The notes beneath the pieces are model-generated. The model was not told the DNA's origin and did no database searches. It saw only the letters and a list, made by a program, of their open reading frames with translations. The position numbers and the translations under genes were made by a program. From an uncultured Latescibacterota bacterium (GTDB taxonomy: Bacteria; Latescibacterota; UBA2968), in contig OX638329.1 in the NCBI GenBank assembly GCA_951812755.1, positions 293,339 to 357,338 of the forward strand: a stretch of 64,000 nt of DNA, in the 5' to 3' direction. Shown piece by piece: positions 1 through 64,000 of this stretch. The first letter of the stretch is position 1; each line of letters starts with the position of its first letter.

Positions 1-1900
1 ATTTTGTCTCATATCTCTCTTGACCCACCTTTAACCCGAACACATCCACAAAGAGCAAAAAGTCCGGGATATCTACCGTCCCATTCCCGTTAAAATCCGC
101 AGAAGGCTCACCGACCGGTAAGGCAACAGAGGCCCCCTGTAAGGCTACGCTGAGAAACATCGGGAGGGTCTCGGACTGTCTCCCTTGCAAGAGCTTAATC
201 CGCACCAACCGTATCTCTGTCTCTGAAAGCGCATCCGTCGTGCGAAAACGAAGTGTGCCCATCAGACCACTATCCGCCCTTGTTTCGCTACCGGATAACG
301 TCATACCGATATTCGCAAAATCCTTGCCAGAAAGCGCAGACGTGCCCGATAAAACAGGACCCCGCTTAAATCCCTCGTAAATAACCTGCGTTGCATCGTA
401 TTCAAAGCGCACGGAAAGATCGTTTACAGGAATAGCTTTAAGATTTCTCCCGAAAATCTGGATAGATGCAATGCCGCCATCAGGAGAAACACCGAGAAAG
501 GACCTGAACTGATCTCCTTCAGAATCATCTATATCCAGAGAAAGGGAAAATCGGTCACTCGGAATGAGCGTGCTGGTACGCACTGTGCCCAGTTCCGACC
601 ACTCGCTATCGCCTGAAGAATTACTCGCCCGCACCTGGATCTCGTATTCCGTATCGGGATTCAGTCCCGGGATGATCGTTCTCGTCCCGATTATGTTCTG
701 TGGACCATCTATAAATTCTCCGGTGCTGCCTTCTCTATAGCGCAGGTCATAGCTCGAGACGACCGATCCCTCCGGCACTTGCCAGTTGATGACCATACTG
801 GTTACCAATGCCCGCGTCACCATAGGCGTGTCAGGCGGTGGTGGTGGTGTTACTGGTGGTGGTGGTGGTGGCGGTGGTGGCGGTGGTGGCGGTGGTGGTG
901 GTGGCGGTGGTGGAGGGGGAGGCGGTGGTGGTGGCGGTGGTGGTGGTGGTGGCGGTGGTGGCGGTGGTGGCGGTGGTGGCGGTGGTGGAGGGGGAGGCGG
1001 TGGTGGCGGTGGTGGCGGTGGTGGCGGTGGTGGCGGTGGTGGCGGTGGTGGCGGTGGTGGAGGGGGTGGCGGTGGTGGAGGGGGAGGCGGCTCCTCCTCA
1101 ATGTAGTCACCGCTGGCGGTTGCCGCCGTGTTGCCGTTGCCGGCGGCGTCGGTCGCCGCGTCCGCTGCAACCTCGAGTCTGTAGTCCGCGCTGGGCGTGA
1201 CTGCCAGCGTCCAGGCCTTGCCGGAGATCATCTCGACGAACGTCCCCTCCGCCCCGCCGGTGACAGTGATGTCCGCCGCCTCAAAGCCGCTCATCGCCTC
1301 GTCGAAGGTAAAGGTGGCGGTGAAAGCGTCGTTCGTGCGCTGTGGCACGCCCGTAATCGCGACCGTCGGCTTCGTGTTATCTACGACGAACGTGTTGTCG
1401 TTCCGACCATTCGGACCGGGATTCGTCATTATTTCGCCATCGCCCAGGCAGCCCAGGATATCCGGCTTTTCCAGATCCACATGGCCGGGCGTGCTCAGAC
1501 CACCGTCCTTGATGACGATGAAAGGTTCGATCATCACCTTCCCGTTCAGCCCCGCGAGGTCGCCGCCGGACAGCGTCGCATCCCATTGCCAGCTGCATCC
1601 CTCTTCGTCCAACTCAAGGGGCGTCAACGCAAGCGTCGCCGTCGTGCCCGACACCTTGAAGTCAGTCGGATCCACATTCTGCGGATGAGGAGCATCCGCA
1701 ACCGGCTCGGTGAAGGTAATCAGCCAGGTGAGCGCATCGGCGTTCGTGTGCTCGCTGGTCGGGGCCTTCCGCGAGATCGTATTTATATTCGGCGAGGCCT
1801 GAGCGGTAGTTATCATCACGAACAGAACTGCGACAAAAGCGGACGCTACAAGCCGGGCGGCGCGAAGATAAAGTATTATATTTAAGGTGGTTATGTTCAT
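1..1900 (-). CDS. Secreted multidomain surface protein, C-terminus truncated by the window edge. Signal peptide, Ig-like (BIg) domain, a polyproline tract of about 85 residues, an FN3 domain, a dockerin-like Ca-binding repeat and the start of a cadherin-like domain. Its C-terminal module is paralogous to that of the gene at 47160-50786.
   Basis: Hand translation of the minus strand from ATG (complement 1898-1900): MNITTLNIILYLRAARLVASAFVAVLFVMITTAQA... followed by ...VDNTKPTVAITGVPQRTNDAFTATFTFDEAMSGFEAADITVTGG.., then poly-P, then ..SYDLRYREGSTGEFIDGP..TEYEIQVRASN.. (FN3) and ..DFNGNGTVDIPDFLLFVDVFG.. (dockerin-like). The ORF is open through position 1, which is why it is absent from the ORF track. 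Nucleotides 1-790 are about 85-90% identical to 47540-48310. Confidence 0.8.
   Translation of the reverse strand, partial: MNITTLNIILYLRAARLVASAFVAVLFVMITTAQASPNINTISRKAPTSEHTNADALTWLITFTEPVADAPHPQNVDPTDFKVSGTTATLALTPLELDEEGCSWQWDATLSGGDLAGLNGKVMIEPFIVIKDGGLSTPGHVDLEKPDILGCLGDGEIMTNPGPNGRNDNTFVVDNTKPTVAITGVPQRTNDAFTATFTFDEAMSGFEAADITVTGGAEGTFVEMISGKAWTLAVTPSADYRLEVAADAATDAAGNGNTAATASGDYIEEEPPPPPPPPPPPPPPPPPPPPPPPPPPPPPPPPPPPPPPPPPPPPPPPPPPPPPPPPPPPPPPPPPPPPPPPPPPPPPPPVTPPPPPDTPMVTRALVTSMVINWQVPEGSVVSSYDLRYREGSTGEFIDGPQNIIGTRTIIPGLNPDTEYEIQVRASNSSGDSEWSELGTVRTSTLIPSDRFSLSLDIDDSEGDQFRSFLGVSPDGGIASIQIFGRNLKAIPVNDLSVRFEYDATQVIYEGFKRGPVLSGTSALSGKDFANIGMTLSGSETRADSGLMGTLRFRTTDALSETEIRLVRIKLLQGRQSETLPMFLSVALQGASVALPVGEPSADFNGNGTVDIPDFLLFVDVFGLKVGQERYETK
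820..1100 (-). repeat. GGT/GGC trinucleotide repeat (CCA/CCG/CCC on the coding strand) encoding a near-homopolymeric proline linker
   Basis: The sequence shows ggtggcggtggtgg... for about 280 nt. The minus-strand reading frame fixed by the flanking domains translates it as Pro. The plus-strand W/R/G-rich ORFs (779..1885, 786..1106, 838..1200) are repeat artifacts. Confidence 0.85.
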
Positions 1901-2058
1901 ACGATATATTAATAATGAATACTTGTAGATTAGAATAATTATCAGAATTTTACATAAAACGTTTGCAAAAAACAAATCCTGTTTTAAGGACCGTTATGGG
2001 TGGGCTAATGTCATGCATGTGGCATGCATGTGCAACCCAACCAGCCCTCAACCCCCGT

Positions 2059-2090
2059 GGATTGCGGCTCAACACCATGCCGCGATGACG
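2059..2090. repeat. REP-like intergenic palindromic element, copy 1 (GGATYGCGGCTMAACAYCATGCCGCGATGACG)
   Basis: ATCGCGGC...GCCGCGAT inverted arms. The same 32-mer recurs at 25150-25181, at 47102-47134 on the complement, and in part at 35949-35965. Confidence 0.7.
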
Positions 2091-2126
2091 AGTGCCTTTA
2101 ACGTTTTACACTTCACACTTCTTACT

Positions 2127-3224
2127 TCACACTTCCTGATCTCTCGTCTCCAAAAACGCATTCAAATCTTCCAACCCCATCCCCGCAATCCCCAACTCGC
2201 GCACGCTGCGCCCTGTTGTCCACCCATCAAAACCCATCACCACAGACGCAATATCCACCAGCCCGCGCATCAAAGGCGCATCCACCCCGTATTGCGCGCC
2301 CACATCGTGCCATGCTGAAAGACCATAAGGAATATCCTCCGTAAGCCATCGGCTCTCAAGCGACCCCGGCGCCTTGAGTTGCGTCAGCATCCGGCTGCCA
2401 TTAATCGCTGCCCACAAATCGCCCTTCGGACCAAAACCCGCGCGATAAAACGCCTCATCAGCCGCCATCAGATCGTACCCCAAAGCCTTTGCAATAGCTC
2501 TGCGCTCAGCATCCACAGCCATAATCGTCTTCGCCACAGACGGAGAAACCCCCTCCTCGTAAAAATAGAACTCCCCGTGAGAATACTCAATCCGCCCCGC
2601 ATTCATCAACACACCCGCGGGATGCACAACCGGATTCATCGCAGACAAACCACACGCCATCACCGTTGGATACGCCTGAATCCCCGGAAAAAAAGGCGAC
2701 AGACGCTCGCGCACCCGCTCTGTATCCGCAGCCGGCAAAACCCCCAAACCCAACCCGGTCACAGTACCCCAAATCGTCGCCGTATCTGGCGCGGTTTTCC
2801 GACACACATAAGGCGCAGTATCCACCTCGGCAAGCGTGACACCTCCCACACCCCGTTCCCTCAGCAGCGTCGCCCATTCCAGCGTACCCAGCGTACCCGG
2901 CATCAACACAACCGTATGCTCCGGTCTCAGATAGGGAGCACACACCAGCGCAAAAGGCTTATGGGCATACGCCGGCACAATCACCAGAATCAGATCCGAG
3001 GCATTCAAAGCCACTTCCATATCCGTGGTCAAACTGTGAACTTCTGCCGCCCCTGTCTCCTCAACGCCCAACAGATGAATCACGCCACTGTCGCGCACCG
3101 GATCGAGCATCTCCCCAAACTCCGGCAATTCGCAAAGCGTAACACCAAAACCCTTCAACGTCAGATTAGCAGCCGCAGCAAACGCCGTATTACCCCCACC
3201 GAGAATTGTAATATGTTCAGACAT
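2127..3224 (-). CDS. NAD(P)-dependent opine dehydrogenase family oxidoreductase
   Basis: N-terminal Rossmann motif ILGGGNTAFAAAANL. Overall collinearity with Arthrobacter opine dehydrogenase (VIVPA.H, LNPG.G.LE..., YFYEEG..PSV, VDAERRAIAKA). Confidence 0.7.
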   Translation of the reverse strand: MSEHITILGGGNTAFAAAANLTLKGFGVTLCELPEFGEMLDPVRDSGVIHLLGVEETGAAEVHSLTTDMEVALNASDLILVIVPAYAHKPFALVCAPYLRPEHTVVLMPGTLGTLEWATLLRERGVGGVTLAEVDTAPYVCRKTAPDTATIWGTVTGLGLGVLPAADTERVRERLSPFFPGIQAYPTVMACGLSAMNPVVHPAGVLMNAGRIEYSHGEFYFYEEGVSPSVAKTIMAVDAERRAIAKALGYDLMAADEAFYRAGFGPKGDLWAAINGSRMLTQLKAPGSLESRWLTEDIPYGLSAWHDVGAQYGVDAPLMRGLVDIASVVMGFDGWTTGRSVRELGIAGMGLEDLNAFLETRDQEV

Positions 3225-3233
3225 AAAAGACCC

Positions 3234-3815
3234 CTACCATGAAAAATCAGCAATCCGAAGCTCAAACCCCGGCAACTGATCAGAAGTATAAACATCGCCC
3301 TCTCCCAATTCCCGAGCCAGATAATCGTGCTCTCCACGCGAAAGAACCGTAACAACCCGCCGAAAGGGATCGACAATGACGTATTCTGCCACACCTATAT
3401 CAAAATATTCTCCACGCTTCAAAATATAATCTCGCTCCTCGCTCCCCCTGCTCACAACCTCAAAAACGAGATCGGGAACCAGATCGTAAATATGGTCAGC
3501 AGACACATCGTCTAAATACACGGCAATATCACCAACCCGATCCGTCTGGTCCGAAGTCCGTATCCAGCCCTCGGGCGCAATGAGTTCAATCATCTCTGAA
3601 TGGGTATGTCTATAGACGTAGAGCCTCTCGAGAATTTCGGAAACCACCTGCATATGCGGCAAATCGCTCGGCTCCATCACAACCAATCTCTTTTCCACGC
3701 GCTCATACCGATAGGGCGCATCCCACTCCGCCTCGGCAAACTCCTCGTCCGTCAGAAACCGCCCCTGATCTTTTAAACCCAATTTCAAGTGTGTTTTTGT
3801 CATAATACTCACCAT
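3234..3815 (-). CDS. Uma2 family (DUF820) PD-(D/E)XK endonuclease
   Basis: About 190 aa. Typical Uma2 layout (..YRYERV.G.LVVM.P....H...V..I...L ... PDLVFEVVS....RDY..K...Y...GV.EY.IVDP). Tandem paralog of the next gene. Confidence 0.7.
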   Translation of the reverse strand: MVSIMTKTHLKLGLKDQGRFLTDEEFAEAEWDAPYRYERVEKRLVVMEPSDLPHMQVVSEILERLYVYRHTHSEMIELIAPEGWIRTSDQTDRVGDIAVYLDDVSADHIYDLVPDLVFEVVSRGSEERDYILKRGEYFDIGVAEYVIVDPFRRVVTVLSRGEHDYLARELGEGDVYTSDQLPGFELRIADFSW

Positions 3816-4402
3816 CCCAGATTGGCAATTGGCAGTTCAAACCCTGGCAATTGATCAGAAGTATAAACATCGCCCTCTCCCAATTCCCGATCCAGATAAT
3901 CGTGCTCCCCACGCGAAAGAACCGTAACCACTTTTCGAAAGGGGTCGACAATCACATATTCTGCCACCCCCAGATCGAAATACTCCCCACGCTTCAAAAT
4001 ATAATCTCGTTCTTCGCTCCCTCTGCTCACAACCTCGAAAACAACGCGGGGAATCCTTTCGTATTGTTGATCGGACTGCGGCTCATCTTCCGTGAGATAA
4101 ACGCCGATATCCGCCATGCGATCCTGTCCTTCCCCAGTGCGAATCCACGCCTCTGTCGCTGCCATTTCAATCATTCCCGGATGGGCTGCATCGTAAATAG
4201 AGATCTCTTTCACAACAGCCCATACCAACCCCAAATGCGTCTTACCACTTGGCGACATAACCACAAGCCTCCCTTCCACGCGCTCATATCGATAGGGCGC
4301 ATCGCATGCCGCTTGGGCAAACTCCTCGTCCGTCAGCAACCGCCCCTGATCTTTCAAGCCCAATCTCAATTTTGTCTCCAGCATAGCCTGACCTCCGTTC
4401 AC
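3809..4402 (-). CDS. Uma2 family (DUF820) PD-(D/E)XK endonuclease, second tandem copy
   Basis: About 60% identical to the 3234-3815 product. It overlaps its neighbours by 7 nt and 4 nt, so it is translationally coupled within the operon. Confidence 0.7.
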   Translation of the reverse strand: MNGGQAMLETKLRLGLKDQGRLLTDEEFAQAACDAPYRYERVEGRLVVMSPSGKTHLGLVWAVVKEISIYDAAHPGMIEMAATEAWIRTGEGQDRMADIGVYLTEDEPQSDQQYERIPRVVFEVVSRGSEERDYILKRGEYFDLGVAEYVIVDPFRKVVTVLSRGEHDYLDRELGEGDVYTSDQLPGFELPIANLGW

Positions 4403-5556
4403 GACTCACTTTTCATCGCCCACTGTTGCTTCTTCTCTCTCATCTCTGCATTCAATTCCACCTCGCGCTGCGGCGTCTGATTCGCGCTATCCTGAACCCA
4501 CTCACCTTCGCGCTTCTCTACAGGCTGTCGCTGTGCCACATTCAGAATCCCAAATGGGCGATGCGGCTCTTTTTGGTACCAGTAAGCCACAGACGCCATC
4601 TCATTCGCCAGATGATTGCCGTGCCCGTGCTCAATCGTCACCTTAATCTCCTTTTCAAACCGCACCGGATTGGTCAAATGAAAAACATAAGACGTCTGAT
4701 ACCCACCCGTATTCCGCTCATAAATCGACGACCCATTCATCAAAAACGCATTATCCTGCATCCCCCACGCCTGATTGAGATAATCCTCGCTACCCGTACC
4801 GTGCAACTCCGGCGGCCACTTGTACCCATCCACCCAGATCATATCATCGCCCTCACCCCACCACGTCCCCTGAAAATTCGTCACCGACAAATTGCACCCA
4901 ATATAATGTCCGACACCCGCCGCCTCCAAAATCACATAATTGCCATCCCACGCCTGCCGCTCAACATTGACAATATTCGCCTCGGGCGTATTGACGCGAA
5001 TTTCGTGCCCCCAACCATCGCACGGATTTTCCCTGTGAAATTGCGCGTGAAAATACGCCGTATCTTCGCCCCAGGGAGCGTCGTACAACTCGTAATCCAC
5101 ATAAAAATATTGCCGATAAGACTCATCGCCCTCATTCGTCACCTCAACGCGCGCAGAGCGATTAAACGGCATAAGCAAATAGCAATTCAGTGCCGCATTG
5201 GGCACAAACTGATTCTCGCGCTGTGCATTGGCAGACGCTGAAAAGGGCAGCGATTGAAAAGACGTTGAAATACCGTGTCCCAAACAAAAGAAATCCCCCA
5301 ACGGCACCTCGACACTCGGATCTTCTTCACCATCCCAAAACATCTTCAAAACCACATTGCGAAAAGCACCATCCCCGCTTTGCGTCATCCAAATATGCGT
5401 AATACAACCCGGTCCCTTGAGATCGGCCAACACGCGCGTCTCTCCCCCCTCAATAACCCATGCATCGCCATTGCGTCCACTGTTATCCCATGACGACGCC
5501 CGCAACGTCCTGGCTCTTTTGGTCTGCGTAAGTGAAGCGAGCATATGAGCGTCCAT
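4399..5556 (-). CDS. DUF2961 family protein (GH172-like beta-jellyroll glycoside hydrolase family)
   Basis: 385 aa with GPGCITHIWMT and WGEGDDMIWVDG motifs characteristic of DUF2961. This is a call from memory and needs HMM confirmation. Confidence 0.5.
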   Translation of the reverse strand: MDAHMLASLTQTKRARTLRASSWDNSGRNGDAWVIEGGETRVLADLKGPGCITHIWMTQSGDGAFRNVVLKMFWDGEEDPSVEVPLGDFFCLGHGISTSFQSLPFSASANAQRENQFVPNAALNCYLLMPFNRSARVEVTNEGDESYRQYFYVDYELYDAPWGEDTAYFHAQFHRENPCDGWGHEIRVNTPEANIVNVERQAWDGNYVILEAAGVGHYIGCNLSVTNFQGTWWGEGDDMIWVDGYKWPPELHGTGSEDYLNQAWGMQDNAFLMNGSSIYERNTGGYQTSYVFHLTNPVRFEKEIKVTIEHGHGNHLANEMASVAYWYQKEPHRPFGILNVAQRQPVEKREGEWVQDSANQTPQREVELNAEMREKKQQWAMKSES

Positions 5557-5904
5557 CTCTCCTCCTTATTAGCAATCAACGCGAATTAATTAAAAGCACC
5601 CTCATCCTGGACGCCTAATTAAGGCATGCAGGCGTGACGAGCACCTATCGTCATTACAAGTACTCCAGTCTTTCCAACGTCCAGAATATTCAGAATTTTA
5701 CCCACCGCGTCAAAGGGTTTTTTTAGAAAAAAAATAATACGCCAACAAATCGCAAAATTTTCTTTTTGCAAACGTTAAATCCGTTTCCTACAGCCCCCGA
5801 TTTTTGCTCTAAATCTCGCAGATACAGACAATTGAACACACCTGCACCCCAACACCAGCAATATTACAATTTGCATATATTTGGTATTGACTTTTTTTTT
5901 AGAC

Positions 5905-5918
5905 CACCATATATTGTG
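5905..5918 (+). promoter_or_regulatory. Candidate NrdR box in the long nrdA leader
   Basis: CACCATATATTGTG is a 14-bp near-palindrome resembling the NrdR operator consensus (CACwAtATaTwGTG). It lies about 350 bp upstream of the nrdA start. I did not find a convincing second box. Confidence 0.35.
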
Positions 5919-6269
5919 CTTGAAGTTGTTAATGAGAATTTGTTCGATGTCCTCGTTGAGCTATTTTGTCGCGGTCAGACCAAACATGTGCTGAACTTGA
6001 TTCAGTAATCTTTAGCAACTGCTTTTGTTTTTCAAGTTGTTATTTTTTTTCGGGAAAACAAATCCATTGTTCGCAGTCTCTCCCCGTCTCTGCGATTGGG
6101 ATTTCTCACCTAAAGTTTTCCCGATTTGTTATCTAAAAACAAAACCCCACACTCATTTTTCAACCCTCCCCGTTGTGGTTTTTATGCAGCGGTTATGGGT
6201 TTATTTTTTCTGCGAGAACACGCAGGAGCAGGCTCCTATTGGTTCTCGGCTGGTATTTGGGAGGCAGGC

Positions 6270-9161
6270 ATGGCCGAAATAGTTGACGCTTTACTGGAAG
6301 CGGTTGGTTTTGCGGTACGCAAACGCGATGGTCGAATCGTCGATTTTGACCGCGTGCGCATTGAACGCGCGATTGAGGCAGCATTTAGAGCCGAGTTGGG
6401 GTTGTCCAACGATCATTCATTGCCGCCCAAAATTGAAACCGATGTGTCGGGACTCACCGACGCTGTTATTGCTGAAATTGAAGATGAATTGCACGAGCCG
6501 GATGACAGCGTGGATGTCGAACGCATCCAGGACAAAGTCGAAATCCAGTTGATGCGTGCAGGACATTTTGCGGTCGCGCGACGCTACATCGTCTATCGAG
6601 AAGACCACAAAAAAGCCCGCGTACTCAGCGGCCAGGAAGAACCCCAGGACCCCAACGCACCCAAACTCCGCGTACAAACAGCCGATGGCAAGCGCGAACC
6701 CCTGGATGCCAACCGCATTCGCACCGAAGTATTTGCCGTCTGCGATGACGACGTAGATCCTCAAGACCTGCTCAATGAGATATATCGCTCCCTCTACGAC
6801 GACATCAAACCCGACGATATTGAACGCGCCATGATCCTGTCAGCGCGCAGCCGCGTGGAAAAAGAACCCGCCTATAGCAAAGTCGCAATGCGCTTGCTCC
6901 TCAACGTAATCTATCGCCACGCCCTGGGATTCAAACCCGCGCTTGAAGACAGGGACACAGCATGTCAGCAGGGATTTGCAAAATTTATTGAAACGGGCAT
7001 TGAAAACGACCGTTTAGATCCCAAATTGCGCACTTATGATCTGGAGCGTCTATCTGAAGCCTTAAAACCCGAGCGCGATGAAGACTTTGAGTACCTGGGC
7101 GTACAAACGATCTTTGATCGCTACTTGCTCCACGTCAACGAGCGCCGCATTGAAACCCCGCAGTTCTTCTGGATGCGCGTGGCCATGGGCCTGTCCTGGG
7201 ACGAATATGACAAAGAGGCACGCGCCATTCAATTTTACGAAGTACTCTCTTCCTTCCGATTTGTCTCTGCCACGCCCACCCTGTTCAATGCCGGCACCCT
7301 GCATCCGCAGTTGTCCTCGTGTTATCTGTCAACCGCGCAAGATGACCTGGAACACATATTCAAAATGGTATCCGACAATGCCAAATTGTCCAAATGGGCT
7401 GGCGGTCTGGGCAATGACTGGACAAATGTGCGCGCGACAAATTCCTATATCCGCGGCACAAATGGCAAAAGCCAGGGCGTCATTCCATTTTTGAAAGTCG
7501 TGAACGATACCGCAGTTGCCGTCAACCAGGGCGGAAAACGCAAAGGCGCGGTATGCTCCTATCTGGAAACCTGGCACCTGGACATCGAAGATTTTATGGA
7601 ACTGCGCAAAAACACGGGCGATGACCGCCGCCGCACGCACGACATGAACACGGCCAACTGGATCCCCGACCTGTTTATGAAGCGCGTCATGGAAAAGGGA
7701 ACCTGGACTCTGTTCAGCCCAGATGAAGTCCCCGACCTGCACGATTTGTACGGCAAAGCCTTTGAAGAAAAATACCTCGCGTATGAACAAAAAGCCGAAG
7801 CCGGTGAACTGCAACAACATCGCCAGATCGATGCCGTGCAACTGTGGCGAAAAATGTTGTCCATGCTCTTTGAAACCGGGCACCCGTGGATCACATTTAA
7901 AGACCCGTCCAATATCCGCTCTCCGCAGGATCACGCGGGCGTTGTCCACAGCTCGAATTTGTGTACTGAAATTTTGTTGAACACGAGCCGCGAAGAAACC
8001 GCAGTATGCAACCTCGGCTCTGTAAATCTCGTGGCGCATATCACACCCACGGGCCTCAACCGCGAATTGCTGGAAGATACAATATCCACAGCGCTTCGGA
8101 TGCTGGACAACGTAATAGACATCAACTTTTATCCCACAGAAGAAGCCGCCACATCCAACAAACGCCACCGTCCAGTGGGCCTGGGCATCATGGGATTTCA
8201 GGACGCGCTATATCTGTTGAATTTGCCCTACGATTCGCAAGGCGCGGTTGACTTTGCCGACGTGAGCATGGAAATGATCTCGTATTACGCGATCCTATCC
8301 TCAACGCACCTGGCCGAAGAACGCGGCACATATCACTCCTACATCGGTTCAAAATGGGACCGCGGCATATTGCCCATCGATACCTTGAAGATATTGGAAC
8401 AGGAACGGGGGTCGTACTGTGAAGTGGATATGTCCGCGCGCCTGGACTGGAATATAGTGCGCGAGGCAGTCGCCGAACACGGCATGCGAAACAGCAATGT
8501 CATGGCCATTGCCCCAACCGCCACCATATCGAATATCTCGGGCGTGACGCAGTCCATCGAGCCGATGTATCGCAACCTGTATGTAAAAGCAAATCTGTCC
8601 GGTGACTTTACAGTATTAAATCCCTACATGGTCGATGCCCTGAAAGCGCGCGACCTGTGGGACGACCAGATGGTAGATGATCTGAAGTATTTCGATGGCT
8701 CAGTCCAGGAAATTGACCGTGTGCCGCAAGACATAAAAGCACTCTACAAAACCGCATTCGAAGTGGCACCCGAGTGGCTCATCGAATGCGCCAGCCGCCG
8801 ACAAAAATGGATCGACATGGGCCAATCGCTGAATCTGTACATCGCAGCCCCCAGCGGCAAGGCACTGGACGACATGTACAAACTCGCCTGGGTGCGCGGG
8901 CTAAAGACCACGTACTACTTGCGCTCGCTGGCAGCGACCCAGATCGAGAAATCCACCATGGACATCAACAAACGCGGCGTCCAGCCCCGGTGGATGCAGT
9001 CCAAATCCGCTTCGAGCGATGTGCAAGTGCAACGCGAAGATGCACCTGTAGAAACTGACGCGTCTCTCAACGGGCAGGTACACCACGAGACCCCTGCCAC
9101 ACCAGGCCCAACGGCTGCATCCTGCGATATTACAGACGGGACATGTGAGGCGTGTCAGTAA
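6270..9161 (+). CDS. nrdA: Ribonucleoside-diphosphate reductase large (alpha) subunit, class I, with N-terminal ATP-cone
   Basis: ATP-cone ([20 protein letters not shown]). Catalytic motifs [18 protein letters not shown] and [11 protein letters not shown]-terminal redox Cys pair ([12 protein letters not shown]). I place the start at ATG 6270 with GGAGG 6 nt upstream; the track ORF from 6126 is an in-frame upstream extension. Confidence 0.9.
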
Positions 9162-9193
9162 AAAAAGAAAGGGACGTGCTATGAACACGTCCC
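9160..9193 (-). terminator. Intrinsic terminator reading on the minus strand (stem gggacgtg / cacgtccc followed by a T-run on the minus strand)
   Basis: An 8-bp perfect stem at 9171-9178 and 9186-9193 with an A-run at 9160-9170 on the plus strand. It sits between the convergent nrdA and the minus-strand small-protein operon. Confidence 0.5.
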
Positions 9194-9365
9194 GATCACA
9201 ATAAATGACCTTGGCTAAAGACATCTATAATTTGCTACATCCCAAAGGTATTTGGCAAGGCTTCATAGAGGAGATGAATATGCGCTGAAAAGGGGAGCAG
9301 TTTATCTATCTCGGACCATTTTGGAGCAGACCACAATAAATTCTGGTGATTTTGAACGACCTCAC

Positions 9366-9659
9366 CTAATTTTTCGTCTCCGAGCGACTAAAACATCTGA
9401 ATAGACCGACTATAGATACATAGATGATGGCAATACCACCTACAAGAATCGCAAATCTATGGTCACTGAATTCTCCAAACGCTATATCCTCTAAAAAAAG
9501 GACACTATATCCGAGAAATAGTCCGGTATCAATCCCAACACCGATTGCAACAACAGAAACAAGTTTTGGAAGATCAGGAACTTCTTTACGCAAGCCACAG
9601 ACTACACAGTAAATCAAAAGAAACACTATACCGAGAATCAGCCCTCTATTTATTGTCAT
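9366..9659 (-). CDS. Small membrane protein of about 97 aa with 3 predicted TM helices. Last gene of the Panacea-associated operon.
   Basis: Hydrophobic segments LILGIVFLLIYCVVCGL, LVSVVAIGVGIDTGLFLGYSVLFL and FAILVGGIAIIYVSIVGLF. The start overlaps the upstream stop by 4 nt. AT-rich (about 42% GC). Confidence 0.5.
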   Translation of the reverse strand: MTINRGLILGIVFLLIYCVVCGLRKEVPDLPKLVSVVAIGVGIDTGLFLGYSVLFLEDIAFGEFSDHRFAILVGGIAIIYVSIVGLFRCFSRSETKN

Positions 9660-9997
9660 TGCTCTCTACTTTCCACCCAGTATCCGCACGAACCCCCGAT
9701 AATACTTCCAATGACAATCCCTAACATTCCAAAAGAGCTACCAGCCATCAATCCGCCTATAAGTCCGGCGACCGCGAGTGCATGCGAAGCCATAGAAGAG
9801 GTCTTGGATTGTTGAATCTGGTTATCACGGTTGACAGATGCACTTTCTTGATTGAGCTCTTGGGATTCTTTCGGTAATTCCTTAATAGTGGCAAAGACCG
9901 CATCTTCAATAGTGGCAAAGACCGCATCTTCAGTACGAGTTTGAATTGTCTCTCTTGATTGTTCTGGTCGAATATCTAATTTTGAGAGTTCTCCCAT
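9656..9997 (-). CDS. Small protein with a C-terminal glycine-zipper transmembrane domain. Candidate membrane-targeting toxin (PanT-like).
   Basis: The C-terminus reads ALAVAGLIGGLMAGSSFGMLGIVIGSIIGGSCGY, i.e. repeated GxxxG. The N-terminus is polar and carries a duplicated EDAVFATI. The ATG sits directly after the upstream stop (TGATG junction). Confidence 0.5.
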   Translation of the reverse strand: MGELSKLDIRPEQSRETIQTRTEDAVFATIEDAVFATIKELPKESQELNQESASVNRDNQIQQSKTSSMASHALAVAGLIGGLMAGSSFGMLGIVIGSIIGGSCGYWVESREQ

Positions 9998-10543
9998 TTA
10001 TTGACCTCCTATTCTATTCAGGTAGTACTCTCTTATGACCTTATTCGGTATGTGTGCATTTCTAAATCCATTCCTTCTTTTCCATGTTTTATCCCAGGGT
10101 GTGTCTTCTCTATGTGTTATATCAGAAAGCTGTAACCCTGTATATTCTCCGTAAACTTCCCAAATCTTATTTAATAAAGCACTGGGGAATTCATCGTTTG
10201 GATCTATCTTCGGAGTTATAGATTTTGTGTCGAGTTTTCCCCTATCATCATCGTATGAAAACTCAATATCTTTTGCAAACTCTGTTATTGGATCCCCACC
10301 AAAGCGTTTGAAATGATGGTAAAGTGATGGAAATACCGGACCATATTGCCAAGCCTCGGCGAACTCGTCGTCAACTAACGGAAGACCGTCAGACGAGTTA
10401 TCTCTTGCGGTGAAAGCGAGATGATACCCGTGAGCGATATACACAAGTTTTTGTATCATCAATGGTGTTATTTCAACACCATCCTTCTTACCAAGGTCTA
10501 AAAAGTAATTTGCCACAGCAAATGCAGAGTAACCCATATACAT
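9998..10543 (-). CDS. Panacea domain (DUF4065, SocA/PanA-like) protein. Putative antitoxin.
   Basis: N-terminal motif AVANYFLDLGKKDGVEITPLMIQKLVYIAHGYHLA...PLVDDEFAEAWQYGPVFPSLYHHFKRFG matches the DUF4065 signature (VANYFL... KLQKLLYYAqGwhLa .. F.AW.yGPV.p.lY). The likely start is the third codon, ATG at 10537, with AAGGAG 6 nt upstream. Confidence 0.6.
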   Translation of the reverse strand: MYMGYSAFAVANYFLDLGKKDGVEITPLMIQKLVYIAHGYHLAFTARDNSSDGLPLVDDEFAEAWQYGPVFPSLYHHFKRFGGDPITEFAKDIEFSYDDDRGKLDTKSITPKIDPNDEFPSALLNKIWEVYGEYTGLQLSDITHREDTPWDKTWKRRNGFRNAHIPNKVIREYYLNRIGGQ

Positions 10544-10675
10544 CTCCTTGATTACTCTCTCATCAGAACGGGAGAGGGGGATTATTAGATTATATTATTT
10601 ATGTTATTATAGGGAATTGCGATATAATAACATAGAAAGGAAGTGGGATCATGTCAAGGAGTTTAACCAACGTTT

Positions 10676-10725
10676 CTAACGCTTCTAACGCGCCCAGATA
10701 TGCTAACGCTACGAACATACTAACC
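10676..10725. promoter_or_regulatory. Iteron-like direct repeats: CTAACGC repeated 3 times plus one CTAACC. Candidate operator upstream of the Panacea operon.
   Basis: ...ttctaacgcttctaacgcgcccagatatgctaacgctacgaacatactaacc... at 130-190 bp upstream of the minus-strand panA-like start. Confidence 0.35.
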
Positions 10726-10837
10726 TACAAATCTACCGACGCCGTAACACCGGCATCATTGGCTATAGCCTTCTGATTTTTATTCAAAATTAAGTAATGA
10801 AACCACACTATTATGGAATAATTATTCGATTTATTAT

Positions 10838-10871
10838 TCTGCTACTTTAAGATATAACTTAAAGTAGCAGA
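10838..10871 (+). terminator. Perfect 14-bp stem hairpin (tctgctactttaag-atataa-cttaaagtagcaga) in an AT-rich block (about 25% GC), followed by a T-rich tract
   Basis: Read directly from the sequence. There is no plus-strand gene immediately upstream, so the hairpin could instead be a recombination or att-like site at the junction of horizontally acquired segments. Confidence 0.35.
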
Positions 10872-10958
10872 GACAAATTTGGAATTTTTATTTTGCGTAT
10901 GTAGATGGCGGCTTTAAGCAAAGAGGCCGGATGGCTCACAAGGGTAGTCCGGCTTTTC

Positions 10959-11209
10959 CTATGAATCTAACAGGCGCTCAAATTCATCGAGACTGGACAC
11001 CTGAACCGCCGCGCGGAGCAACTGCTTGAGGCGTTGCAAATCTTCGATAGTCGCAATGCGAGTAGATAGGGGGTCTGCTTCGTGCAGATCAAATCTCCAA
11101 CACTTCGAGGATATCTTCAATGGCGCATTGTCTGCCCCTGCTCAATACCTTCTTCAATGCCTTCTCGCTTAAATTGCTGAATAAGGGATGATTCGCGGAT
11201 GATATCCAT
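10959..11209 (-). pseudogene. Frameshifted remnant of a DUF4351 / Rpn-family (PD-(D/E)XK transposase-like) protein C-terminal region
   Basis: Minus-strand reading from ATG (complement 11207-11209, AAGGAGGG SD): MDIIRESSLIQQFKREGIEEGIEQGQTMRH* then, after a frameshift, ..IEDILEVLEI* then, after another frameshift, ..DPLSTRIATIEDLQRLKQLLRAAVQVSSLDEFERLLDS*. The EEGxEQG repeat and the C-terminal tail are typical of DUF4351 proteins. Confidence 0.5.
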
Positions 11210-11257
11210 GATGCCCTCCTTCAAAATAATATCAGAAATAGTTTCGGATATGTCCTC

Positions 11258-11372
11258 AATATGCTGTATTGCACCCTTTTTTTTAACTTGAATTTGTGGA
11301 TCGTCTGTTTGGCGTAAAACAATCTCTGTATATTTTGAACGATAAATGGGCGGTCATGTGAAAGATATGTAC
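11258..11372 (+). repeat. Dispersed intergenic element of about 115-135 bp, copy 1 (CAATATGCTGTATTGC ... TTGTGGATCGTCTGTT ... GTATATTTTGA.CGAT.AAT ... GTGAAAGATATGTAC)
   Basis: Collinear blocks of 16, 16, 11 and 15 bp are shared with 35815-35944, in the same order and orientation. Confidence 0.6.
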
Positions 11373-11467
11373 CACTTGTCCATTTGTCCGCCGCGGTGGT
11401 TCTTGCGTAACATCAGTTATATTCAGGGTAGGTCAGAGTATTTTTTTGATTATAAGTCCTTTTTAGG

Positions 11468-11497
11468 GTTGACAGTACGCGAGTACTTTTACTATAA
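11468..11497 (+). promoter_or_regulatory. Near-consensus sigma70 promoter: TTGACA, an 18-bp spacer, then TATAAT. The spacer contains the perfect 12-bp palindrome GTACGCGAGTAC.
   Basis: ttgacaGTACGCGAGTACttttacTATAAT lies about 240 bp upstream of the ATPase gene at 11735. It faces the plus-strand gene string 11735 to 16249 (ATPase, peptide ORF, ATPase, DUF4276, nrdB). Confidence 0.55.
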
Positions 11498-11646
11498 TAA
11501 GCACGTCTTTACCACAACATTTTGTGCTCTTTTTTCGTTAATTACAAAATATTGTGGCGTAAATAAAAGCACAGCAATAATTTAAAGCGATTCTCCAATC
11601 GCTTTAAGACCTCCCCTCGTCTTCCCCTGACGGCTCCTTACGGTCC

Positions 11647-11724
11647 ATCGCACTGGCGACCTTATTTTTTTTAGCTATATTCGACACAGTCATCTTTTCG
11701 GCAAAATGACCAGATTGCTCATCC
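11647..11724 (+). repeat. Decayed remnant of the 3-prime end of a second ATPase cassette copy, ending in the 27-bp direct repeat (DR1 at 11698-11724)
   Basis: 11647-11667 equals 12428-12448 (inside the gene). 11681-11697 equals 12588-12604 (inside the gene). 11698-11724 equals 12772-12798 (just past the stop). The order and orientation match the intact gene, with about 330 bp of intervening sequence deleted. Confidence 0.6.
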
Positions 11725-11734
11725 GAATTTCACA

Positions 11735-12763
11735 ATGCCTGCTCTTGACAACATTACCATCAAGGGCTTCAAGAGCATCGGTTCTATTGAGAACTTGAAG
11801 CTCGGCCCAATTAACGTCTTGATCGGGCCGAATGGATCGGGCAAATCAAACTTCATTGAGGTCTTCTCCTTCCTGCGCGAAATCACCTCGGATAGGCTGA
11901 AGGATTATGTGAACCGCGCTGGTGGGGCCGACAAAATTCTGCATTTCGGTTCCAGAACAACTGAAGAACTGATCATTGACATCTCATTTGACGACATAGC
12001 AAATCGGTACACGATCAGGTTGCACGCAACGGATACCGACATGCTATATCTGTCTTCAGAGTCTGACCGCTTCTGGAACGCCCACTCGGATTCCGATATC
12101 CGCAACCATCCCGATAGGTGGCGCGTTTATCACTTCCATGACACAAGTTCCACATCGCCAATGCGGAAAACCGCCGATGTAAACGACAACCGTTATTTGC
12201 GATCCGATGCTTCCAACCTATCGGCGTTTCTGTACTACTTGCATGAGACGCATGAAGCGTCATACAACCTGATTCGCCGCACAGTGCAGCAGGTCGCGCC
12301 ATTTTTTGATGATTTTCTCCTCCAGCCGCTGGCACTAAACAACGACAAAATCCACCTCGAATGGCGTCACAAGAAATCCGAAGCGTACTTTGATGCTTCT
12401 TCGCTCTCTGACGGCTCCCTGCGATTTATCGCACTGGCGACCTTATTTCTTCAGCCAGAGCCGCTTCGTCCATCCATTATTCTATTGGACGAGCCAGAAC
12501 TTGGACTACACCCCTATGCGACCGCCATGTTGGCTTCGCTTGTAAAACAGGCATCCGTCAAGACTCAGGTCATTCTTTCGACACAGTCATCTTTGCTAAT
12601 CGATCACTTCCAACCAGAAGATGTGCTCGTGGCTGAACGGGTAGATGGACAAACGCAATTCACAAGGCTCAACGCAATTCGCCTGAAAACATGGTTAGAG
12701 GACTACAGCCTCGGCCAACTCTGGGAAAAAAATGAGATAGGTGGGCGTCCCGTAGTGGAGTAG
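11735..12763 (+). CDS. AAA family ATPase (AAA_21/ABC-type, OLD/AbiL-ATPase-like). Orphan, with no nuclease partner.
   Basis: Walker [17 protein letters not shown]-loop and signature region. Walker B IILLDEPELGLHP. D-loop and H-loop TQVILSTQS. 342 aa. Confidence 0.8.
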   Translation: MPALDNITIKGFKSIGSIENLKLGPINVLIGPNGSGKSNFIEVFSFLREITSDRLKDYVNRAGGADKILHFGSRTTEELIIDISFDDIANRYTIRLHATDTDMLYLSSESDRFWNAHSDSDIRNHPDRWRVYHFHDTSSTSPMRKTADVNDNRYLRSDASNLSAFLYYLHETHEASYNLIRRTVQQVAPFFDDFLLQPLALNNDKIHLEWRHKKSEAYFDASSLSDGSLRFIALATLFLQPEPLRPSIILLDEPELGLHPYATAMLASLVKQASVKTQVILSTQSSLLIDHFQPEDVLVAERVDGQTQFTRLNAIRLKTWLEDYSLGQLWEKNEIGGRPVVE

Positions 12764-12771
12764 ATAGAGAA

Positions 12772-12798
12772 TCGGCAAAATGACCAGATTGCTCATCC
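12772..12798 (+). repeat. 27-bp exact direct repeat (DR2) TCGGCAAAATGACCAGATTGCTCATCC, 9 bp past the ATPase stop. Identical to DR1 at 11698-11724.
   Basis: Exact 27/27 match read from the sequence. The two copies bracket the gene with 10-bp and 9-bp margins. Confidence 0.85.
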
Positions 12799-12972
12799 TT
12801 GCGCTCGCTAAACTGATTAACTGACATTACACACAGTAGTTAAAAAACGAAAAACCAAACTATTACAGGGGATTGAGGTTCGACTCTCCTTGTTTTCTCC
12901 GTTCTTAGTTCCGTTGCTATCTCCTTAAAATGGATCAGTATTAAATCTACGAGTTTCATTAGGGAGGTTAAT

Positions 12973-13074
12973 ATGAAAAATTTGGCTGTTTTTATTAGTG
13001 CGATTTCTGAAATAGCATGTACTATAATATGTACTATCGGAGTTAACATCCTGGGGAGTCCCCTGTCTCAATAA
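12973..13074 (+). CDS. Putative 33-aa hydrophobic Cys-containing peptide (MKNLAVFISAISEIACTIICTIGVNILGSPLSQ)
   Basis: Strong SD AGGGAGG 5 nt upstream of the ATG. The hydrophobic core is long enough for a single TM helix. It lies between the two ATPase genes. The ORF track lists no plus-strand ORF here because it is under 60 aa. Confidence 0.35.
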   Translation: MKNLAVFISAISEIACTIICTIGVNILGSPLSQ

Positions 13075-13134
13075 GCTATTTAACAGGCAATGCCATTCTG
13101 CTTAAAGATGCGTAATGTCAGTGACTAAAAAGAG

Positions 13135-14406
13135 ATGAACCTAACAACTTCACAATACACAGCACCGGCGCGGATCGAGTATTTGAAGGTGCAGAACTTT
13201 CGTGCGTTGCGGGAAGTTGAGTTCAAGGAATTGACACCGCTGACTGTGTTGCTCGGTCCCAATGGCAGCGGGAAATCAACAGTATTTGACGTATTTGCGT
13301 TTCTATCGGAATGCTTTGAGTCGGGTTTGCGTCGCGCCTGGGATCAACGTGGCCGTGCCAAAGAACTGCGGACGCGCGGCAACATCGATCCCGTTGTCAT
13401 CGAACTCAAGTACCGCGAACAGCCGGGCACGCGTCTGATCACTTATCACCTGGCTATTGACGAAGACCGCAACCGCCCCGTTGTCAAGGAGGAATGGTTA
13501 CAATGGCGGCGCGGCCAACACGGCAGACCATTCCGATTTCTCGATTATCGCGAGGGACAGGGCAGAGCGGTCAGCGGTGAGCAACCCGACGAATTGGACA
13601 CGCTTTACTCGGGACCGATCCAATTAGACCCGCGCAACGAGGTACCGCTCCAATCGCCCGACCTGCTGGCAGTCAATGCCCTGGGGCAATTTGCCGATCA
13701 CCCGCGCGTAGCAGCACTGCGCGACTTCATCACCGGATGGCATGTGTCATACCTCTCGGCAGACAGCGCACGAGGCCAGCCCGAAGCAGGACCTCAAGAG
13801 CGACTGTCTAAGAGCGGCGACAACCTTGCCAATGTCATACAGCACCTTGCAGAACAATACCCCGAGCGACTTAACCAGATCTTTGAGGTGCTACGCCAGC
13901 GGGTGCCGCGCATTGAGCGCGTGCTATCAGAAGTCATGCCCGATGGTCGCTTGTTGTTGCAAATTAAGGACGCACCGTTCAGCAACCCGGTGCTGGCGCG
14001 ATTCGCTTCTGATGGCACATTGAAAATACTGGCTTACCTGGTGCTATTATACGACCCCGAACCGCCGCCCTTCATCGGCATCGAAGAGCCGGAAAACTTC
14101 TTGCACCCTCGATTGCTTCCGGAACTTGCCGAAGAATGCCGTGCGGCCTGCGAGCGCACGCAGTTATTGGCGACCACGCATTCGCCATTTTTCCTGAACG
14201 CACTGCGTCCCAAAGAGGTCCGCGTCCTCTGGCGCGACGCGGAGGGGTACACACAAACACGCCGAGTCGCAGATATACCCGGCATACCGGAATTTGTCGA
14301 AGAGGGTGCATATCTTGGCCATCTATGGATGGAAGGATATTTCAATCTGGGAGACCCGCTGGACAGACATGGTGAACCGACTCCTCCTCTGGAGGGACGC
14401 GGGTGA
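13135..14406 (+). CDS. AAA family ATPase (AAA_21 / OLD-family ABC-like ATPase). ATPase component of a two-gene split-OLD / AbiL / PARIS-like module.
   Basis: Walker [17 protein letters not shown] and Walker [14 protein letters not shown]. 423 aa with a long inserted region between the motifs, as in OLD/AriA/GajA-type ATPases. A 4-bp ATGA overlap joins it to the next gene. Confidence 0.8.
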
Positions 14407-15023
14407 TGACGGCACAACATCTGGAATTACTCGTTGAAGAACCCTCAATGGAGGCCTTCTTGCGAGAGCTATTGCCGCGTATGCTGCCTGCGGAATGCAC
14501 ATTCAAAATTCATCCGTTTCAGGGGAAGCCAGACCTGTTGGACAAGTTGCAAAATCGTCTGCGAGCCTATGCAAAATGGTTACCCGACAACTATCGCATC
14601 TTCGTAATCGTTGACCGCGATAACGACAACTGCGAACAATTAAAACAAAAACTTGAAAACATTGCTTCTCGGACTCAACTGCTCACCCGCTCACAGGCCC
14701 GTAGTCGTCTCTGGCAACTGGTCAACCGTATCGCCATTGAAGAACTGGAGGCATGGTACTTTGGTGACTGGCAGGCGGTGTGTAATGCCTATCCGAGGGT
14801 TTCAAAAAAAATTCCAAATCAGGCACGCTATCGCCACCCCGATGCAATCCGCGGAGGCACATGGGAAGCTTTCGAACGCATCCTGAAGCGACATGGCTAC
14901 TTTAAAACTGGACTACGCAAAGTGGAGGCTGCCAGAGACGTTGGCATTCATATTGATTCTAATCGTAGCCGTTCGCACAGTTTTGTGAAATTCCGCGAAG
15001 CCATCATTGAGGCAACTGCTTGA
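14403..15023 (+). CDS. DUF4276 family protein (Toprim-like predicted nuclease partner of the ATPase)
   Basis: 206 aa. The N-terminal [19 protein letters not shown] (acidic EE after a beta-strand) and the later [11 protein letters not shown] (DxD) fit a Toprim-like E...DxD arrangement. The size and the ATPase-then-DUF4276 gene order are typical of this family. The assignment is from memory. Confidence 0.55.
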
Positions 15024-15061
15024 ACCATTATTGTATCTCATTTTTTTAAAGGAGTTGTAAT

Positions 15062-16249
15062 ATGTCTAAGCTCATATTTGAAGACGAAGACGTTGAAAGT
15101 CAAGCAAATATGGACTACAAGGATGGTGGTCACGCGGAGCAAAACGGCATTCATGCGTCCGTTGAAGCGGATAATACTGACGTACCCTCCGCGCTGTGTT
15201 GTGGTGCCACTGGCGAGGCGTATGACCTGACCAGGCGCATCAACCCGGAAGACAAGCGATTGCTCAACTGCCGGCAGGTGGATGTAAACCAGTTGATGCC
15301 CCTCAAATACGAATGGGCATGGGAACACTATCTCAACGGATGTGCCAATCACTGGATGCCGACAGAAGTACCGATGCAGCGCGACATAGAACTCTGGCGT
15401 TCAAATGCCCTGAACGACGCCGAGCGAAAAGTCATCTTGAGAAACCTCGGATTCTTCAGCACGGGCGAAAGCCTCGTCGGTAACAACATCGTACTCGCCA
15501 TCTTCAAACACATCACAAACTCCGAAGCGCGACAATACCTCTTGCGCCAGGCATTTGAAGAAGCCATACACACCCACACATTCCACTACATCGTCGAATC
15601 CCTGGGCCTGAACGCACGCGAAGTATTCAACATGTATCACGAAGTCTCGTCCATCGAAGGCAAAGACAAATTCGTGATGGAACTAACCGAAGACGTGTTA
15701 GATCCCAACTTCTCAACACAAAGCATTGAAGGCATGCAGAAATTCGTGAAAAATCTCGTCGGATTTTACGTCATCATGGAAGGCATATTCTTTTACAGCG
15801 GCTTTGTCATGATCCTCTCCTTCCATCGGCAAAACCGCATGACCGGCATTGGCGAACAATTCCAGTACATCTTGCGCGACGAGACCATTCATCTGAATTT
15901 TGGCATTGACTTAATCAACACCATCAAATCGGAAAACCCAGAAATCTGGACAACGGAACTGCAACGCGACATCTACGACCTCATCCACGAAGCCGTGGAA
16001 TACGAAGTAATCTATGCACGGGATTGTGTGCCCGACGGCGTACTGGGCCTCAATGAAGACTTATTCCGCGAATACGTGCAATTCATCGCCGACCGTCGGT
16101 TGGAACGAATCGGCCTGCAAAGCGTATATGGATCAAAGAATCCTTTCCCGTGGATGGGAGAAACCATTGACATCGCAAAAGAAAAGAACTTCTTTGAAAC
16201 GCGCGTAACAGATTATCAAAGCGCGGGATCCTTACAGTGGGATGATTAA
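15062..16249 (+). CDS. nrdB: Ribonucleoside-diphosphate reductase small (beta) subunit, class I
   Basis: [16 protein letters not shown] and the di-iron ligand helices ([30 protein letters not shown]). AAAGGAG SD. Only 38 bp separate it from the DUF4276 stop. Confidence 0.9.
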
Positions 16250-16310
16250 CCCTAAAACTTTGACAGGAATTTATTCAGGCTGACGGGGGAAGGGAAATCA
16301 GAGCCTGGTA

Positions 16311-16348
16311 CAGGGTGGGAGACAAACGTCTTCCACCCTGTTTTTTTT
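16311..16348 (+). terminator. Strong rho-independent terminator for nrdB (long GC hairpin cagggtgggagac-aaac-gtcttccaccctg followed by T8)
   Basis: Read from the sequence. The T-run abuts the stop of the convergent minus-strand gene. Confidence 0.7.
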
Positions 16349-17633
16349 ACTGATCAGACATGGGAAAAGCCATAACCTCGCCTATAGAAGATGCCCCTGT
16401 AAGAAGCATAACCAGACGATCCACCCCAAGCGCAATACCGCCAGAAGGCGGCATCCCGTATTCGAGAGCCGAAAGAAAACGCTCGTCAATTGGATAAGCC
16501 GCATTCCCCTCCCTCACGCGCTGGGTGGCCTCCTCTTCCAAACGCTGGCGTTGCTCATCCGGATCGTTCAACTCTGTAAACGCATTGCACAACTCCATCC
16601 CCGCAATATAAACCTCAAACCGCTCTGCCAGATCTGGCGCGCTGGACTTGCGTTTGGCAAGCGCTGCCATCGGCGCGGGATAATCGTACAAAATCGCTGG
16701 CTTTTGCACACCCAGATGTGGCTCAACCCGATCGAGAAACACCTTGAAAAACGCGACGTCCGGCGGATCATCCTCATCAACTGTCACATGCCCCGCCTGC
16801 CTGATAAACGCGGCAGTATCCGAATACGGATCAGCGCGAATACCCGCATAGCGCAACATCGCCTCCCGCACAGAAATACGCTCCCACGGCGGCGTCAGAT
16901 CAACCGCGTACTGACCCGTCCGCACAACAGGCTCTCCATATAAATCTGTTGCAAGTCCGGCAATCAAATACTCAGTATCCACCATAATATCAGTATAATC
17001 CGCGTACGCCCGATACCACTCCAGCATCGTAAACTCAGGCGTATGCATCCTGCCAACAGGCTCGTGCCGAAACACCTTGCAAATCTGGTATATCCGTTCA
17101 AAACCAGCCGCGAGCAGGCGCTTCATCGCATACTCAGGCGAAGTATGCAGATAAAACTGCCGCATCTCATACGCCGTCTGAAACGCCTCGAGATGCGGCT
17201 CCATACCCGGTTGCGACACCATCAGAGGCGTCTCAACCTCCACAAAACCCTTCTCATCAAAAAATCGACGAATCCCCGCAATAATTTTGGCGCGCTTGCG
17301 CAAATTCGTCTGCACGACCTGGGATAAAGACACATCCGCACCACGGGACGGCACCAGCACCCGCAGCCCTGTAGCAGAAAAAACATCGCCTTCAAGACAA
17401 CCCTCAACCTCCACAATATCTCCAGTCTTTGCCTCGGTAGCAGTATTAAAACACAGGCACACCCTTCCCGTCTCATCGGAAAGCGCATCTCGCTCCACAA
17501 GACGCCCGGCCACAACCGCAAACTCACCCGCCTGCAGATCACAGACCCGATGCGTACGCTTACATCGTGCGGGATATTGGGGAGATGGATAATCGCGCAT
17601 GAATATTGTCCTTAGAAGTCGATTGACGACCAA
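16347..17633 (-). CDS. epmA: EF-P lysine aminoacylase EpmA/GenX-like class II LysRS paralog with an N-terminal OB-fold-like extension
   Basis: TSPEYAMKRLL, TPEFTMLEWY, ERFEVYIAGMELCNAFTELNDPDEQRQR and GIALGVDRLVMLL align with EpmA/PoxA. An extra N-terminal segment of about 100 aa (..FAVVAGRLVERD...IVEVEGCL) is not present in E. coli EpmA. Confidence 0.65.
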   Translation of the reverse strand: MVVNRLLRTIFMRDYPSPQYPARCKRTHRVCDLQAGEFAVVAGRLVERDALSDETGRVCLCFNTATEAKTGDIVEVEGCLEGDVFSATGLRVLVPSRGADVSLSQVVQTNLRKRAKIIAGIRRFFDEKGFVEVETPLMVSQPGMEPHLEAFQTAYEMRQFYLHTSPEYAMKRLLAAGFERIYQICKVFRHEPVGRMHTPEFTMLEWYRAYADYTDIMVDTEYLIAGLATDLYGEPVVRTGQYAVDLTPPWERISVREAMLRYAGIRADPYSDTAAFIRQAGHVTVDEDDPPDVAFFKVFLDRVEPHLGVQKPAILYDYPAPMAALAKRKSSAPDLAERFEVYIAGMELCNAFTELNDPDEQRQRLEEEATQRVREGNAAYPIDERFLSALEYGMPPSGGIALGVDRLVMLLTGASSIGEVMAFPMSDQ

Positions 17634-17710
17634 ATATGGTCCTATATATTACGTGTTATCGCCTCTTTAACACAAAAATTTAACTACCCCCGCAAACAAA
17701 AGGAACCACC

Positions 17711-18556
17711 ATGCGACCGTACATCTGTTGTCACAACCACATTGGACGAACCATTAACCGCGTCCCCACCGTCGGACAAAACGCCCAAATGTGCTTATCC
17801 CGCTTCGCCGAAACCAATATTTACGCAACCATATCAATGCCAACAGCCGTGGGAAGCCCAATCACCCGGGGAATACAAGACATACGGGAACAAAACGAAG
17901 CCATTGCCCGCGCGTGCAAAAAATTTCCAGACGTATTTCCCATAGGCATGGCACTCATCGAGCCGCGATTCGGCGAACTCGGCATCGATGAAGCCGAAAA
18001 AGCCCTGGACGACCTGGGCCTCGTTGGAATAGCCGGACACCCCCCAATGAAAGAAGAAATCCTCCCCATGGTAGAAGTCGCAGCCGCGCGAAACGGACTG
18101 TGCAACCTGCACTGGCACGACAACTTGATGGACCGCACCGCCCGAACCTTTCCGAATGCACAATTTATCGTACACGCCAGCACATGGGCCGCGGAAAACC
18201 TATCACAACACGATAATCTCTGGTTCGAAGTCGTACAATACCCCGACGGACGGAACTCCACCTGGGACTTCAAATGGTTCGCCGACAAAGTCGGACGCGA
18301 GCGACTCATCTTTGGCGCGGACCTGCCCTATTACGACTATCGCTTTCTCCAGCGCGTAATAGAAAAAGCCGACTGCGACGACGACTTGAAAGATCGAATT
18401 GCCCATCGAAATGTCATGACCCTGATCAAACACTACAAACCAGACTGGACATTGCCGACACATCCGCCTCAAGCACCCCGCGTGTACGATCCAGAGCTAC
18501 TCTGGGCGTGCAGATCAGATCAGACAGATCGGTTGACCGTGGATATCTTGCCCTGA
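17711..18556 (+). CDS. Amidohydrolase-2 family (TIM-barrel metal-dependent hydrolase) protein
   Basis: N-terminal CCHNHIG (HxH metal ligands). The size and distribution of His and Asp residues are consistent with PF04909-type hydrolases. Confidence 0.5.
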   Translation: MRPYICCHNHIGRTINRVPTVGQNAQMCLSRFAETNIYATISMPTAVGSPITRGIQDIREQNEAIARACKKFPDVFPIGMALIEPRFGELGIDEAEKALDDLGLVGIAGHPPMKEEILPMVEVAAARNGLCNLHWHDNLMDRTARTFPNAQFIVHASTWAAENLSQHDNLWFEVVQYPDGRNSTWDFKWFADKVGRERLIFGADLPYYDYRFLQRVIEKADCDDDLKDRIAHRNVMTLIKHYKPDWTLPTHPPQAPRVYDPELLWACRSDQTDRLTVDILP

Positions 18557-18565
18557 GGCACAAAA

Positions 18566-19945
18566 ATGACCAGTAAGCGACCAAATATAATCGTATTTTT
18601 AACCGACGACCAGGGCTATGGCGACCTGGGAATCTACGGAAACCCGGACCTGAACACGCCCCACATCGACCGCATCGGGCGGGAAGGCCTGTGTCTGAAC
18701 CAGCACTACACCGCATCGCCAATATGCGCGCCAGCTCGCGCCGCTTTTTTAACCGGACGCTACAACCACCGTGTAGGCGCATTGAGCGTAGAATCCAACC
18801 GCGGACTGGACCGGATTGCACTCGGCGAATCCACAATCGCGGACTTATTCAAAGCAAACGGCTATGCAACGGGAATGGTGGGAAAATGGCACAACGGACT
18901 ACACGACATGCGGTATCATCCGAACAACCGGGGATTCGATGAATTCGCGGGATTCTTGAACGGCGGAATGAATTACTGGAACTGGATCATCGAATACAAC
19001 GGACAGCCAAAGTGGTCAGACGGCCGGTACCTCACCGACGTATTTACACAGGACGCCATCGAATTTATCAAACGGCACAAAACACAGCCGTTTTTTCTCT
19101 ACGTCGCCTACAACGCACCGCACGGACCACTCGAAGCTCCCGAAGAAGATGTCCAGCCCTTTGAAGAAATGGAAAAATTTACCCGGGCCGTATGTCTCAC
19201 CTACGGCATGATCCGGCGGATGGATACCGGAATCGGGCAAATCCTGGACACACTCGAACAACACGGCCTGGCGGAAGATACGATTGTACTCTACACCAGC
19301 GACAACGGGCCTGTCCATCTCGGCAAAGGGGAAAACGACCAGACCCGCTACAACGGACCGTTTCGGGGCATGAAATACGATGTACTCGAAGGCGGAATCC
19401 GCGTACCGGGCCTGATCCGCTGGCCCGCGGGCTTGCCCCAGGGGAAGACGTATGACGGAATGCTGCACTTTACAGACTGGATGCCCACCCTGTTAAACGC
19501 CTGCGGAATCGACATGCAGACGCCCACAGACGGAATGGATGTCATGCCCGCATTACAGGGTGAACCCGAAAAACTACCGACCAAACGATACTGGCAATTC
19601 AACCGCTACGATCCCATTGGCACATGCAATGCCGCGATGAGAGACGGGGAATGGAAGCTCTACTGGCCCCGCATTGAAGAAGCCATGCAAAAAATGAGAT
19701 CGGACAATCCGCCATACCAGAAAAATCACGAAGTCCCGCATTTTCTCATGAACGTGGAAAATCCACCTGTGGAACGAACACTATCACCGCCCGGTGACCC
19801 AGAACTTTACAATATTGAAAACGATCCGCACGAAAACATCAACCTCGCGCAACAACAGCCAGACCGCGCACACCGCATGAAACGCGAACTGGAAACGTGG
19901 TTTGAAGCCGTAGAAGCAGATCGGCGACGCATCGCACCGTTATAA
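18566..19945 (+). CDS. Sulfatase (formylglycine-dependent arylsulfatase family)
   Basis: IIVFLTDDQGYGDLG. The CxPxR formylglycine motif within CAPARAAFLTGR. A GKWH motif. Confidence 0.85.
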   Translation: MTSKRPNIIVFLTDDQGYGDLGIYGNPDLNTPHIDRIGREGLCLNQHYTASPICAPARAAFLTGRYNHRVGALSVESNRGLDRIALGESTIADLFKANGYATGMVGKWHNGLHDMRYHPNNRGFDEFAGFLNGGMNYWNWIIEYNGQPKWSDGRYLTDVFTQDAIEFIKRHKTQPFFLYVAYNAPHGPLEAPEEDVQPFEEMEKFTRAVCLTYGMIRRMDTGIGQILDTLEQHGLAEDTIVLYTSDNGPVHLGKGENDQTRYNGPFRGMKYDVLEGGIRVPGLIRWPAGLPQGKTYDGMLHFTDWMPTLLNACGIDMQTPTDGMDVMPALQGEPEKLPTKRYWQFNRYDPIGTCNAAMRDGEWKLYWPRIEEAMQKMRSDNPPYQKNHEVPHFLMNVENPPVERTLSPPGDPELYNIENDPHENINLAQQQPDRAHRMKRELETWFEAVEADRRRIAPL

Positions 19946-20087
19946 GTGATATCACAGATATAAACCTGAAATCGGTACAAATCTCAAGTTTAACTTGAAA
20001 TATGTACCGATTTGCTTATTTTACCCCGCCTTTACAACGAAAAAGTCAATCCGACTCGCCTGTACCGAATAAAAGGAACATTGGCCT

Positions 20088-22028
20088 ATGGAAAAAGACT
20101 CTTATGCCGACCTCACCTGGGAAGACCTTGAACACTGGGCGGGGACTACAATCGTCAGCAGAGGACGCACCTACCAGCGCAACAGTAGCGTCTCTGATTT
20201 GGGAATCACACCTGAAGGCGCGCTCATCGCCTATGTGCTGGGCAGCACGCGCTATGTCACACAAGTGGCAATCCAGGAAGAGGACTTGACATCCGAGTGT
20301 ACCTGTCCTTACTGGGCAAATTGCAAACACGCCGTTGCCGTGGTATTGGAATACCTGATGTGCTTGAAGAATGATGTTGCAGTGCCACAAATCTCGCAAA
20401 CAGACCCCCGCCTGGACAGGCTGCGAGAAACCGAGACAACCGGAGAAGAATATTGGGATCTCGAACTGGGTAGGTGGACAGATACAGAAGAACAATTAGA
20501 GGCCGCACAACAGCAGAACACCGGCCCCCTTTTGGCCTACCTCAAAAAACAGACCAGAGCACAACTCGTAGAACTGCTCGACGAACTCACCAACGCCTTT
20601 CCCGATGTACGAAAATTTCTGGAGGATCGCCGAAAGGTTCGCAGTGGCAATGCCGACACGCTGCTCAAAGCGATCAGGCAGGAACTTGCGGATATAAGAG
20701 AAGGACCCGATTGGGATGAGTATGAATATGAGTATGACCAGGAATATCAGCCTGTAAGTTTCAATCGCCTAAAAACATATCTTCAGGCACTCCTTATAGC
20801 GGGACCTGCCGAAGAACTTCTTCAGGTGGGCAAAGAATTGATCAACGCCGTCAATTTCGCGCTTGACAACTACGATATCGAAGGAGACATAATTGATGAA
20901 GTCCCAGCCTGCATGGAAATAGTGATACAGGCCCTACCAGCGTCCTCGCTGTCGTCGTCCGAAAAATTGATATGGGCGGTGGACCTGGAATTGGCCGACG
21001 AGTGCGAATTTTGTTACGATGTGCTGGAAAATATCTGGAATAATGCAAATAATAAATCCGACTGGCATGCATTGGCCGACGAATTGCAGAAACGCCTGAA
21101 TGCCATTCGGTCAGACAATGAACTCCGAAATCGCGTGACCGGATGGCTCATCTCTGCATTCGAGCAAACCGGGCGCGAAGATGAAATCATCCCTCTGCGC
21201 GAGCGCGAGGCCGAGACCACCGGCGACTATATACAACTGATAGACCTCCTGACTGATGAAAAACACTATGAAGACGCCGAACACTGGTGCCAGAAAGCCA
21301 TTGCAAACACAAACCCCAATCATCCAGGTACTATCTCAAATCTTGAGGACCGGCTACGTACCATTCGAGAAAAAACCGGTGACTATCTGAGTGCTACGAC
21401 CTTTTATGCGGACGACTTTTTCTCGAATCCTTCGCTGCATACTTTTCAAGAATTGTGCGAGGCCGCACAAAAGGCCAAAGTGGGACCAGCCGTCGAAGCC
21501 TGGGCGCGCTATTTTCTGGAAACTGGACACTTACCGCGAACAAAGGGCAGAAAGCGAAAAGGGGAACCCAATGACAAATGGCCTTTACCAAAGACGGAAT
21601 TTGAAAAAGACATTGACGCTTCAGAAGGCCCCATGATCCATCTCCTGATCGAACTTGCCATCGCTGAGAAAAAGCCAACAGAGGTTTTGAAGTGGTACGA
21701 TCTGAAAACTCCCTCAACACATTACTCATGGGGCTATATGTACACATCATCGCTCAACGTAGCCCAGGCCATCAAAGAAAAATATCCAGACCGCGCCATA
21801 GCGATCTGGAAAGAACAGGCTGAGTCTGCGATCAGCCGCGTTGAAGTTTCCGGTTATCAGGAAGCTGGCACCTATCTCCGCGAGGTGCGAGACACATTAA
21901 AGCGTCTCAACAGGGAGCAAGAATGGGAAACGTATTTGAGCGAGTTGAGAGACCAAAACAAAAGAAGACCGCGTTGCCTCGAAGTCCTGGATGGTTTGGC
22001 AGGCAAGCGCATCATCGATAGGGAATAG
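20088..22028 (+). CDS. SWIM zinc-finger domain protein with a long C-terminal alpha-helical repeat region
   Basis: CTCPYWANCKHAVAV (CxC..CxH SWIM motif) near the N-terminus. 646 aa. Confidence 0.65.
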   Translation: MEKDSYADLTWEDLEHWAGTTIVSRGRTYQRNSSVSDLGITPEGALIAYVLGSTRYVTQVAIQEEDLTSECTCPYWANCKHAVAVVLEYLMCLKNDVAVPQISQTDPRLDRLRETETTGEEYWDLELGRWTDTEEQLEAAQQQNTGPLLAYLKKQTRAQLVELLDELTNAFPDVRKFLEDRRKVRSGNADTLLKAIRQELADIREGPDWDEYEYEYDQEYQPVSFNRLKTYLQALLIAGPAEELLQVGKELINAVNFALDNYDIEGDIIDEVPACMEIVIQALPASSLSSSEKLIWAVDLELADECEFCYDVLENIWNNANNKSDWHALADELQKRLNAIRSDNELRNRVTGWLISAFEQTGREDEIIPLREREAETTGDYIQLIDLLTDEKHYEDAEHWCQKAIANTNPNHPGTISNLEDRLRTIREKTGDYLSATTFYADDFFSNPSLHTFQELCEAAQKAKVGPAVEAWARYFLETGHLPRTKGRKRKGEPNDKWPLPKTEFEKDIDASEGPMIHLLIELAIAEKKPTEVLKWYDLKTPSTHYSWGYMYTSSLNVAQAIKEKYPDRAIAIWKEQAESAISRVEVSGYQEAGTYLREVRDTLKRLNREQEWETYLSELRDQNKRRPRCLEVLDGLAGKRIIDRE

Positions 22029-22045
22029 GTTATGTCGGAGCCGCC

Positions 22046-22783
22046 CTATTCAACCGCAAACAGCCGGTTGCGCGCTGGCATGCTGACGATCTTCGAGAAA
22101 TGGTAGATCTGCAAATCGGGATGGTCGGGATTGACCGTGGTAGGCACTTCGATCACAAAATCGGCGAAATGAGGGACATTAAAAGCCACGAAAGCCAGCG
22201 TTAGGCAATCGATGAGCCGCCCGGGACGCACCGAAAGATCCGGAAAGGCGACCGGACCGGTATCGACCTGGTAACGGTCGTCGTCACGGCGGGTATTCAT
22301 CGTCTTAACCGGACATTCAATCAGTGCCCGAAGGCCGGTATCGTCGTTGCGGATCTCGGTCTGCGAGACCAGCGGCGCGAAGCGGTACGTCTCCTCCCGG
22401 ATCGCCGCGTTCGTCGGCAACTCGCGAATCGTCGCGCCTTCGACGAGATGCAGGTCGTAACCGCCGAACATCTCCGTGTACGAACGCGTTTCCCGGTAGC
22501 GGTCGCTGAGATAGGCATGGCGCCTGAAAATGAGACCGTACCCTGCGCTGAAGATCGGCAGGAAATCGTAGTTGTCCCGCTGAAACAGATCCTTCTCGTG
22601 AAAGGTGTTCTCGCTCTTGCATGAGGCTGTCTGGTAGAAATCCTCACAGATCCCCTGCCTGTCATCGATAACGCGGGTGCGCGACTCGATCCAAAAACGC
22701 GCCTCATTGGTGCGCCCCTTCCCGATCAGGAACGAACGCCCGTAATCCAGTGGGGTCATGTCGATTTGCATATCGTCACTCAC
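22046..22783 (-). CDS. Hypothetical protein (245 aa), downstream of the SulP transporter in the same operon
   Basis: The ORF is open with coding-like composition, and there is a 12-bp gap to the SulP stop. I recognised no family. Confidence 0.4.
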   Translation of the reverse strand: MSDDMQIDMTPLDYGRSFLIGKGRTNEARFWIESRTRVIDDRQGICEDFYQTASCKSENTFHEKDLFQRDNYDFLPIFSAGYGLIFRRHAYLSDRYRETRSYTEMFGGYDLHLVEGATIRELPTNAAIREETYRFAPLVSQTEIRNDDTGLRALIECPVKTMNTRRDDDRYQVDTGPVAFPDLSVRPGRLIDCLTLAFVAFNVPHFADFVIEVPTTVNPDHPDLQIYHFSKIVSMPARNRLFAVE

Positions 22784-22794
22784 TGGTCTTCCTC

Positions 22795-25017
22795 CTAAGT
22801 GCGAGAATCCACTTGCAATTGCCTACCTCCCCGCTCGCCCTGGAGACGTCCGCCAAGGAGATATCGATACAGCTTGAGGGCAAGCCGCTCTTCGCTCTTC
22901 TCCAGATTATCCCGGGCGACCAGCGTCAGCACCATCGTCTGACAGGGTTCGTCCGCAACCACAGAGGTCTGGTCCGGCGCGTCCGCCGGCCATATCGCAT
23001 CGCCGGGACCGCACTGAAACAGGCGCGCACCTGCGGAATCATAGCCGGAAGCCCGGCCCGAAAGCAGCAGTTGCAGATCTTCATGGGACGCATCCGGTCC
23101 TGCGATAGTCTCGCCAGAGGAGTACTCGTGAGGATTCAGATAGCCTTGAAGTCCCTCTATCAGATTCTCGAACTCCATCTGCCGCTCCAGGTAGTGCTCG
23201 AGGTCATCGGCGGCGTGATCCAGCAGCGAGGCACGCCGCTCGTCTGCCATATCCACATCCGCATTCCACGCCTCAATAACGATATCCTCGCAGCGTTCGA
23301 GGGCACCATCCACATCTGGCTCTACCAGCAACTCATCATATACAGAAGGCGGAAGGCTTCGCTCAAGCCCTGACCTCAACCCCTCGGACACTGCGCTCAG
23401 AACGACCCGCACCCCGGCCGCGTTCGCCGTCTGCAAAAACCTCCCCAGGACGCTCACTGCCGAGAAGTCAAAGCCGGAGACAGCGCTGAAGTCCAGCAAC
23501 AGACAAAGGGGACGCGAAACACCGGTCAGGGACTGCCTGAGATGATCGGCCAGAGGGGACACGCTGCCAAAAAAGAGGTAGCCGCGCAGCCGGTATGCCT
23601 GCACCCGCTCACCCTCCTCCAGCAAGATGGCGCGATCGGGGACGGACCGGGTCTTGTTGCTCACGCGCTCGCGTGCGGTAAACCGCGATTCGATCGGATC
23701 CACGCGGCTCAGGCGCACGGCGAAAAACACCAGAGTGGCGAGCATCCCAACAGCCACGCCCTCAAAGAGTCCGAAGTACAAGATCACAAAGAAGATCAGC
23801 AGAATAATGCCGTACTCTGACCGGGGAAGCTGCCTGTAGCTTGTCACGAGACCCTGGTCCAGCATGCCGAGACCGGCAAAGACCAGAATTCCGCCTACGA
23901 GCGGTGCCGGAACGAACTCCAGCATCCCGTCGCCCATGAACAACGCGACCCCGATCACAAAGGCGGCAACCACCCCGGTCAGACGCGTTGCGGCTCTGAA
24001 CAGCTTGCTGCGCAGGGACGCCGGCACCACAATAGTCGCCACCGTTCCGCCGCCCAGACCGGCGATCACACTCGCGGCTCCTGTCACGCGGAACTCCCTG
24101 TCCCAGTCCAACTCCTGATTCGCAGCCAGTTCGAGACCAGCGACATTCATGACCACGCAGATGAAAGCGACCAGAATCAGCGTCAGCATGTGGGGGACTT
24201 GCGTAGCTATCAAAGACCAATCTACATGCACCAGATCCGCGGGAAGCAGAGCCGGCCACAGACTTCCATCCGCCGTGCTCGTGAGCAGCAATCCCTCTGC
24301 CCGCGCCTCGTCACCCGAAAAACCGAGACCGGCGAGTGTGAAATGGTACGCAGCTACGGCAAGCACGATACTCCCCGGCAGGATCAGCGGGTTGCCCCAG
24401 CGTTTCATCGCGAAGTACAGGGCAATCCCATACACCGCGCCCGGGCTCCACTTCCACAGAACGGAAGGCTCTATGAGTGCGGAAATCATCCACCATTTCA
24501 GTTCTGCTCCCATCAACGACAGGGCCGCCGGGCACACGACAGCCCCTATTCCCGCCACAAATCCGCTTGCCACCGGATAGGGGATGAAACGCACCAGATT
24601 GACGAGTCCGAAACGTCCGATCATGAAACAGCACACACCTGTGGCCACCGCACTGATCATGAGCGCGACCACTGTAGTGACGAACAACGCGTCGCCTTCC
24701 GCGCTGATCGAGATCGAGGACCCGAACAGTGCCATCACAATCACCAGCGCGGGAGACAGACCCGCAATCGCCCCGCGGTACCCGCTCGCGAGGGCGATAA
24801 CCAGGCATGCTGCGAAATTCCCGAACAGTATCAGACCGACGCCCTGGGAGGAATAGGGAGCCAATGGTCCCGAGAATATAAAGCTCCCAAACGCAATCTG
24901 CGCGATGAGCAGACCCATACCCGAAGTGAAGCCAACTGATAACACCAGAACGACCCGCGCGGGCAGGAGGTCGGCGCGAAGCTCAGATGCAAGGTCTCGG
25001 AATACGGATATCGCCAT
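22795..25017 (-). CDS. SulP family anion transporter with a STAS domain and an additional C-terminal extension of about 200 aa
   Basis: Typical SulP N-terminus and TM core. STAS (YRLRGYLFFGSVSPLADHL..). Then an extra region with a possible cNMP-binding-like segment. Confidence 0.8.
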   Translation of the reverse strand: MAISVFRDLASELRADLLPARVVLVLSVGFTSGMGLLIAQIAFGSFIFSGPLAPYSSQGVGLILFGNFAACLVIALASGYRGAIAGLSPALVIVMALFGSSISISAEGDALFVTTVVALMISAVATGVCCFMIGRFGLVNLVRFIPYPVASGFVAGIGAVVCPAALSLMGAELKWWMISALIEPSVLWKWSPGAVYGIALYFAMKRWGNPLILPGSIVLAVAAYHFTLAGLGFSGDEARAEGLLLTSTADGSLWPALLPADLVHVDWSLIATQVPHMLTLILVAFICVVMNVAGLELAANQELDWDREFRVTGAASVIAGLGGGTVATIVVPASLRSKLFRAATRLTGVVAAFVIGVALFMGDGMLEFVPAPLVGGILVFAGLGMLDQGLVTSYRQLPRSEYGIILLIFFVILYFGLFEGVAVGMLATLVFFAVRLSRVDPIESRFTARERVSNKTRSVPDRAILLEEGERVQAYRLRGYLFFGSVSPLADHLRQSLTGVSRPLCLLLDFSAVSGFDFSAVSVLGRFLQTANAAGVRVVLSAVSEGLRSGLERSLPPSVYDELLVEPDVDGALERCEDIVIEAWNADVDMADERRASLLDHAADDLEHYLERQMEFENLIEGLQGYLNPHEYSSGETIAGPDASHEDLQLLLSGRASGYDSAGARLFQCGPGDAIWPADAPDQTSVVADEPCQTMVLTLVARDNLEKSEERLALKLYRYLLGGRLQGERGGRQLQVDSRT

Positions 25018-25034
25018 AGCGGTTTCCTGGAAGC

Positions 25035-25130
25035 ATGTTGAAAAAATCGAATATCAAAACTATTGTCAACAAATCTGTTGAAAAAAATCGGGCAACCAAA
25101 TTATCGTCAACACATCCGTTGAAACATCTA
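25035..25130. promoter_or_regulatory. Three spaced repeats of YGTTGAAAMAAATC, two of them forming TCAACA-n4-TGTTGA inverted repeats. Candidate operator array in the SulP promoter.
   Basis: catgttgaaaaaatcg (25035-25050), ttgtcaacaaatctgttgaaaaaaatcgg (25063-25091), tcgtcaacacatccgttgaaacatc (25105-25129). Confidence 0.45.
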
Positions 25131-25149
25131 AAAACAACAAAAACCATCT

Positions 25150-25181
25150 GGATCGCGGCTAACAACATGCCGCGATGACGG
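25150..25181. repeat. REP-like palindromic element, copy 2
   Basis: ggatcgcggctaacaacatgccgcgatgacgg. Confidence 0.7.
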
Positions 25182-25295
25182 TGCTTGTTGATGGGTTCTT
25201 TTTCACAGTGAACTGGTCTGGACTGCGACCAGTTGTACACACTCCCTACTTCACAGTGAACTGGTCTGGACACTACGACCAGTTGTACACCGTCC

Positions 25296-26285
25296 CTACT
25301 TCAAAAACCCCTGAACTCGCGGGTGATCGAGCACATCGGTATTCAGCACATCTCTGGGCGTGCGACCTTCAACCGCGTCGATAATTTGCTCCACGCAACA
25401 CTCGTCAAGCCGAATAGCGGACTCAACGGTAATGCCTGCATTGTGATTGGTACAGATAATGCGGGGGTGGTCTTTGTGAATCGCACGCGTCTGATTGACC
25501 GGATCATCGACGAGATAATAATAGAGCCGCTCTTCTTTAATCGCACGGTTCACCGCTTCATCATCCACCAGATTGCCACGCGAGGGATTGATCACTGAGG
25601 CATGGGGTTTCATCGCGCAGAGCAGATCGTAGGTCACAACGGTATCATCGCCTGAAAGATGGAGAGAAATCGCATCGCATTCCTCGAAAAGGACGCGGGG
25701 ATCATCTACCACCTCGGCATCGTACTGCGCGGCGACCTCGTCAATATCCGGACGAATATCATAGACCAGCAAACGTCCTGAATCCCCCAGAAGCGGACGC
25801 GCGCGTTCGGCCATCGCCTGACCGATCCGCCCCAGACCCCAGATCCCCAGCGTAGAGCCTTCCGCCTCATAAGTCTTGATAATCTCAAAACTTCCCGCAT
25901 GGCTATTTCGGTTCAAAGTATAAACGCGCTTCAGCGCGGCCATCCACTGCGCGATCGCAAATTCGGCAACCGTCACCATATGCACAGGGGCAACCGTGAC
26001 AATAACACCGCAATCAGTCGCGCGTGGCACATCGACCTTTTCAAATCCCACACCCCAGCGCGCAACAATGCGCAAATCGCGCGCCGTGGCGTAAAACTCG
26101 GGCGAGAACACAACCGAATCCGCCAAAACACCCACCACACCCTCGGCGTGTTCGGCACCAAATTCGGTCTCAGCGTAAAATTCCACCTCCGCGTAATCGC
26201 GCAACCTGTCAATCGCCCTCGTCCGCTCCTCAGATGCAAACTCGGGACCCTGCAATTTATCTGTAATGAGAATTTTTTGAGCCAT
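25296..26285 (-). CDS. D-isomer-specific 2-hydroxyacid dehydrogenase family protein (NAD-binding)
   Basis: GLGRIGQAMAERA Rossmann motif. Catalytic-domain layout typical of PGDH/GDH-like enzymes. Confidence 0.75.
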   Translation of the reverse strand: MAQKILITDKLQGPEFASEERTRAIDRLRDYAEVEFYAETEFGAEHAEGVVGVLADSVVFSPEFYATARDLRIVARWGVGFEKVDVPRATDCGVIVTVAPVHMVTVAEFAIAQWMAALKRVYTLNRNSHAGSFEIIKTYEAEGSTLGIWGLGRIGQAMAERARPLLGDSGRLLVYDIRPDIDEVAAQYDAEVVDDPRVLFEECDAISLHLSGDDTVVTYDLLCAMKPHASVINPSRGNLVDDEAVNRAIKEERLYYYLVDDPVNQTRAIHKDHPRIICTNHNAGITVESAIRLDECCVEQIIDAVEGRTPRDVLNTDVLDHPRVQGFLK

Positions 26286-26325
26286 ATCTCCCTCTGTAAT
26301 TCGTCAATGAACCGCTGCCTTCTTC

Positions 26326-26476
26326 TCGCCTTTCATCTGCCTTCGCCTTTCATCTGCCTTCGCCTTTCATCTGCCTTCGCCTTTCATCTGCCTTCGCCTT
26401 TCATCTGCCTTCGCCTTTCATCTGCCTTCGCCTTTCATCTGCCTTCGCCTTTCATCTGCCTTCGCCTTTCATCTGC
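26326..26476. repeat. Intergenic 17-bp tandem minisatellite (CCTTCGCCTTTCATCTG), about 9 perfect copies
   Basis: Read directly from the sequence. There are no unique spacers, so it is not a CRISPR array. The track ORF 25899..26894 spanning it is spurious. Confidence 0.9.
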
Positions 26477-27413
26477 GAAAAACGCTCAAATTATTCGCGT
26501 TTTTTTCTACGCCATCTGCGGATCCAATCAGCGGCAACAACGTCTCAGCCGTTTTCTTCACCAGAAAAGTGTAAAACTCCTCACTCAACAAACTGCTCCC
26601 GTGATCCTGAATAAACTTGAGTTCCTCCGGTGTAATATCAACGGGATTGGTCTCAACCGCATTGGGATATTCATTCGCAGGCGTCCGATCAATCGGCGCG
26701 ACAAATTCCACCGTCAGCGCGTCATCATAACCCACCTCTTTGAGTGTCGCGACCAATTTTGCCCAATCCCAATTCCCCAGCCCACACGCCATGCGATTAT
26801 TATCCGCCACATGAAAATCCACGAGCCTGTCCCCAGCGTCTCGGATAGCTTGATACGGGTCCGCCTCTTCAATATTGATATGAAAAGCATCTAAACACAC
26901 ACCGCAATTCGCACCCGTCGCCTCTGCCAGGGCAAGAGCCTGAGCACCTCGGGTAATAAAATACGTCTCAAACCGATTGATGGGTTCAATGGCGAGGCGA
27001 ACCCCCTCTCTCTCGGAATGATCGTAAACCTCCTGCATGCCCGCCACAGCCCATTGCCATTCCTCATCTGGCGTGGCATCCGGTTCGATTTTTCCCACAG
27101 TAGCTGGCACCACAGTCAGCTCACACCCATTGAGTTCCTTAACCATCGTAACACAATCCTTGACGTATTGCACGGATTGTGCCCGAATCCCCGCGTCTTT
27201 TGCGAGCATATTGCGGTCGCCCATCATCAACGTCACCGCCCCCCAGCAGCGGATATTGTACTCATTGAGCAAAGCACGCACCTCTGACGTATCATACCGC
27301 TCGGGTTCACCGCTGAGCTCGATACTTTCGTACCCAAATTTTGCCAACCTCTCAAGCGTGACATCGAGGGATTCCGAGCGCATCCAATTGTGCATAGATA
27401 AATGCATCATCAA
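26469..27413 (-). CDS. Sugar phosphate isomerase/epimerase (xylose-isomerase-like TIM barrel) family protein
   Basis: Conserved E...D...H...E metal-site spacing (LAIEPINRFETYF, VCLDAFHINIEE). Confidence 0.65.
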   Translation of the reverse strand: MMMHLSMHNWMRSESLDVTLERLAKFGYESIELSGEPERYDTSEVRALLNEYNIRCWGAVTLMMGDRNMLAKDAGIRAQSVQYVKDCVTMVKELNGCELTVVPATVGKIEPDATPDEEWQWAVAGMQEVYDHSEREGVRLAIEPINRFETYFITRGAQALALAEATGANCGVCLDAFHINIEEADPYQAIRDAGDRLVDFHVADNNRMACGLGNWDWAKLVATLKEVGYDDALTVEFVAPIDRTPANEYPNAVETNPVDITPEELKFIQDHGSSLLSEEFYTFLVKKTAETLLPLIGSADGVEKNANNLSVFRR

Positions 27414-28228
27414 CCTCCCTGAACAATAACATCCGGCGTATTTTCAACGCGCCCCCACCAGAGTGCCATATCAAAAGTGGGATCTCCAGTGAGAAAACGC
27501 CAGAACTTGATGCGATTCATAAGTTCAATGCGGTGGCGTTGCCCATGCCAGGGAATCTTCTGATTGAGTTTCTGAATAACCTCGGGACTATCGAGATCGT
27601 CGGTATTCCACAGGCGCTGTTGGCGAACCGTGGGATTGAGACGGAGCTTAAACATATACCGATCTCTATCCGTAAAATTGCTCCGCGCCGAATGCCATAT
27701 ATTGGTGTGCCAGAAAAACATCGTCCCCGCATCGCAAATCGCCTGCACCTGCCCTATGATATTTTGATAGCGTTTGATCTCGGCTTCGTGAACCCGGCGA
27801 AATTGCGTGCCCGGCACAAAAAGCGTACCCCCGCTTTCCAGCGGCGTATCTTCTGGAAAAAAGGAAATTTGAATATCGAAATGCAAATCGCGAATATCGT
27901 ATTCGGCATCTTGATGCAAATTGGCACCCTTGCGCGTATTTGCCGGCGTGAGATGCGCCGCGTGATGATCGTATCGCGGATTGGGACCCACCAGACTGTG
28001 AATAATCGCTGCTACTTTGGGCAGACGAAAAACCTTGCCAATGGCTTCATCGGGCCAGGACTCACTAAAAGGTGAGCCCATCGGAGCGCGGCGTCTAATC
28101 TTGCCCGTACTCATCTCTTCATGAGCGGCTTCGCAGAGTTCCCGCGGCACCAGATTGTCAAAACGCAGAAAACCCGTGCTCGCGAACTGCGCCATTTCTA
28201 CAGACGTAAGCAAAAGATTCTTATCCAT
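27410..28228 (-). CDS. Phytanoyl-CoA dioxygenase (PhyH) family Fe(II)/2-oxoglutarate oxygenase
   Basis: HQDAEYD (HxD) and a distal His (WHTNIWHS). About 270 aa. Confidence 0.55.
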   Translation of the reverse strand: MDKNLLLTSVEMAQFASTGFLRFDNLVPRELCEAAHEEMSTGKIRRRAPMGSPFSESWPDEAIGKVFRLPKVAAIIHSLVGPNPRYDHHAAHLTPANTRKGANLHQDAEYDIRDLHFDIQISFFPEDTPLESGGTLFVPGTQFRRVHEAEIKRYQNIIGQVQAICDAGTMFFWHTNIWHSARSNFTDRDRYMFKLRLNPTVRQQRLWNTDDLDSPEVIQKLNQKIPWHGQRHRIELMNRIKFWRFLTGDPTFDMALWWGRVENTPDVIVQGG

Positions 28229-28511
28229 CTATAACCTCCATTTTTTCCAGAACAAATTCAAAATCGAGATAATCGTTTTCGTATTCGCGCCCGACTTGCG
28301 GTGCTTTGATAAAAGGCACCTGAATAACGCGCCAACCATCGCGCATGGCATCCAGCACAGAGTTGTAAGGCGGCTCGGCATCTTCACCTGCAGCCTCAAA
28401 CATCTCATCAGTCGTCCCATCGTAATACGACCAACCAACAACTTCGCTCTCCAAACTGGAATTGCCCAGATAGAGAAAGAGTAGCTTTTGTCTCAGTTGT
28501 GTTTCAGGCAT
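28221..28511 (-). CDS. Hypothetical small protein
   Basis: Open ORF overlapping its neighbour by 8 nt. No family recognised. Confidence 0.3.
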   Translation of the reverse strand: MPETQLRQKLLFLYLGNSSLESEVVGWSYYDGTTDEMFEAAGEDAEPPYNSVLDAMRDGWRVIQVPFIKAPQVGREYENDYLDFEFVLEKMEVIDG

Positions 28512-28571
28512 TCGCGGATTCCTTATAAGAATTATGCACATCTCTCATTCCGGTACCAATTAAGGGCGTTA

Positions 28572-28799
28572 TCAAACGAGGTTTTCGGTTGGGATCGTTC
28601 TTAAAAGATTCCCCATCACTTCTTTTGCGTTAAAGATATCGATCAGATAAACCTGATTATCTTTAAATTCAACTGTAAAACCATCACCTTCGATCACCTG
28701 GTCAGGTATGCCTCGCATATCCCGCCGAAAAAAGAGAATATTTCCGGTTTGAGGATCGATCTTCTTGTCAAAAAGTTCGGGCTTAAAGTTTAAATCCAT
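28572..28799 (-). CDS. DUF2283 family protein (putative antitoxin)
   Basis: 75 aa with a ..FTVEFKDNQVYLIDIFNAKEV.. core, as in DUF2283 (YD.e.D.lyi.l........Gi.vlnA). Confidence 0.5.
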   Translation of the reverse strand: MDLNFKPELFDKKIDPQTGNILFFRRDMRGIPDQVIEGDGFTVEFKDNQVYLIDIFNAKEVMGNLLRTIPTENLV

Positions 28800-29035
28800 C
28801 GTTTTGCCTTTCGTCGATTATCAATAGTTCTTTGATCCGTTCGATAAATTGTGATAAAATTTTTGGTGTCAGGATCAATGACAAGAACGAATAGTATGCC
28901 TGTGATGCGAACAATTTTGATATCAGTGTTTTGCCTCTTGTCGCAGAACGTATGTATCGCGCTACTTTTTTCTACAACATCCGAATCAATTTCATAAAGC
29001 TCGAGTTTATCAAGGGCGTGTTGGGTAAAATTCAT
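28790..29035 (-). CDS. DUF4258 family protein (putative toxin of the DUF4258/DUF2283 pair)
   Basis: MNFTQHALDKLELYEID..V....KIVRITGILFVLVIDPDTKNFITIY matches the DUF4258 pattern (..HA..rm.eR.I......ITvY). It overlaps the downstream partner by 10 nt. Confidence 0.5.
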   Translation of the reverse strand: MNFTQHALDKLELYEIDSDVVEKSSAIHTFCDKRQNTDIKIVRITGILFVLVIDPDTKNFITIYRTDQRTIDNRRKAKRWI

Positions 29036-29089
29036 ACCAAAATGTAGTAAAATTAAAGCCTAAAAACAGCGACTTTTTTATTTTCTATT

Positions 29090-29393
29090 TCATACATCAA
29101 ACACCAGCACATCATCGACAATTGGACGTATAAAAGTCTGGCTGAGAGCTTTGTGGTCTGGATGCGGCAAATAGAAATCTCGCGCGGCCTCATCCGTAAA
29201 CCGAATAATAAACCCCCAGTCATAGCCGTAATTCTTTCCCTCCGGGCTATTATTATACCCACCCGTAATCTCTTCCATACCCGGAATACTCCCCTTTTCT
29301 TTTAGCGCAAACAGACCATCGTGAAGTGCCTGAGTCTGTTCCCGCGTAACCCCATCTTTGAGCTTGAAAAGAACAATATGATCTATCATAAAA
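29090..29393 (-). CDS. Dabb (stress-responsive dimeric alpha/beta barrel) domain protein
   Basis: MIDHIVLFKLKDGVTREQ...GYDWGFIIRFTDEAARDFYLPHPDHKAL. The start is ATG at complement 29391-29393. The longer track ORF is an upstream extension. Confidence 0.65.
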
Positions 29394-31788
29394 AATCCTT
29401 TCCCGTTATTGCGCGTTCTCTGCATAAACTGTAAACACACCACAGAACAAACGCATAAGCCACAGCGGCAATATAAAAATTGGTAGAGATTCCAAATATA
29501 ATAGAAACAAACACAGCCAGCGCAGAACACAGCACACCCATAATCCCATTCAGTGCCCAGAACCACGGGGTTTCATCTTCATAAGAGGACTGAACCAGAC
29601 GCATACCCGTCGGAAAAAACAGCCCCATAAGCATCCCCACGGGAAAAATGACCAGAACAGACATCAGTATTTTTGTCGTTGTATCCTCAGCCATCATGTG
29701 AGACAGCAAATAGTGGAGAACCGTATTGAGAGCAACAACACCCACCGCCGTTATAATCGGAAAAACATAAACCCACGGCTTTCGAGTAAGCGGAAGATGA
29801 TCGCTTACAAAACTGCCCATACCCGTGCTTGCAATAAGTGTAAACAGCAATATACCCAGCGAATAGATGGGATGTCCAGTAAATACGTTGAGCCGTTGAA
29901 TCAGGGCAATCTCTACAAACATAAAAGCTGAGCCAATCAAAGAAAAATACAACGCACCAAACCAGAAACCGGGTGTTTGCATCAACGTTGTGGGTCTGTG
30001 CGCGAGCCACAAAGGCACGCCAATCGTCGCAACAGTGAGCACTCCGAGCACGAGCAAAAGTACGAGAAGTGTGGCGAGTGCTCTCAAATTCCCACTGAGA
30101 ACCCCCTCTTGACCTCGCAACGCGGTATCCAGATGATTCAGTTTCAACATATTAAAAAAATAGGGATTATCATCTGTCGGCGGGCTGTAGTCCAATTCAG
30201 CCTGAGCCACTGCCTCTGCGAGCTGATCTGTGGATTGAGCAGATAAAATCTGTCTCAAAATGGGTTCGGTGGGCAACCTGTTGGGCACATGAACAATCTG
30301 ATATTGCAACGCCTCGCACACCTGTCTCAACCGGTTAATATCCGCCTCACTCAGCGGCTGCCGGCAAATCAGCAAAGTCGAGACATTGCCAATTGTGATT
30401 AGTGCCATGTGGTCCGCCGGTTTTTTTACACTCAACCGCAAAAGCGATTCAACGCCCAGACTCAACACCCGACCGGTTTCCCCAATATGTTCGGCACTAT
30501 ACCACCGCGACACCGTGAAAATACCATCTTCTGACAGACGGCTGAGAAATGTCTGCCAGGCTTCAACAGTATAGAGCGCGTTTTCAGACAGCGAAAAAGC
30601 ACCTGCGCCCGTCGCTGCCCAGGTATCGATCAACGCCATCTGAATAACGGAAAATTGCTCGCGACTTTGCGACAAAAAACTGCGCGCATCATCAACCACA
30701 AACGTCACGTCGTCCCTATCGGCAAGCCCCGCAAATTCGCGAAACTCATTTTGGAGCAAATCGACAAATATCGGATTGACCTCAATACCCAAAACCGCAT
30801 CGTGACCAAAAAATAGCGCACTCTGGATATCTTTCCCCCCGCCCACACCAATAATACACGCTTTGCCCCGTCTATTGAGATAATATCCGATATTTGTAAT
30901 ATCATAACGCAAATGTTCAATATCTTTGGGCGAAGCAAAAGACCTGATAGCCGTGCCCGCTGCACCGTCAATCGTCATCCCGTGAAAAAAGACATTTTCT
31001 CCCCGTGCTACAGGACTACCACCCCAGAGTTGCGGGGGCAAATATTGCTGGCGATAAACAACAACGCGCGAAAAAGAATTCCACCGTTCTAAAATCTGTT
31101 CGCTAAGTCTTTGAAATTTCTCCTTCACAAACATTGGACGAACACCATACGGGGTCTGGGCATTGAGGATACCCAACACAAAAAACAGCAACGCGAGCGC
31201 GATATAACGGCGGACAGAGCGGGATTGTGCAAGACGGGCAAAACACGCACCTGCCAGCGCACCAATACCGCTACACCACAACATAAGACTCGGCGCATCA
31301 ACTATTTCGAGACCGCCCAGAACAATCAGACATCCAGCAGAAGCACCTGTCAAATCACTGGCATAAAGCCTGCCAATCGGTGCATTGAACCGCGTCAACA
31401 CAGTGGTAATAACAAGCCCCGCATAATAAAACGGCCAGGCACAGATCAGCGTTGCGACAAAAAGCACGATCAGACTCAGGATACTTCTGTAAAAGCCGAT
31501 GGGCAAAACGCACAAAAGAATCAAACTAACGGGAATAGACAGCGCAAACCCGACACAAGCCCGCGTGAGCGCTTCAACTTTGTTCTCATCGTCAAAGTGC
31601 TCTTTTTGTACATAGACCTGGATAGCCCCCGCCGTCATACCCAGCATGGCAATAGAAATCGAAAAAAATGCCAGATGGTACCAGGTAATAACACTCAGCA
31701 ACCGCACCAGAATAATCTGGATCGCCAGCGACGCCAAAGCGATCAAAAAAAGACCGGTATAAGTTGCGACTGATCGTTCGTCTTTCAT
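29386..31788 (-). CDS. Fused MFS / spermidine-synthase-like membrane protein (polytopic N- and C-terminal TM regions flanking a PABS-fold methyltransferase-like domain)
   Basis: GVGGGKDIQSALFFGHDAVLGIEVNPIFVDL (spermidine synthase fold) between long hydrophobic regions. Paralogous in architecture to 51133-53976. Confidence 0.65.
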   Translation of the reverse strand: MKDERSVATYTGLFLIALASLAIQIILVRLLSVITWYHLAFFSISIAMLGMTAGAIQVYVQKEHFDDENKVEALTRACVGFALSIPVSLILLCVLPIGFYRSILSLIVLFVATLICAWPFYYAGLVITTVLTRFNAPIGRLYASDLTGASAGCLIVLGGLEIVDAPSLMLWCSGIGALAGACFARLAQSRSVRRYIALALLFFVLGILNAQTPYGVRPMFVKEKFQRLSEQILERWNSFSRVVVYRQQYLPPQLWGGSPVARGENVFFHGMTIDGAAGTAIRSFASPKDIEHLRYDITNIGYYLNRRGKACIIGVGGGKDIQSALFFGHDAVLGIEVNPIFVDLLQNEFREFAGLADRDDVTFVVDDARSFLSQSREQFSVIQMALIDTWAATGAGAFSLSENALYTVEAWQTFLSRLSEDGIFTVSRWYSAEHIGETGRVLSLGVESLLRLSVKKPADHMALITIGNVSTLLICRQPLSEADINRLRQVCEALQYQIVHVPNRLPTEPILRQILSAQSTDQLAEAVAQAELDYSPPTDDNPYFFNMLKLNHLDTALRGQEGVLSGNLRALATLLVLLLVLGVLTVATIGVPLWLAHRPTTLMQTPGFWFGALYFSLIGSAFMFVEIALIQRLNVFTGHPIYSLGILLFTLIASTGMGSFVSDHLPLTRKPWVYVFPIITAVGVVALNTVLHYLLSHMMAEDTTTKILMSVLVIFPVGMLMGLFFPTGMRLVQSSYEDETPWFWALNGIMGVLCSALAVFVSIIFGISTNFYIAAVAYAFVLWCVYSLCRERAITGKDFL

Positions 31789-32105
31789 AGGTGATATCTA
31801 TACAATATAGGGGTGGTGTCTATCCGTCTATCCACCCCGAAGGTACACCGAATCGGCAAAATCATCAAGCCCAATACCCCCACCGCTCGTTGTCGGGTAT
31901 ATCAGGCAAAAAATTTGCGAATGTTTGTTAATGGTTTATATTAGTAAGTATCTACTTATCTTTATAGTACGGCTGGAAGAACAGGGGAACTTATGAATAA
32001 ATCTATTTGACTTTGAATTTTTTATTTTGCATTCTAAATAGCAAAGGTCGTGTCTCGGCAAAGACACGACCCTCAGAAAAGTATCTCTTTAGCAGGAGAG
32101 ATAAA

Positions 32106-32858
32106 ATGACAATAGGCAAGACAGTCACAGGAGTCAAGGGCGTTCTGTTGTTTATTACTGTCCTGACGACAAGCATTATTACGCCGTTTAATGAGTCTTC
32201 GGGCGGTGAATTTGCAGGCATGCGGCTTTATCTCGATACCGAGGTTGAAACGCCCCCTGTATTGAACAACACATTGACCATTCCCAAAAAGAGACCTGGC
32301 GATACGATACAATTTCAACTCTTTGCACCCACGACCGCAGACCAGCGAACATACGGCTATGAGATGGAACTTGCCCTGTCTGACGACAAGGCATTTTTCG
32401 ATCATATCGGGAACATATCGGGAAAGGGCTTTACTGGAACGTCACTGCGCCGAACACCCGGCCGTCCCCGTATAGCCGCACTGATTCTTTCTATCCCCAC
32501 AGTGCCAGAAAATGGCTATCTCGGTCAAATTAACTTGCAGGTCATCAAACCCCTCGAAGAAAAGACCACCCTTACTGTCAAAACCATTGTGATGGCTGGC
32601 CTCAGTGGTGAACTCGACTATTTAGATATATCTGAAGCCGCGATTTCTTTTACCGGTACTTTTAAACCGAGTGATTCCAATGGCGATTTCGATGGCGACC
32701 TCGACGTTGACTTTGCCGATTTTCTCGCCTTTGTTGGCGTCTTTGGATTGTCGGTATCAGACACCAATTTCGACGCGCGCATGGATATGGACGGCGATGG
32801 TATCATTAACTTTGTGGATTTTCTCGCCTTTATCGATACCTTTAGCAACAACCCATAG
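32106..32858 (+). CDS. Small secreted protein with tandem dockerin-like (EF-hand-type Ca-binding) repeats
   Basis: N-terminal hydrophobic segment. C-terminal DSNGDFDGDLDVDFADFLAFVGVFG and DMDGDGIINFVDFLAFIDTF. Confidence 0.6.
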   Translation: MTIGKTVTGVKGVLLFITVLTTSIITPFNESSGGEFAGMRLYLDTEVETPPVLNNTLTIPKKRPGDTIQFQLFAPTTADQRTYGYEMELALSDDKAFFDHIGNISGKGFTGTSLRRTPGRPRIAALILSIPTVPENGYLGQINLQVIKPLEEKTTLTVKTIVMAGLSGELDYLDISEAAISFTGTFKPSDSNGDFDGDLDVDFADFLAFVGVFGLSVSDTNFDARMDMDGDGIINFVDFLAFIDTFSNNP

Positions 32859-32993
32859 AGGAATACGCCGAAGCTGTTGACTATAAGAAGCTGTCTTAAA
32901 TATCAGGTACTGGATTTTAAAAAGCACGCTCCGTTTAGAGCGTGCTTTTTCATTCCCCCTTGACAGCCTCAATCCGCAGACCTATATACAGTT

Positions 32994-34940
32994 ATGGCTG
33001 AAGTCGCTCAAGAACACGAACAAAAAGACCCTACCGCACGCGCATTGACCTACAAGTCGATCATCCTGGGGCTAATACTTGTACTCGTAGCAGCACTCGG
33101 TGGATTTTATGCACGGCACATCTTGCACACAACGCGGCTGGCGCAAAATCACCTATCCCTCGCCGTGGTTTTTCCCTTTGCAATAACAGTTGTATTCTTG
33201 CGGCATTATCTCAAGCTCAATCGGGGCGAACTCCTGGTCATCTTTTCAATGGGCCTGATCGCCTCAACCCTGCCAACGTATTTCTTGAGCCGATTAATTG
33301 CCAGTTTTTGCGTACCGTATTATCTCGCCGACCCGACAAATCGATGGGGTGAGTTTACACACGATTACCTGCCATCCTGGGCCGTGATTGAACCAGGCCC
33401 GGCATTGACGTGGTTTTTTGAGGGCTTGCCGCGTGGCACACCTGTTCCGTGGGAAGTGTGGATCGGACCTCTGTTCTGGTGGTTGAGCCTGCTCGCGGCA
33501 CTCTGTGCGGTCTTGTTGTGTACAGCGGTAATCTTGCGCAAGCAATGGATCGAATACGAGCGATTGGACTACGCTCTCATGGAATTGCCCCTCGCAATGG
33601 TCGAAGGAGGCGATACACCCTCCCGCTTGCCACCATTTATGCGCTCGCCGCTCTTCTGGCTGGGCTTTTCATTTTCGATCTTCGGCATCTTGTGGAATAT
33701 CGTCTCCTATTTTAATCCCACGTTTCCCGTATTTCCATGGCGATTTGAATCCATTTCATTTGGACGAGATTTTCAGGCAATTCGCATGAACCTCTACTGG
33801 CCCATTGTGGGATTTGCTTACTTTATCAACTTAGACGTCTCGTTTAGCATCTGCTTCTTTTATATCCTCGCGGTCATCGAAGAGGGATTATTCAACCGAT
33901 TCGGCGTCATAATTTCAGAAGCAAATTTTGCTGGCACCTCCTTTGTGCCCGTGGGCTGGCAAATGATCGGCGTGTGGTTTACCGTAGTCGGCTGGGGGCT
34001 CTGGATTGCGCGGTCGCACCTGCGCGATGTATTTCGCAAAGCATTCAAAGGCGATGCAAAAATCGATGACTCAGACGAGTTGCTATCCTATCGAGGTGCA
34101 GTCTTCGGCTTGTTGGGCGGGCTGCTTTACATGGCCTGCTGGTTTTACGCTTCGGGCATGGCCTTGTGGGTCATCGCGGTATTTCTCGTCGTCATGATGG
34201 TCGTCTATATCGGTATTTCGCGCATCATCGCCGAAACCGGCGTCATCACCATCCGCGCCGTCATGGTACCGCAAACATTTATCATGTTCACATTTGGCAC
34301 CACGCGACTATCAGCACAAACCATGGTCGCACTCGGCATGTCTTATGGCTGGTGCGGCGACATGAAAACAACGCTCATGCCAGCATTGACCCACTCCGTC
34401 CGTCTATTTGACACCATTCAGCATCACAAACGGCAACTCGCGTGGGCCCTGTGTCTGGCAATGGGCGTGGGCATTGTCGCATCCTGTTTGTATATCATAT
34501 CCATGGGATACGAAGGCGGCGCGGGCAATTACGGATCGCAAATCTCCGGAGGCTTAGCGCGCGGACCCTGGGACTTTGTGGTAAAATACGCAAGAGACCC
34601 CGTCAATCCCGACTGGCGCAAAATGGCCTTCTTCACCAGCGGCATCGCCTTCGCTGCCCTCCTGTACTTCTTGCGCTACCGCTACACCTGGTGGCCCCTG
34701 CACCCACTGGGTCTGGCAACCGGGCCTGCGTATCCCGTAACCCATGTAATCTTCCCAATCTTTCTCGGCTGGTTGAGCAAACTCGCAATCTTGCGTTTTG
34801 GTGGCAGCAGAACCTATCGCAGTGCCCGCCCCTTCTTCCTCGGATTGATAATGGGATACTACGTGGGTGCGGGCATCTCGTTCTTTGTCGATATGATCTG
34901 GTTTTACGGGCAAGGTCACGGCGTCCCGTTTTCCGATTGA
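32994..34940 (+). CDS. Large polytopic membrane protein (about 14 TM) of an uncharacterised family. Paralog of 37996-39948.
   Basis: About 45-50% identical to the second copy across the full length (shared ELLVIFSMGL.AS.LP.YF, FEGLP, PWE.WI.P and RKQW.E.ERL blocks). Confidence 0.6.
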   Translation: MAEVAQEHEQKDPTARALTYKSIILGLILVLVAALGGFYARHILHTTRLAQNHLSLAVVFPFAITVVFLRHYLKLNRGELLVIFSMGLIASTLPTYFLSRLIASFCVPYYLADPTNRWGEFTHDYLPSWAVIEPGPALTWFFEGLPRGTPVPWEVWIGPLFWWLSLLAALCAVLLCTAVILRKQWIEYERLDYALMELPLAMVEGGDTPSRLPPFMRSPLFWLGFSFSIFGILWNIVSYFNPTFPVFPWRFESISFGRDFQAIRMNLYWPIVGFAYFINLDVSFSICFFYILAVIEEGLFNRFGVIISEANFAGTSFVPVGWQMIGVWFTVVGWGLWIARSHLRDVFRKAFKGDAKIDDSDELLSYRGAVFGLLGGLLYMACWFYASGMALWVIAVFLVVMMVVYIGISRIIAETGVITIRAVMVPQTFIMFTFGTTRLSAQTMVALGMSYGWCGDMKTTLMPALTHSVRLFDTIQHHKRQLAWALCLAMGVGIVASCLYIISMGYEGGAGNYGSQISGGLARGPWDFVVKYARDPVNPDWRKMAFFTSGIAFAALLYFLRYRYTWWPLHPLGLATGPAYPVTHVIFPIFLGWLSKLAILRFGGSRTYRSARPFFLGLIMGYYVGAGISFFVDMIWFYGQGHGVPFSD

Positions 34941-35002
34941 GCAATCAGCGGTCAGCAAAACTCTTTGCAGTGCAGAACAATGCTCGCCGGATATGTCGTG
35001 AG

Positions 35003-35272
35003 CTATGCGCTCAGCGTTAGCTCCTGAAGATATAAATTTCGCGCACTATCAGTGAGTGACACGGCATCGAGACCACCGGGACGGAGGGCAAATTTCGCAC
35101 GTTCGTCACCTGCTAAAATAAAAAATTCGGGATGGCTTTTGACGATTTGGGTTACCGTTTCAGAAGGAATTTGGAGAGCTCTTGCGATGCCCCCTGGCGT
35201 GCGCCAGTCACCTCTGGAGTGATAGATCACTTTGACAATATCCTTTATCGTTCCTCGTTCATTTTGATCCAT
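35003..35272 (-). CDS. Hypothetical small protein
   Basis: Open ORF. The start is probably the internal Met (MDQNERG...). Confidence 0.3.
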   Translation of the reverse strand: MDQNERGTIKDIVKVIYHSRGDWRTPGGIARALQIPSETVTQIVKSHPEFFILAGDERAKFALRPGGLDAVSLTDSARNLYLQELTLSA

Positions 35273-35732
35273 TTTCTCTCTCCTTTGATTGTGACCGCTG
35301 AACAATATCAGCTACGATATCAGCTACGATATCAGCTACGATATCAACTACAGTATCTCTAAATATATCACTTTCAACAAAATTTTCAATCTCTTCATTG
35401 CGTGCTATGCTTTCATCAACTTTATCCATTAAATTCAACGGATATTTCACCGTAATCCAGGCAACGAGGCCAACAACAGCTAAAAATAAAAAAGCCATAA
35501 CAAGAATCATGTAGAATTGCTGCATAGCGTCGAGTTGAGATTTAACGACTGTAATTCCAATGATTCCTTCAATGACCAGAAGTGCCAGAGCGAAAAATAT
35601 TAGGGGTGAAGTGACCTGTCCCAGAATGCCTTTATATTCTTTAATTGAATTGTTGTCGTCTGACACTTCTGCTTCCTTTGTTCTGAAGGTTGGTCGTATT
35701 TTGGACACACGCAACAGTCTGAACTCAAGCAA
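35259..35732 (-). CDS. Small membrane protein with an in-frame (DIVA)x3 repeat
   Basis: Two TM segments. The tandem 12-bp unit ATATCAGCTACG at 35305-35352 encodes DIVADIVADIVADIV. Confidence 0.45.
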   Translation of the reverse strand: MLEFRLLRVSKIRPTFRTKEAEVSDDNNSIKEYKGILGQVTSPLIFFALALLVIEGIIGITVVKSQLDAMQQFYMILVMAFLFLAVVGLVAWITVKYPLNLMDKVDESIARNEEIENFVESDIFRDTVVDIVADIVADIVADIVQRSQSKERENGSK

Positions 35733-35814
35733 ATATCAGGCCAACAATGCAATTATCACAAAATTGAGCGATAAAAAGAGGCTCGACAGAAACCCCGGCA
35801 TCTCATTATGCTTT

Positions 35815-35944
35815 CAATATGCTGTATTGCCGTCTTGTTTACAATTGTGGATCGTCTGTTGAAGCGGAGAGAGAAAGAAAAAGCGTTGGCAGCAAAAGTG
35901 TATATTTTGAGCGATGAATAAGTGGTATGGTGAAAGATATGTAC
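35815..35944 (+). repeat. Dispersed intergenic element, copy 2 (see 11258-11372), immediately followed by a partial REP-like element (35949-35965)
   Basis: Shared collinear blocks with copy 1. It lies about 150 bp upstream of the GT39 gene. Confidence 0.6.
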
Positions 35945-36093
35945 TTCTCATCATGCCGCGATGACAACTCAAACCCTCTGGATTAAGTCAAAAGTAAACA
36001 AAGCCCGTTGATCGATGGTGATCGACAGGCTTTCTTATTTTCCTCTCCTAATTTGGGTTGCATTCTAATGTCGCGGATTAGATATTACAAAAC

Positions 36094-37923
36094 ATGACAC
36101 CAAAAACAAACAACGCGACGGATCGGATCTCGCACTATTTTCCCTATATTGTGGGCGGGACTGCGATTGTGATCCGGTTTTTTTATCTCTGGTCATTCTG
36201 GGCCAATCATCCGTTTTCGCAGAAACTGATCTCAGATGCGCGGATATTCGACGACTGGGCACTGCGCATCGCCTCGGGAGACTGGCTCGGTGCCCCTGAA
36301 GTTTTCATTCTACCCCCCCTGTACCCATACCTTATGGGAATCGTCTATGCGATCTTTGGACATGCGCCCAAACTGATCGTAGGCTTACAGGCCGCCGCCG
36401 GATGTGCCAGTGCTATACTGGTCTATCGATTGGGCGCGCGGCATTTTGGCGCCTGGGCGGGATTATTTGCGGGGCTGTTATTCGCAAGCTATGGACCGCA
36501 ACTGTTTTACGAAGGCATGTTGCTGGGCACATCGGGTGCCGTATTCCTCAGCTTGATAGGATTGACGCTAATCTCGGGTAATAAAACCCACTGGCATTGG
36601 GGACTGGCCGGATTGGTTTTTGGGCTGGCCACACTCATGCGCCCCAACATCTTATCCGCAATTCCATTCTTACTATTCGGCGCGTGGTGGGCCTACCACA
36701 AAGCAACACCGGCAAAACGTTCAATACGACTGGCCGGTTACTTTCTATGGGGATTGATACTCCCACTCCTCCTGTGCGGACTGCGCAACGGCCTGGTCGC
36801 AGACGACTGGGTATTGATGACCGCGCACGGCGGCATCAACTTTTACATGGGCAATCACCCCGATGCGCCGGGCTGGTTTTCCGCCCCCGCTGGCATGGAT
36901 GCACAGATCACCCCGGATGGGGCACAGGGCAATTTGGAAGGACCGCGCCGCGTGGCCGAAGATGCTCTGGGACGGTCTTTGAAAGCCTCTGAAGTCTCTT
37001 CCTTCTGGTTTAATAAGGGCCTCGCATTCTGGATAGACGATCCAATAGGCGCGATAGCCGTGACCTTGAGAAAAGTGCGCCTATTTGCATCCGGATACGA
37101 AGTCCCGCTCAATTACAATTTTTATTACCAGCGAAAATTTTCTGCCCTCTTGCGCTTTCCAATCACAGAATTGTGGATATTATTTCCCCTATCCATCGTG
37201 GGGCTCATCGTCGCAGCCCGACAATTTGATCGCCACGCCACCCTCTATCTGTGGCTCATTGGATACGCGGTAGGCGTATTGGCTTTTCACGTATCATCGC
37301 GCTATCGCATGCCCGCAATTCCCATCCTCATGATATTTGCAGGCCTGGGAATATGGACATTGATATCCTGTGTACAATCGCAAAAATGGAAAAACCTCTG
37401 CATCGGTGCAGTGACACTGATCATCCTGTGGACCGGCTACCGCATTGAACAAAACGCACAACTCGCCCAAAACAACTGGGCGATGGACCCCTTCAATTTG
37501 GGTACCGCTTACTTGTGGTCCAACGAAAATGAACCGGCGCGATTATATCTCGAAGAAGCGAAAAAATACGGCCAGGGCGATGCCGTATTGTATTACAATT
37601 TGGGATTGGCTTATGCACGCACCAAAAAAATGGACGCTGCCAAAAATGCGTATCTCCAGGCACTATCCCAGGACCCCGACATGGTGCGTGCGTACGTCAA
37701 CCTGGGCAACATCTTATTTTTTGAAGAAAAATTTCACGAAGCCATAAAGAGCTATCGGGAAGCATTGAAACGAGATCCCAACACCCACAATGCGCGTGCG
37801 AACATGGGCTGGGCATATTGGTCTCTGGGACGGGTAAGTGAGGCACGCAGCGCCTGGGAAAAGGTCTTGCAAACAGCGCCCGACCACCCCTCGGCAAAAG
37901 CGGGAATGGCGCGCATGCGCTAA
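36094..37923 (+). CDS. Glycosyltransferase family 39/83 (PMT/ArnT-like GT-C) with C-terminal TPR repeats (TMTC-like architecture)
   Basis: N-terminal polytopic domain with a DD/DE first-loop motif (DARIFDDWALR). C-terminal LGLAYAR..AYLQALSQDP... TPR repeats. Confidence 0.65.
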   Translation: MTPKTNNATDRISHYFPYIVGGTAIVIRFFYLWSFWANHPFSQKLISDARIFDDWALRIASGDWLGAPEVFILPPLYPYLMGIVYAIFGHAPKLIVGLQAAAGCASAILVYRLGARHFGAWAGLFAGLLFASYGPQLFYEGMLLGTSGAVFLSLIGLTLISGNKTHWHWGLAGLVFGLATLMRPNILSAIPFLLFGAWWAYHKATPAKRSIRLAGYFLWGLILPLLLCGLRNGLVADDWVLMTAHGGINFYMGNHPDAPGWFSAPAGMDAQITPDGAQGNLEGPRRVAEDALGRSLKASEVSSFWFNKGLAFWIDDPIGAIAVTLRKVRLFASGYEVPLNYNFYYQRKFSALLRFPITELWILFPLSIVGLIVAARQFDRHATLYLWLIGYAVGVLAFHVSSRYRMPAIPILMIFAGLGIWTLISCVQSQKWKNLCIGAVTLIILWTGYRIEQNAQLAQNNWAMDPFNLGTAYLWSNENEPARLYLEEAKKYGQGDAVLYYNLGLAYARTKKMDAAKNAYLQALSQDPDMVRAYVNLGNILFFEEKFHEAIKSYREALKRDPNTHNARANMGWAYWSLGRVSEARSAWEKVLQTAPDHPSAKAGMARMR

Positions 37924-37995
37924 TTGAATAGACACCAGATATTTCCATCCTTATATTGCCCCTCCACCCGCATCATCCGCGATCCGGAGCCCTCA

Positions 37996-39948
37996 ATGGC
38001 CATTCGCGAACAACAAACACACACAGCACCACTTCAACGAGCCGTAACCGCGCGGTCAATAGTGATAGGTGCCATGTGCGCGGGTTTCCTGGGATGGGGT
38101 GGACATTTTACGCGACACATTGCACACACCACAAAAATGGCGCAAGATCATCTGCCATGGGGCGCAGTCGTGCCATTTTTGTTGATCGCAGTCGTATTGA
38201 ATAAAGTCCTGGAAAAAGTGCGCCCGCAATGGGTCTTGCGCCCTTCGGAATTGCTGGTCATCTTTTCAATGGGCCTGGTGGCATCGGCATTGCCCAGCTA
38301 TTTTATGGGACATCTGATCGCCAACGTCTCAGCACCATTTTATTTTGCCAACACAGAGAACCGATGGGCAGACGACATACATCCGTATTTGCCCGACTGG
38401 GCGGTCGTGACCGATGTGACGGCTGCGCGGTGGTTTTTTGAAGGACTACCAGCCGGCGCAACCATCCCCTGGGAAATCTGGATAACGCCGATGATCTGGC
38501 GCCTGAGCCTGGTATTTATGATCGGCGTATTTGGATTCTGCGCGGTTTCAATCCTGCGCAAGCAATGGGTGGAACACGAGCGCCTGACCTTTCCATTGAT
38601 GACATTGCCATTGGAACTGGTCAACAGAGAACCGCGAGGATTCTGGCCCGTGGGCATAATGAATCGCCCCGTGTTCTGGTGGGGATTCGCGCTCGCCTCA
38701 TTTCCCATATACTGGAACATGGTTGGATATTTCCAGCCGCTTTTTCCAACCATTCCCCGAGATCTGGGATTGATGGAATTCGGTCAGTATTTCCCGCCGA
38801 TACACACGCGGTTTTATCCAGTAATCATTGGCGTATCGTATTTTATGGACCTGGATGTATTGTTTAGCATTATTGTATTTCACCTGTTATTGACCCTTGA
38901 AATGGGGCTGTTCAACCGCCTGGGGATCGAGATAGGGCCAACCCATGTGTGGCCAGCATCGCAATTTGAAAACTGGCAGGGATTTGGTGCACTGTGCGTG
39001 CTGGTACCGTGGAGCTTGTGGATGGCGCGAGAACATCTAAGAAACGTATTTCGCAAAGCCCTGCTCAAGGCGCGGGATGTTGAAGACTCGGGCGAATTAT
39101 TGTCCTACCGCGCTGCACTTGGCGGACTGCTGGCGAGCGGACTATTTATTCTGGGCTGGTGCGTGACGTCCGGCATGTCGGTCTTTGTCGCCCTCACTTT
39201 TTTGAGCCTCGTGGGCGTGATCTGGTTGGGGATCACGCGCGTCTGCGTGGAGGGCGGCCTGATCAGCAGCCGCATGATACAGGGACAATTTGTCGCATAT
39301 CACCTGCTGGGTCCCGTGAATATCTCGCCATCGGGAATGGCGGCATTTGCACTCACAGAAACATGGCATCACGATATCAAAACCATATTGATGGCCAACC
39401 TCGCCAATGCCACGCGGCTTTACGACAGCATCCGACACGAAAGAATGCGCCTGGTCATCGCGCTCGGATTGGCCATGCTGGTGGTGATAACCACAAGTGC
39501 GTATTATCAAATTTCATCGAGCTATGTGACCGGCGCATTTAATTATGGCGGCATTTACGGTCCTTATGTGCAAAACACTTTTGATACCATAGCCGCTCAT
39601 ATTCGGGACCCCTTTGCCCTCGAGCGCGAGCGCATGCTCATCGCGCTGCTTGGAATGGCAACCACGGCATTGATGCTGGCGTTGCGCTATGTATGGCCCT
39701 GGTGGCCCTTGCATCCGATTGGGTTTGCCGCCGTGACAGCGTATCCGGTCAATCGCATTGTATTTTCCATCTTCTTTGCCTGGTTTTCCAAATTTGTCAT
39801 ATTGCGGGCGGGCGGCATTGATCTATACCGCAAAGCATCGCCGTTTTTCCTGGGGCTTATGGTGGGGTATTTCACGGGCGTCTTTGTGTCATTTCTGGTG
39901 GATTGTATCTGGTTTCCGGGACAGGGACATTCGCTGGCGTTGTACTAG
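37996..39948 (+). CDS. Large polytopic membrane protein, paralog of 32994-34940
   Basis: The start is probably ATG 37996 (MAIREQQ...), aligned with the paralog N-terminus. The track ORF begins at an upstream TTG. Confidence 0.6.
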   Translation: MAIREQQTHTAPLQRAVTARSIVIGAMCAGFLGWGGHFTRHIAHTTKMAQDHLPWGAVVPFLLIAVVLNKVLEKVRPQWVLRPSELLVIFSMGLVASALPSYFMGHLIANVSAPFYFANTENRWADDIHPYLPDWAVVTDVTAARWFFEGLPAGATIPWEIWITPMIWRLSLVFMIGVFGFCAVSILRKQWVEHERLTFPLMTLPLELVNREPRGFWPVGIMNRPVFWWGFALASFPIYWNMVGYFQPLFPTIPRDLGLMEFGQYFPPIHTRFYPVIIGVSYFMDLDVLFSIIVFHLLLTLEMGLFNRLGIEIGPTHVWPASQFENWQGFGALCVLVPWSLWMAREHLRNVFRKALLKARDVEDSGELLSYRAALGGLLASGLFILGWCVTSGMSVFVALTFLSLVGVIWLGITRVCVEGGLISSRMIQGQFVAYHLLGPVNISPSGMAAFALTETWHHDIKTILMANLANATRLYDSIRHERMRLVIALGLAMLVVITTSAYYQISSSYVTGAFNYGGIYGPYVQNTFDTIAAHIRDPFALERERMLIALLGMATTALMLALRYVWPWWPLHPIGFAAVTAYPVNRIVFSIFFAWFSKFVILRAGGIDLYRKASPFFLGLMVGYFTGVFVSFLVDCIWFPGQGHSLALY

Positions 39949-39958
39949 AGGCTACGTC

Positions 39959-42547
39959 ATGTGTAACGGCAAAAGAAAAATTCGCGCCATCTGTAAACGC
40001 ACCATTATCGCGTGTGCATTTGCCATGATATGTGCGCCAGTCTGGGGAGATCGCTTGCAGGAAAGTTTCGGTGGGGAGGAAGATTCGCTCGCTACAGTCC
40101 TGATCGCAGAACGCGCCGGACCGGACAGCGCAGCCGTATATCGGGCATTGCCCTGGGATGAGAAAGCGCAATTTTTAATAGCCTTTTGGCAACGGCACAA
40201 TCCCGTAGTACTGCAATTTTATTACGGGTATCATACCGGGCGTCGCTACCTGACGGTATCAGATGCTTTTTTTGAACGCGGCCGATTGATACCCCGGCGC
40301 TATAAAACGCGCGCCGCACCACCAGATACCGCCCTGCTCGACGATGCTGTTGCACTATTTGAACGGATGCTACAGGACGATGCCAACAACCGCGTTGCCC
40401 TGTGCGCGTTGGGATATTGCTTGCTGGAACAGCACAAAGGTCTGGAAGCAGAACGCATTTTTGTGCGCGTTCTGGAAAAAGACCGGCGGTTTCTCATCGC
40501 GCGACACGGCCGCGCACTGGCGTGCTTGATCCAAAAAAAACAGGTGCGCCGCGCACTGGATTTTTTTCAGGACACCGTATCTCTCGACGCGAAATACGAG
40601 GCGGCGTATTACAATCTGGCGATGTGCCACCTGGCAATGCGCAGCGTGGATATGGACCATCATTTTGGCAATGTGGTCAAACGCTTCCCGCAACACCGCG
40701 ATGCGTATTTTAAGCTCGGGGTGTTTTACGAATCGCTCTATTATTTTGAAAAAGCCGTCAAGGCATTGTCAAAGCAGGTCGCTGTAAATCCAGCACACAG
40801 CGTGGCAAGGGGCAGACTGGCGCGCGTAGCTATGGAATTGAAATATCTGAAACAAGAATTGCACACCACCACAGAACTGCGCGATCTCGCCGAAAAAGAT
40901 CCCGAGCGTTATCTGCCACTCCTGGGCGCACAATATCTGGAATCGGGTGCGTACGAGCAGGCAGAAGCATCATTTTCGCAATTTTTATCCCTCTTGCCGC
41001 AAAGTGAACGCCTCCTGTACGAAGATGTCACCTTGCTCCTGTCGGCAAATGAATTTGAGACCTTCCGCATGATCAGGGAAGATGAAAAACGCGCATTCAC
41101 CGGTTTGTTCTGGCGCAAAATAGACCCAACACCCACCACACCTGTTAATGAGCGCAGGTTGGAACACTACCGGCGCATAAATTACGCGATACAGAACTTT
41201 TCCGAAGGCCGAATACCATGGGATGCGCGTGGCGACGTGTATATCCGCTTTGGTCATCCCGATCACAGAAGCTGGTCCGACCACCTCGTATTCGAAACCG
41301 ATGCAAAAGTAATTCGGGTAAAAAACCGACTCATGGACCTCGCGGGACAAGCACTGCACGAAATCGCCCCTACGACATCGCTGCAGATAGAATCGTCTTT
41401 GGGCGCAAGCACCGTAATGAAGGTAACACCCGAGGTTCGGGGGCTGCCGATATTTCCCATGCCACACCAGGGCGCTTTATTTCGAGATGGCGCGTCTTTG
41501 AACTACAAGTGGGAAACCTGGATTTACGCCCATATTGGCGAAGGAATTGAAGTGACATTTCTCGACGCCCTGGGCAATTTTGATTTTCAATTTCCCCAGC
41601 CGCCTATTGACTCGCCCAATCGATTGCTGTGGCTGCACCTCGCACCCGAAGCCGTGGTCGCACGGGTCGTCAACCGCACGCCCTCTGTTTACCGCTATCC
41701 ATATCCCGGAGATCCAATGCCGCTGCTTATGTCCGTGGCAGATTTCCAGGGAAATGGACGCGATACCCGCCTGGATGCCTTTATCGGCGTACCGTGGACC
41801 GCACTGAAAACGCAAAAACGGGGAACACAGATATCGGCTTCGGTAAATCGAATGTGGGTCCTCTTTGACGCACAGGGCACAGAAATTGCCCGCGACAGCC
41901 TGAATACGCAGGCAACACAGCCCGAAACAGTTGACGACCCTGGCGTTTTATGGGTGGATCAGGTCACAGCAGAAGTTAAACCCGGCCACTATCTCATGGC
42001 TGTGCGCGTGAACGACCCGGCTTCGGGGAAACTACAAATTCACCGGCAACTCGTCGATGTAGAAGCATACAATGCCTCGATCCTGATGGTAAGCGACCTT
42101 GTCGTGGCGGGGAAAATTGCAACATTGGAAGCGCGCACAGAAGGCAAATTCATCCGAGACGACCTCGAAGTACTCCCCTTGCCGTCACACACCTTTGCCC
42201 CAGAACAGCCAGTCTATCTGTACTATGAAGTGTATAACCTCTTTAGAGATGACACAGGACAAACGCATTACCGCGTGGATTATGCCGTGCGCGGCAGCAA
42301 AAATGCTGGCGCCCGGTTGCTAAAAGGCATCGGCACATTGCTGGGCATATCTGAAAAGCAAGAAGGGGTGCAGGTATCTTATGAACATCGGGGCAATACG
42401 GAAACAGAACCCGTATATGTCGCCCTCAATGTAGCGGCAAAACCGGGACAAAAACTCACAATTGGCGTAACCGTAACCGACCTGAACCGCCCGGGAAAGC
42501 CAACAGCGACAAAAGATATTTGGGTAGCGATAGGAAGTGAGAAGTGA
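39959..42547 (+). CDS. TPR repeat plus GWxTD domain protein
   Basis: LFWRKIDPTPTTPVNERRLEHYRRINYAIQNFSEGRIPWDARGDVYIRFGHP matches the GWxTD signature (here PWDARGD). N-terminal TPRs. The likely start is ATG 39959. Confidence 0.65.
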   Translation: MCNGKRKIRAICKRTIIACAFAMICAPVWGDRLQESFGGEEDSLATVLIAERAGPDSAAVYRALPWDEKAQFLIAFWQRHNPVVLQFYYGYHTGRRYLTVSDAFFERGRLIPRRYKTRAAPPDTALLDDAVALFERMLQDDANNRVALCALGYCLLEQHKGLEAERIFVRVLEKDRRFLIARHGRALACLIQKKQVRRALDFFQDTVSLDAKYEAAYYNLAMCHLAMRSVDMDHHFGNVVKRFPQHRDAYFKLGVFYESLYYFEKAVKALSKQVAVNPAHSVARGRLARVAMELKYLKQELHTTTELRDLAEKDPERYLPLLGAQYLESGAYEQAEASFSQFLSLLPQSERLLYEDVTLLLSANEFETFRMIREDEKRAFTGLFWRKIDPTPTTPVNERRLEHYRRINYAIQNFSEGRIPWDARGDVYIRFGHPDHRSWSDHLVFETDAKVIRVKNRLMDLAGQALHEIAPTTSLQIESSLGASTVMKVTPEVRGLPIFPMPHQGALFRDGASLNYKWETWIYAHIGEGIEVTFLDALGNFDFQFPQPPIDSPNRLLWLHLAPEAVVARVVNRTPSVYRYPYPGDPMPLLMSVADFQGNGRDTRLDAFIGVPWTALKTQKRGTQISASVNRMWVLFDAQGTEIARDSLNTQATQPETVDDPGVLWVDQVTAEVKPGHYLMAVRVNDPASGKLQIHRQLVDVEAYNASILMVSDLVVAGKIATLEARTEGKFIRDDLEVLPLPSHTFAPEQPVYLYYEVYNLFRDDTGQTHYRVDYAVRGSKNAGARLLKGIGTLLGISEKQEGVQVSYEHRGNTETEPVYVALNVAAKPGQKLTIGVTVTDLNRPGKPTATKDIWVAIGSEK

Positions 42548-42647
42548 GAAGGAAGAAGTGAGAAGGAAGAAGACCCTGTCCAACCAGCCCCAGCTACACA
42601 GCCCGCCCTGCTCCCAATTTTTAATTCTTAATTTTTAATTTTTAATT

Positions 42648-43631
42648 CTAAGCCGTCCCAACTTCGCGGGCGACTTTGGGGCGGCGGAGTTTCCAGATCA
42701 GACCATCCAGAACAAAGTGGGCAAACGAAGTCCCATAGGCAAAAAAGAGGAAGGCAAAAAGGGAATAGGCGTAAAGACCATAGAGAATGCCGCAGATAAC
42801 AGCGGTAAAGAGAAATGTATTGCGTACAATATGGCTGGCGGCCTTATTGAGAAGTGGCGCGTCAAGAGCCGACGTGCGGACTTTATTTTTTATCGTAAGC
42901 GCGACCAGAGCGATATATTCAGAAGCGTGATTGATACTGGTGGCAATATAGATAGCGCCAGCCGACAGGGTGGGACCAATCCCGTAGAGAAAGACCACAG
43001 AGCCAAAAAAGAGCAGTTTGGGAACGCTGATACCCTGGGCACCGCGAAATTCATAGACGAGCCAGGCCAGAGTGATCAGAATAGCCAATCCGTACAAAAT
43101 GTGGGAGATCAGGAGCGGAGGCGTGAAGTCGAGCAGATTGCGAAGATAGTGCATGACCTTGACATCGGCTTCAGAACCAAAAAGGTAAAAGAAACCAGCC
43201 AATCCCCAGAGATACATCGTCCAGGCATCGAGGCGTTTGTGACCCCATCGAGCTTTGCCCGAGTAGATGCGGAGAATGCCGTATTTCTGACGAACAAAGT
43301 GAAAATAGTTGAAAAGGTACCAGAAGGCAAACATCTCGGGTTCGTCAATCCGAAAAAAATAACAGAGACCCACAAACACAAAACACAGGATGGGAATAAG
43401 CGTATAAAGGACGCGCGCGCGGCTAAATTCAGCGCGATCTAAATAGACGAGAAGAAACGTAAAGTACCGGTGCGTCGCAAAAAGAAACGTAACAGAAACA
43501 ATGCGGATAGTATCGAAGTATTGGGGAAACAGGTAGGGGGCAAAAAAGAAAAGCAACCAGCCCAGGGTGATGCAGGAAAGATCAACAACGGGCGTAACAA
43601 CCCAGAGCGCGTGTTTTTTTTTAACGGACAT
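42648..43631 (-). CDS. Polytopic membrane protein, unknown family
   Basis: Start ATG at complement 43629-43631 with AGGAGGG SD. Eight or more hydrophobic helices. The stop of the upstream PQQ-propeller gene is 14 bp away. Confidence 0.45.
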   Translation of the reverse strand: MSVKKKHALWVVTPVVDLSCITLGWLLFFFAPYLFPQYFDTIRIVSVTFLFATHRYFTFLLVYLDRAEFSRARVLYTLIPILCFVFVGLCYFFRIDEPEMFAFWYLFNYFHFVRQKYGILRIYSGKARWGHKRLDAWTMYLWGLAGFFYLFGSEADVKVMHYLRNLLDFTPPLLISHILYGLAILITLAWLVYEFRGAQGISVPKLLFFGSVVFLYGIGPTLSAGAIYIATSINHASEYIALVALTIKNKVRTSALDAPLLNKAASHIVRNTFLFTAVICGILYGLYAYSLFAFLFFAYGTSFAHFVLDGLIWKLRRPKVAREVGTA

Positions 43632-43644
43632 AGGGATTTCCCTC

Positions 43645-44868
43645 CTACTTCCCACTTCCCACTTCCAGACACACCATTTCGGTGTGATTACGAAGATAAA
43701 GCCTGCCATTAGATAGTGTGGGTGGCGTCCAGCACCGCGGAGACAAAACCTGAGCACTGGCTTTTTCTATGTACGCTTCTGGTATCGCCTCCACCAGAGC
43801 CAGTTTGCCCTGTTCGCCCAGGACGATCAAATGTCCATCGGCAAAGATGAGGGACCCCTTTTGAAAGCCGCGTTTGCGCCATTGCTCCTGTCCGGTCTCG
43901 GCGGCAATGCACTTGAGAATGGCGTTGTCAAACCCATAGAGGTGCCCCTCGTGATGAATAGACGTGGCAAAATGGTTTTTCATACTGCGGTTGCGCCATA
44001 CTTTTTTTACTGCAAACTGACCGTTTTGAGAAACAAGCTGGATAACCGCCGCGCCTTTGCCATAGCCCGAAGAGATAAAGAGTCTATCCGGAGCGAGAAA
44101 AACGGGCGTCGCGGCATTGACATCGGGACCTGTTTGCCAGGGATGCCGCCATAAAAGTCGGCCATCTTTGGCAGCGACACCAACCAGACCAGAGACTGGA
44201 AAAAAGACGATTTGCCGAATATCAGAAACAGTAATAGCAATGGGGGACGCATAAGAAGGAGCGTCATCTTGAGAGGCCCATGCGACCCTGCCGGTAGTTT
44301 TATCAAAGGCGATAAAGGATTTTCCAGAGGCCCCCCCAACCTCGACGATCAGCAACTTGCCTTCCAGCAAAGGAGAAGTAGAAAAGCCCCAATGAGGCGG
44401 ATCACTTATGAATTCAGTTTGCAAATGGTGAGTCCATACTATTTCTCCGTCCTCAACATCGAGCGCATAAAGCTGTCCGTTTGCACCTAAGAAGAAGGCC
44501 ATTTCTTTGTCAATGATAGGGGTAGATCGGGGACCGTTCCCGCCCTGCCAGTCTGAAAAATTGCTACCGGTCCTGACTCGCCAGTGCTCTTCCCCTGTAG
44601 CGGCATCCAGACATATCGCATATTCATCTTTCCCTTCTGCAAACATGGTATAGGCTGCGCCCTGTGCAATAGCAATGCTCGAGAAACCCTCGCCCAGCGG
44701 TGTTCGCCAGAGAACAGCAGGCCCGGAATCAGCCCATTTTTTGAGCAGCCCCGTTTCAGAGGAAACTCCATCGCGCTTGGGGCCAAACCACTGCGACCAA
44801 TCCGCAGCAAAGCCACTGCCCGTCAGGAAGAGCAGGGCTATCGATAAGGTAATAATAACGACACGCAT
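43645..44868 (-). CDS. Secreted PQQ-like beta-propeller repeat protein (BamB-like fold)
   Basis: Signal peptide. Repeated ..G.LYALD...G..W.. blades. Confidence 0.65.
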   Translation of the reverse strand: MRVVIITLSIALLFLTGSGFAADWSQWFGPKRDGVSSETGLLKKWADSGPAVLWRTPLGEGFSSIAIAQGAAYTMFAEGKDEYAICLDAATGEEHWRVRTGSNFSDWQGGNGPRSTPIIDKEMAFFLGANGQLYALDVEDGEIVWTHHLQTEFISDPPHWGFSTSPLLEGKLLIVEVGGASGKSFIAFDKTTGRVAWASQDDAPSYASPIAITVSDIRQIVFFPVSGLVGVAAKDGRLLWRHPWQTGPDVNAATPVFLAPDRLFISSGYGKGAAVIQLVSQNGQFAVKKVWRNRSMKNHFATSIHHEGHLYGFDNAILKCIAAETGQEQWRKRGFQKGSLIFADGHLIVLGEQGKLALVEAIPEAYIEKASAQVLSPRCWTPPTLSNGRLYLRNHTEMVCLEVGSGK

Positions 44869-44945
44869 GGGAACTTCTCCTTTGTGCTAAGGACTCTATT
44901 TACAGGCACAGTCTCAACAAAGCAAGTAATGCCTTTAATCCGTGT

Positions 44946-46193
44946 TCATCTGTGTTCATCTGTGGTTGCTTTTCCCACCCGTTCCAATTCCTGAACAACA
45001 GCCGTATGCCCTTTTGCCCTCGCCCACATCAGGGCTGTAACTCCATCTTTATCCTCAATTGCGACATCGGCACCGCCTCTTAAAAGCGCGTGGACCGCAT
45101 GGACATGTCCTTCAAACGCGGCGGCCATCAACGGCGTGTGGCCCTCGCGGTCGGGCGCATTGACATTTGCGCCCACTTCCAATAAAAACTCGATTCGTGC
45201 GGTCTCACCATCCCAGGCTGCACCCATCAAAGCCGTATCCCCCATATTGTCCCTGACGTTGAGATCTGCACCACCTGCTATGAGCACCCGCACAATTTGG
45301 CGATGATCTTGTAAAACAGCCCGCATCAAAGGCGTTTCACCAGCACCACCTCTGATATCGGGAATTCCCCCTTTTGTCAGAAGCGTATCGACAATAGCGG
45401 TATGACCTTTGAACGCGGCCAGTAGCAGGGGGGAATCGCCAAAATTGTCTTTGGCATTGGGATCAGCACCCGCATTCAGGAGGGCATCCACCATATCTGT
45501 TTGACCTTCGATTGACGCCCAGGTGAGAGCAGTCCGGTTGTCCTTATCTCTAATATTGGGATCCGCTCCATTTTCCAGCAGGACTTTCACTGCATACGTA
45601 TGGCCTGCAACAACCGCGCTCATCAGAGCCGTGCGCTCGTCGTTGTCCTGCGCGTTGACATCCGCGCCCGCGTCTATCAAAGCTTGAAGCGTAGTTGTGT
45701 GACCTTCTACTGCCGCGGGCATCAACGCAGTGGCGCCATGGGCGTTTTTCAAATGGAGATTCGCGCCTTTTTTCAGGAGAATATTGACGATATCTGTATG
45801 CCCATCAAAGGCGGCGGGCATTAAAGCGGTAGCACCGTGCTTGTCCTGAATATTGGGGTCCGCTTTGCCCAACAAAAGGGCTTGCACCGTCTGGATATGT
45901 CCTTGAAAAGCCGCGACAATCAAAGCCGTTTCCCCGCTCATACCCTGAGCATTGGGATCGGCACTTTTTTCGAGAAGCGCACTGACCACATCTGTATGCC
46001 CACCTCTGGCTGCGACCATCAGCACGGTAGTACCGTATTTGTCCCGAGCATTTGCATTATCGCCAGCACTCAGACGCGCCTGCACACCAGACAGATTTCC
46101 CTTTGCTGCGGCTTCGAGGAGTTGTGTGCCATTGGCATGTGCCGCTGCTGAAAGACAGAGGACAAGGATAAATGTAAATATAATCTTGTACAT
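44946..46193 (-). CDS. Secreted ankyrin-repeat protein (about 11 ANK repeats)
   Basis: Signal peptide MYKIIFTFILVLCLSAAAHA. Tandem ..G.TALM.AA..GH..VV..LL..GAD.N repeats. Confidence 0.9.
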   Translation of the reverse strand: MYKIIFTFILVLCLSAAAHANGTQLLEAAAKGNLSGVQARLSAGDNANARDKYGTTVLMVAARGGHTDVVSALLEKSADPNAQGMSGETALIVAAFQGHIQTVQALLLGKADPNIQDKHGATALMPAAFDGHTDIVNILLKKGANLHLKNAHGATALMPAAVEGHTTTLQALIDAGADVNAQDNDERTALMSAVVAGHTYAVKVLLENGADPNIRDKDNRTALTWASIEGQTDMVDALLNAGADPNAKDNFGDSPLLLAAFKGHTAIVDTLLTKGGIPDIRGGAGETPLMRAVLQDHRQIVRVLIAGGADLNVRDNMGDTALMGAAWDGETARIEFLLEVGANVNAPDREGHTPLMAAAFEGHVHAVHALLRGGADVAIEDKDGVTALMWARAKGHTAVVQELERVGKATTDEHR

Positions 46194-46210
46194 ATAGCAA
46201 AAGTAAAAAT

Positions 46211-46984
46211 TCAATGAACCAGCTTGATACCCCATTCAACACACCGCGTCTCGACTTCATTAAGTGGTGCCATGGTTACGATCACGCCATCAACTGTTTT
46301 ATCGGGGTGCAATGTCCGCATCAACGCCACTTTATCGGCAAAGCGATCCACATCTTCCACCTCGCAAACAGACTTCACCTCAAACACCAGTAAAGTGCTA
46401 TTATAGACCAGAATATCGACTTCATAGCGGCGCCCTGAAGGGCCGATCATGCCATCCACATCCTCCAGGGGCTGTCGCAAACGAACATTTTCAGATAAAA
46501 TATCGTCCCGCCCAAGTACCAATCTCATCGTGCCCGCAACAACATCCTCCAATTTTCTTCCTGACCGCGTTTGGAAACGTCCCACGATCATTTCGACCCA
46601 ATCTCTCAGATCGGAAAACCGCTGATCCATCTGGTCAAAACGTCCATCAATTTTCTCAAACCGCTCATTGACTTCCGAATGAAATGTGTCAAATTCGCCT
46701 CGAAATGAACTCAATTCATCTTCGACTTTCTCAAATCGTTCATCGACTTTCTCAAATCGTTCATCGACTTTCTCAAACTGTTCATCATTTCTCAAACGAA
46801 ATGTGTCAAATTCGCCCCGAAAATCGCGCAGTTCAGAAAGCACGGCTGCTACTTCTTCCTTCGAGGCAAAAGTCCGCATAAAAGCCGTATAGATTCGTTG
46901 TTCCATCTCTGGATGCCGCGCAAGCAAAGCCGGCAATTGTTTCTCAAGCGTCTCTAACAGTTCTTCATCTGTCAACAGGGCCAT
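46211..46984 (-). CDS. Coiled-coil protein with an ERFEKVD heptad-like repeat and a possible C-terminal PD-(D/E)XK-like domain (DUF3782-like)
   Basis: The 21-bp tandem unit TTCATCGACTTTCTCAAATCG (46716-46800) and a nested duplication of about 120 bp encode ..EQFEKVDERFEKVDERFEKVEDE.. plus a duplicated GEFDTF. The C-terminus reads ..YEVDILVYNSTLLVFEVKS... Confidence 0.4.
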   Translation of the reverse strand: MALLTDEELLETLEKQLPALLARHPEMEQRIYTAFMRTFASKEEVAAVLSELRDFRGEFDTFRLRNDEQFEKVDERFEKVDERFEKVEDELSSFRGEFDTFHSEVNERFEKIDGRFDQMDQRFSDLRDWVEMIVGRFQTRSGRKLEDVVAGTMRLVLGRDDILSENVRLRQPLEDVDGMIGPSGRRYEVDILVYNSTLLVFEVKSVCEVEDVDRFADKVALMRTLHPDKTVDGVIVTMAPLNEVETRCVEWGIKLVH

Positions 46985-47101
46985 CTCTCATTCCTCACTG
47001 GTGGACCACCAAGCTCAGTTTCCAGCTAATCATCTTAATCATCTATCGAGAAATATAACCACCTACCACCCGTTCCACAACCCCAAGCATGTACTGTAGT
47101 C

Positions 47102-47134
47102 ATGAAAGCCGTCATCGCGGCATGATGTTGAGCC
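47102..47134. repeat. REP-like palindromic element, copy 4 (reverse orientation)
   Basis: The reverse complement reads ggatcgcggctcaacatcatgccgcgatgacgg. Confidence 0.7.
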
Positions 47135-47159
47135 GCGATCCAGTGTCTGCTATTTCCAT

Positions 47160-50100
47160 CTATTCCGCAATATCAATAATGGCGATGTTCACAACAACAC
47201 TCACCTGCCCACCCTTACCATCGCTTACGCGCACAATCGGAGAATACCAGTTCCGCTCCTCAAAATTATACGCCTCTTTCGTCGCAAGCTGTCCTGTACT
47301 CGCATCTATCGCAAAATAATCGGCATCTACTCCCCACAGACTATACGTGAGAGATTCACCATCGGCACCCGTCGCTGAGACCGGGTCGCCTATCGCCTGT
47401 CCCGATGCCGTGTTCTCCTCCACAAAGCGCAGCACAGGACGCTCTGAAGTGAAAACCGGCACATGGCTCACCACTTTGCCAAAGTGATCGACAAAGATCA
47501 GAAAATCGGGGATCCCTATCTCATTGTTAATATCCAGATCGTATCTTGCCTCATACCGATCCTGACCCACCCTTAACCCGAACACATCCACAAAGAGCAA
47601 AAAGTCCGGAATATCTACGGTCCCATTCCCATTAAAATCCGGAGAAAGTCCTGTAACCGATAAACCAGGAGAAGACCCCTGTAAGGCAACGCCGAGGAAC
47701 ATCGGTATGGTCTCAGACTGTCCCCCTTGCAACAGCTTAACACGCACCATCCGGATCTCTGTCTCTGAAAACGCATCCGTCGTGCGAAAACGCACCGTCC
47801 CTACAAGACTACTATCCTCCCTTGTTTCTCTTAACGTCATCCCAAGAGTCACAAAACCCTTGCCACCAAGCGCAGACGTACCAGATAAAACAGAACCCAT
47901 CTTAAAGCCTTCATACACCACCTGCGTCCCATCGTATTCAAAGCGCACGGAAAGATCGTTTACTGGAATAGCTTTAAGACCCTTGCCGAAAATCTGGATA
48001 GATGCACTGCCCCCATCAGGAGAAACACCGAGAAAGGACGCGAACTGCTCGCCTTCTGCATCATCCATATCCAGAGAAAAAGAAAAACCATCTTGCGAAA
48101 TGAGCGTACTGGTCTGCACCATACCCTGTTCCGACCACTCGCCATCACCCGTAGAATTGCTCGCCCGGATCTGCACCTCGTATTCGGTATCGGGACTCAG
48201 CCCCAGGATGATGACTCTTGTCCCCCTGACATCTTGTGGACCGTCGATAAACTCATCGGTGCCAACCTGTCGATAGCGCAAGTCATAGTTCGAGATGACC
48301 ACTCTGTCGCCAGTCGGCTTCTGCCAATTTACGACCATACTGGTTGCCAATGCCCTTGGCACCACAGGCGCGTCAGGTGCTGGCGGAGGGGGTGGAGGGG
48401 GTGGAGGGGGCGGCGGAGGCGGTGGTGGCAATGGTCGTGGTGTTGGTGTTGGCGTTGGCGTTGGCGTCGGTGTTGGTGTTGGTGTTGGCGTTGGCGTTGG
48501 CGTCGGTGTTGGTGTTGGTGTTGGCGTTGGTCTCACTGGCCGCGGGACACCGCTGAAGACCCAGGGACGCGCCTGCTTGATCGCCAGGATATTCGCGCTG
48601 GTGATCTTGAACTCGATCTCCATGGCGAAGGGACTGGCATTGTACAGCCCCGCGAAGTGGTTATGGATCACGTCAAGATGTTCTCTTAACTGACGCAGTT
48701 GGCCGTCGCTCATGAGGAGTTGCCCTGGCGGCACCTGGTTGGAGGTCGAAATGACGGTGTAAGGGAGAGAAAAAATATCCGGTTGCAACAGGATTTCCTC
48801 TGGCTTTGAGTGCGCCTCGGGATTGGTGACCAGGTCCTCGCCGATCTGCGTGTTGACGTAGTAGAGTCCGCTTCTGCCGGAGAAGGGGTCAAAGCTGACG
48901 GCCACGCCGTTGGCCAGTTCGTCCTGATAGCTCGGATGGACCAGGATGCCCATCGCGGCGGCCCGATGATCGATGCGATAAAAGTCGCGTTCGACGAAGG
49001 CGCGGAAGTTCCACAGGCTGGCGTACACTTCCTTGAGCGACTTGGCAAGGTCATCCGCGTCCTCGATGGGCCTCTGGCTCTTAGAGTCATAAAGCCCCGC
49101 ACCGTTGAACCCGGGCAGGTCCTCGTTGTTAGTGCTGGAACGGTAACGCCGGTTGATGCCCGCGGGGAACCCCTTATTCATCTCCACGATCGCGTCAATG
49201 ATCCACTGGGGGGTCTCCGCGTCCTCAATGGCTTTGCGTAGTTTCTTGAGCGAATCCGCCTGTGCATCGAAGTTCGTCTGGAAATCGTGATCCTTCATCA
49301 TGGTCTCAATTCGGATGTAGAACCCGTTGTGTTTCATGAACTCGTCGTAGAAATAGAACGGGATCGCAAATCCGTCGGGCACCGTCCCCGCCGGGAAACC
49401 CAGAGTCCCCAGTACCGCCACGTTGGCCGCCTTGACGCCGAATGCGTCCCAGTCCTCGAAGCCGATCTCACTGAGCGGGGTGATCGACGTGACCGAGAGG
49501 TCCCGTTGCGGGGTCTGTTTGTGGGCAGGCCGGGAAGACTCATAGTGGGCATCGACTTCCGCGGGCGTAGCGGCGCGCAGCGTGTAGCTGCCCTCGGTCA
49601 CTTCGTACCGTACGTAGCGGCCGATGAGAGGCCCAATGGTGGGATGATCGTCAAGGGCGGTGGGGATAAAGGCGTTGGGAATACCGTCCTGAATGGCGCG
49701 CAGGTTGACGTGTGACAGCGGCGTTTGGAACACGGTGGTGACGATGCCGGCGACACGGGGCAACTCGTTGGGCAGCGCCTCGTAGATCACCACGTCGCGC
49801 GGGTGGGGCCGCTCGTCCAGTCCCATAACCCGCAGCCGGCCAACCCCTTCCCCCTGGTTCAACGCCAAGAAGCCGGTTTTGGGAGAGATGTCTTCGTTGA
49901 ACACGAGGGAAACGCGGGATGCTCGCAAGAGCGGCAAAGAGGACTGGTAAGACTGAAGCTGCACGTTACCTATGTGAAGGGCCAGGTTGTCCTCGATCAG
50001 CGGCATGCTGGCGGCGAGAACTGTATAGGTGAGGGCCACCATGTTGAAGCTGAAGGAGTTATCGGCTGGGGATAGCTTGTAACGGTACATTCCCGGGCTA

Positions 50101-50786
50101 CCGTCGGGGGCGGCCTGTTCTGGATCATATTCGATATCACCCCGGACCACCCTGATGTCTATTTCGATATCTGCGGCATCCAGGAATGAGTGATGGTAGG
50201 GGTGCGTCTCGGCGTTCAGAAAGTAAACACGCGGGCGGGCGGTGTCCCTGTCGAGCAGCAGGAACTTGGTGTGCTTCCGGTAGTACGCAAGTGTCCCGAA
50301 TACTTCCTGATTCGGAAGGACCACGGCGCCGTCGTTGAGGTCGATGCTGCCGGCAGGGTTCACCGGGTTCTTGCCCACCGGGTCCCCGAGTTCAGTGACA
50401 TCGTCGATGCAATCGCCATCGACGTCGGCCGGATCGGAAATGAGATACTTCTCCACCCGGTAGCGCTCCTTCGGCAACGCCTCCACGTTCTCGGACAGCG
50501 TGGTCGAGCCTGCTTCACCCAACTTCACCAGGACCGGCAAATCCATCTCTGTGCCATTTACATCGTGCTTCACATACAGCACGAAGTACTCATCCGTCGT
50601 AGATGTGACTACGATGGGAACTGCCGTCACCCCCACCGCCACGGGCGTCGGGTTATAACCACCTCCTTCACACGGATCTGCCAATGTCCGGAACGACGGA
50701 AAGAAACCCTGTCCTTTGACCGCGGTGATGAACAAACTTATGGACAGCACCGTCGCCGCAATGAACCGTACGCTTGTTAATGACAT
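47160..50786 (-). CDS. Large secreted multidomain protein. Signal peptide, D-rich Ca-binding-like region, a possible PEP-utilizing-enzyme mobile (His) domain-like segment, a PPDK_N-like ATP-grasp (PEP/pyruvate-binding) domain, a (PT)n/Pn linker, FN3, a dockerin-like repeat and a cadherin-like C-terminus.
   Basis: FGVKAANVAVLGTLGFPAGTVPDGFAIPF and RYRSSTNNEDLPGFNGAGLYDS match the two hallmark motifs of PF01326 (GGKaanL..., vAVRSSAtaEDlp.aSFAGq). ..ILAIKQARP closes that domain. TPLSHVNLRAIQDGIP resembles the PEP-utilizers phospho-His motif. The linker is (PT)14 then P17. The C-terminal 400 aa are paralogous to gene 1-1900. Confidence 0.75.
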   Translation of the reverse strand: MSLTSVRFIAATVLSISLFITAVKGQGFFPSFRTLADPCEGGGYNPTPVAVGVTAVPIVVTSTTDEYFVLYVKHDVNGTEMDLPVLVKLGEAGSTTLSENVEALPKERYRVEKYLISDPADVDGDCIDDVTELGDPVGKNPVNPAGSIDLNDGAVVLPNQEVFGTLAYYRKHTKFLLLDRDTARPRVYFLNAETHPYHHSFLDAADIEIDIRVVRGDIEYDPEQAAPDGSPGMYRYKLSPADNSFSFNMVALTYTVLAASMPLIEDNLALHIGNVQLQSYQSSLPLLRASRVSLVFNEDISPKTGFLALNQGEGVGRLRVMGLDERPHPRDVVIYEALPNELPRVAGIVTTVFQTPLSHVNLRAIQDGIPNAFIPTALDDHPTIGPLIGRYVRYEVTEGSYTLRAATPAEVDAHYESSRPAHKQTPQRDLSVTSITPLSEIGFEDWDAFGVKAANVAVLGTLGFPAGTVPDGFAIPFYFYDEFMKHNGFYIRIETMMKDHDFQTNFDAQADSLKKLRKAIEDAETPQWIIDAIVEMNKGFPAGINRRYRSSTNNEDLPGFNGAGLYDSKSQRPIEDADDLAKSLKEVYASLWNFRAFVERDFYRIDHRAAAMGILVHPSYQDELANGVAVSFDPFSGRSGLYYVNTQIGEDLVTNPEAHSKPEEILLQPDIFSLPYTVISTSNQVPPGQLLMSDGQLRQLREHLDVIHNHFAGLYNASPFAMEIEFKITSANILAIKQARPWVFSGVPRPVRPTPTPTPTPTPTPTPTPTPTPTPTPTPTPTPRPLPPPPPPPPPPPPPPPPAPDAPVVPRALATSMVVNWQKPTGDRVVISNYDLRYRQVGTDEFIDGPQDVRGTRVIILGLSPDTEYEVQIRASNSTGDGEWSEQGMVQTSTLISQDGFSFSLDMDDAEGEQFASFLGVSPDGGSASIQIFGKGLKAIPVNDLSVRFEYDGTQVVYEGFKMGSVLSGTSALGGKGFVTLGMTLRETREDSSLVGTVRFRTTDAFSETEIRMVRVKLLQGGQSETIPMFLGVALQGSSPGLSVTGLSPDFNGNGTVDIPDFLLFVDVFGLRVGQDRYEARYDLDINNEIGIPDFLIFVDHFGKVVSHVPVFTSERPVLRFVEENTASGQAIGDPVSATGADGESLTYSLWGVDADYFAIDASTGQLATKEAYNFEERNWYSPIVRVSDGKGGQVSVVVNIAIIDIAE

Positions 50787-51042
50787 GCCACTTCCTCTAC
50801 TTTAGATAGTTAGGCGATTTTCTTTTTTCCAGACAAGAGAATAAAGAGAGGAAAAACGTTTGTATCAGATCACAAAATAAGGATACCCCCGGCACAAGTG
50901 TGGTGACCAGCGCGTCTTTCTGCGGATTGAATCCCTATTCTTTTACGATTGGTCAGATAATACAAACATTTGTTTTAAAAATATATAGTGATAAAAACGA
51001 ATGTCAAGAGAGGCTTCTATTGCTAAACTTTAGTGAGAAATA

Positions 51043-51080
51043 AAAAAACAGCCCCAACGCGGCAAGGCATTGGGGTTGCG
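51043..51080 (-). terminator. Rho-independent terminator for the fused MFS/spermidine synthase gene (hairpin then T7 on the minus strand)
   Basis: aaaaaaacagccccaacgcggcaaggcattggggttg on the plus strand. The minus-strand reading gives a ccccaa/ttgggg stem followed by TTTTTTT. Confidence 0.55.
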
Positions 51081-51132
51081 TGTGATGTAATATTGTATGC
51101 ACAGACCTCTGAAAAGTATTGCGAAATCATGC

Positions 51133-53976
51133 TCACGGAATTGGAATATTGAGATCAAACCTCTGGGCGAGCCACTGATAGTAGAAACGCTGTGCAGTGT
51201 CTTGCAGAATCTGGTCTTTCCATCCAGCGACAAGACGTTCGACCTCGGCAGTATCGCCGGCCATACACAGCGCGTAAAGATACAGGTAGCGTAGTGCCGG
51301 ATCGGCAGACTGAGCGCGCTGGTAATACTGTGCGGCAAGAGTATAGTCGCGCTCGACCAGCGCGCGCGCAGATAGATAGGGAAGATAGGGCGTTTCCGCA
51401 TCGCCCTTTTTCAAGCGGGTATCAACCGCATAGAGCAAATCGTCCTGAATCTGAAGATGCCACAGCGGGAGCGTCCGCAAATCGGTCTGCGTGAGAAGCG
51501 CGTGAAGCGTAGCGATGCGAGTGCCCTGATCATGTATTTCATCCGCCTGGGAAATTAGTGCAGCCTCGAGAAGGCGCTGTGCTTCAAAATAATCGAGCGT
51601 GCGCCTCCGCATGTCAGGAGGCCATGCATGGCGAATAAACGTGCTCTTTTCAAAACGCTCGCGGGTCAGCAGGGGATTCATCCACCGATCGTAAAATGTC
51701 CGATGGGGTTCGCGGTTGAAAAACCCCACAGAAAGGCGTTTGGGATAATTATCCACCAGCGGCGGGGTATCGCGCGTGAGCGCGTTGAGATGGTCCGCAT
51801 CAGACATAAAGAGCGCACCGAGTTGCTCGGGTTGCTCCAAACCGAGGGCGCGAAGTTCGGAACGCACGACAGGATCGCGCCACTGTCGGCTAAAAGAGAC
51901 CTCAGATGGGGAATAGGACGCATTGCGAGAGCCAGCGAGCATCCAGTTAAAACCCGCCCCAGCCCAAAGAGAGGCGTCCTCAAAAACATTGCAAAACGCG
52001 CGGATAATAGCTTTTGTATCCTCGGGCTTGAGATGGTGAACCGGGAGCCAGTACGTGCATAAGCCCCCTTCTGAGAGACGGTTGTAGATGAGCTGGAAAT
52101 ACTCCTGTGAATAGAGATTGACCACGCCGGCCTGCCTGGGCGGCGGGGGTTCACTGGTAATGAGATCGTAGCGGTTTTGCGTCGTCTGCAAAAAATAACG
52201 CCCATCGTCAATATGCACCCGCACCCGGGGATCCTGGAGCGGTTCTGTATCGGGATCGGGATAGACGATGCGATTCATCTCGAGCACATCGCGGGAAATA
52301 TCGACCACATCGATATGCTCGAGCGAGCGCGTATCCGTAAGCGCTTTGGCTGTAGAACCCACCCCAAAGCTGATCAACAGGGCATTTTTGAGATCGGGAT
52401 GAAGTGCGACGGGCCAGTACACATAGAGCTTCATATAGCGGCGATTGACCAGGCTGCTGGACGCCATCGAAAAGCCATCCGTGAGCATCTGGTACGCAAC
52501 TGGCACGCCAAAATAAGCACCTTCCAAATAGATGATCGTCTCCGTGCGCCCTTCGCGGGTACCGGCGATTTTCCATGTATCGGGATAGCCAAAGCGCCGC
52601 GCGACAAAGGTGAAGTACGCGTTCTCCATTCGGCCAAAGGGAAAAAGGATCAGAATCAAGAGATACGCGGCAAAGAGGACATAATACACCCGGTATTTCC
52701 GGCGCAGACCCGAAACGAGAAAAGCGACAACACCGTAGCAGACTGCCAGAACAAAGGTGGCGATTTCCATACCCAAAAGCGGCAACAATCCAAAACCCGC
52801 AATAAGCGCACCCAGACCAGCACCAATGGTATTGGCGAGCGTGAGCAAGCCAGCGGCCCGGGTATCGGGCTGGATGTGGCGGCTGAGCGCGGCACCGGTG
52901 AAGGTAAACAGAATACCCGAGAGAAGAGATACGGGAAACATCAGAGCCAGAGATAGCGTCAGGATTTGCGATATGTTGCCAATATACCCCGTGCCAAAAG
53001 GCGTCACCACATAGACAAAGATCAGGTAAGTGACAACGGTGAGCATCCCTGAACCGAGGGCGAGGGCGGGAAGCACGCGAAATGCCCCGGCATGGCGGCG
53101 CAACCACCGGGCGGCCAACCCACCGCCCACACCAATACCCGTGAGCACCACAGACAGCATCACGGCAAAAGCAAGCGTAGTCGCCGGCACAAAAAGGTGG
53201 AGGAAACGGAACCAGACCACCTCCAGAGCCAGAAGAACAGCCCCCGAAAGAAAAGCAGCACCCAACAAGCACCAGGTCCGGAAGGTCGGTCGCCCGTCCA
53301 ATTTTGGGGAAAGAGCCTCGCGCGAACCAGAGAAATAGCGCGCAATACCGAAAGCACCCCCAGCGGCGATGAGATCCAACAGCGCGGCGACCCATGCCGT
53401 GCCCAGAACACCGACCCATTCAATGATGACAACCTCTCCCGCAACCGCACCGACCACGGCACCCAGCGTATTACACGCATAGAGCCGACCGAGCGCGATC
53501 CCAAAACCACCTCCATCGCCAGACACAGAAGCGTCATCTCGCACGCGCAATGCCCTGACCAGAATGGGCAGCGTAGCCCCCATCGCAGTCGTCGGCACGA
53601 TGAGAACGGCAAAACTCAGCAGCAAACGCAACGCGTTGAGCAACAGGGGTTGGTCGAGAAAAGATGCGAGAAAAGCAGACAGCCCCGCGGTAAGCGCTGG
53701 CAATATCCACACAATGACCACACCCGATAGGGCAATGGCGATTTCCAACAGTGCATAGACGCGCACAGGCCGTACAATTCGCCTGCCCAAACGAGCAGAT
53801 AGACCATTGCCCAGAGCCAAACCGCCCATAAATGCGGCCAGCACCAGACTGGATGCCGTAATACTATTGCCAAATGTAAGCCCTGCCTGGCGAAACCACA
53901 GGGTTTCAAACAGCAGCGCGGCTGCGCCCGAAAGAAAGAAAACAGCGTACAGGATAGGGGATAAAATACGAGTCAT
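51133..53976 (-). CDS. Fused MFS / spermidine-synthase-like membrane protein with a C-terminal TPR-like helical region
   Basis: Polytopic N-terminus. PABS-fold region (..LISFGVGSTAKAL..IDVVDI..). A C-terminal helical repeat domain. The start is probably the internal ATG (complement 53974-53976, MTRILSPILYAVFFLSG). Confidence 0.65.
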   Translation of the reverse strand: MTRILSPILYAVFFLSGAAALLFETLWFRQAGLTFGNSITASSLVLAAFMGGLALGNGLSARLGRRIVRPVRVYALLEIAIALSGVVIVWILPALTAGLSAFLASFLDQPLLLNALRLLLSFAVLIVPTTAMGATLPILVRALRVRDDASVSGDGGGFGIALGRLYACNTLGAVVGAVAGEVVIIEWVGVLGTAWVAALLDLIAAGGAFGIARYFSGSREALSPKLDGRPTFRTWCLLGAAFLSGAVLLALEVVWFRFLHLFVPATTLAFAVMLSVVLTGIGVGGGLAARWLRRHAGAFRVLPALALGSGMLTVVTYLIFVYVVTPFGTGYIGNISQILTLSLALMFPVSLLSGILFTFTGAALSRHIQPDTRAAGLLTLANTIGAGLGALIAGFGLLPLLGMEIATFVLAVCYGVVAFLVSGLRRKYRVYYVLFAAYLLILILFPFGRMENAYFTFVARRFGYPDTWKIAGTREGRTETIIYLEGAYFGVPVAYQMLTDGFSMASSSLVNRRYMKLYVYWPVALHPDLKNALLISFGVGSTAKALTDTRSLEHIDVVDISRDVLEMNRIVYPDPDTEPLQDPRVRVHIDDGRYFLQTTQNRYDLITSEPPPPRQAGVVNLYSQEYFQLIYNRLSEGGLCTYWLPVHHLKPEDTKAIIRAFCNVFEDASLWAGAGFNWMLAGSRNASYSPSEVSFSRQWRDPVVRSELRALGLEQPEQLGALFMSDADHLNALTRDTPPLVDNYPKRLSVGFFNREPHRTFYDRWMNPLLTRERFEKSTFIRHAWPPDMRRRTLDYFEAQRLLEAALISQADEIHDQGTRIATLHALLTQTDLRTLPLWHLQIQDDLLYAVDTRLKKGDAETPYLPYLSARALVERDYTLAAQYYQRAQSADPALRYLYLYALCMAGDTAEVERLVAGWKDQILQDTAQRFYYQWLAQRFDLNIPIP

Positions 53977-54380
53977 GAATTTTACAATGATATTGTGATT
54001 TGTGTAGGGGACGGTCCCTGTGCCGTCCGTCAAACAACGCGTTTCCAAACATTCTGTCAAGGGCTATCCGTTCAAATGTTAGCACCAAAATATCCTTGCA
54101 CGACTTCCTATAACTGCATACCTTGATGCAAAAGCCGCGTGAACACCTCCGCGAATGATATTTCTTTTGGCACGCTCGTCCTCGACATATTTGTGTCGTG
54201 TGGTGCTGCGTGCCTTTCTCTAGTTCATCGCGGCAAAAGAGACTACCCATATCAATCTTACTTGCGATTGTCATTGCGGCATGGTTTTAGCCGCAATCCA
54301 GAAGGTTTTGCTGTTCACTTCTATATGTCGCAAGACTTACGCCACGATGCACTAGTACTAATGCCATTGGAAACCCTGCT

Positions 54381-54881
54381 ATGAATAATGTGTGGGCAGT
54401 ACCCGAACCACTTTCGACATGCGAAGTCCAGCTCGACGAGGATACTGTCACCATTCTGCGCCGACATGGGAACCCCGCAGGACCCCGCCTCGTTCTGAGC
54501 CACGGCAATGGCCTCGCAAGCGATCTCTACTATCCTTTCTGGTCACTGCTCGCCGATGACTTCGACCTCATCATCTTCGACCTCAGGAACCACGGCTGGA
54601 ATACCATTGGCCCACGCGCAAATCACAATGTTCCAACGCTGGTCCGCGACCATCTCTGTATTTTTGAAGCCATTGATCAACACTACGAAAACAAACCAAA
54701 AACCGGTATATTTCACTCTGCTTCAGGACTGATAACACTCCTATCACTAACGACTATGGCAGACCTCGGGCCATCTGCCCAAAGCGGCCACTTATCCGCG
54801 ATGATACTATTCGATCCCCCCCTGTGCAAGCCCGGCAATAGCCAGATAGAATTTGATGAAGCAGCCGAATACGCAGCCTGA
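54381..54881 (+). pseudogene. Truncated alpha/beta-hydrolase-fold protein (N-terminal about 60% only)
   Basis: HGNGLASDLY..FDLRNHG and the nucleophile elbow HSASG are present. The expected C-terminal Asp/His segment is missing, and 166 aa is too short for the fold. Confidence 0.45.
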
Positions 54882-55041
54882 GTTGAGATAGTCCGGGAAT
54901 TTCTCGAGAGTAGCCACCTGCTGTAAAATCCATGCAAACAGGAAAAATTGTAGGGGTGGCGTCCCCGTATAAAAGCATTACGGGGCAGGCCCCGTGCCCG
55001 CCCGTCCTGGAAAAACCCGTCCGAACATGGAGGATTAAATC

Positions 55042-56273
55042 ATGAAACCGGACAAATCTTTCGGTCCTTCCGTATCAGATGTCGGCCATCTGGAGTCGGC
55101 AGCGGGCGTGGCCGGGTTAATCAAAGCAGCACTGGTACTGAAGCGGGGTGTGATTCCAAAGCACCTCCATTTCCAGAATCCCAACCCGAGTCTCGACTGG
55201 GACCGTCTGCCATTACAGGTGACATCGTCGATGATGGACTTGCCGCACCGTCCCGGGCGGCCACGACTCGCGGGGGTGAACTCCTTCGGAATATCCGGGA
55301 CAAACGCCCACATTGTGTTGGAAGAATACCGCGCCCCGGACGGTACGTCCGTTGGCTCTGGAAAATCGGTGACGATTTCGCTGCCGGCGACCATTGGGGA
55401 TCTACCGCTGCCGGAGCAAGAGGTCCAGCCGCGCCAGACCCGTCTCCTTCCGCTGTCGGGAAAATCCGATGGAGCACTTCGGGACCTGGGGAGGCGATAC
55501 TTGCGGACATGACGTGGACAGCAGGTGTGGGTCGGAGCCATTTTGCACACCGGGCAGGCGTCGTATTCAGCGATGCTTCGTCGCTGCGCGAAGGCCTGCG
55601 CGCACTTGCAGAGAACGGCATGGGACCTGCATCGCAAACACCCTCCAAAGTGGCGTTCGCCTACACCGGACAGGGAAGTCAGTGGGTCGGCATGGGACAA
55701 GTGCTCTACGAGAGCGAGCCAGTGGCGCGGGCGGTTCTGGACCGCTGTGAAGCGGTCCTTCTTCGGGAAAGAGGGACCTCGCTGCTGGACGTGATGTTCG
55801 GGAGGTCCGGAGAAGACCTTGGCGACACGGCATGGGAGCAGCCAGCCCTCTATGCGCTGGGTTGCACACTGACAGCGCTCTGGTCAAGCGTCGGCATCTG
55901 CCCCGACGTAGTCGTCGGACACAGCATTGGGGAACTCGCCGCGGCGCAGGCGGCAGGCGTATTCAGTCTCGAGGATGGAATGCGGTTCGCCGCCTTACGG
56001 GGCGCGCTGATGTCGCAGATGGAAGAGGGCGGCATGGCTGCGGTCTTCGCACTGGCCGAGCGCGTGGCATCAGCGGTGGAGGAGGTGAACGCGGCCTCCA
56101 CCGACGCTGGGCTGAGCATCTCGGGGTACAACGGTAACCACCAGGTGGTCAGCGGCCCGATTGCGGGAATTGAAGCGATTTCAAAGCGATTCGACCTGGA
56201 GGGCGTGCGGGTCAGGCAGCTCCCGCTCACCCTCCCAAAATCAGTGTTGCCATTCGTCTATTCGTCTGTCTAA
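55042..56273 (+). pseudogene. Remnant of a modular type I polyketide synthase: the C-terminal part of the KS domain, the KS-AT linker and the N-terminal half of the AT domain. One frameshift near 55505. Truncated at both ends.
   Basis: GHLESAAGVAGLIKAALVLKRGVIPKHLHFQNPNP...AGVNSFGISGTNAHIVLEE (KS C-terminus). LPLSGKSDGALRDLGRRYL (linker). Then in the next frame VAFAYTGQGSQWVGMG (the GQGSQ motif) and VVGHSIGELAAAQAAGV (GHSxG). It stops before the AT C-terminal motifs. Confidence 0.75.
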
Positions 56274-56290
56274 ATCCAAAGAGGAATATT

Positions 56291-59200
56291 ATGCGTATCG
56301 CGACGATATTTTTGAGTTTAATAGTCGCAGTCTATGAAATACACGCCAGCGAGATGGACCTCCCGCCGCGCGGAGAAGGATCCATAGCTTTTGAGATCGA
56401 TGTGTGCAGTTTTCGATATCGGGGCCGCGAGGGATTCGAAGAAATAACCCTGCGCTTCCCCGTGGCGCAATTTGCATTCTTGAGGCAAAATTCGGGGATT
56501 TATCTCGCGCGCTACAAACCCTCGCTGCGAGTCTTAAACGATGCCGGAGAAGTTGTGCAACAGGTGGAGGCAGAAAGCAGGTTGACAGCCGAATCACTGG
56601 AAGCCACCGTCGAGACAGACCGCATGGTATATGACATGGTGCAGGTGCGCCTGCCCACAGGTCGCTATCGCGGGGAACTGACCCTGAGCGACTTGCAGGC
56701 CGACCGCTCGGGATTGGCGGTATTTTCTCTTGATGTACCCACTTATGATCCCGGTAAAATAGGCATGAGCGACCTGTATTTGTCTTCCGGATTCAATCCA
56801 CAGGGAGCCGGAGAGAGCCTGGAGATGTTCCGAAAAGACGGACGATTAATACTGCCCAACCCGGCACGGCAATATCGGCGGGGGGATCCGCTTTACTTGT
56901 ATTTTGAGGTGTATTATCTGGGCTATCAGAGCCACCGGGTTGAGATGCAGATAGAAGACCGATACGGACATCGCCTTTGGCGCGATCAGCGGTCATTTCC
57001 CGGGTATCGGGGTGAAGTCAAATTCGCCGAGGGCATTCCCACCCATGAACTGCTTCCGGGAACATACACGTTGCGGGTTCAAGTGGCAGCCGGACGGGAT
57101 ACACTCGTATCGGCCCGAAAATTTGAAGTGATGGGCGACGCGCTTGTTCCGGCTTCGGGCTTTGATGATCAGCGCTCAAAAACAGCGCAGCACTTATTAA
57201 AACGATTTGGTGGAGCCGAGGCCGAAGCCACTTATACTGGCCTGGGACGCGCAGACCGCGCGGCATTCCTCTATGGATACTGGATGGACCGCAATCCGAT
57301 TGTGGCGCGGTCGTATTACAACCCGCTACTCGGTTTTGGCGCGCCTCCCAACCTGAACGGGGCGATAATCACCGCCATGGGCAGGCGCAAAGAATTGGCA
57401 ACACATCTCGACCCGCGCTATGCGGCCCGACAGGTGTTGCCAGATACGGCAATGGCGCGAGCGGCCCTGATGGTGATTGAGGCGATTCACAAGGACGATG
57501 GGAACGATTTGATGGGACAAGCCGCCCGGGGGTATGCCTATCTATTTGCCAGCAACTTGCCATACTCAGAACGGGCATTTAACTCGGCATTGAACGCAGG
57601 TGGGGTATTCCCCGAAGTGTACAATGGTGTGGGGATATCCCACATGGGACGCAAGCGGTGGGACAAAGCCGTGACGGCTTATGATCAGGCTCTCGCCCTC
57701 CGCCCCGACTGGAAACCCGCGCAGGTCAACCGCGCGCTTGCCCGCTTACTCGGAGGCAAACAGCGGGCAGAAGACGCCTTGAAAGAGGCGATTGAAGCCT
57801 ATCCGCATCACCCTGAGTTGCTGTATTTGCTCGGGCGAGTGTTTGAACGCGAGGGCAAGATCGAAGCTGCCGAGAAAGCCTATACCCGACAGATTGTGGT
57901 AAACCCAATGCACGCGCGGGCGCGATTCGATCTGGGGCGAATATGGCTGAAACGGGGACAACGCGCAAGAGCGACGCACGTGTGGCGCGAACTGATGGAC
58001 ACGCGCCCCGAACTGCGCGAGGAATGCCTCCCCCTTCTCCTGGGCGTGTATCAACTGCTGGGACAAACGGGAGAAGCGCAAAAGGTGATGGCCGAGTATT
58101 TGCGCACCGTAGATGACGACACGCGCGGACTTCTGCAAGACATCCGCCTTATTGCGACCCTGAAAGAAACCGCCACTTACGAGGTATTGCCGCCCGAGCA
58201 GCATCCGGACTTTGAGCGGATGTTCTGGCAGCGCCGCGACCCCACGCCAGCCACCCCTGGCAACGAGCGGCTGGTGGAGCACTATCGGCGGGTGCTCTAT
58301 GCGATGCAGCATTTTTCTGCCGGGCGCAAGCCGTGGGACAGGCGCGGGGAGATTTATATTCGCTATGGAGAACCCGCACACAAGAGCCGCGCAGGCGATG
58401 TGCGCTATGAGATGGACCCCGATGTCGTGCGGGTCAAGGAGCGGCTGTGGCTGGGCATTCCAGTAGATGGTCGCAAAGAGATTATCGCGCGGATGGGCAG
58501 GTTGCGGACATCCATGCAAGATGTGGTGATACACGACGAATACGGGCTTGAGGTCACTGTAAACGATTTTGAGGCAATAGACTTTGAATTGAACCCCAAC
58601 CGCTCCCGTTTTGGTGCCACATCTTACAATCAGGTAAGCACTGACCGCTATCAGCCCACCGTGGAACTCAGCGGCTATGATCGAGGTGCGAGCGATAAGA
58701 CGGTGCGGGGCTATCCGCTCTATCCCATCGACAGCGGCACGCGCTGGGAATACTGGATTTATCCGGATGTCGCCGGAGGAATCGAGGTGGTGTTCACGGC
58801 TTTAGACCGGAAAGGGAACTACATCTATCCCGATATCCCGCAGGGCCGGAGCGAATCGCACTTCAACATGGCACTGTGGACAGACCGCCGGCCCGACCGG
58901 CAGGTGACGTCGGCCATCCAGGCACAGGCAGATCTTATGCCGCCTTTTGACGATGTATTGAATTTCCATTTTGACGCGGTCGATTTCCAGGGACAAAACG
59001 ACCGCAGCCGCATGGAAGTATATTACGGCGTACCCCTATCTAATTTGCCAGACAGCGTACAGGCAACCGGCATTTTGGAACGGGGCATTGCGTTATTTGA
59101 CAGCACATGGCGACCAGTCTATCGAAAAATGGCCCCCCTGCCTTTTGCGGTAGATGCGACAGATTCGCTGGGAGCAGGCGATCTCGCCGTTGATCAAATC

Positions 59201-59761
59201 GCGCTCAATCTGCCGCCGGGCAACTATCACCTGGGGGTGGAGGTGCGCAGTCTGCAAAGCAATCTGCGGGGCGCTTATACCCGGTCGCTAACAGTGGAGC
59301 CTTATGTAGGTCCTTCGCTGATGCTTTCCGACATCGAGATGGCCGGTCTGGTGGTGCAAGACCCTTCCTCAAAAGTAAAAGGTGGACACAAAGTCGTGCC
59401 TATGCCATCCAAAACCTATTTGCCGGGACAACCTGTGACGATTTATTACGAGGTTTATGGGTTGACATTCAACGAATTGGGTCAAACGCGCTACCAGATG
59501 GATTACAAAATATCACCCCGCAAAGGCAAACCCCTGGCCGTGACGATTTTGCGCGCGGTCGGAAAACTCCTGGGTATTGAGCAAAAGAAAGTGGTAACAA
59601 TTTCTTACGAACAGACAGGCACGCAGAAAACAGAGCACAATTATCTGGAGATTGACGTGAAGGGATCAGAGGCGGGGCGCTATGAATTAGAGGTGGCAGT
59701 GACGGATTTGAATACGGGAACAAAGGTCGCCAAGGACGTTATATTCTTTATTGCCAGGTAG
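56291..59761 (+). CDS. Secreted TPR repeat plus GWxTD domain protein (paralog of 39959-42547)
   Basis: Signal peptide. TPRs. MFWQRRDPTPATPGNERLVEHYRRVLYAMQHFSAGRKPWDRRGEIYIRYGEP (the GWxTD block). A C-terminal region collinear with the paralog. Confidence 0.65.
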   Translation: MRIATIFLSLIVAVYEIHASEMDLPPRGEGSIAFEIDVCSFRYRGREGFEEITLRFPVAQFAFLRQNSGIYLARYKPSLRVLNDAGEVVQQVEAESRLTAESLEATVETDRMVYDMVQVRLPTGRYRGELTLSDLQADRSGLAVFSLDVPTYDPGKIGMSDLYLSSGFNPQGAGESLEMFRKDGRLILPNPARQYRRGDPLYLYFEVYYLGYQSHRVEMQIEDRYGHRLWRDQRSFPGYRGEVKFAEGIPTHELLPGTYTLRVQVAAGRDTLVSARKFEVMGDALVPASGFDDQRSKTAQHLLKRFGGAEAEATYTGLGRADRAAFLYGYWMDRNPIVARSYYNPLLGFGAPPNLNGAIITAMGRRKELATHLDPRYAARQVLPDTAMARAALMVIEAIHKDDGNDLMGQAARGYAYLFASNLPYSERAFNSALNAGGVFPEVYNGVGISHMGRKRWDKAVTAYDQALALRPDWKPAQVNRALARLLGGKQRAEDALKEAIEAYPHHPELLYLLGRVFEREGKIEAAEKAYTRQIVVNPMHARARFDLGRIWLKRGQRARATHVWRELMDTRPELREECLPLLLGVYQLLGQTGEAQKVMAEYLRTVDDDTRGLLQDIRLIATLKETATYEVLPPEQHPDFERMFWQRRDPTPATPGNERLVEHYRRVLYAMQHFSAGRKPWDRRGEIYIRYGEPAHKSRAGDVRYEMDPDVVRVKERLWLGIPVDGRKEIIARMGRLRTSMQDVVIHDEYGLEVTVNDFEAIDFELNPNRSRFGATSYNQVSTDRYQPTVELSGYDRGASDKTVRGYPLYPIDSGTRWEYWIYPDVAGGIEVVFTALDRKGNYIYPDIPQGRSESHFNMALWTDRRPDRQVTSAIQAQADLMPPFDDVLNFHFDAVDFQGQNDRSRMEVYYGVPLSNLPDSVQATGILERGIALFDSTWRPVYRKMAPLPFAVDATDSLGAGDLAVDQIALNLPPGNYHLGVEVRSLQSNLRGAYTRSLTVEPYVGPSLMLSDIEMAGLVVQDPSSKVKGGHKVVPMPSKTYLPGQPVTIYYEVYGLTFNELGQTRYQMDYKISPRKGKPLAVTILRAVGKLLGIEQKKVVTISYEQTGTQKTEHNYLEIDVKGSEAGRYELEVAVTDLNTGTKVAKDVIFFIAR

Positions 59762-59762
59762 A

Positions 59763-61205
59763 TCACGCACCGCCATAAGCTCTCGCAAAATAGGTCTGGA
59801 ACCCCTCTGGCCCGGGCCAGCCATCGAAAAGACGGCAATTCTCGGGCACCTCGCCTTCTGCACCGTTTTTGAGCCAGTCGATCAGAATGGGATCAGCACC
59901 CCGGCGCTCGAGTTCAGAAAGCCCAGCGGTTTGCAGGTTCTGGACGCGGTCGGGATATTCCGCCGCCGTGTTGTCCAGCGACCCATAAGGCGTGAGCATG
60001 CAGTCTTCTGGCCTGGGCTGCCATTCCAGATATCCCTCCTGATCGAACACAGTGAAAAATCCCCGCTGTTTTGCCCACCCCCGGGCAGTGCCCGCAAGCG
60101 CGAGTTGCCGCATTCCCGTACTCCCCTCCCGTGCGGCGGCGAGAATATCCTGGCTGTCTATATCCCCCGGAATTGGCGCACTCGCCAGATTGGCGACAGT
60201 AGCGTAAAAATCCTGCGGTTGAAAAATAGCTGAACTGCGTCCCCCGTCGCCTTCGGGAGTTTTGATAATGAGCGGGATGTGAATCTCCTGCTCGTACACA
60301 GGCGCGTACTTGCCAAAGCGACCGCGCTCACCTACATTGGTACCGTGATCCCCAGCAATAATGATCGCGGTATTTTTGCTCAAGCCAGTGGCGTCAAAGG
60401 CTTCGAGAAAACGCCCAAAGCAATGATCCATCCATGTAACCTTGGCGGCATAACTCGCTTTGAGGCGCGCTCTGGCTTCATCGGGCAAATTGGGATTGTT
60501 GCGTCCCCCGCCCTGAAAAGCGCGGGGATCAAGCCGCCCATCATAACCGGGAGTTTTGTCGTATTTCAGCATAAAAGCCGGGGGCACGTCCCACGGTTCG
60601 TGGGGATCAAAGCAATCAATCCAGAGAAAGAAATTTTCCCGCCGCGCATTATCCCGCAAGAATTGGGCTGCCGTATTGAACAATTTGGCGCAATTCCAAT
60701 CGTCTAAATTTGTGCGTCCCCGGTTGGTACGGGCATACGTATAGTTGTGTTTTGTCAGAGCCGCGTCTTCTCCCAGAACATCGAATACGGGATCTTTGCA
60801 CCAGTTGCTGGGCCATTGTGCTTCATCATCCATCCATGCGCGGTCAACTTCTGCACCGCGAATAAACGTCCATGTGTGAAACGGATAATCAAATGCGTGC
60901 CCGCCGTTGACGAGATGAGGCGTATCGTGAATGAGTTGTGTCGCATATCCCGCTTCGCCCAGCACAGACGGAAGAGAGCGCGTGTCAAAAGGCAGGGGTT
61001 TCCAGGTGTGGAACGGACTGCCGTATTTTCCGGTCATAACATCCGTGCGATAGGGAATGGTGGGAAAACTGGCGGCAAAAGCGCGGTCAAAACACCATGA
61101 CTGCGCGGATAGACGATCGAGATTGGGCGTCTCAATCCAGTCATTTCCGTTAGCACCAATATAGTCATAGCGCATCGTATCAATGATAATGAGAACGATA
61201 TTCAT
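59763..61205 (-). CDS. Sulfatase-like hydrolase/transferase of the alkaline-phosphatase superfamily, with a non-canonical motif in place of CxPxR
   Basis: NIVLIIIDTMRYD metal-site start. ..SFPTIPYRTDVMTG in the position of the formylglycine motif (no Cys). The start is ATG at complement 61203-61205 with GGGAG SD. Confidence 0.55.
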   Translation of the reverse strand: MNIVLIIIDTMRYDYIGANGNDWIETPNLDRLSAQSWCFDRAFAASFPTIPYRTDVMTGKYGSPFHTWKPLPFDTRSLPSVLGEAGYATQLIHDTPHLVNGGHAFDYPFHTWTFIRGAEVDRAWMDDEAQWPSNWCKDPVFDVLGEDAALTKHNYTYARTNRGRTNLDDWNCAKLFNTAAQFLRDNARRENFFLWIDCFDPHEPWDVPPAFMLKYDKTPGYDGRLDPRAFQGGGRNNPNLPDEARARLKASYAAKVTWMDHCFGRFLEAFDATGLSKNTAIIIAGDHGTNVGERGRFGKYAPVYEQEIHIPLIIKTPEGDGGRSSAIFQPQDFYATVANLASAPIPGDIDSQDILAAAREGSTGMRQLALAGTARGWAKQRGFFTVFDQEGYLEWQPRPEDCMLTPYGSLDNTAAEYPDRVQNLQTAGLSELERRGADPILIDWLKNGAEGEVPENCRLFDGWPGPEGFQTYFARAYGGA

Positions 61206-61281
61206 AGAATCTCCCTTCACAACGGGCGAAAGGTTTTTCGCCCCTACCATTTATCTGTGTGTATCTGCGTTCATCTGCGGA

Positions 61282-62058
61282 TCACACTTCCTGCACCACC
61301 GGTGGTCGTCTTCCCGCAGATGGCGGCGTCAAGATACGCCGCTGTTGATCTGATGGGTTGGTATAATCATCCGCATTGTAAAACTTATTGGAATATGCCA
61401 GATTGCCCGGCGCGTATTTATACAGAAATGCGCGGCGTTCATGGCCTGCTCTCCACGGCATCGTGCCGTGCATCAGTGCCTCTGTAAAAATCAGCGCATC
61501 GCCTGCTTCCACTTCTGGTTGAACCATATAATCGGGAACGCGTTCAAAATCTCGCACTTCGAGTGGCACATTTTGTCCAAAATTGGTCTTATGGCTCCCG
61601 GGAATACAGGCAAAGCCCCCATCTCCCGCCTTTGCATCCGCCAAAAAGAACGTCACCACACTCAACCCATTCAGCATCTCACCTTCCAGATACAGGTACT
61701 TGCGTTGACTGCCCCTGTGCCCACCGGGCGAGCCGTGCAACCGACCACAAGCAGCCCCCGGTCTCATAAAGATACAATAGTCGTGATCGAGGCGAAAACC
61801 TGGACCGAGCAATTCAATTAAATACGGCAAAATGCGCGGGTGATCGATCAGAGCCTGTGTTTCTGGCGACCACGCAGACACCCGCCCTACTTGTCGGCGA
61901 CCTTTTCGCCCCTTTGAGTCCTCGCCCGGGTCGTCGTAATCGCGAATGAATGTCGCATCAGCGACCTCATTGAGCCGTTTGACTTCCTGAGGCGTCAACA
62001 CATTTTTAATGATCAAATAGCCATCGAGGTCAAACATAAACCGTTCTTCTGGTGTCAT
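61282..62058 (-). CDS. Phytanoyl-CoA dioxygenase (PhyH) family protein
   Basis: LDHDYC (HxD) and a distal His (IPGSHKTNF). About 260 aa. Confidence 0.5.
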   Translation of the reverse strand: MTPEERFMFDLDGYLIIKNVLTPQEVKRLNEVADATFIRDYDDPGEDSKGRKGRRQVGRVSAWSPETQALIDHPRILPYLIELLGPGFRLDHDYCIFMRPGAACGRLHGSPGGHRGSQRKYLYLEGEMLNGLSVVTFFLADAKAGDGGFACIPGSHKTNFGQNVPLEVRDFERVPDYMVQPEVEAGDALIFTEALMHGTMPWRAGHERRAFLYKYAPGNLAYSNKFYNADDYTNPSDQQRRILTPPSAGRRPPVVQEV

Positions 62059-62101
62059 TTTGCCCTCCTTAATTCTTAATTCCTAATTCTTAATTGCATT
62101 C

Positions 62102-63247
62102 TTAAATATAATTCGTCGAGCCATCGGGCGCTTTGGTACTCCCCCGTTCCCAGTGGACGTATTCACCCGCTTTGATGACTTCCTCATTCACTTCCACGCC
62201 CAGGCCGGGACGGTCTGGCCTCAATTCCAAATATCCATCCACGGGCCAATAGGGTTCGTCCAACCAGTTCAGGGCATTGCTCTCATCGGGCAGGTGATAT
62301 TCCAGAATTTTGAAATTGGGCGTGGCGGCTGCAAAATGGACATTGACCGCAGTCGCCAATGGTCCCATCGGGTTGTGCGGTGCCACCGTCACATAATGCG
62401 CCTGTGCAATTGCAGCGATCTTGCGCATCTCCAATAAACCACCGCATATACAAACATCCGGCTGAATAATATCCGCGCCATCTTTCGACAACAAATCCAA
62501 AAACTCAAACTTCGTGTACAGAGATTCACCCGTTGCCAGCGGAACCTGCATTTGAGAACGCAAGCGTCCCCACGCATCGCTGTTCTCGGGCCTTAAGGGT
62601 TCTTCATAAAAGAGCGGATCATAAGGTGCCAGGGCATTGGCCAGTTGCAATGCGCGAATTGGCTCAAAAATTTTGGCATGTGGATCAAATGCAAATTCCC
62701 AATTGTCATCCGAATACTTTCGCAATGCCTCAAAATAATCGGCGGCAGCCGCACAGACCCGACCCCATCGATCCGCACTGGGGTCCAGGCGAAATGGGCT
62801 GGTCTTAAATGCCGTAATACCGTGTTCTTCGTTTAGTTTGCGCGCAACACCTGCTGCTTCCTTGCCGTCTTTTCCGCCGACACTCCGATAAACCTGAATG
62901 CGATCGCGCACAGCACCACCCAACAGCATATAAACCGGCAATCCAGCAGCTTTGCCGCTGATATCCCACAGCGCGTGGTCCAGGCCCGACATAGCGGAAA
63001 GACCTATTGCTCCTGGTGGAAATCTGAACTGCTGAAACAGCTTGAGCATGATATATTCAATCCGCCGAGGATCTTCACCTTTAATCAGTTCAAAAATATA
63101 ATCCATCGTGGGACCAATTGCCAGATCGGGACCCGGGCTATAACACTCTCCCCATCCGTAAATCCCTTCATCGGTTTCGACCTTTACCAGCGCGCGGGAC
63201 CGCTGTCCCATGCTCGCCATAAACGTCTTGATTGCTGTGATTTTCAT
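62102..63247 (-). CDS. Mandelate racemase / muconate lactonizing enzyme family protein (enolase superfamily; sugar-acid dehydratase-like)
   Basis: The N-terminal capping domain leads into the barrel domain, which carries the metal ligands D/E/D (..FDPH.., ..YEEP.., ..IQPD..). Its start abuts the stop of the next gene. Confidence 0.75.
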   Translation of the reverse strand: MKITAIKTFMASMGQRSRALVKVETDEGIYGWGECYSPGPDLAIGPTMDYIFELIKGEDPRRIEYIMLKLFQQFRFPPGAIGLSAMSGLDHALWDISGKAAGLPVYMLLGGAVRDRIQVYRSVGGKDGKEAAGVARKLNEEHGITAFKTSPFRLDPSADRWGRVCAAAADYFEALRKYSDDNWEFAFDPHAKIFEPIRALQLANALAPYDPLFYEEPLRPENSDAWGRLRSQMQVPLATGESLYTKFEFLDLLSKDGADIIQPDVCICGGLLEMRKIAAIAQAHYVTVAPHNPMGPLATAVNVHFAAATPNFKILEYHLPDESNALNWLDEPYWPVDGYLELRPDRPGLGVEVNEEVIKAGEYVHWERGSTKAPDGSTNYI

Positions 63248-64000
63248 TTATCCCCCCACTTTGCACGCAACGCGATAAACATCGGTTCTCGCTGTAAAAA
63301 ATAACGTCTTCAGACCTTCACCGCCCCAGTTCAAATTGGCAGCGGGAAGGGGCAGTTTAATTTTCCCAAGGAGGTCACCCGCAGGATTAAACACCCACAC
63401 AGCACCCGGTCCCGTGCAATAAATATTCCCATTGCGATCCAGCTTCATGCCATCGGGCGCGCCATCTTCATCGCCTTTCAGTTCAGCCAATACTCTGCCA
63501 TTTGCGAGAGATCCGTCTTCCTGCACATCAAATGCGCGAATATGTCCCCGATGCGTATCATCGACGTACAGGGTTTTTTCATCGGCGGTTATCGCCAACC
63601 CATTGGGGCGTTCAAAATCATCAATCAAAAGAACGGGTTCTGATTCGCCTACAGGCAGGCGATACACCCCCAGGAACGGCAATTCCTGTTCTCCCGGCAC
63701 ACCATGCCTACCCGACAGACCATAAGGTGGATCCGTAAAAATGATGTCCCCATTCTGACAGACAATCAGATCGTTGGGCGAATTTAGCTTTTTGCCCTGA
63801 TAAGAATCCACCACCGTCCTCAATTCGCCATCTGCCTCAATGCTCACCCGCCGGCCAGAGTGTTCGCACGAAAGGAGCCGCCCCTGTCCATCCAATGTCA
63901 ATCCATTTGAATGATAACTCGGTTGGCGATATGCGACCACTCCCCCTTCGGGCGACCACTTAAAAATGGTATTTGTGGGAATATCCGAAAAAAACAAACA
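63248..64000 (-). CDS. SMP-30/gluconolactonase/LRE family beta-propeller protein (N-terminus beyond the window)
   Basis: ..NSPNDLIVCQNGDIIFTDPPYG.., ..RPNGLAITADEKTLYVDDT.. and ..APDGMKLDRNGNIYCTG.. are typical lactonase propeller blades. The ORF is open to the window edge. Confidence 0.65.
   Translation of the reverse strand, partial: CLFFSDIPTNTIFKWSPEGGVVAYRQPSYHSNGLTLDGQGRLLSCEHSGRRVSIEADGELRTVVDSYQGKKLNSPNDLIVCQNGDIIFTDPPYGLSGRHGVPGEQELPFLGVYRLPVGESEPVLLIDDFERPNGLAITADEKTLYVDDTHRGHIRAFDVQEDGSLANGRVLAELKGDEDGAPDGMKLDRNGNIYCTGPGAVWVFNPAGDLLGKIKLPLPAANLNWGGEGLKTLFFTARTDVYRVACKVGG

Follow-up and report, generated by a model that had tools for sequence, protein, structure and literature searches.

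A stand-alone HEC-01-type gene pair, an ABC ATPase plus a predicted Toprim-fold DUF4276 protein, between nrdA and nrdB of an uncultured Latescibacterota bacterium

Based on the profile searches, structure predictions and locus comparisons reported here, two adjacent genes of an uncultured Latescibacterota bacterium almost certainly constitute a stand-alone copy of HEC-01, that is, an ABC ATPase plus a Toprim fold. They encode a HEC-01A-type ABC ATPase (AAA_21/AAA_15, OLD-like; 13135-14406, 423 aa in the ORF list) and a HEC-01B-type DUF4276 protein, a predicted Toprim-fold nuclease (14406-15023, 205 aa). Positions are those of the window, the whole 64-kb stretch of DNA that was analysed, and the genes and motifs located below lie on its forward strand. 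The explanation that we favour overall, with a probability of roughly 0.6, is a stand-alone HEC-01 module in which an OLD-like ATPase and a DUF4276 Toprim nuclease would act together in aborting infection. The first-pass annotation had proposed an OLD-family nuclease split into two genes, and the reading of a split OLD-like ATPase plus Toprim is supported; the architecture and likely fold of the pair are already published, and the locus is an ordinary new copy.

The gene pair seen in the first pass was recovered in place with both of its ORFs, and two details of the junction are corrected. The sequence at the junction is GGGTGATGACG, with GTGATG at 14403-14408, and not the ATGA overlap first described. 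The ATPase stop TGA occupies 14404-14406; a GTG at 14403 opens the second ORF as listed (14403-15023, forward strand, 206 aa) with a 4-nt overlap, and an ATG at 14406 overlaps the stop by a single nucleotide. Because the DUF4276 homologues are 205 aa long and the junction of the closest relatives reads TAATG, without GTG, we place the start at the ATG at 14406, which gives a protein of 205 aa instead of the 206 aa first reported. Across 82 orthologous loci the distance between the two genes is -4 nt in 33 (ATGA or GTGA overlaps), -1 nt in 12 and 0 to +8 nt in 30; an overlap or a gap of at most 8 nt is thus found in 75 of them. As in HEC-01, the genes are adjacent on one strand, here with the 1-nt overlap at 14406, and the DUF4276 gene is translationally coupled to the ATPase gene.

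The first protein is an ABC ATPase of the AAA_21 type, as first annotated (Pfam AAA_21, 1.8e-30), and the HEC-01A model PDLC04182 of PADLOC-DB v2.0.0 matches it at 1.1e-163 and 543 bits (residues 12-407, model positions 2-404 of 406). Its N-terminus is kept from M1 in distant orthologues. The Walker A motif GPNGSGKS, already noticed in the first pass, lies at aa 41-48 (13255-13278; K47 at 13273-13275), with G41-G44, G46 and K47 invariant in 40 homologues; the Walker B plus D-loop motif, noticed as well, lies at aa 313-325 (14071-14109), with E317, E318, P319, E320, N321, H324 and P325 invariant in 40 homologues. The same invariance holds for the ABC signature-like motif SDGT (aa 292-295, 14008-14019) and the H-loop TTHSP (aa 347-351, 14173-14187; H349). 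The predicted structure is of moderate confidence (pLDDT 68), and Foldseek ranks Thermus scotoductus OLD, a full-length nuclease (6p74, E 5.5e-13), first, ahead of PtuA and GajA. Together with the hhalign alignment to residues 4-355 of P2 Old, the ATPase half of that protein (E 1.7e-5), this match identifies an OLD-type ABC ATPase domain.

The second protein matches Pfam DUF4276 (PF14103) at 109.3 bits (gathering cut-off 30.2; 3.8e-31) over profile positions 1-190 of 192, and the HEC-01B model PDLC04202 at 4.4e-87 and 289 bits (residues 6-204, model positions 2-200 of 204). The HMM searches proposed in the first pass therefore recovered AAA_21 and DUF4276, and no Pfam family of the Toprim clan matched the DUF4276 protein at E values up to 10. 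Its assignment to the Toprim fold is a prediction that combines one Foldseek match at TM 0.5 with the positions of conserved motifs. The AlphaFold2 model (pLDDT 87.7, pTM 0.85) has a beta-alpha-beta-alpha-beta-alpha-beta core with strands at residues 5-10, 32-37, 63-70 and 105-110, each then leading into a helix. The sole significant PDB match of this model is 6nk8_A, the part of B. pseudomallei OLD that includes its C-terminal Toprim region (E 3.9e-4, probability 1.00, TM 0.50/0.52), so the comparison with OLD and Toprim structures suggested in the first pass did lead to an OLD Toprim region. The nearest solved folds of the ATPase and Toprim halves are thus both OLD nucleases, 6p74 and 6nk8, in line with the split OLD architecture.

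The conserved acidic residues of the DUF4276 protein also fit the Toprim-like E...DxD arrangement that the first reading had put forward from an N-terminal acidic motif and a later DRDND, which are found at aa 8-18 and aa 70-74. E11, E12 and E16 follow strand 1 (residues 5-10, then EE; 14436-14453) and would supply the candidate Toprim glutamate. DRDND follows strand 3 (63-70) at 14613-14627 and contains the candidate DxD, D70xD72, as well as D74. A second conserved acidic pair, E113 and E115, lies after strand 4 in IEELEAW (14736-14756). Conservation was read from alignments of 45 close homologues, of 62 diverse representatives (32-63% identity) and of a broad set reaching down to 18% identity. 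Among the 62 representatives E11, D70, D72 and E113 are at least 90% conserved and E115 is invariant; among the 45 close homologues D70, D72, E113 and E115 are invariant and E11 is at least 90% conserved. The broad set, with relatives of 18-37% identity, shows no change at E11, E113 or E115; in it, D70xD72 is retained in plasmid relatives of about 30% identity and is not aligned in a subfamily of 231-234 aa. E16 is invariant within the close clade only. Profiles built from 45 and 62 DUF4276 members found nothing below E 0.1 among all PDB sequences, and hhalign gave no significant alignment with the Toprim half of P2 Old (probability 0.2% for the close and 2% for the diverse set); the weak alignment of the diverse set places LLVEE opposite LLVEG at 395-399 of P2 Old, which we take as a lead only. 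Among the viral structures of BFVD the model has no significant neighbour.

HEC-01, the Hma-embedded candidate 01, was described by Payne et al. as an ABC ATPase plus a TOPRIM protein with an OLD-like metal site (10.1101/2024.01.29.577857); it has the same two proteins in the same order as here, and both of its HMMs match nearly end to end. Whereas the published HEC-01 is embedded in Hma, the present copy lies between nrdA and nrdB, outside any Hma, BREX-like or R-M system. The split OLD-like ATPase plus Toprim is not new, since Payne et al. defined HEC-01, since Mad3/Mad4 are related to it and since two papers call DUF4276 a Toprim: DUF4276 is described as such in PMC12065111, and Mad4 of MADS is named as DUF4276/Toprim in PMC12065111 and PMC11464382. 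Mad3/Mad4 likewise consist of an AAA_15/21 ABC ATPase adjoining a DUF4276 protein (Maestri et al., 10.1101/2023.03.30.534895). However, the NCBIfam model MAD3 scores only 118.6 bits on the ATPase, below its equivalog cut-off of 420, and no MADS core genes (mad6-8, methyltransferase) turned up in the neighbouring genes or in ten large ORFs that were scanned in the window.

The analogy with AbiL and PARIS drawn in the first pass agrees with published groupings (PMC11464382) as far as architecture is concerned, but does not extend to membership. PARIS (AriA/AriB, OLD class 4) likely follows a common logic, with a sensor-scaffold ATPase and a released nuclease, but its effector is a DUF4435 protein and that of the present pair a DUF4276 protein of 205 aa, for which neither PADLOC nor Pfam gave an AriB or DUF4435 match. 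The AriA model PDLC02980 does match the ATPase (1.2e-30), but this model equals Pfam AAA_21 in length and match coordinates, and its match is therefore not specific; the HEC-01A models score far higher; the AriA model PDLC02979 matches in short stretches only, and AriA structures are absent from the 50 best fold matches of the ATPase. [quoted passage not shown] In OLD classes 1-3 the two domains are fused (P2 Old and Thermus OLD were compared here for class 1, Gabija GajA and Burkholderia OLD for class 2), whereas they are encoded by separate ORFs here and in all 82 loci. Gabija needs an adjoining UvrD/PcrA-like helicase, GajB, while the present pair has nrdB downstream and an ATPase remnant upstream, and neither a UvrD-like helicase nor a retron next to it. 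Menshen is close in another respect: NsnC variants with a C-terminal DUF4276 domain share the effector domain family and are paired with the ABC ATPase NsnB, and their DUF4276 domain, in which a Glu and a DxD are conserved, has been put in the Toprim superfamily (PMC12065111). In the present locus, by contrast, DUF4276 is free-standing, the NsnB model matches the ATPase weakly (4.3e-17), and the NsnA and NsnC architectures are absent. PARIS, AbiL, Gabija and MADS were thus each rejected as the home of the pair by their own markers.

Linkage of the two genes is far beyond chance. The DUF4276 protein was used to retrieve 82 loci, drawn from many bacterial phyla and from a Methanosarcina, and every one of them carries an ATPase orthologue (58-97% identity) directly upstream. 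Plasmid-borne and prophage relatives of about 30% identity show this arrangement too. The two proteins diverge together, their identities being correlated at r = 0.61-0.91, and both genes are under purifying selection, with dN/dS of 0.06-0.34 against close relatives and 0.06-0.10 in most comparisons. The DUF4276 family comprises more than 6000 clusters at 90% identity and 1415 at 50%, and nearly all of the 150 best representatives are about 200 aa long. Phage or plasmid cargo was considered as the main habitat and rejected, a pattern scan of 2.9 million viral contigs having given 2 matches, with 10 plasmid records. A general link between HEC-01 and RNR genes was rejected as well: nrd neighbours occur only in close Latescibacterota relatives, in 5 of 87 loci.

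The pair quite probably protects against phages or other mobile DNA. On the model of P2 Old, PARIS AriA/AriB and Gabija, its ATPase would oligomerise and serve as infection sensor and scaffold, the Toprim subunit being held inactive in complex with it until a phage cue alters the ATPase assembly, so that the active site of the Toprim subunit is freed or opened. This site would be formed by E11, D70xD72 and E113xE115, probably with two metal ions. The DUF4276 nuclease would then cut nucleic acid, and the infection would be aborted; tRNA, the target of AriB and P2 Old, and DNA, which GajA and other OLD nucleases cut, are both possible substrates. AriB and P2 Old are tRNases that are released or opened by changes in ATPase assembly (PMC11464382; 10.64898/2026.07.10.737580). 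Such a release of a Toprim nuclease by a sensor-scaffold ATPase is a plausible scheme, which we hold at slightly under even odds. The first-pass remark that the ATPase-DUF4276 pairing is experimentally poorly characterised is borne out, and the published phage tests of HEC-01 are mixed. One representative, of a subtype that may differ from the present one, gave E. coli protection from one or more of T4, T5 and T7 in a report that gives no mutants or mechanism (10.1101/2024.09.26.614923). HEC-01 alone, again of a subtype that may differ, gave no protection against a broad phage panel in the only such published test (10.1101/2024.01.29.577857).

This latter result, obtained with a module that was discovered inside Hma systems, suggests that the pair might be an accessory to systems that rely on methylation (Type I R-M, Hma, MADS), where it could, for instance, guard or modulate restriction, and that it is stranded here with little or no function. 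Deletion of mad3 or mad4 weakens MADS, these relatives being needed for its full activity (10.1101/2023.03.30.534895), and 17 of 79 loci have the pair between hsdS and hsdR (HsdS upstream in 17, HsdR downstream in 11, HsdM in 8); a related HEC-01 subtype adjoins N6_N4_Mtase (methylase) and ResIII genes. A stranded copy would also agree with the lack of R-M genes near the pair and in ten large ORFs elsewhere in the window. However, only about one fifth of the loci lie inside Type I restriction-modification operons and about four fifths have no R-M neighbour, both genes of the stand-alone copy are intact and under the purifying selection described above, the copy has stayed at this position since the OY282377 lineage diverged (nrdB dS about 1.2), and a stand-alone HEC-01 has been reported to be protective. 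We therefore consider an accessory role improbable, and retain the stand-alone defence module as the better account.

The gap between nrdA and nrdB in which this module resides is a variable defence hotspot. Its left border is nrdA (class I RNR large subunit with ATP-cone, Pfam; 6270-9161): homology to the related locus L001 stops at 9160, and a palindromic terminator-like hairpin follows at 9171-9193. On the other side, nrdB (ribonucleotide reductase small subunit, Pfam Ribonuc_red_sm 5.9e-91; 15062-16249) starts 38 nt past the DUF4276 stop. The site varies between near relatives, one of which (L085) lacks the pair altogether, and the island also contains a SocA/Panacea TA-type module. Neither tRNA genes nor Rfam families were found in the 64-kb window, nor any integrase or attachment-site signature next to the island.

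The island also holds a decayed second pair, in which the ATPase is intact and the DUF4276 partner has been lost. This partner-less ABC ATPase belongs to another HEC-01A subtype (342 aa, 11735-12763; PADLOC PDLC04175, 4.4e-134) and has a dN/dS of 0.11 against L085; in its relatives a DUF4276 protein of 231-234 aa comes next. In the present locus it is followed at 12772-12798 by a stub of the lost partner, with ATG ACC AGA TTG CTC ATC (MTRLLI), which matches the start of the 231-aa DUF4276 gene in a related locus (6032-6058 of L083). The stub forms the downstream copy of an exact 27-nt direct repeat; the upstream copy, at 11698-11724, is preceded by fragments of an ATPase 3' end at 11627-11670 and 11680-11697. 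Two other features of the 342-aa ATPase were rejected as signs of decay: the Q that replaces H in its H-loop is invariant in that subfamily, and its short form also occurs in a relative that still has the DUF4276 partner.

Such a remnant bears on the possibility that the pair is a selfish, TA-like addiction module, with a Toprim toxin and an ATPase antidote and no real protection against phages, which persists since its loss is harmful and since it sits within a unit expressing the essential nrdB. PARIS has been described as type II TA-like, with a toxic AriB and AriA as antitoxin (PMC13064643). Tight coupling and a fixed gene order would be expected of an addiction module, as would the presence of another TA-type module in the island, SocA/Panacea, and a location downstream of a promoter/operator and ahead of nrdB, the stretch from 11735 to 16310 having no strong terminator. 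Against this, the decayed pair has lost the putative toxin and kept the ATPase, the order expected in TA decay, which indicates that the module can be broken, and the very wide horizontal spread at 60-80% identity with frequent R-M embedding is more typical of defence cargo. This explanation, which is in any case compatible with an abortive-infection function, appears still less probable than an accessory role.

A housekeeping role in DNA metabolism, as a RecF/RecR-like or SbcCD-like ATPase-nuclease tied to the neighbouring RNR genes, would account for the position between nrdA and nrdB under a possibly shared NrdR-type operator and for weak matches of RecF, SMC and Rad50 models to the ATPase N-terminus, and RecR also has a Toprim domain. 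OLD-family ATPases may indeed serve non-defence roles, as does archaeal Cran1 in the cell cycle (PMC12796447), but this explanation is very unlikely here, as the RecF match reaches 28.6 bits against a cut-off of 172, the nrd link is confined to the 5 of 87 loci from close Latescibacterota relatives, the distribution across phyla, plasmids and a prophage is patchy and horizontal, and L085 lacks the pair at a site that varies between near relatives.

Returning to the stand-alone defence module, its transcription may be tied to that of nrdB. A site at 11469-11498 matches the sigma-70 promoter consensus at 12 of 12 positions (TTGACA-18-TATAAT) and is also conserved in L001 and L085. It is followed by two NrdR-box-like 16-mers (11512-11527 and 11542-11557, 14-bp linker), both of which carry all six key positions of the NrdR box, C4, A6, A8, T9, T11 and G13 (PMC13584703). 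This tandem is the only one in 64 kb, while shuffled sequences average 0.01 and only 3 of 300 have any; it is conserved in L001/L003 (15-bp linker) and in L085. Single boxes of this kind number 19 in the window, where 17.5 are expected, and are thus not enriched; a similar box lies at 5904-5919, upstream of nrdA. From the promoter onwards the order is tandem NrdR-like boxes, ATPase, ATPase, DUF4276, nrdB and a strong intrinsic terminator-like hairpin past nrdB (16310-16341; 14 pairs plus a T-run). Given this arrangement, the ATPase genes and nrdB may be expressed together from the consensus promoter with its tandem boxes. We tentatively suggest, as a possibility that is rather unlikely at present, that in this Latescibacterota lineage the nrdB transcription unit has captured both the HEC-01 pair and the remnant ATPase, under an NrdR-type operator.

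HEC-01 is among the most abundant ATPase-Toprim modules, and the present locus adds one copy to a very large family. The locus raises two side questions: whether a defence module can ride on an NrdR-controlled RNR transcript, and how cargo is exchanged at a hotspot between two essential genes. If the capture did occur, NrdR, the dATP/ATP sensor, would set the expression of an OLD-like defence module, which would rise as dNTP pools fall, for instance during phage DNA replication. The essential nrdB would then rely on read-through from the defence genes, and the island would therefore be locked in place.

Profile searches place the ATPase-DUF4276 pair in HEC-01, a candidate defence system catalogued in PADLOC, and in the Pfam family DUF4276; it is an already known candidate system and not a new type. 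The ATPase matches AAA_21 (1.8e-30) and also AAA_15, and the second protein scores 109 bits against DUF4276 (cut-off 30.2), as the first-pass annotation had anticipated, while the PADLOC profiles HEC-01A (PDLC04182, 1.1e-163) and HEC-01B (PDLC04202, 4.4e-87) each cover nearly the full length of their protein. HEC-01 was defined by Payne et al. as an ABC ATPase plus a TOPRIM protein; these authors came across it inside Hma systems and pointed to a metal site of OLD type (bioRxiv 10.1101/2024.01.29.577857). DUF4276 has also been named a Toprim member (PMC12065111). Both families are large: the DUF4276 protein falls in a family of more than 6000 clusters at 90% identity (1415 at 50%, nearly all of about 200 aa) and the ATPase in one of at least 8000 clusters at 90% identity.

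Both genes lie on the forward strand where they were initially reported, the ATPase at 13135-14406 (423 aa) and the DUF4276 gene, when counted from a GTG, at 14403-15023. Every motif quoted for the two proteins was recovered: Walker A GPNGSGKS (aa 41-48) and the Walker B/D-loop motif (aa 313-325) in the ATPase, the N-terminal acidic motif (aa 8-18) and DRDND (aa 70-74) in the DUF4276 protein. To these can be added an ABC signature-like SDGT (aa 292-295) and an H-loop TTHSP (aa 347-351) in the ATPase, neither of which had been listed. The junction, however, is not the ATGA overlap that had been claimed, but GGGTGATGACG. Since the DUF4276 homologues are 205 aa long and the nearest relatives have TAATG without the GTG, the predicted start of the DUF4276 gene is the ATG at 14406, overlapping the ATPase stop codon by one base.

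The two genes are tightly linked. In all 82 loci retrieved via the DUF4276 protein, an ATPase orthologue lies immediately upstream of the DUF4276 gene. These loci span numerous bacterial phyla and include one from a Methanosarcina. The genes overlap by 4 nt in 33 of them and by 1 nt in 12, and are 0-8 nt apart in another 30; the sequence identity of one protein also correlates with that of the other (r = 0.61-0.91). The DUF4276 protein is encoded at 99% identity in two MAGs, and the ATPase partner is retained in relatives at about 30% identity, found on pSYSM of Synechocystis, a conjugative plasmid of Pseudomonas and a Rahnella prophage. The last of these, on Rahnella aquatilis HX2 plasmid PRA1 (L090, 2709-4651; about 40% and 30% identity for the two proteins), occupies the late region of the prophage, flanked by an antitermination gene and lysis genes, a classic spot for prophage-borne defence cargo. 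Among 79 clustered loci, HsdS is found upstream in 17, HsdR downstream in 11 and HsdM in 8, so that roughly one fifth of the loci lie inside Type I restriction-modification operons; in the window, no restriction-modification gene was found close to the pair or among the ten large ORFs tested.

The first-pass annotation had read the pair as an OLD nuclease split into two genes, and this is essentially right as a structural description, because both proteins match OLD enzymes at the level of predicted fold. The AlphaFold2 model of the DUF4276 protein, built on a 45-sequence alignment (pLDDT 87.7, pTM 0.85), alternates four strands with four helices and ends in a helical C-terminal part. Its one significant Foldseek match in the PDB is the C-terminal Toprim region of the Burkholderia pseudomallei OLD protein (6nk8_A; E 3.9e-4, probability 1.00, TM 0.50/0.52). 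In this model E11, directly after strand 1, and D70xD72, which ends strand 3, occupy the canonical Toprim positions and agree with the proposed acidic arrangement; E113xE115 follows strand 4. Conservation of all five residues reaches at least 90% among 62 representatives (32-63% identity), and E11, E113 and E115 are invariant even among relatives at 18-37% identity. No sequence-level Toprim match for DUF4276 came out of profile searches of PDB sequences, hhalign comparison with P2 Old or permissive Pfam searches, and the predicted link to Toprim is therefore one of fold only. The ATPase model is less confident (pLDDT 68, pTM 0.74); its best PDB neighbour is the Thermus scotoductus OLD 6p74 (E 5.5e-13), followed by PtuA and GajA, and its alignment matches P2 Old over residues 4-355 of the latter (E 1.7e-5).

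The pair resembles PARIS, AbiL, Gabija, OLD classes 1-3 and MADS in architecture, but belongs to none of them. It has no helicase neighbour as in Gabija, and its ATPase and DUF4276 domains are unfused, unlike OLD classes 1-3. The ATPase reaches 118.6 bits against MAD3, far from the cut-off of 420, and no MADS core gene was found among the neighbours or the ten large ORFs tested. The suggested likeness to AbiL and PARIS holds for the architecture, AbiL and MADS3-4 having already been grouped with ABC ATPase plus TOPRIM systems (PMC11464382), but does not extend to membership, as there is no match to AbiLii/RloB or to AriB/DUF4435.

In PARIS, the Toprim protein AriB is held in check on a scaffold formed by the ABC ATPase AriA, until a phage protein frees it to cleave tRNA (PMC11464382). 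P2 Old is reportedly a tRNase whose Toprim site opens on tetramer destabilisation (10.64898/2026.07.10.737580), and DNA is the substrate of GajA and other OLD enzymes (PMC10568477). By analogy with these systems, the best-supported model would be one in which a sensor-scaffold ATPase keeps a metal-dependent DUF4276 nuclease in check until the cell is infected; translational coupling would set the ratio of the two proteins, and either tRNA or DNA would be the putative substrate. Given the frequent embedding in restriction-modification operons, some HEC-01 triggers may be anti-restriction factors. The first-pass annotation called such pairs poorly characterised, and the experimental record is indeed thin and mixed: HEC-01 failed to protect E. 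coli K-12 from BASEL and classic phages (10.1101/2024.01.29.577857), one cold-seep representative conferred resistance to one or more of T4, T5 and T7 (10.1101/2024.09.26.614923), and deletion of mad3 or mad4 weakened MADS defence (10.1101/2023.03.30.534895).

The pair lies within a 5.9-kb island between the class I ribonucleotide reductase genes nrdA (6270-9161) and nrdB (15062-16249). When the window is aligned with a relative of about 92% identity, homology ends at 9160 and restarts at 13131, four bases 5' of the ATPase start; the island thus varies on its left side, whereas the pair and nrdB are shared. Judging from the related loci, the nrdA-nrdB gap is a variable cargo hotspot in Latescibacterota, whose content is different in each relative and is drawn from TA modules, unknown ORFs, a KAP NTPase, and one or two ATPase-DUF4276 pairs. 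It spans 9162-15061 in the window, 6703-10656 in L001 (with a 181-aa unknown ORF and ATPase fragments), 4074-6704 in L085 (only the second ATPase, the pair being absent), 8192-8726 in L004 (a short remnant) and 1-9514 in L083, a more distant Latescibacteria chromosome with two complete tandem pairs. Between the latter, a duplicated 5' piece of nrdB is fused to a Polbeta nucleotidyltransferase, which suggests that cargo is swapped by recombination in the nrd flanks. Against the genomes of about 92% identity, the pair has dN/dS values of 0.06-0.34, like the flanking housekeeping genes. In comparison with L001, its dS values (0.045 and 0.13) are two to eight times below those of nrdA, nrdB, the amidohydrolase and the sulfatase (0.27-0.37), suggesting that the pair was exchanged with that lineage more recently than its flanks.

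Upstream of the pair, a second ATPase (11735-12763, forward strand) belongs to another HEC-01A subtype (PADLOC 4.4e-134). This gene remains intact, with a dN/dS of 0.11 that indicates purifying selection, but its DUF4276 partner has been lost except for the first six codons (MTRLLI). These lie in one copy (12772-12798) of a 27-nt direct repeat, whose exact second copy (11698-11724) directly follows fragments of an ATPase 3' end (11627-11697). On the minus strand, three head-to-tail genes (9366-10543) look like a Panacea antitoxin with one or more small membrane toxins. The first (9998-10543) encodes a SocA/Panacea-domain protein whose NCBIfam SocA score of 101.7 falls short of the 190 cut-off; the next two encode a 113-aa protein whose hydrophobic C-terminus resembles a glycine zipper (9656-9997) and a hydrophobic protein of 97 aa (9366-9659). 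An AT-rich stretch of about 320 bp (12809-13130), missing from L001, directly precedes the pair's ATPase; the 69-aa hydrophobic ORF on its minus strand (12840-13049) has no Pfam match.

A perfect sigma-70 consensus, TTGACA-18-TATAAT (11469-11498), conserved in L001 and L085, is followed by two NrdR-box-like 16-mers (11512-11527 and 11542-11557), both matching all six key positions C4, A6, A8, T9, T11 and G13 (PMC13584703). This tandem is unique within the 64 kb (shuffle mean 0.01; present in 3 of 300 shuffles), and the boxes are conserved in L001/L003 and L085. Upstream of nrdA (region 5872-5919) there is a similar box, paired with one that matches 5 of the 6 positions. Strong terminator-like hairpins occur only after nrdA (9171-9193) and after nrdB (16310-16341), and nrdB starts 38 nt past the DUF4276 stop. 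Taken together, these consensus scans predict that the ATPase genes, the DUF4276 gene and nrdB may share a single NrdR-controlled transcript. Against this stand the unusual 14-bp linker between the boxes (15 bp in L001) and the absence of such boxes from L004.

Elsewhere, a second small variable spot is marked by an AAA_14/DUF4143 ATPase gene that L001 carries (15618-16889), with the sulfatase gene on one side and a 646-aa ORF on the other, and that the window lacks (at 20027-20072). A TPR/PMT_2-like glycosyltransferase gene (36094-37923) is flanked by the genes of two large paralogous proteins with DUF6785 and DUF6784 domains (32994-34940 and 37924-39948), which are unrelated to the pair.

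The interest of the pair lies mainly in the great abundance of its family, and in the nrd hotspot with its possible NrdR control.

What the first reader, a model, noticed from the sequence alone, without database searches (positions are those of the whole stretch)
47160..50786. Secreted surface protein carrying a PEP-utilizing-enzyme-type ATP-grasp (PPDK_N) domain, and possibly a phospho-His swivel-like segment placed before it
After a signal peptide and an Asp-rich region, the protein contains both hallmark motifs of the PEP/pyruvate-binding nucleotide domain (GVKAANVAVL...VPDGFAIPF and RSSTNNEDLPGFNGAG). About 100 aa upstream it has TPLSHVNLRAIQDGIP, resembling the phospho-histidine motif of the PEP-utilizers mobile domain. 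That domain order is the reverse of PEP synthase and rifampin phosphotransferase. The protein is then tethered by a (PT)n/Pn linker to FN3, dockerin-like and cadherin-like modules. An extracellular or periplasmic ATP/PEP-dependent phosphotransferase head on an adhesin-like stalk is an unusual architecture of unknown function.
Basis: partly seen in the sequence, partly recalled or inferred. Interest (0 to 1): 0.6.

Follow-up and report, generated by a model that had tools for sequence, protein, structure and literature searches.

The report
Secreted GWD-like dikinase on adhesin stalk
This gene encodes a secreted, stalk-mounted enzyme head with every catalytic residue of an ATP-splitting "dikinase" like the one plants use to phosphorylate starch; the unnamed family is shared at high identity among unrelated marine-sponge symbionts, bacterial and archaeal, so it may act on ATP or polymers outside the cell.

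Summary
ORF 47160-50786 (-) encodes a 1208-aa protein: signal-peptide-like leader, conserved 720-aa head, PT/poly-Pro linker, FN3, dockerin-like and cadherin-like modules. PF01326 is significant (E 2.4e-25), and the ATP-grasp residues I infer to be catalytic are ≥98% conserved in ~300 relatives. The TPLSH segment is not PF00391 by HMM. A whole-head profile nevertheless aligns co-linearly with authentic alpha-glucan water dikinases (hhalign 93.5%, E 2.3e-7), with invariant His359 on the GWD catalytic His. The "reversed" order is therefore the known GWD order (acceptor domain, His domain, ATP domain). It is not a GWD: CBM45 and the central domain are absent, the N-terminal ~300 aa match nothing known, and the nucleotide-loop motif sits in the PEP-synthase position. 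An extracytoplasmic location is supported by leaders, a conserved Cys pair, a DxDxDG motif and T9SS sorting domains in Bacteroidota members. The family is large (1211 clusters at 50% identity), annotated only as hypothetical, and exchanged among sponge-symbiont phyla (Binatia vs Latescibacterota 88.8%; Cenarchaeum vs Acidobacteriota 68.7%). Best reading: an active surface ecto-dikinase, acceptor unknown. A new variant of a known kind.

The parts
50709..50786 (-). Signal-peptide-like leader (residues 1-26: MSLTSVRFIAATVLSISLFITAVKG|QG)
   Evidence: The sequence has a basic n-region, a 15-aa hydrophobic core and a small-residue c-region. Homologues have equivalent leaders ending in AxA or AQG. 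179 of 265 family proteins have a strongly hydrophobic N-terminal segment, against 10 of 74 in an intracellular GWD control set. No dedicated signal-peptide predictor was available.
50331..50708 (-). N-terminal beta-rich segment plus conserved Asp-rich DxDxDG-type putative Ca-binding loop (residues ~27-152; C39 and C126 form a conserved Cys pair)
   Evidence: D121, D123, G124, D125, D128, D129 and E132 are invariant in 30 sequences. C39 and C126 co-occur in 157 of 170 heads, and 144 of 169 heads contain exactly two Cys. The AF2 model is of low confidence here (pLDDT 40-70).
49809..50330 (-). Unassigned alpha/beta domain (residues ~153-326), the candidate acceptor-binding domain
   Evidence: AF2 pLDDT is about 80-88. 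There is no significant PDB fold match (best Foldseek E 0.054, TM<0.4), no Pfam hit in any of 57 members and no PDB profile hit. The domain always accompanies the His and ATP domains, even in the ~45%-identical Bacteroidota members.
49533..49808 (-). Phosphohistidine-type (GWD-like) domain, residues ~327-418, with His359 in TPLSH359VNLRA
   Evidence: His359 is invariant in 70 aligned sequences and present in 294 of 297 family HSPs. In the AF2 model it is the first residue of a short helix (model H333-340), pLDDT 80-95. hhalign puts it in register with the GWD catalytic His inside the PF22973 span. HMMER alone finds neither PF00391 nor PF22973.
48561..49442 (-). PPDK_N-type ATP-grasp nucleotide-binding domain (residues 449-742)
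   Evidence: PF01326 E 2.4e-25. Foldseek hits: PEP synthase 2ols E 5e-12, RPH 5hv1 E 1e-11, HpeI 9goj, PPDK 2r82. HMMER alignments to PEP synthase and RPH cover the GxK and RSSxxxEDLP motifs. K452, R549, E555, D556, E723, E725, Q738 and R740 are each conserved in >=98% of ~300 relatives.
48381..48533 (-). (PT)n then poly-Pro linker (residues 752-802)
   Evidence: Seen in the translation. The DNA shows tandem repeats of period 6/12/36 at 48438-48531 and period 9 at 48382-48422.
48126..48356 (-). Fibronectin type III domain (residues 811-887)
   Evidence: PF00041 E 2.4e-13. PDB titin and RPTP FN3 domains match with E down to 1e-15.
47667..48107 (-). Unassigned region (residues ~894-1040)
   Evidence: No Pfam hit. 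Not modelled.
47463..47648 (-). Dockerin-like double Ca-loop module (residues 1047-1108)
   Evidence: PDB dockerin 2y3n_B E 5.6e-4. Pfam Dockerin_1 E 0.15, below threshold. NCBIfam dockerin_GC E 0.96. This is a weak assignment.
47205..47423 (-). Cadherin-like domain (residues 1122-1194)
   Evidence: PF00028 at 29.7 bits against a cutoff of 28.8 when the C-terminal piece is scanned alone; E 2.7e-6 in the whole protein.

Best explanation
The protein is a secreted, surface-tethered, catalytically competent His-dependent dikinase. SHOWN: it has a PPDK_N ATP-grasp domain in which the positions I infer to be catalytic are almost perfectly conserved; directly before that domain is a phosphohistidine-type domain with an invariant His, co-linear with the His-then-ATP core of glucan water dikinases; before that is a conserved domain of unknown fold; the head sits behind a leader peptide and on a stalk of extracellular-type modules. 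INFERRED mechanism, by analogy with GWD, PEP synthase and RPH: the ATP-grasp domain binds ATP; His359 on its short helix attacks the beta-phosphate, releasing AMP and Pi and forming phospho-His; the His domain then pivots to the N-terminal domain and passes the phosphate to a hydroxyl acceptor, or to water. INFERRED site of action: outside the cell, in the sponge mesohyl for this subfamily. The FN3, dockerin and cadherin modules would hold the head on the cell surface or against a macromolecular target, much as CBM45 modules hold GWD on starch. The acceptor is unknown. My ranking is (a) a host or microbial extracellular glycan or matrix polymer, (b) water, that is, net removal of extracellular ATP directly to AMP, (c) a small phenolic or antibiotic molecule.
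For: ATP-grasp domain: PF01326 E 2.4e-25 over residues 449-742. Foldseek matches to PEP synthase, RPH, HpeI and PPDK run from E 5e-12 to 1.7e-5. HMMER alignments show GVK452AAN over GGKNAN and R549SSTNNEDLP over RSSATAEDLP. Conservation over ~300 family HSPs: H359 294/297, K452 298/299, R549 299/299, E555 299/299, D556 298/299, E723 as E or D 292/293, E725 290/293, Q738 291/292, R740 290/292. This level of constraint at only 45-75% overall identity argues for retained catalysis. GWD relationship: the whole-head profile against a profile of authentic GWDs gives hhalign probability 93.5%, E 2.3e-7, 307 columns, our residues 305-656 against GWD 211-546. The alignment runs from the PF22973 pHis domain into the ATP domain, with TPLSHVNLRA over DVLSHVAVRA. 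The His segment alone aligns to the same span with E 0.003. The nucleotide loop YRSSTNNEDLPGFNGAGLYDS is 16/21 identical to the bacterial GWD loop FRSDSNGEDLPGFAGAGLYDS. GWD1 has the order central (acceptor) domain, His domain, ATP domain, with the catalytic His on a short helix (PMC13553574). In our AF2 model His359 starts a short helix. Extracytoplasmic location: leader peptides; a conserved two-Cys pair; an invariant DxDxDG-type motif; FN3, cadherin, Calx-beta, PKD and Ig-type partner domains; T9SS type A sorting domains in Bacteroidota members (P0257 TIGR04183 37.4 bits against a cutoff of 23). Plausible ATP source: sponges signal with extracellular ATP through P2X receptors; ADP is active and AMP is inert (PMC11883242).
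Against: No activity, localisation or expression data exist. HMMER finds neither PF00391 nor PF22973 in the His segment, and the His-only profile match is statistically weak (probability 10.6%). The His segment lost model confidence when it was predicted without the ATP domain. The AF2 head model is only moderate (pLDDT 72.9, pTM 0.59). ATP is scarce outside cells, and no ATP-dependent dikinase is known to work there. No conserved neighbouring gene hints at a substrate. The N-terminal domain has no identifiable fold, so calling it an acceptor domain rests only on its position and its constant co-occurrence with the core. Signal peptides were judged by a heuristic, not by a trained predictor. 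The mapping of the C-terminal Glu/Gln/Arg motif onto PPDK D321, E323, Q335 and R337 rests on my recall of PPDK biochemistry plus the spacing seen in the GWD alignment, not on a printed alignment.
Confidence: 0.6

Rival explanations
1. The head is an ecto-ATP-consuming enzyme whose real acceptor is water. It converts extracellular ATP straight to AMP + 2 Pi, either to blunt the host's purinergic (P2X) signalling and danger sensing or to harvest phosphate. This is a special case of the best explanation with no polymer substrate.
For: GWD itself transfers the beta-phosphate to water as a side route (PMC13553574). Sponges use extracellular ATP and ADP as signals, and AMP is inert (PMC11883242). 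A dikinase bypasses ADP. The family also occurs in free-living marine Flavobacteriales with T9SS export, where scavenging dissolved ATP for phosphate would make sense. No conserved partner gene or substrate clue was found.
Against: A ~300-aa N-terminal region that is conserved and always present is hard to justify if water is the only acceptor. Simpler ecto-nucleotidases and apyrases already exist for this job. There is no direct evidence.
Confidence: 0.2
2. The head is a small-molecule phosphotransferase of the RPH, phenolic-phosphate-synthetase or HpeI kind. It would inactivate or modify an antibiotic or a phenolic sponge or microbial metabolite at the cell surface.
For: The closest sequence and structure matches of the ATP-grasp domain are PEP synthase, rifampin phosphotransferase and HpeI. 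The nucleotide-loop motif is in the PEP-synthase/RPH position, not the GWD position. Sponge holobionts are rich in bioactive phenolics (general knowledge).
Against: No RPH-type substrate-binding domain is present, and the domain order and His motif are GWD-like. NCBIfam RPH models score 17-63 bits against cutoffs of 999-1700. Detoxifying enzymes that need ATP are normally cytoplasmic. Adhesin stalks suggest a macromolecular or surface target.
Confidence: 0.1
3. The head is a catalytically inert binding module: a pseudo-enzyme that uses a former nucleotide or acceptor site to bind a host ligand, on an adhesin.
For: ATP is scarce outside cells. The protein context is that of an adhesin. Many extracellular pseudo-enzymes exist (general knowledge).
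Against: Every residue I infer to be catalytic, including the phospho-acceptor His and the Mg/phosphate ligands, is kept in >=98% of ~300 sequences spread over bacteria and archaea. Pseudo-enzymes typically lose such residues.
Confidence: 0.07
4. The head is a delivered toxin or effector that depletes ATP inside a target cell, either a competitor or a host cell, carried on a giant polymorphic surface protein.
For: The head occurs at variable positions in proteins of up to 3769 aa, sometimes twice, in several copies per genome, and is horizontally mobile. These features are shared with polymorphic toxin systems.
Against: No conserved immunity-like neighbour was found. The head is usually N-terminal rather than a C-terminal toxin tip. 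No translocation or processing domains were recognised.
Confidence: 0.03

Closest known systems
Alpha-glucan, water dikinase and phosphoglucan, water dikinase (GWD1/PWD, EC 2.7.9.4/2.7.9.5; Pfam PF22973 GWD1_pHisD + PF01326), including the bacterial homologues found here in Planctomycetes, Nitrospirales and Verrucomicrobia
   Same: The order of parts is the same: an acceptor-side domain, then the His domain, then a C-terminal ATP-binding domain. The His motif is shared (LSHVx[VL]RA on a short helix). The nucleotide loop is near-identical (NxEDLxGxxGAGLYDS). The WASxWNxRA helix and the [DE]xE...QxR end motif are shared. The profile-profile alignment is co-linear over 307 columns (PMC13553574).
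   Different: There is no CBM45 or CBM20 and no ~440-aa central domain; an unrelated ~300-aa N-terminal region takes their place. PF22973 is not detected by HMMER. The nucleotide-loop motif lies before the WASxW helix here and after it in GWDs. This protein is secreted or surface-anchored rather than plastidial or cytoplasmic. The substrate is unknown.
PEP synthase / pyruvate, water dikinase (PpsA, EC 2.7.9.2) and PPDK
   Same: The ATP-grasp domain is homologous and co-linear over its whole length, with the same motif order. A dikinase chemistry through phospho-His is inferred.
   Different: The domain order is the reverse of ATP, His, PEP/pyruvate TIM barrel. There is no PEP-utilizers_C domain. 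PF00391 is not detected. NCBIfam PEP-synthase models score 65-72 bits for this protein against cutoffs of 598-740.
Rifampin phosphotransferase (RPH), phenolic phosphate synthetase and HpeI-type small-molecule dikinases
   Same: These are among the best structural matches for the ATP-grasp domain (5hv1 E 1e-11, 5hv6_A TM 0.72 normalised to the target, 9goj E 4e-11). In those enzymes the phosphate goes to a hydroxyl acceptor, which is what I infer here.
   Different: There is no RIF-binding-type domain. The His domain precedes the ATP domain instead of ending the protein. The protein has an extracellular context.
Eukaryotic-like and adhesin-type surface proteins of sponge symbionts (ankyrin, FN3, cadherin, dockerin-bearing proteins)
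   Same: The stalk modules and the taxa are the same, and a secreted ankyrin protein is encoded next door.
   Different: Those proteins are described as binding modules. This one carries an intact ATP-dependent enzyme head.

Membership tests
Pfam PF01326 PPDK_N (ATP-grasp nucleotide-binding domain of dikinases) | HMM score above the gathering threshold over most of the model | tested here: met
   89.9 bits against a cutoff of 27, E 2.4e-25, model positions 4-309 of 328.
Pfam PF01326 PPDK_N (ATP-grasp nucleotide-binding domain of dikinases) | ATP-grasp fold | tested here: met
   The AF2 model matches 2ols, 5hv1, 5hv6_A (TM 0.72 normalised to the target), 9goj and 2r82 with E from 5e-12 to 1.7e-5, and then other ATP-grasp enzymes.
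Pfam PF01326 PPDK_N (ATP-grasp nucleotide-binding domain of dikinases) | Catalytic Lys, Arg loop and C-terminal acidic/Gln/Arg Mg-phosphate ligands (PPDK K22, R92, D321, E323, Q335, R337; residue numbers recalled from the literature) | tested here: met
   K452 and R549 are aligned to PEP synthase and RPH by HMMER. E723-x-E725 ...(12)... Q738-x-R740 has the same pattern as GWD D651-x-E653 ...(11)... Q665-x-R667. All are conserved in >=98% of ~300 relatives. The mapping of the C-terminal motif is by pattern, not by a printed alignment.
His-dependent dikinase (phospho-His swivel mechanism) | A small His domain carrying a conserved phospho-acceptor His at the start of a short helix | tested here: met
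   His359 is invariant in 70 sequences and present in 294/297. It is the first residue of model helix 333-340, pLDDT 80-95. It is in register with the GWD catalytic His in hhalign.
His-dependent dikinase (phospho-His swivel mechanism) | Match to PF00391 (PEP-utilizers mobile domain) | tested here: not met
   No hit at E<=10 for the isolated segment. No PDB sequence hit with a 66-sequence profile.
His-dependent dikinase (phospho-His swivel mechanism) | ATP-dependent autophosphorylation on His and transfer of the beta-phosphate | not testable with these tools
   This requires biochemistry.
Alpha-glucan/phosphoglucan water dikinase (GWD/PWD) | Domain order: acceptor-side domain, His domain, C-terminal ATP domain | tested here: met
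   Co-linear hhalign alignment, our residues 305-656 against GWD 211-546. The GWD order is as described in PMC13553574.
Alpha-glucan/phosphoglucan water dikinase (GWD/PWD) | PF22973 GWD1_pHisD detected by HMM | tested here: not met
   It is found in real GWDs with E from 4e-51 to 6e-38 but not in this protein. It is reached only at profile-profile level (E 0.003 alone; within a 93.5% alignment for the whole head).
Alpha-glucan/phosphoglucan water dikinase (GWD/PWD) | Starch-binding CBM45 or CBM20 modules and the GWD central domain | tested here: not met
   No Pfam, PDB-sequence or fold match for residues 27-330. The hhalign alignment does not extend upstream of the His domain.
Alpha-glucan/phosphoglucan water dikinase (GWD/PWD) | GWD-type motif order in the ATP domain (RSDSNGEDL...GAGLYDS loop after the WASKWNERA helix) | tested here: not met
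   Here the loop (residues 549-568) precedes VYASLWNFRAF (587-597), as in PEP synthase. In plant and bacterial GWDs it follows that helix.
PEP synthase (NCBIfam TIGR01418 / NF005057) | Full-length equivalog score | tested here: not met
   65-72 bits against cutoffs of 598-740, covering only the N-terminal ~220 model positions.
Rifampin phosphotransferase (NCBIfam NF041857 / NF000283) | Full-length equivalog score | tested here: not met
   44.6 bits against 999 and 17.3 bits against 1700.
Secreted / cell-surface protein | N-terminal signal peptide | tested here: inconclusive
   A heuristic only: the sequence has a typical n/h/c layout, and leaders are conserved in homologues. No trained predictor was available.
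Secreted / cell-surface protein | Independent export or sorting signals in family members | tested here: met
   T9SS type A sorting domain in P0257 (Pfam E 1.2e-11; TIGR04183 37.4 bits against a cutoff of 23) and a borderline one in P0255. There is also a conserved Cys pair.

The most novel reading that the evidence does not exclude
The head is a new class of symbiosis factor: a horizontally mobile, surface-displayed ecto-dikinase, shared by bacterial and archaeal sponge symbionts, that uses the host's own extracellular ATP. It would either phosphorylate host matrix or cell-surface glycans, loosening or marking them as GWD does for starch, or convert the purinergic signal ATP directly to inert AMP and so silence host responses. 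This would be the first ATP-dependent His-dikinase shown to work outside a cell.
Probability: 0.25. Interest if true: 0.85.

Novelty: new variant of a known kind. Interest (0 to 1): 0.68.

Why it matters
Dikinases of this type are known only as intracellular enzymes: PEP synthase, PPDK, starch GWD/PWD, rifampin and phenol phosphotransferases. Here the full catalytic apparatus is preserved, under strong constraint, in a module that is exported, mounted on adhesin stalks, multiplied within genomes and exchanged among at least six bacterial phyla and an archaeon living in sponges. Public sources call it only "hypothetical protein", although it comprises more than a thousand 50%-identity clusters. 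If it is active outside the cell, three things follow. It would define a new extracellular use of ATP in animal-microbe symbiosis. It would offer a testable link to sponge purinergic signalling or to remodelling of host matrix. It would extend the GWD-type architecture well beyond starch metabolism. It also supplies an unassigned ~300-aa domain likely to hold the acceptor site.

Tried and rejected
1. PF00391 as the identity of the His segment: rejected at HMM level. A 66-sequence profile of the segment also finds nothing in PDB sequences.
2. Fold assignment of the N-terminal domain: the top Foldseek PDB hits are ADF/cofilin/gelsolin folds at E 0.05-1 and TM<0.4, which I treat as noise. Pfam scanning of 57 members gave only scattered single hits. 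The PDB profile search found nothing.
4. A conserved operon partner: clustering ORFs from 78 loci found no recurrent neighbour except further copies of the family and, in one Dehalococcoidia subgroup, a LuxR-type regulator.
5. Synteny with the closest loci, to name the window's lineage: none. The exact protein is not on record in the contig index.
6. Phage carriage as the HGT vehicle: no relative in IMG/VR.
7. A short C-terminal ATP-grasp query against PDB, to print the E-x-E/Q-x-R alignment: no hit. A regex hunt for canonical PEP synthase or PPDK genes in the DNA I held: none.
8. Literature searches for the family in sponge-symbiont papers and for secreted water dikinases: nothing describing it.
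9. Membership of GWD proper: rejected, because CBM45 and the central domain are missing and the nucleotide-loop motif is in a different sequence position.

Full report
OBSERVATION. The finding's coordinates are exactly one ORF: 47160..50786 on the minus strand, 1208 aa. All quoted motifs are present at the stated spacing. Pfam finds PPDK_N (PF01326) at residues 449-742 (E 2.4e-25, 89.9 bits against a cutoff of 27), fn3 at 811-887 (E 2.4e-13) and Cadherin at 1122-1194. A dockerin-like module at 1047-1108 is weakly supported (PDB 2y3n_B E 5.6e-4; Pfam Dockerin_1 E 0.15). The PT/poly-Pro linker is also a DNA tandem repeat. NCBIfam models for PEP synthase, RPH and PPDK match only the N-terminal ~220 positions, at scores far below their cutoffs. 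The protein therefore contains a dikinase-type ATP-grasp domain but is none of those enzymes.

THE HEAD IS A CONSERVED MODULE OF A VERY LARGE, UNNAMED FAMILY. A search with residues 1-746 returned more than 2281 proteins. The best 120 are 62-73% identical over ~95% of the head, and their C-terminal extensions are completely different (FN3, cadherin, cadherin-like, Calx-beta, PKD, Ig-like). The exhaustive HMMER search gave 1211 clusters (50% identity) at E<=1e-30. The whole 720-aa head matches as one unit, at any position in proteins of up to 3769 aa, and sometimes twice in one protein (P0121). No source names any sponge-type member. The divergent (~45%) branch, from marine Crocinitomicaceae and Cryomorphaceae, is annotated "hypothetical protein". 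No curated NCBIfam model covers the family.

THE ATP-GRASP DOMAIN LOOKS ACTIVE. The AlphaFold model of the head (pLDDT 72.9) matches PEP synthase 2ols (E 5e-12), rifampin phosphotransferase 5hv1/5hv6 (E ~1e-11; TM 0.72 normalised to the isolated RPH ATP domain), HpeI 9goj and PPDK, followed by other ATP-grasp enzymes. HMMER alignments place GVK452AAN on GGKNAN and R549SSTNNEDLP on RSSATAEDLP of PEP synthase and RPH. The C-terminal E723-I-E725 ... Q738-A-R740 block has the same pattern and spacing as D651-x-E653 ... Q665-x-R667 in authentic GWDs. From my knowledge of Clostridium symbiosum PPDK biochemistry, it also matches D321/E323/Q335/R337 there. Across ~300 family HSPs these residues are kept in 98-100% of sequences.

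THE HIS SEGMENT. PF00391 does not match, and a 66-sequence profile of residues 296-445 finds nothing in PDB sequences. Even so, His359 is invariant in 70 aligned sequences and present in 294 of 297 family HSPs. In the full-head model it is the first residue of a short helix inside a small beta/alpha domain modelled at pLDDT 80-95. When that region was modelled without the ATP domain it lost confidence. I had recalled that the starch enzyme GWD carries its catalytic His in LSHVSVRARNG and places the His domain before the ATP domain. A 2026 JBC paper confirms the order CBM45 x2, central domain, His domain (H992 on the short helix H992-G1000, preceded by V989 and L990), then ATP domain (PMC13553574). 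I used my recalled potato sequence only as bait to retrieve authentic GWDs from plants, Planctomycetes, Nitrospirales and Verrucomicrobia. These carry PF22973 GWD1_pHisD plus PF01326. Profile-profile comparison of our His segment with a 28-sequence GWD alignment lands exactly on the PF22973 span with the two His motifs in register, but weakly (E 0.003, probability 10.6%). The whole-head profile aligns co-linearly from the His domain through the linker into the ATP domain (probability 93.5%, E 2.3e-7, 307 columns).

NOT A GWD. Residues 27-330 have no counterpart in GWD or anywhere else I could search. This region comprises a beta-rich segment, an invariant DVDGDCIDDxxE loop and a confidently modelled alpha/beta domain. 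I found no Pfam hit in 57 members, no PDB sequence hit and no significant fold hit. It nevertheless always accompanies the core, which is why I propose it as the acceptor-side domain; that is an inference. There is also an unexplained difference in topology. The most conserved block in both families is the nucleotide loop (ours YRSSTNNEDLPGFNGAGLYDS; bacterial GWD FRSDSNGEDLPGFAGAGLYDS, 16/21 identical). In our protein it lies before the WASxWNxRA helix, as in PEP synthase and RPH. In GWDs it lies after that helix. The family thus combines a GWD-like His domain and loop sequence with a PEP-synthase-like motif order.

LOCATION. Several lines of evidence point outside the cytoplasm:
- the leader MSLTSVRFIAATVLSISLFITAVKG|QG, with equivalent leaders in homologues;
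- a hydrophobic N-terminal segment in 179 of 265 family proteins, against 10 of 74 GWD controls;
- exactly two cysteines in most heads, co-occurring as a pair in 157 of 170;
- a DxDxDG-type motif;
- exclusively extracellular-type partner domains;
- T9SS sorting domains in the Bacteroidota branch.
The Cenarchaeum copy lies inside a 2163-aa repeat- and FN3-rich protein. No trained signal-peptide predictor was available.

ECOLOGY AND MOBILITY. In GTDB species representatives the head occurs in 543 stretches. The best 78 loci are MAGs of Latescibacterota, Dehalococcoidia and other Chloroflexota, Acidobacteriota, Binatia, Thermodesulfobacteriota, Acidimicrobiia (Ca. Poriferisodalis, Poriferisocius, Aldehydirespirator) and the archaeon Cenarchaeum. 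Poriferisodalaceae and Aldehydirespiratoraceae are documented families containing sponge symbionts (PMC11706023), and Cenarchaeum is, to my knowledge, a sponge symbiont. Identities cut across taxonomy: Binatia vs Latescibacterota 88.8%, Thermodesulfobacteriota vs Ca. Azophilus 84%, Cenarchaeum vs Terriglobia 68.7%. Many genomes hold several copies, often in tandem. No conserved neighbour, no phage carriage and no synteny with the window were found. The window itself is ordinary chromosome with a sponge-symbiont flavour: a secreted ankyrin protein next door, TPR proteins, two sulfatases, a sulfate permease, ribonucleotide reductase and an aminoacyl-tRNA synthetase.

MECHANISM. What is shown: an intact ATP-grasp site, an invariant His on a GWD-like His domain immediately upstream, a constant N-terminal domain, and export signals. 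What is inferred: ATP binds the grasp domain; His359 takes the beta-phosphate, releasing AMP + Pi; the His domain pivots to the N-terminal domain and passes the phosphate to a hydroxyl acceptor or to water; the stalk holds the head on the cell (dockerin) or against a target (FN3, cadherin), as CBM45 does for GWD. The ATP supply is the weak point. Sponges do use extracellular ATP as a signal through P2X receptors, with ADP active and AMP inert (PMC11883242). A dikinase that turns ATP directly into AMP would therefore have both an ATP source and a possible physiological effect. The rivals are a pure ecto-ATP remover, a small-molecule phosphotransferase, an inert binding module and a delivered ATP-depleting toxin. 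They are listed with their evidence; the inert-module reading is disfavoured by the near-perfect conservation of the residues I infer to be catalytic.

VERDICT. It is a new variant of a known kind of enzyme, in an unexpected place, with an unknown acceptor. Interest 0.68.

Noticed in passing
window 549-568 aa of the ORF (DNA ~49083-49142) versus GWD proteins P0267 and P0335: The most conserved block of both families, the nucleotide loop R-S-x-x-N-x-E-D-L-x-G-x-x-G-A-G-L-Y-D-S, is 16/21 identical between this family and bacterial GWDs. It sits before the WASxWNxRA helix here (as in PEP synthase and RPH) and after it in GWDs. This implies a sequence rearrangement of the ATP-grasp domain in one lineage. 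I have no explanation for it.
   Followed up: partly
window 44946-46235 (-): The gene immediately downstream encodes a 429-aa protein that is almost entirely ankyrin repeats (Ank_2 E 7e-81) behind a hydrophobic leader. This is the classic eukaryotic-like protein of sponge symbionts.
   Followed up: partly
window 46211-46984 (-): A 257-aa ORF between the ankyrin gene and the dikinase gene has no Pfam match. It carries a repeated ERFEKVDERFEKV / RFEKIDGRFDQMDQRF coiled-coil-like motif in its first half.
   Followed up: no
window 51133-54060 (-): The upstream gene encodes a 975-aa polytopic membrane protein with a spermidine-synthase-like domain (PF01564, E 4e-16). A 29%-identical relative lies next to the head gene in Latescibacterota locus L001 (12900-13646). 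This could be coincidence or a loose association.
   Followed up: partly
window 32994-34940 (+) and 37924-39948 (+): Two paralogous DUF6785 + DUF6784 proteins (E ~1e-106 to 1e-111) lie 3 kb apart, flanked by TPR proteins and a PMT_2-like glycosyltransferase. This looks like a duplicated cassette of unknown function.
   Followed up: no
window 18566-19945 (+), 59763-61250 (-), 22795-25017 (-): There are two sulfatases, one with an N-sulphoglucosamine sulphohydrolase C-terminal domain, and a SulP/STAS sulfate permease. These would fit use of sulfated host glycans.
   Followed up: no
L025:8337-8783 and L041:10739-11173: Some extra copies of the head in other genomes carry in-frame stop codons within the His segment. 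They are either decaying paralogues or long-read assembly errors.
   Followed up: no
L013, L021, L024, L025, L031, L038, L042, L057, L059, L062, L068; OZ240239.1 (L003 and L008, ~20 kb apart): The head gene is frequently present in two to four copies within 10-20 kb in the same genome (for example three N-domain hits in L038). The copies range from 67% to 91% identical, which indicates repeated local duplication as well as transfer.
   Followed up: partly
P0121 (3227 aa) and P0122 (2025 aa): Some family proteins contain two complete dikinase heads in one polypeptide, separated by FN3, Calx-beta and Ig-like modules.
   Followed up: no
P0267 (Rhododendron GWD-like isoform X2), residue 273: This plant GWD-like sequence has Tyr in place of the catalytic His (LSYVSVRARN). 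It may be a pseudo-enzyme isoform or a sequence error.
   Followed up: no
window residues ~894-1040 of the ORF (DNA 47667-48107): A ~150-aa region between the FN3 and the dockerin-like module has no family match. Because it sits next to a dockerin-like module, a cohesin-like or other beta-sandwich fold is worth testing.
   Followed up: no
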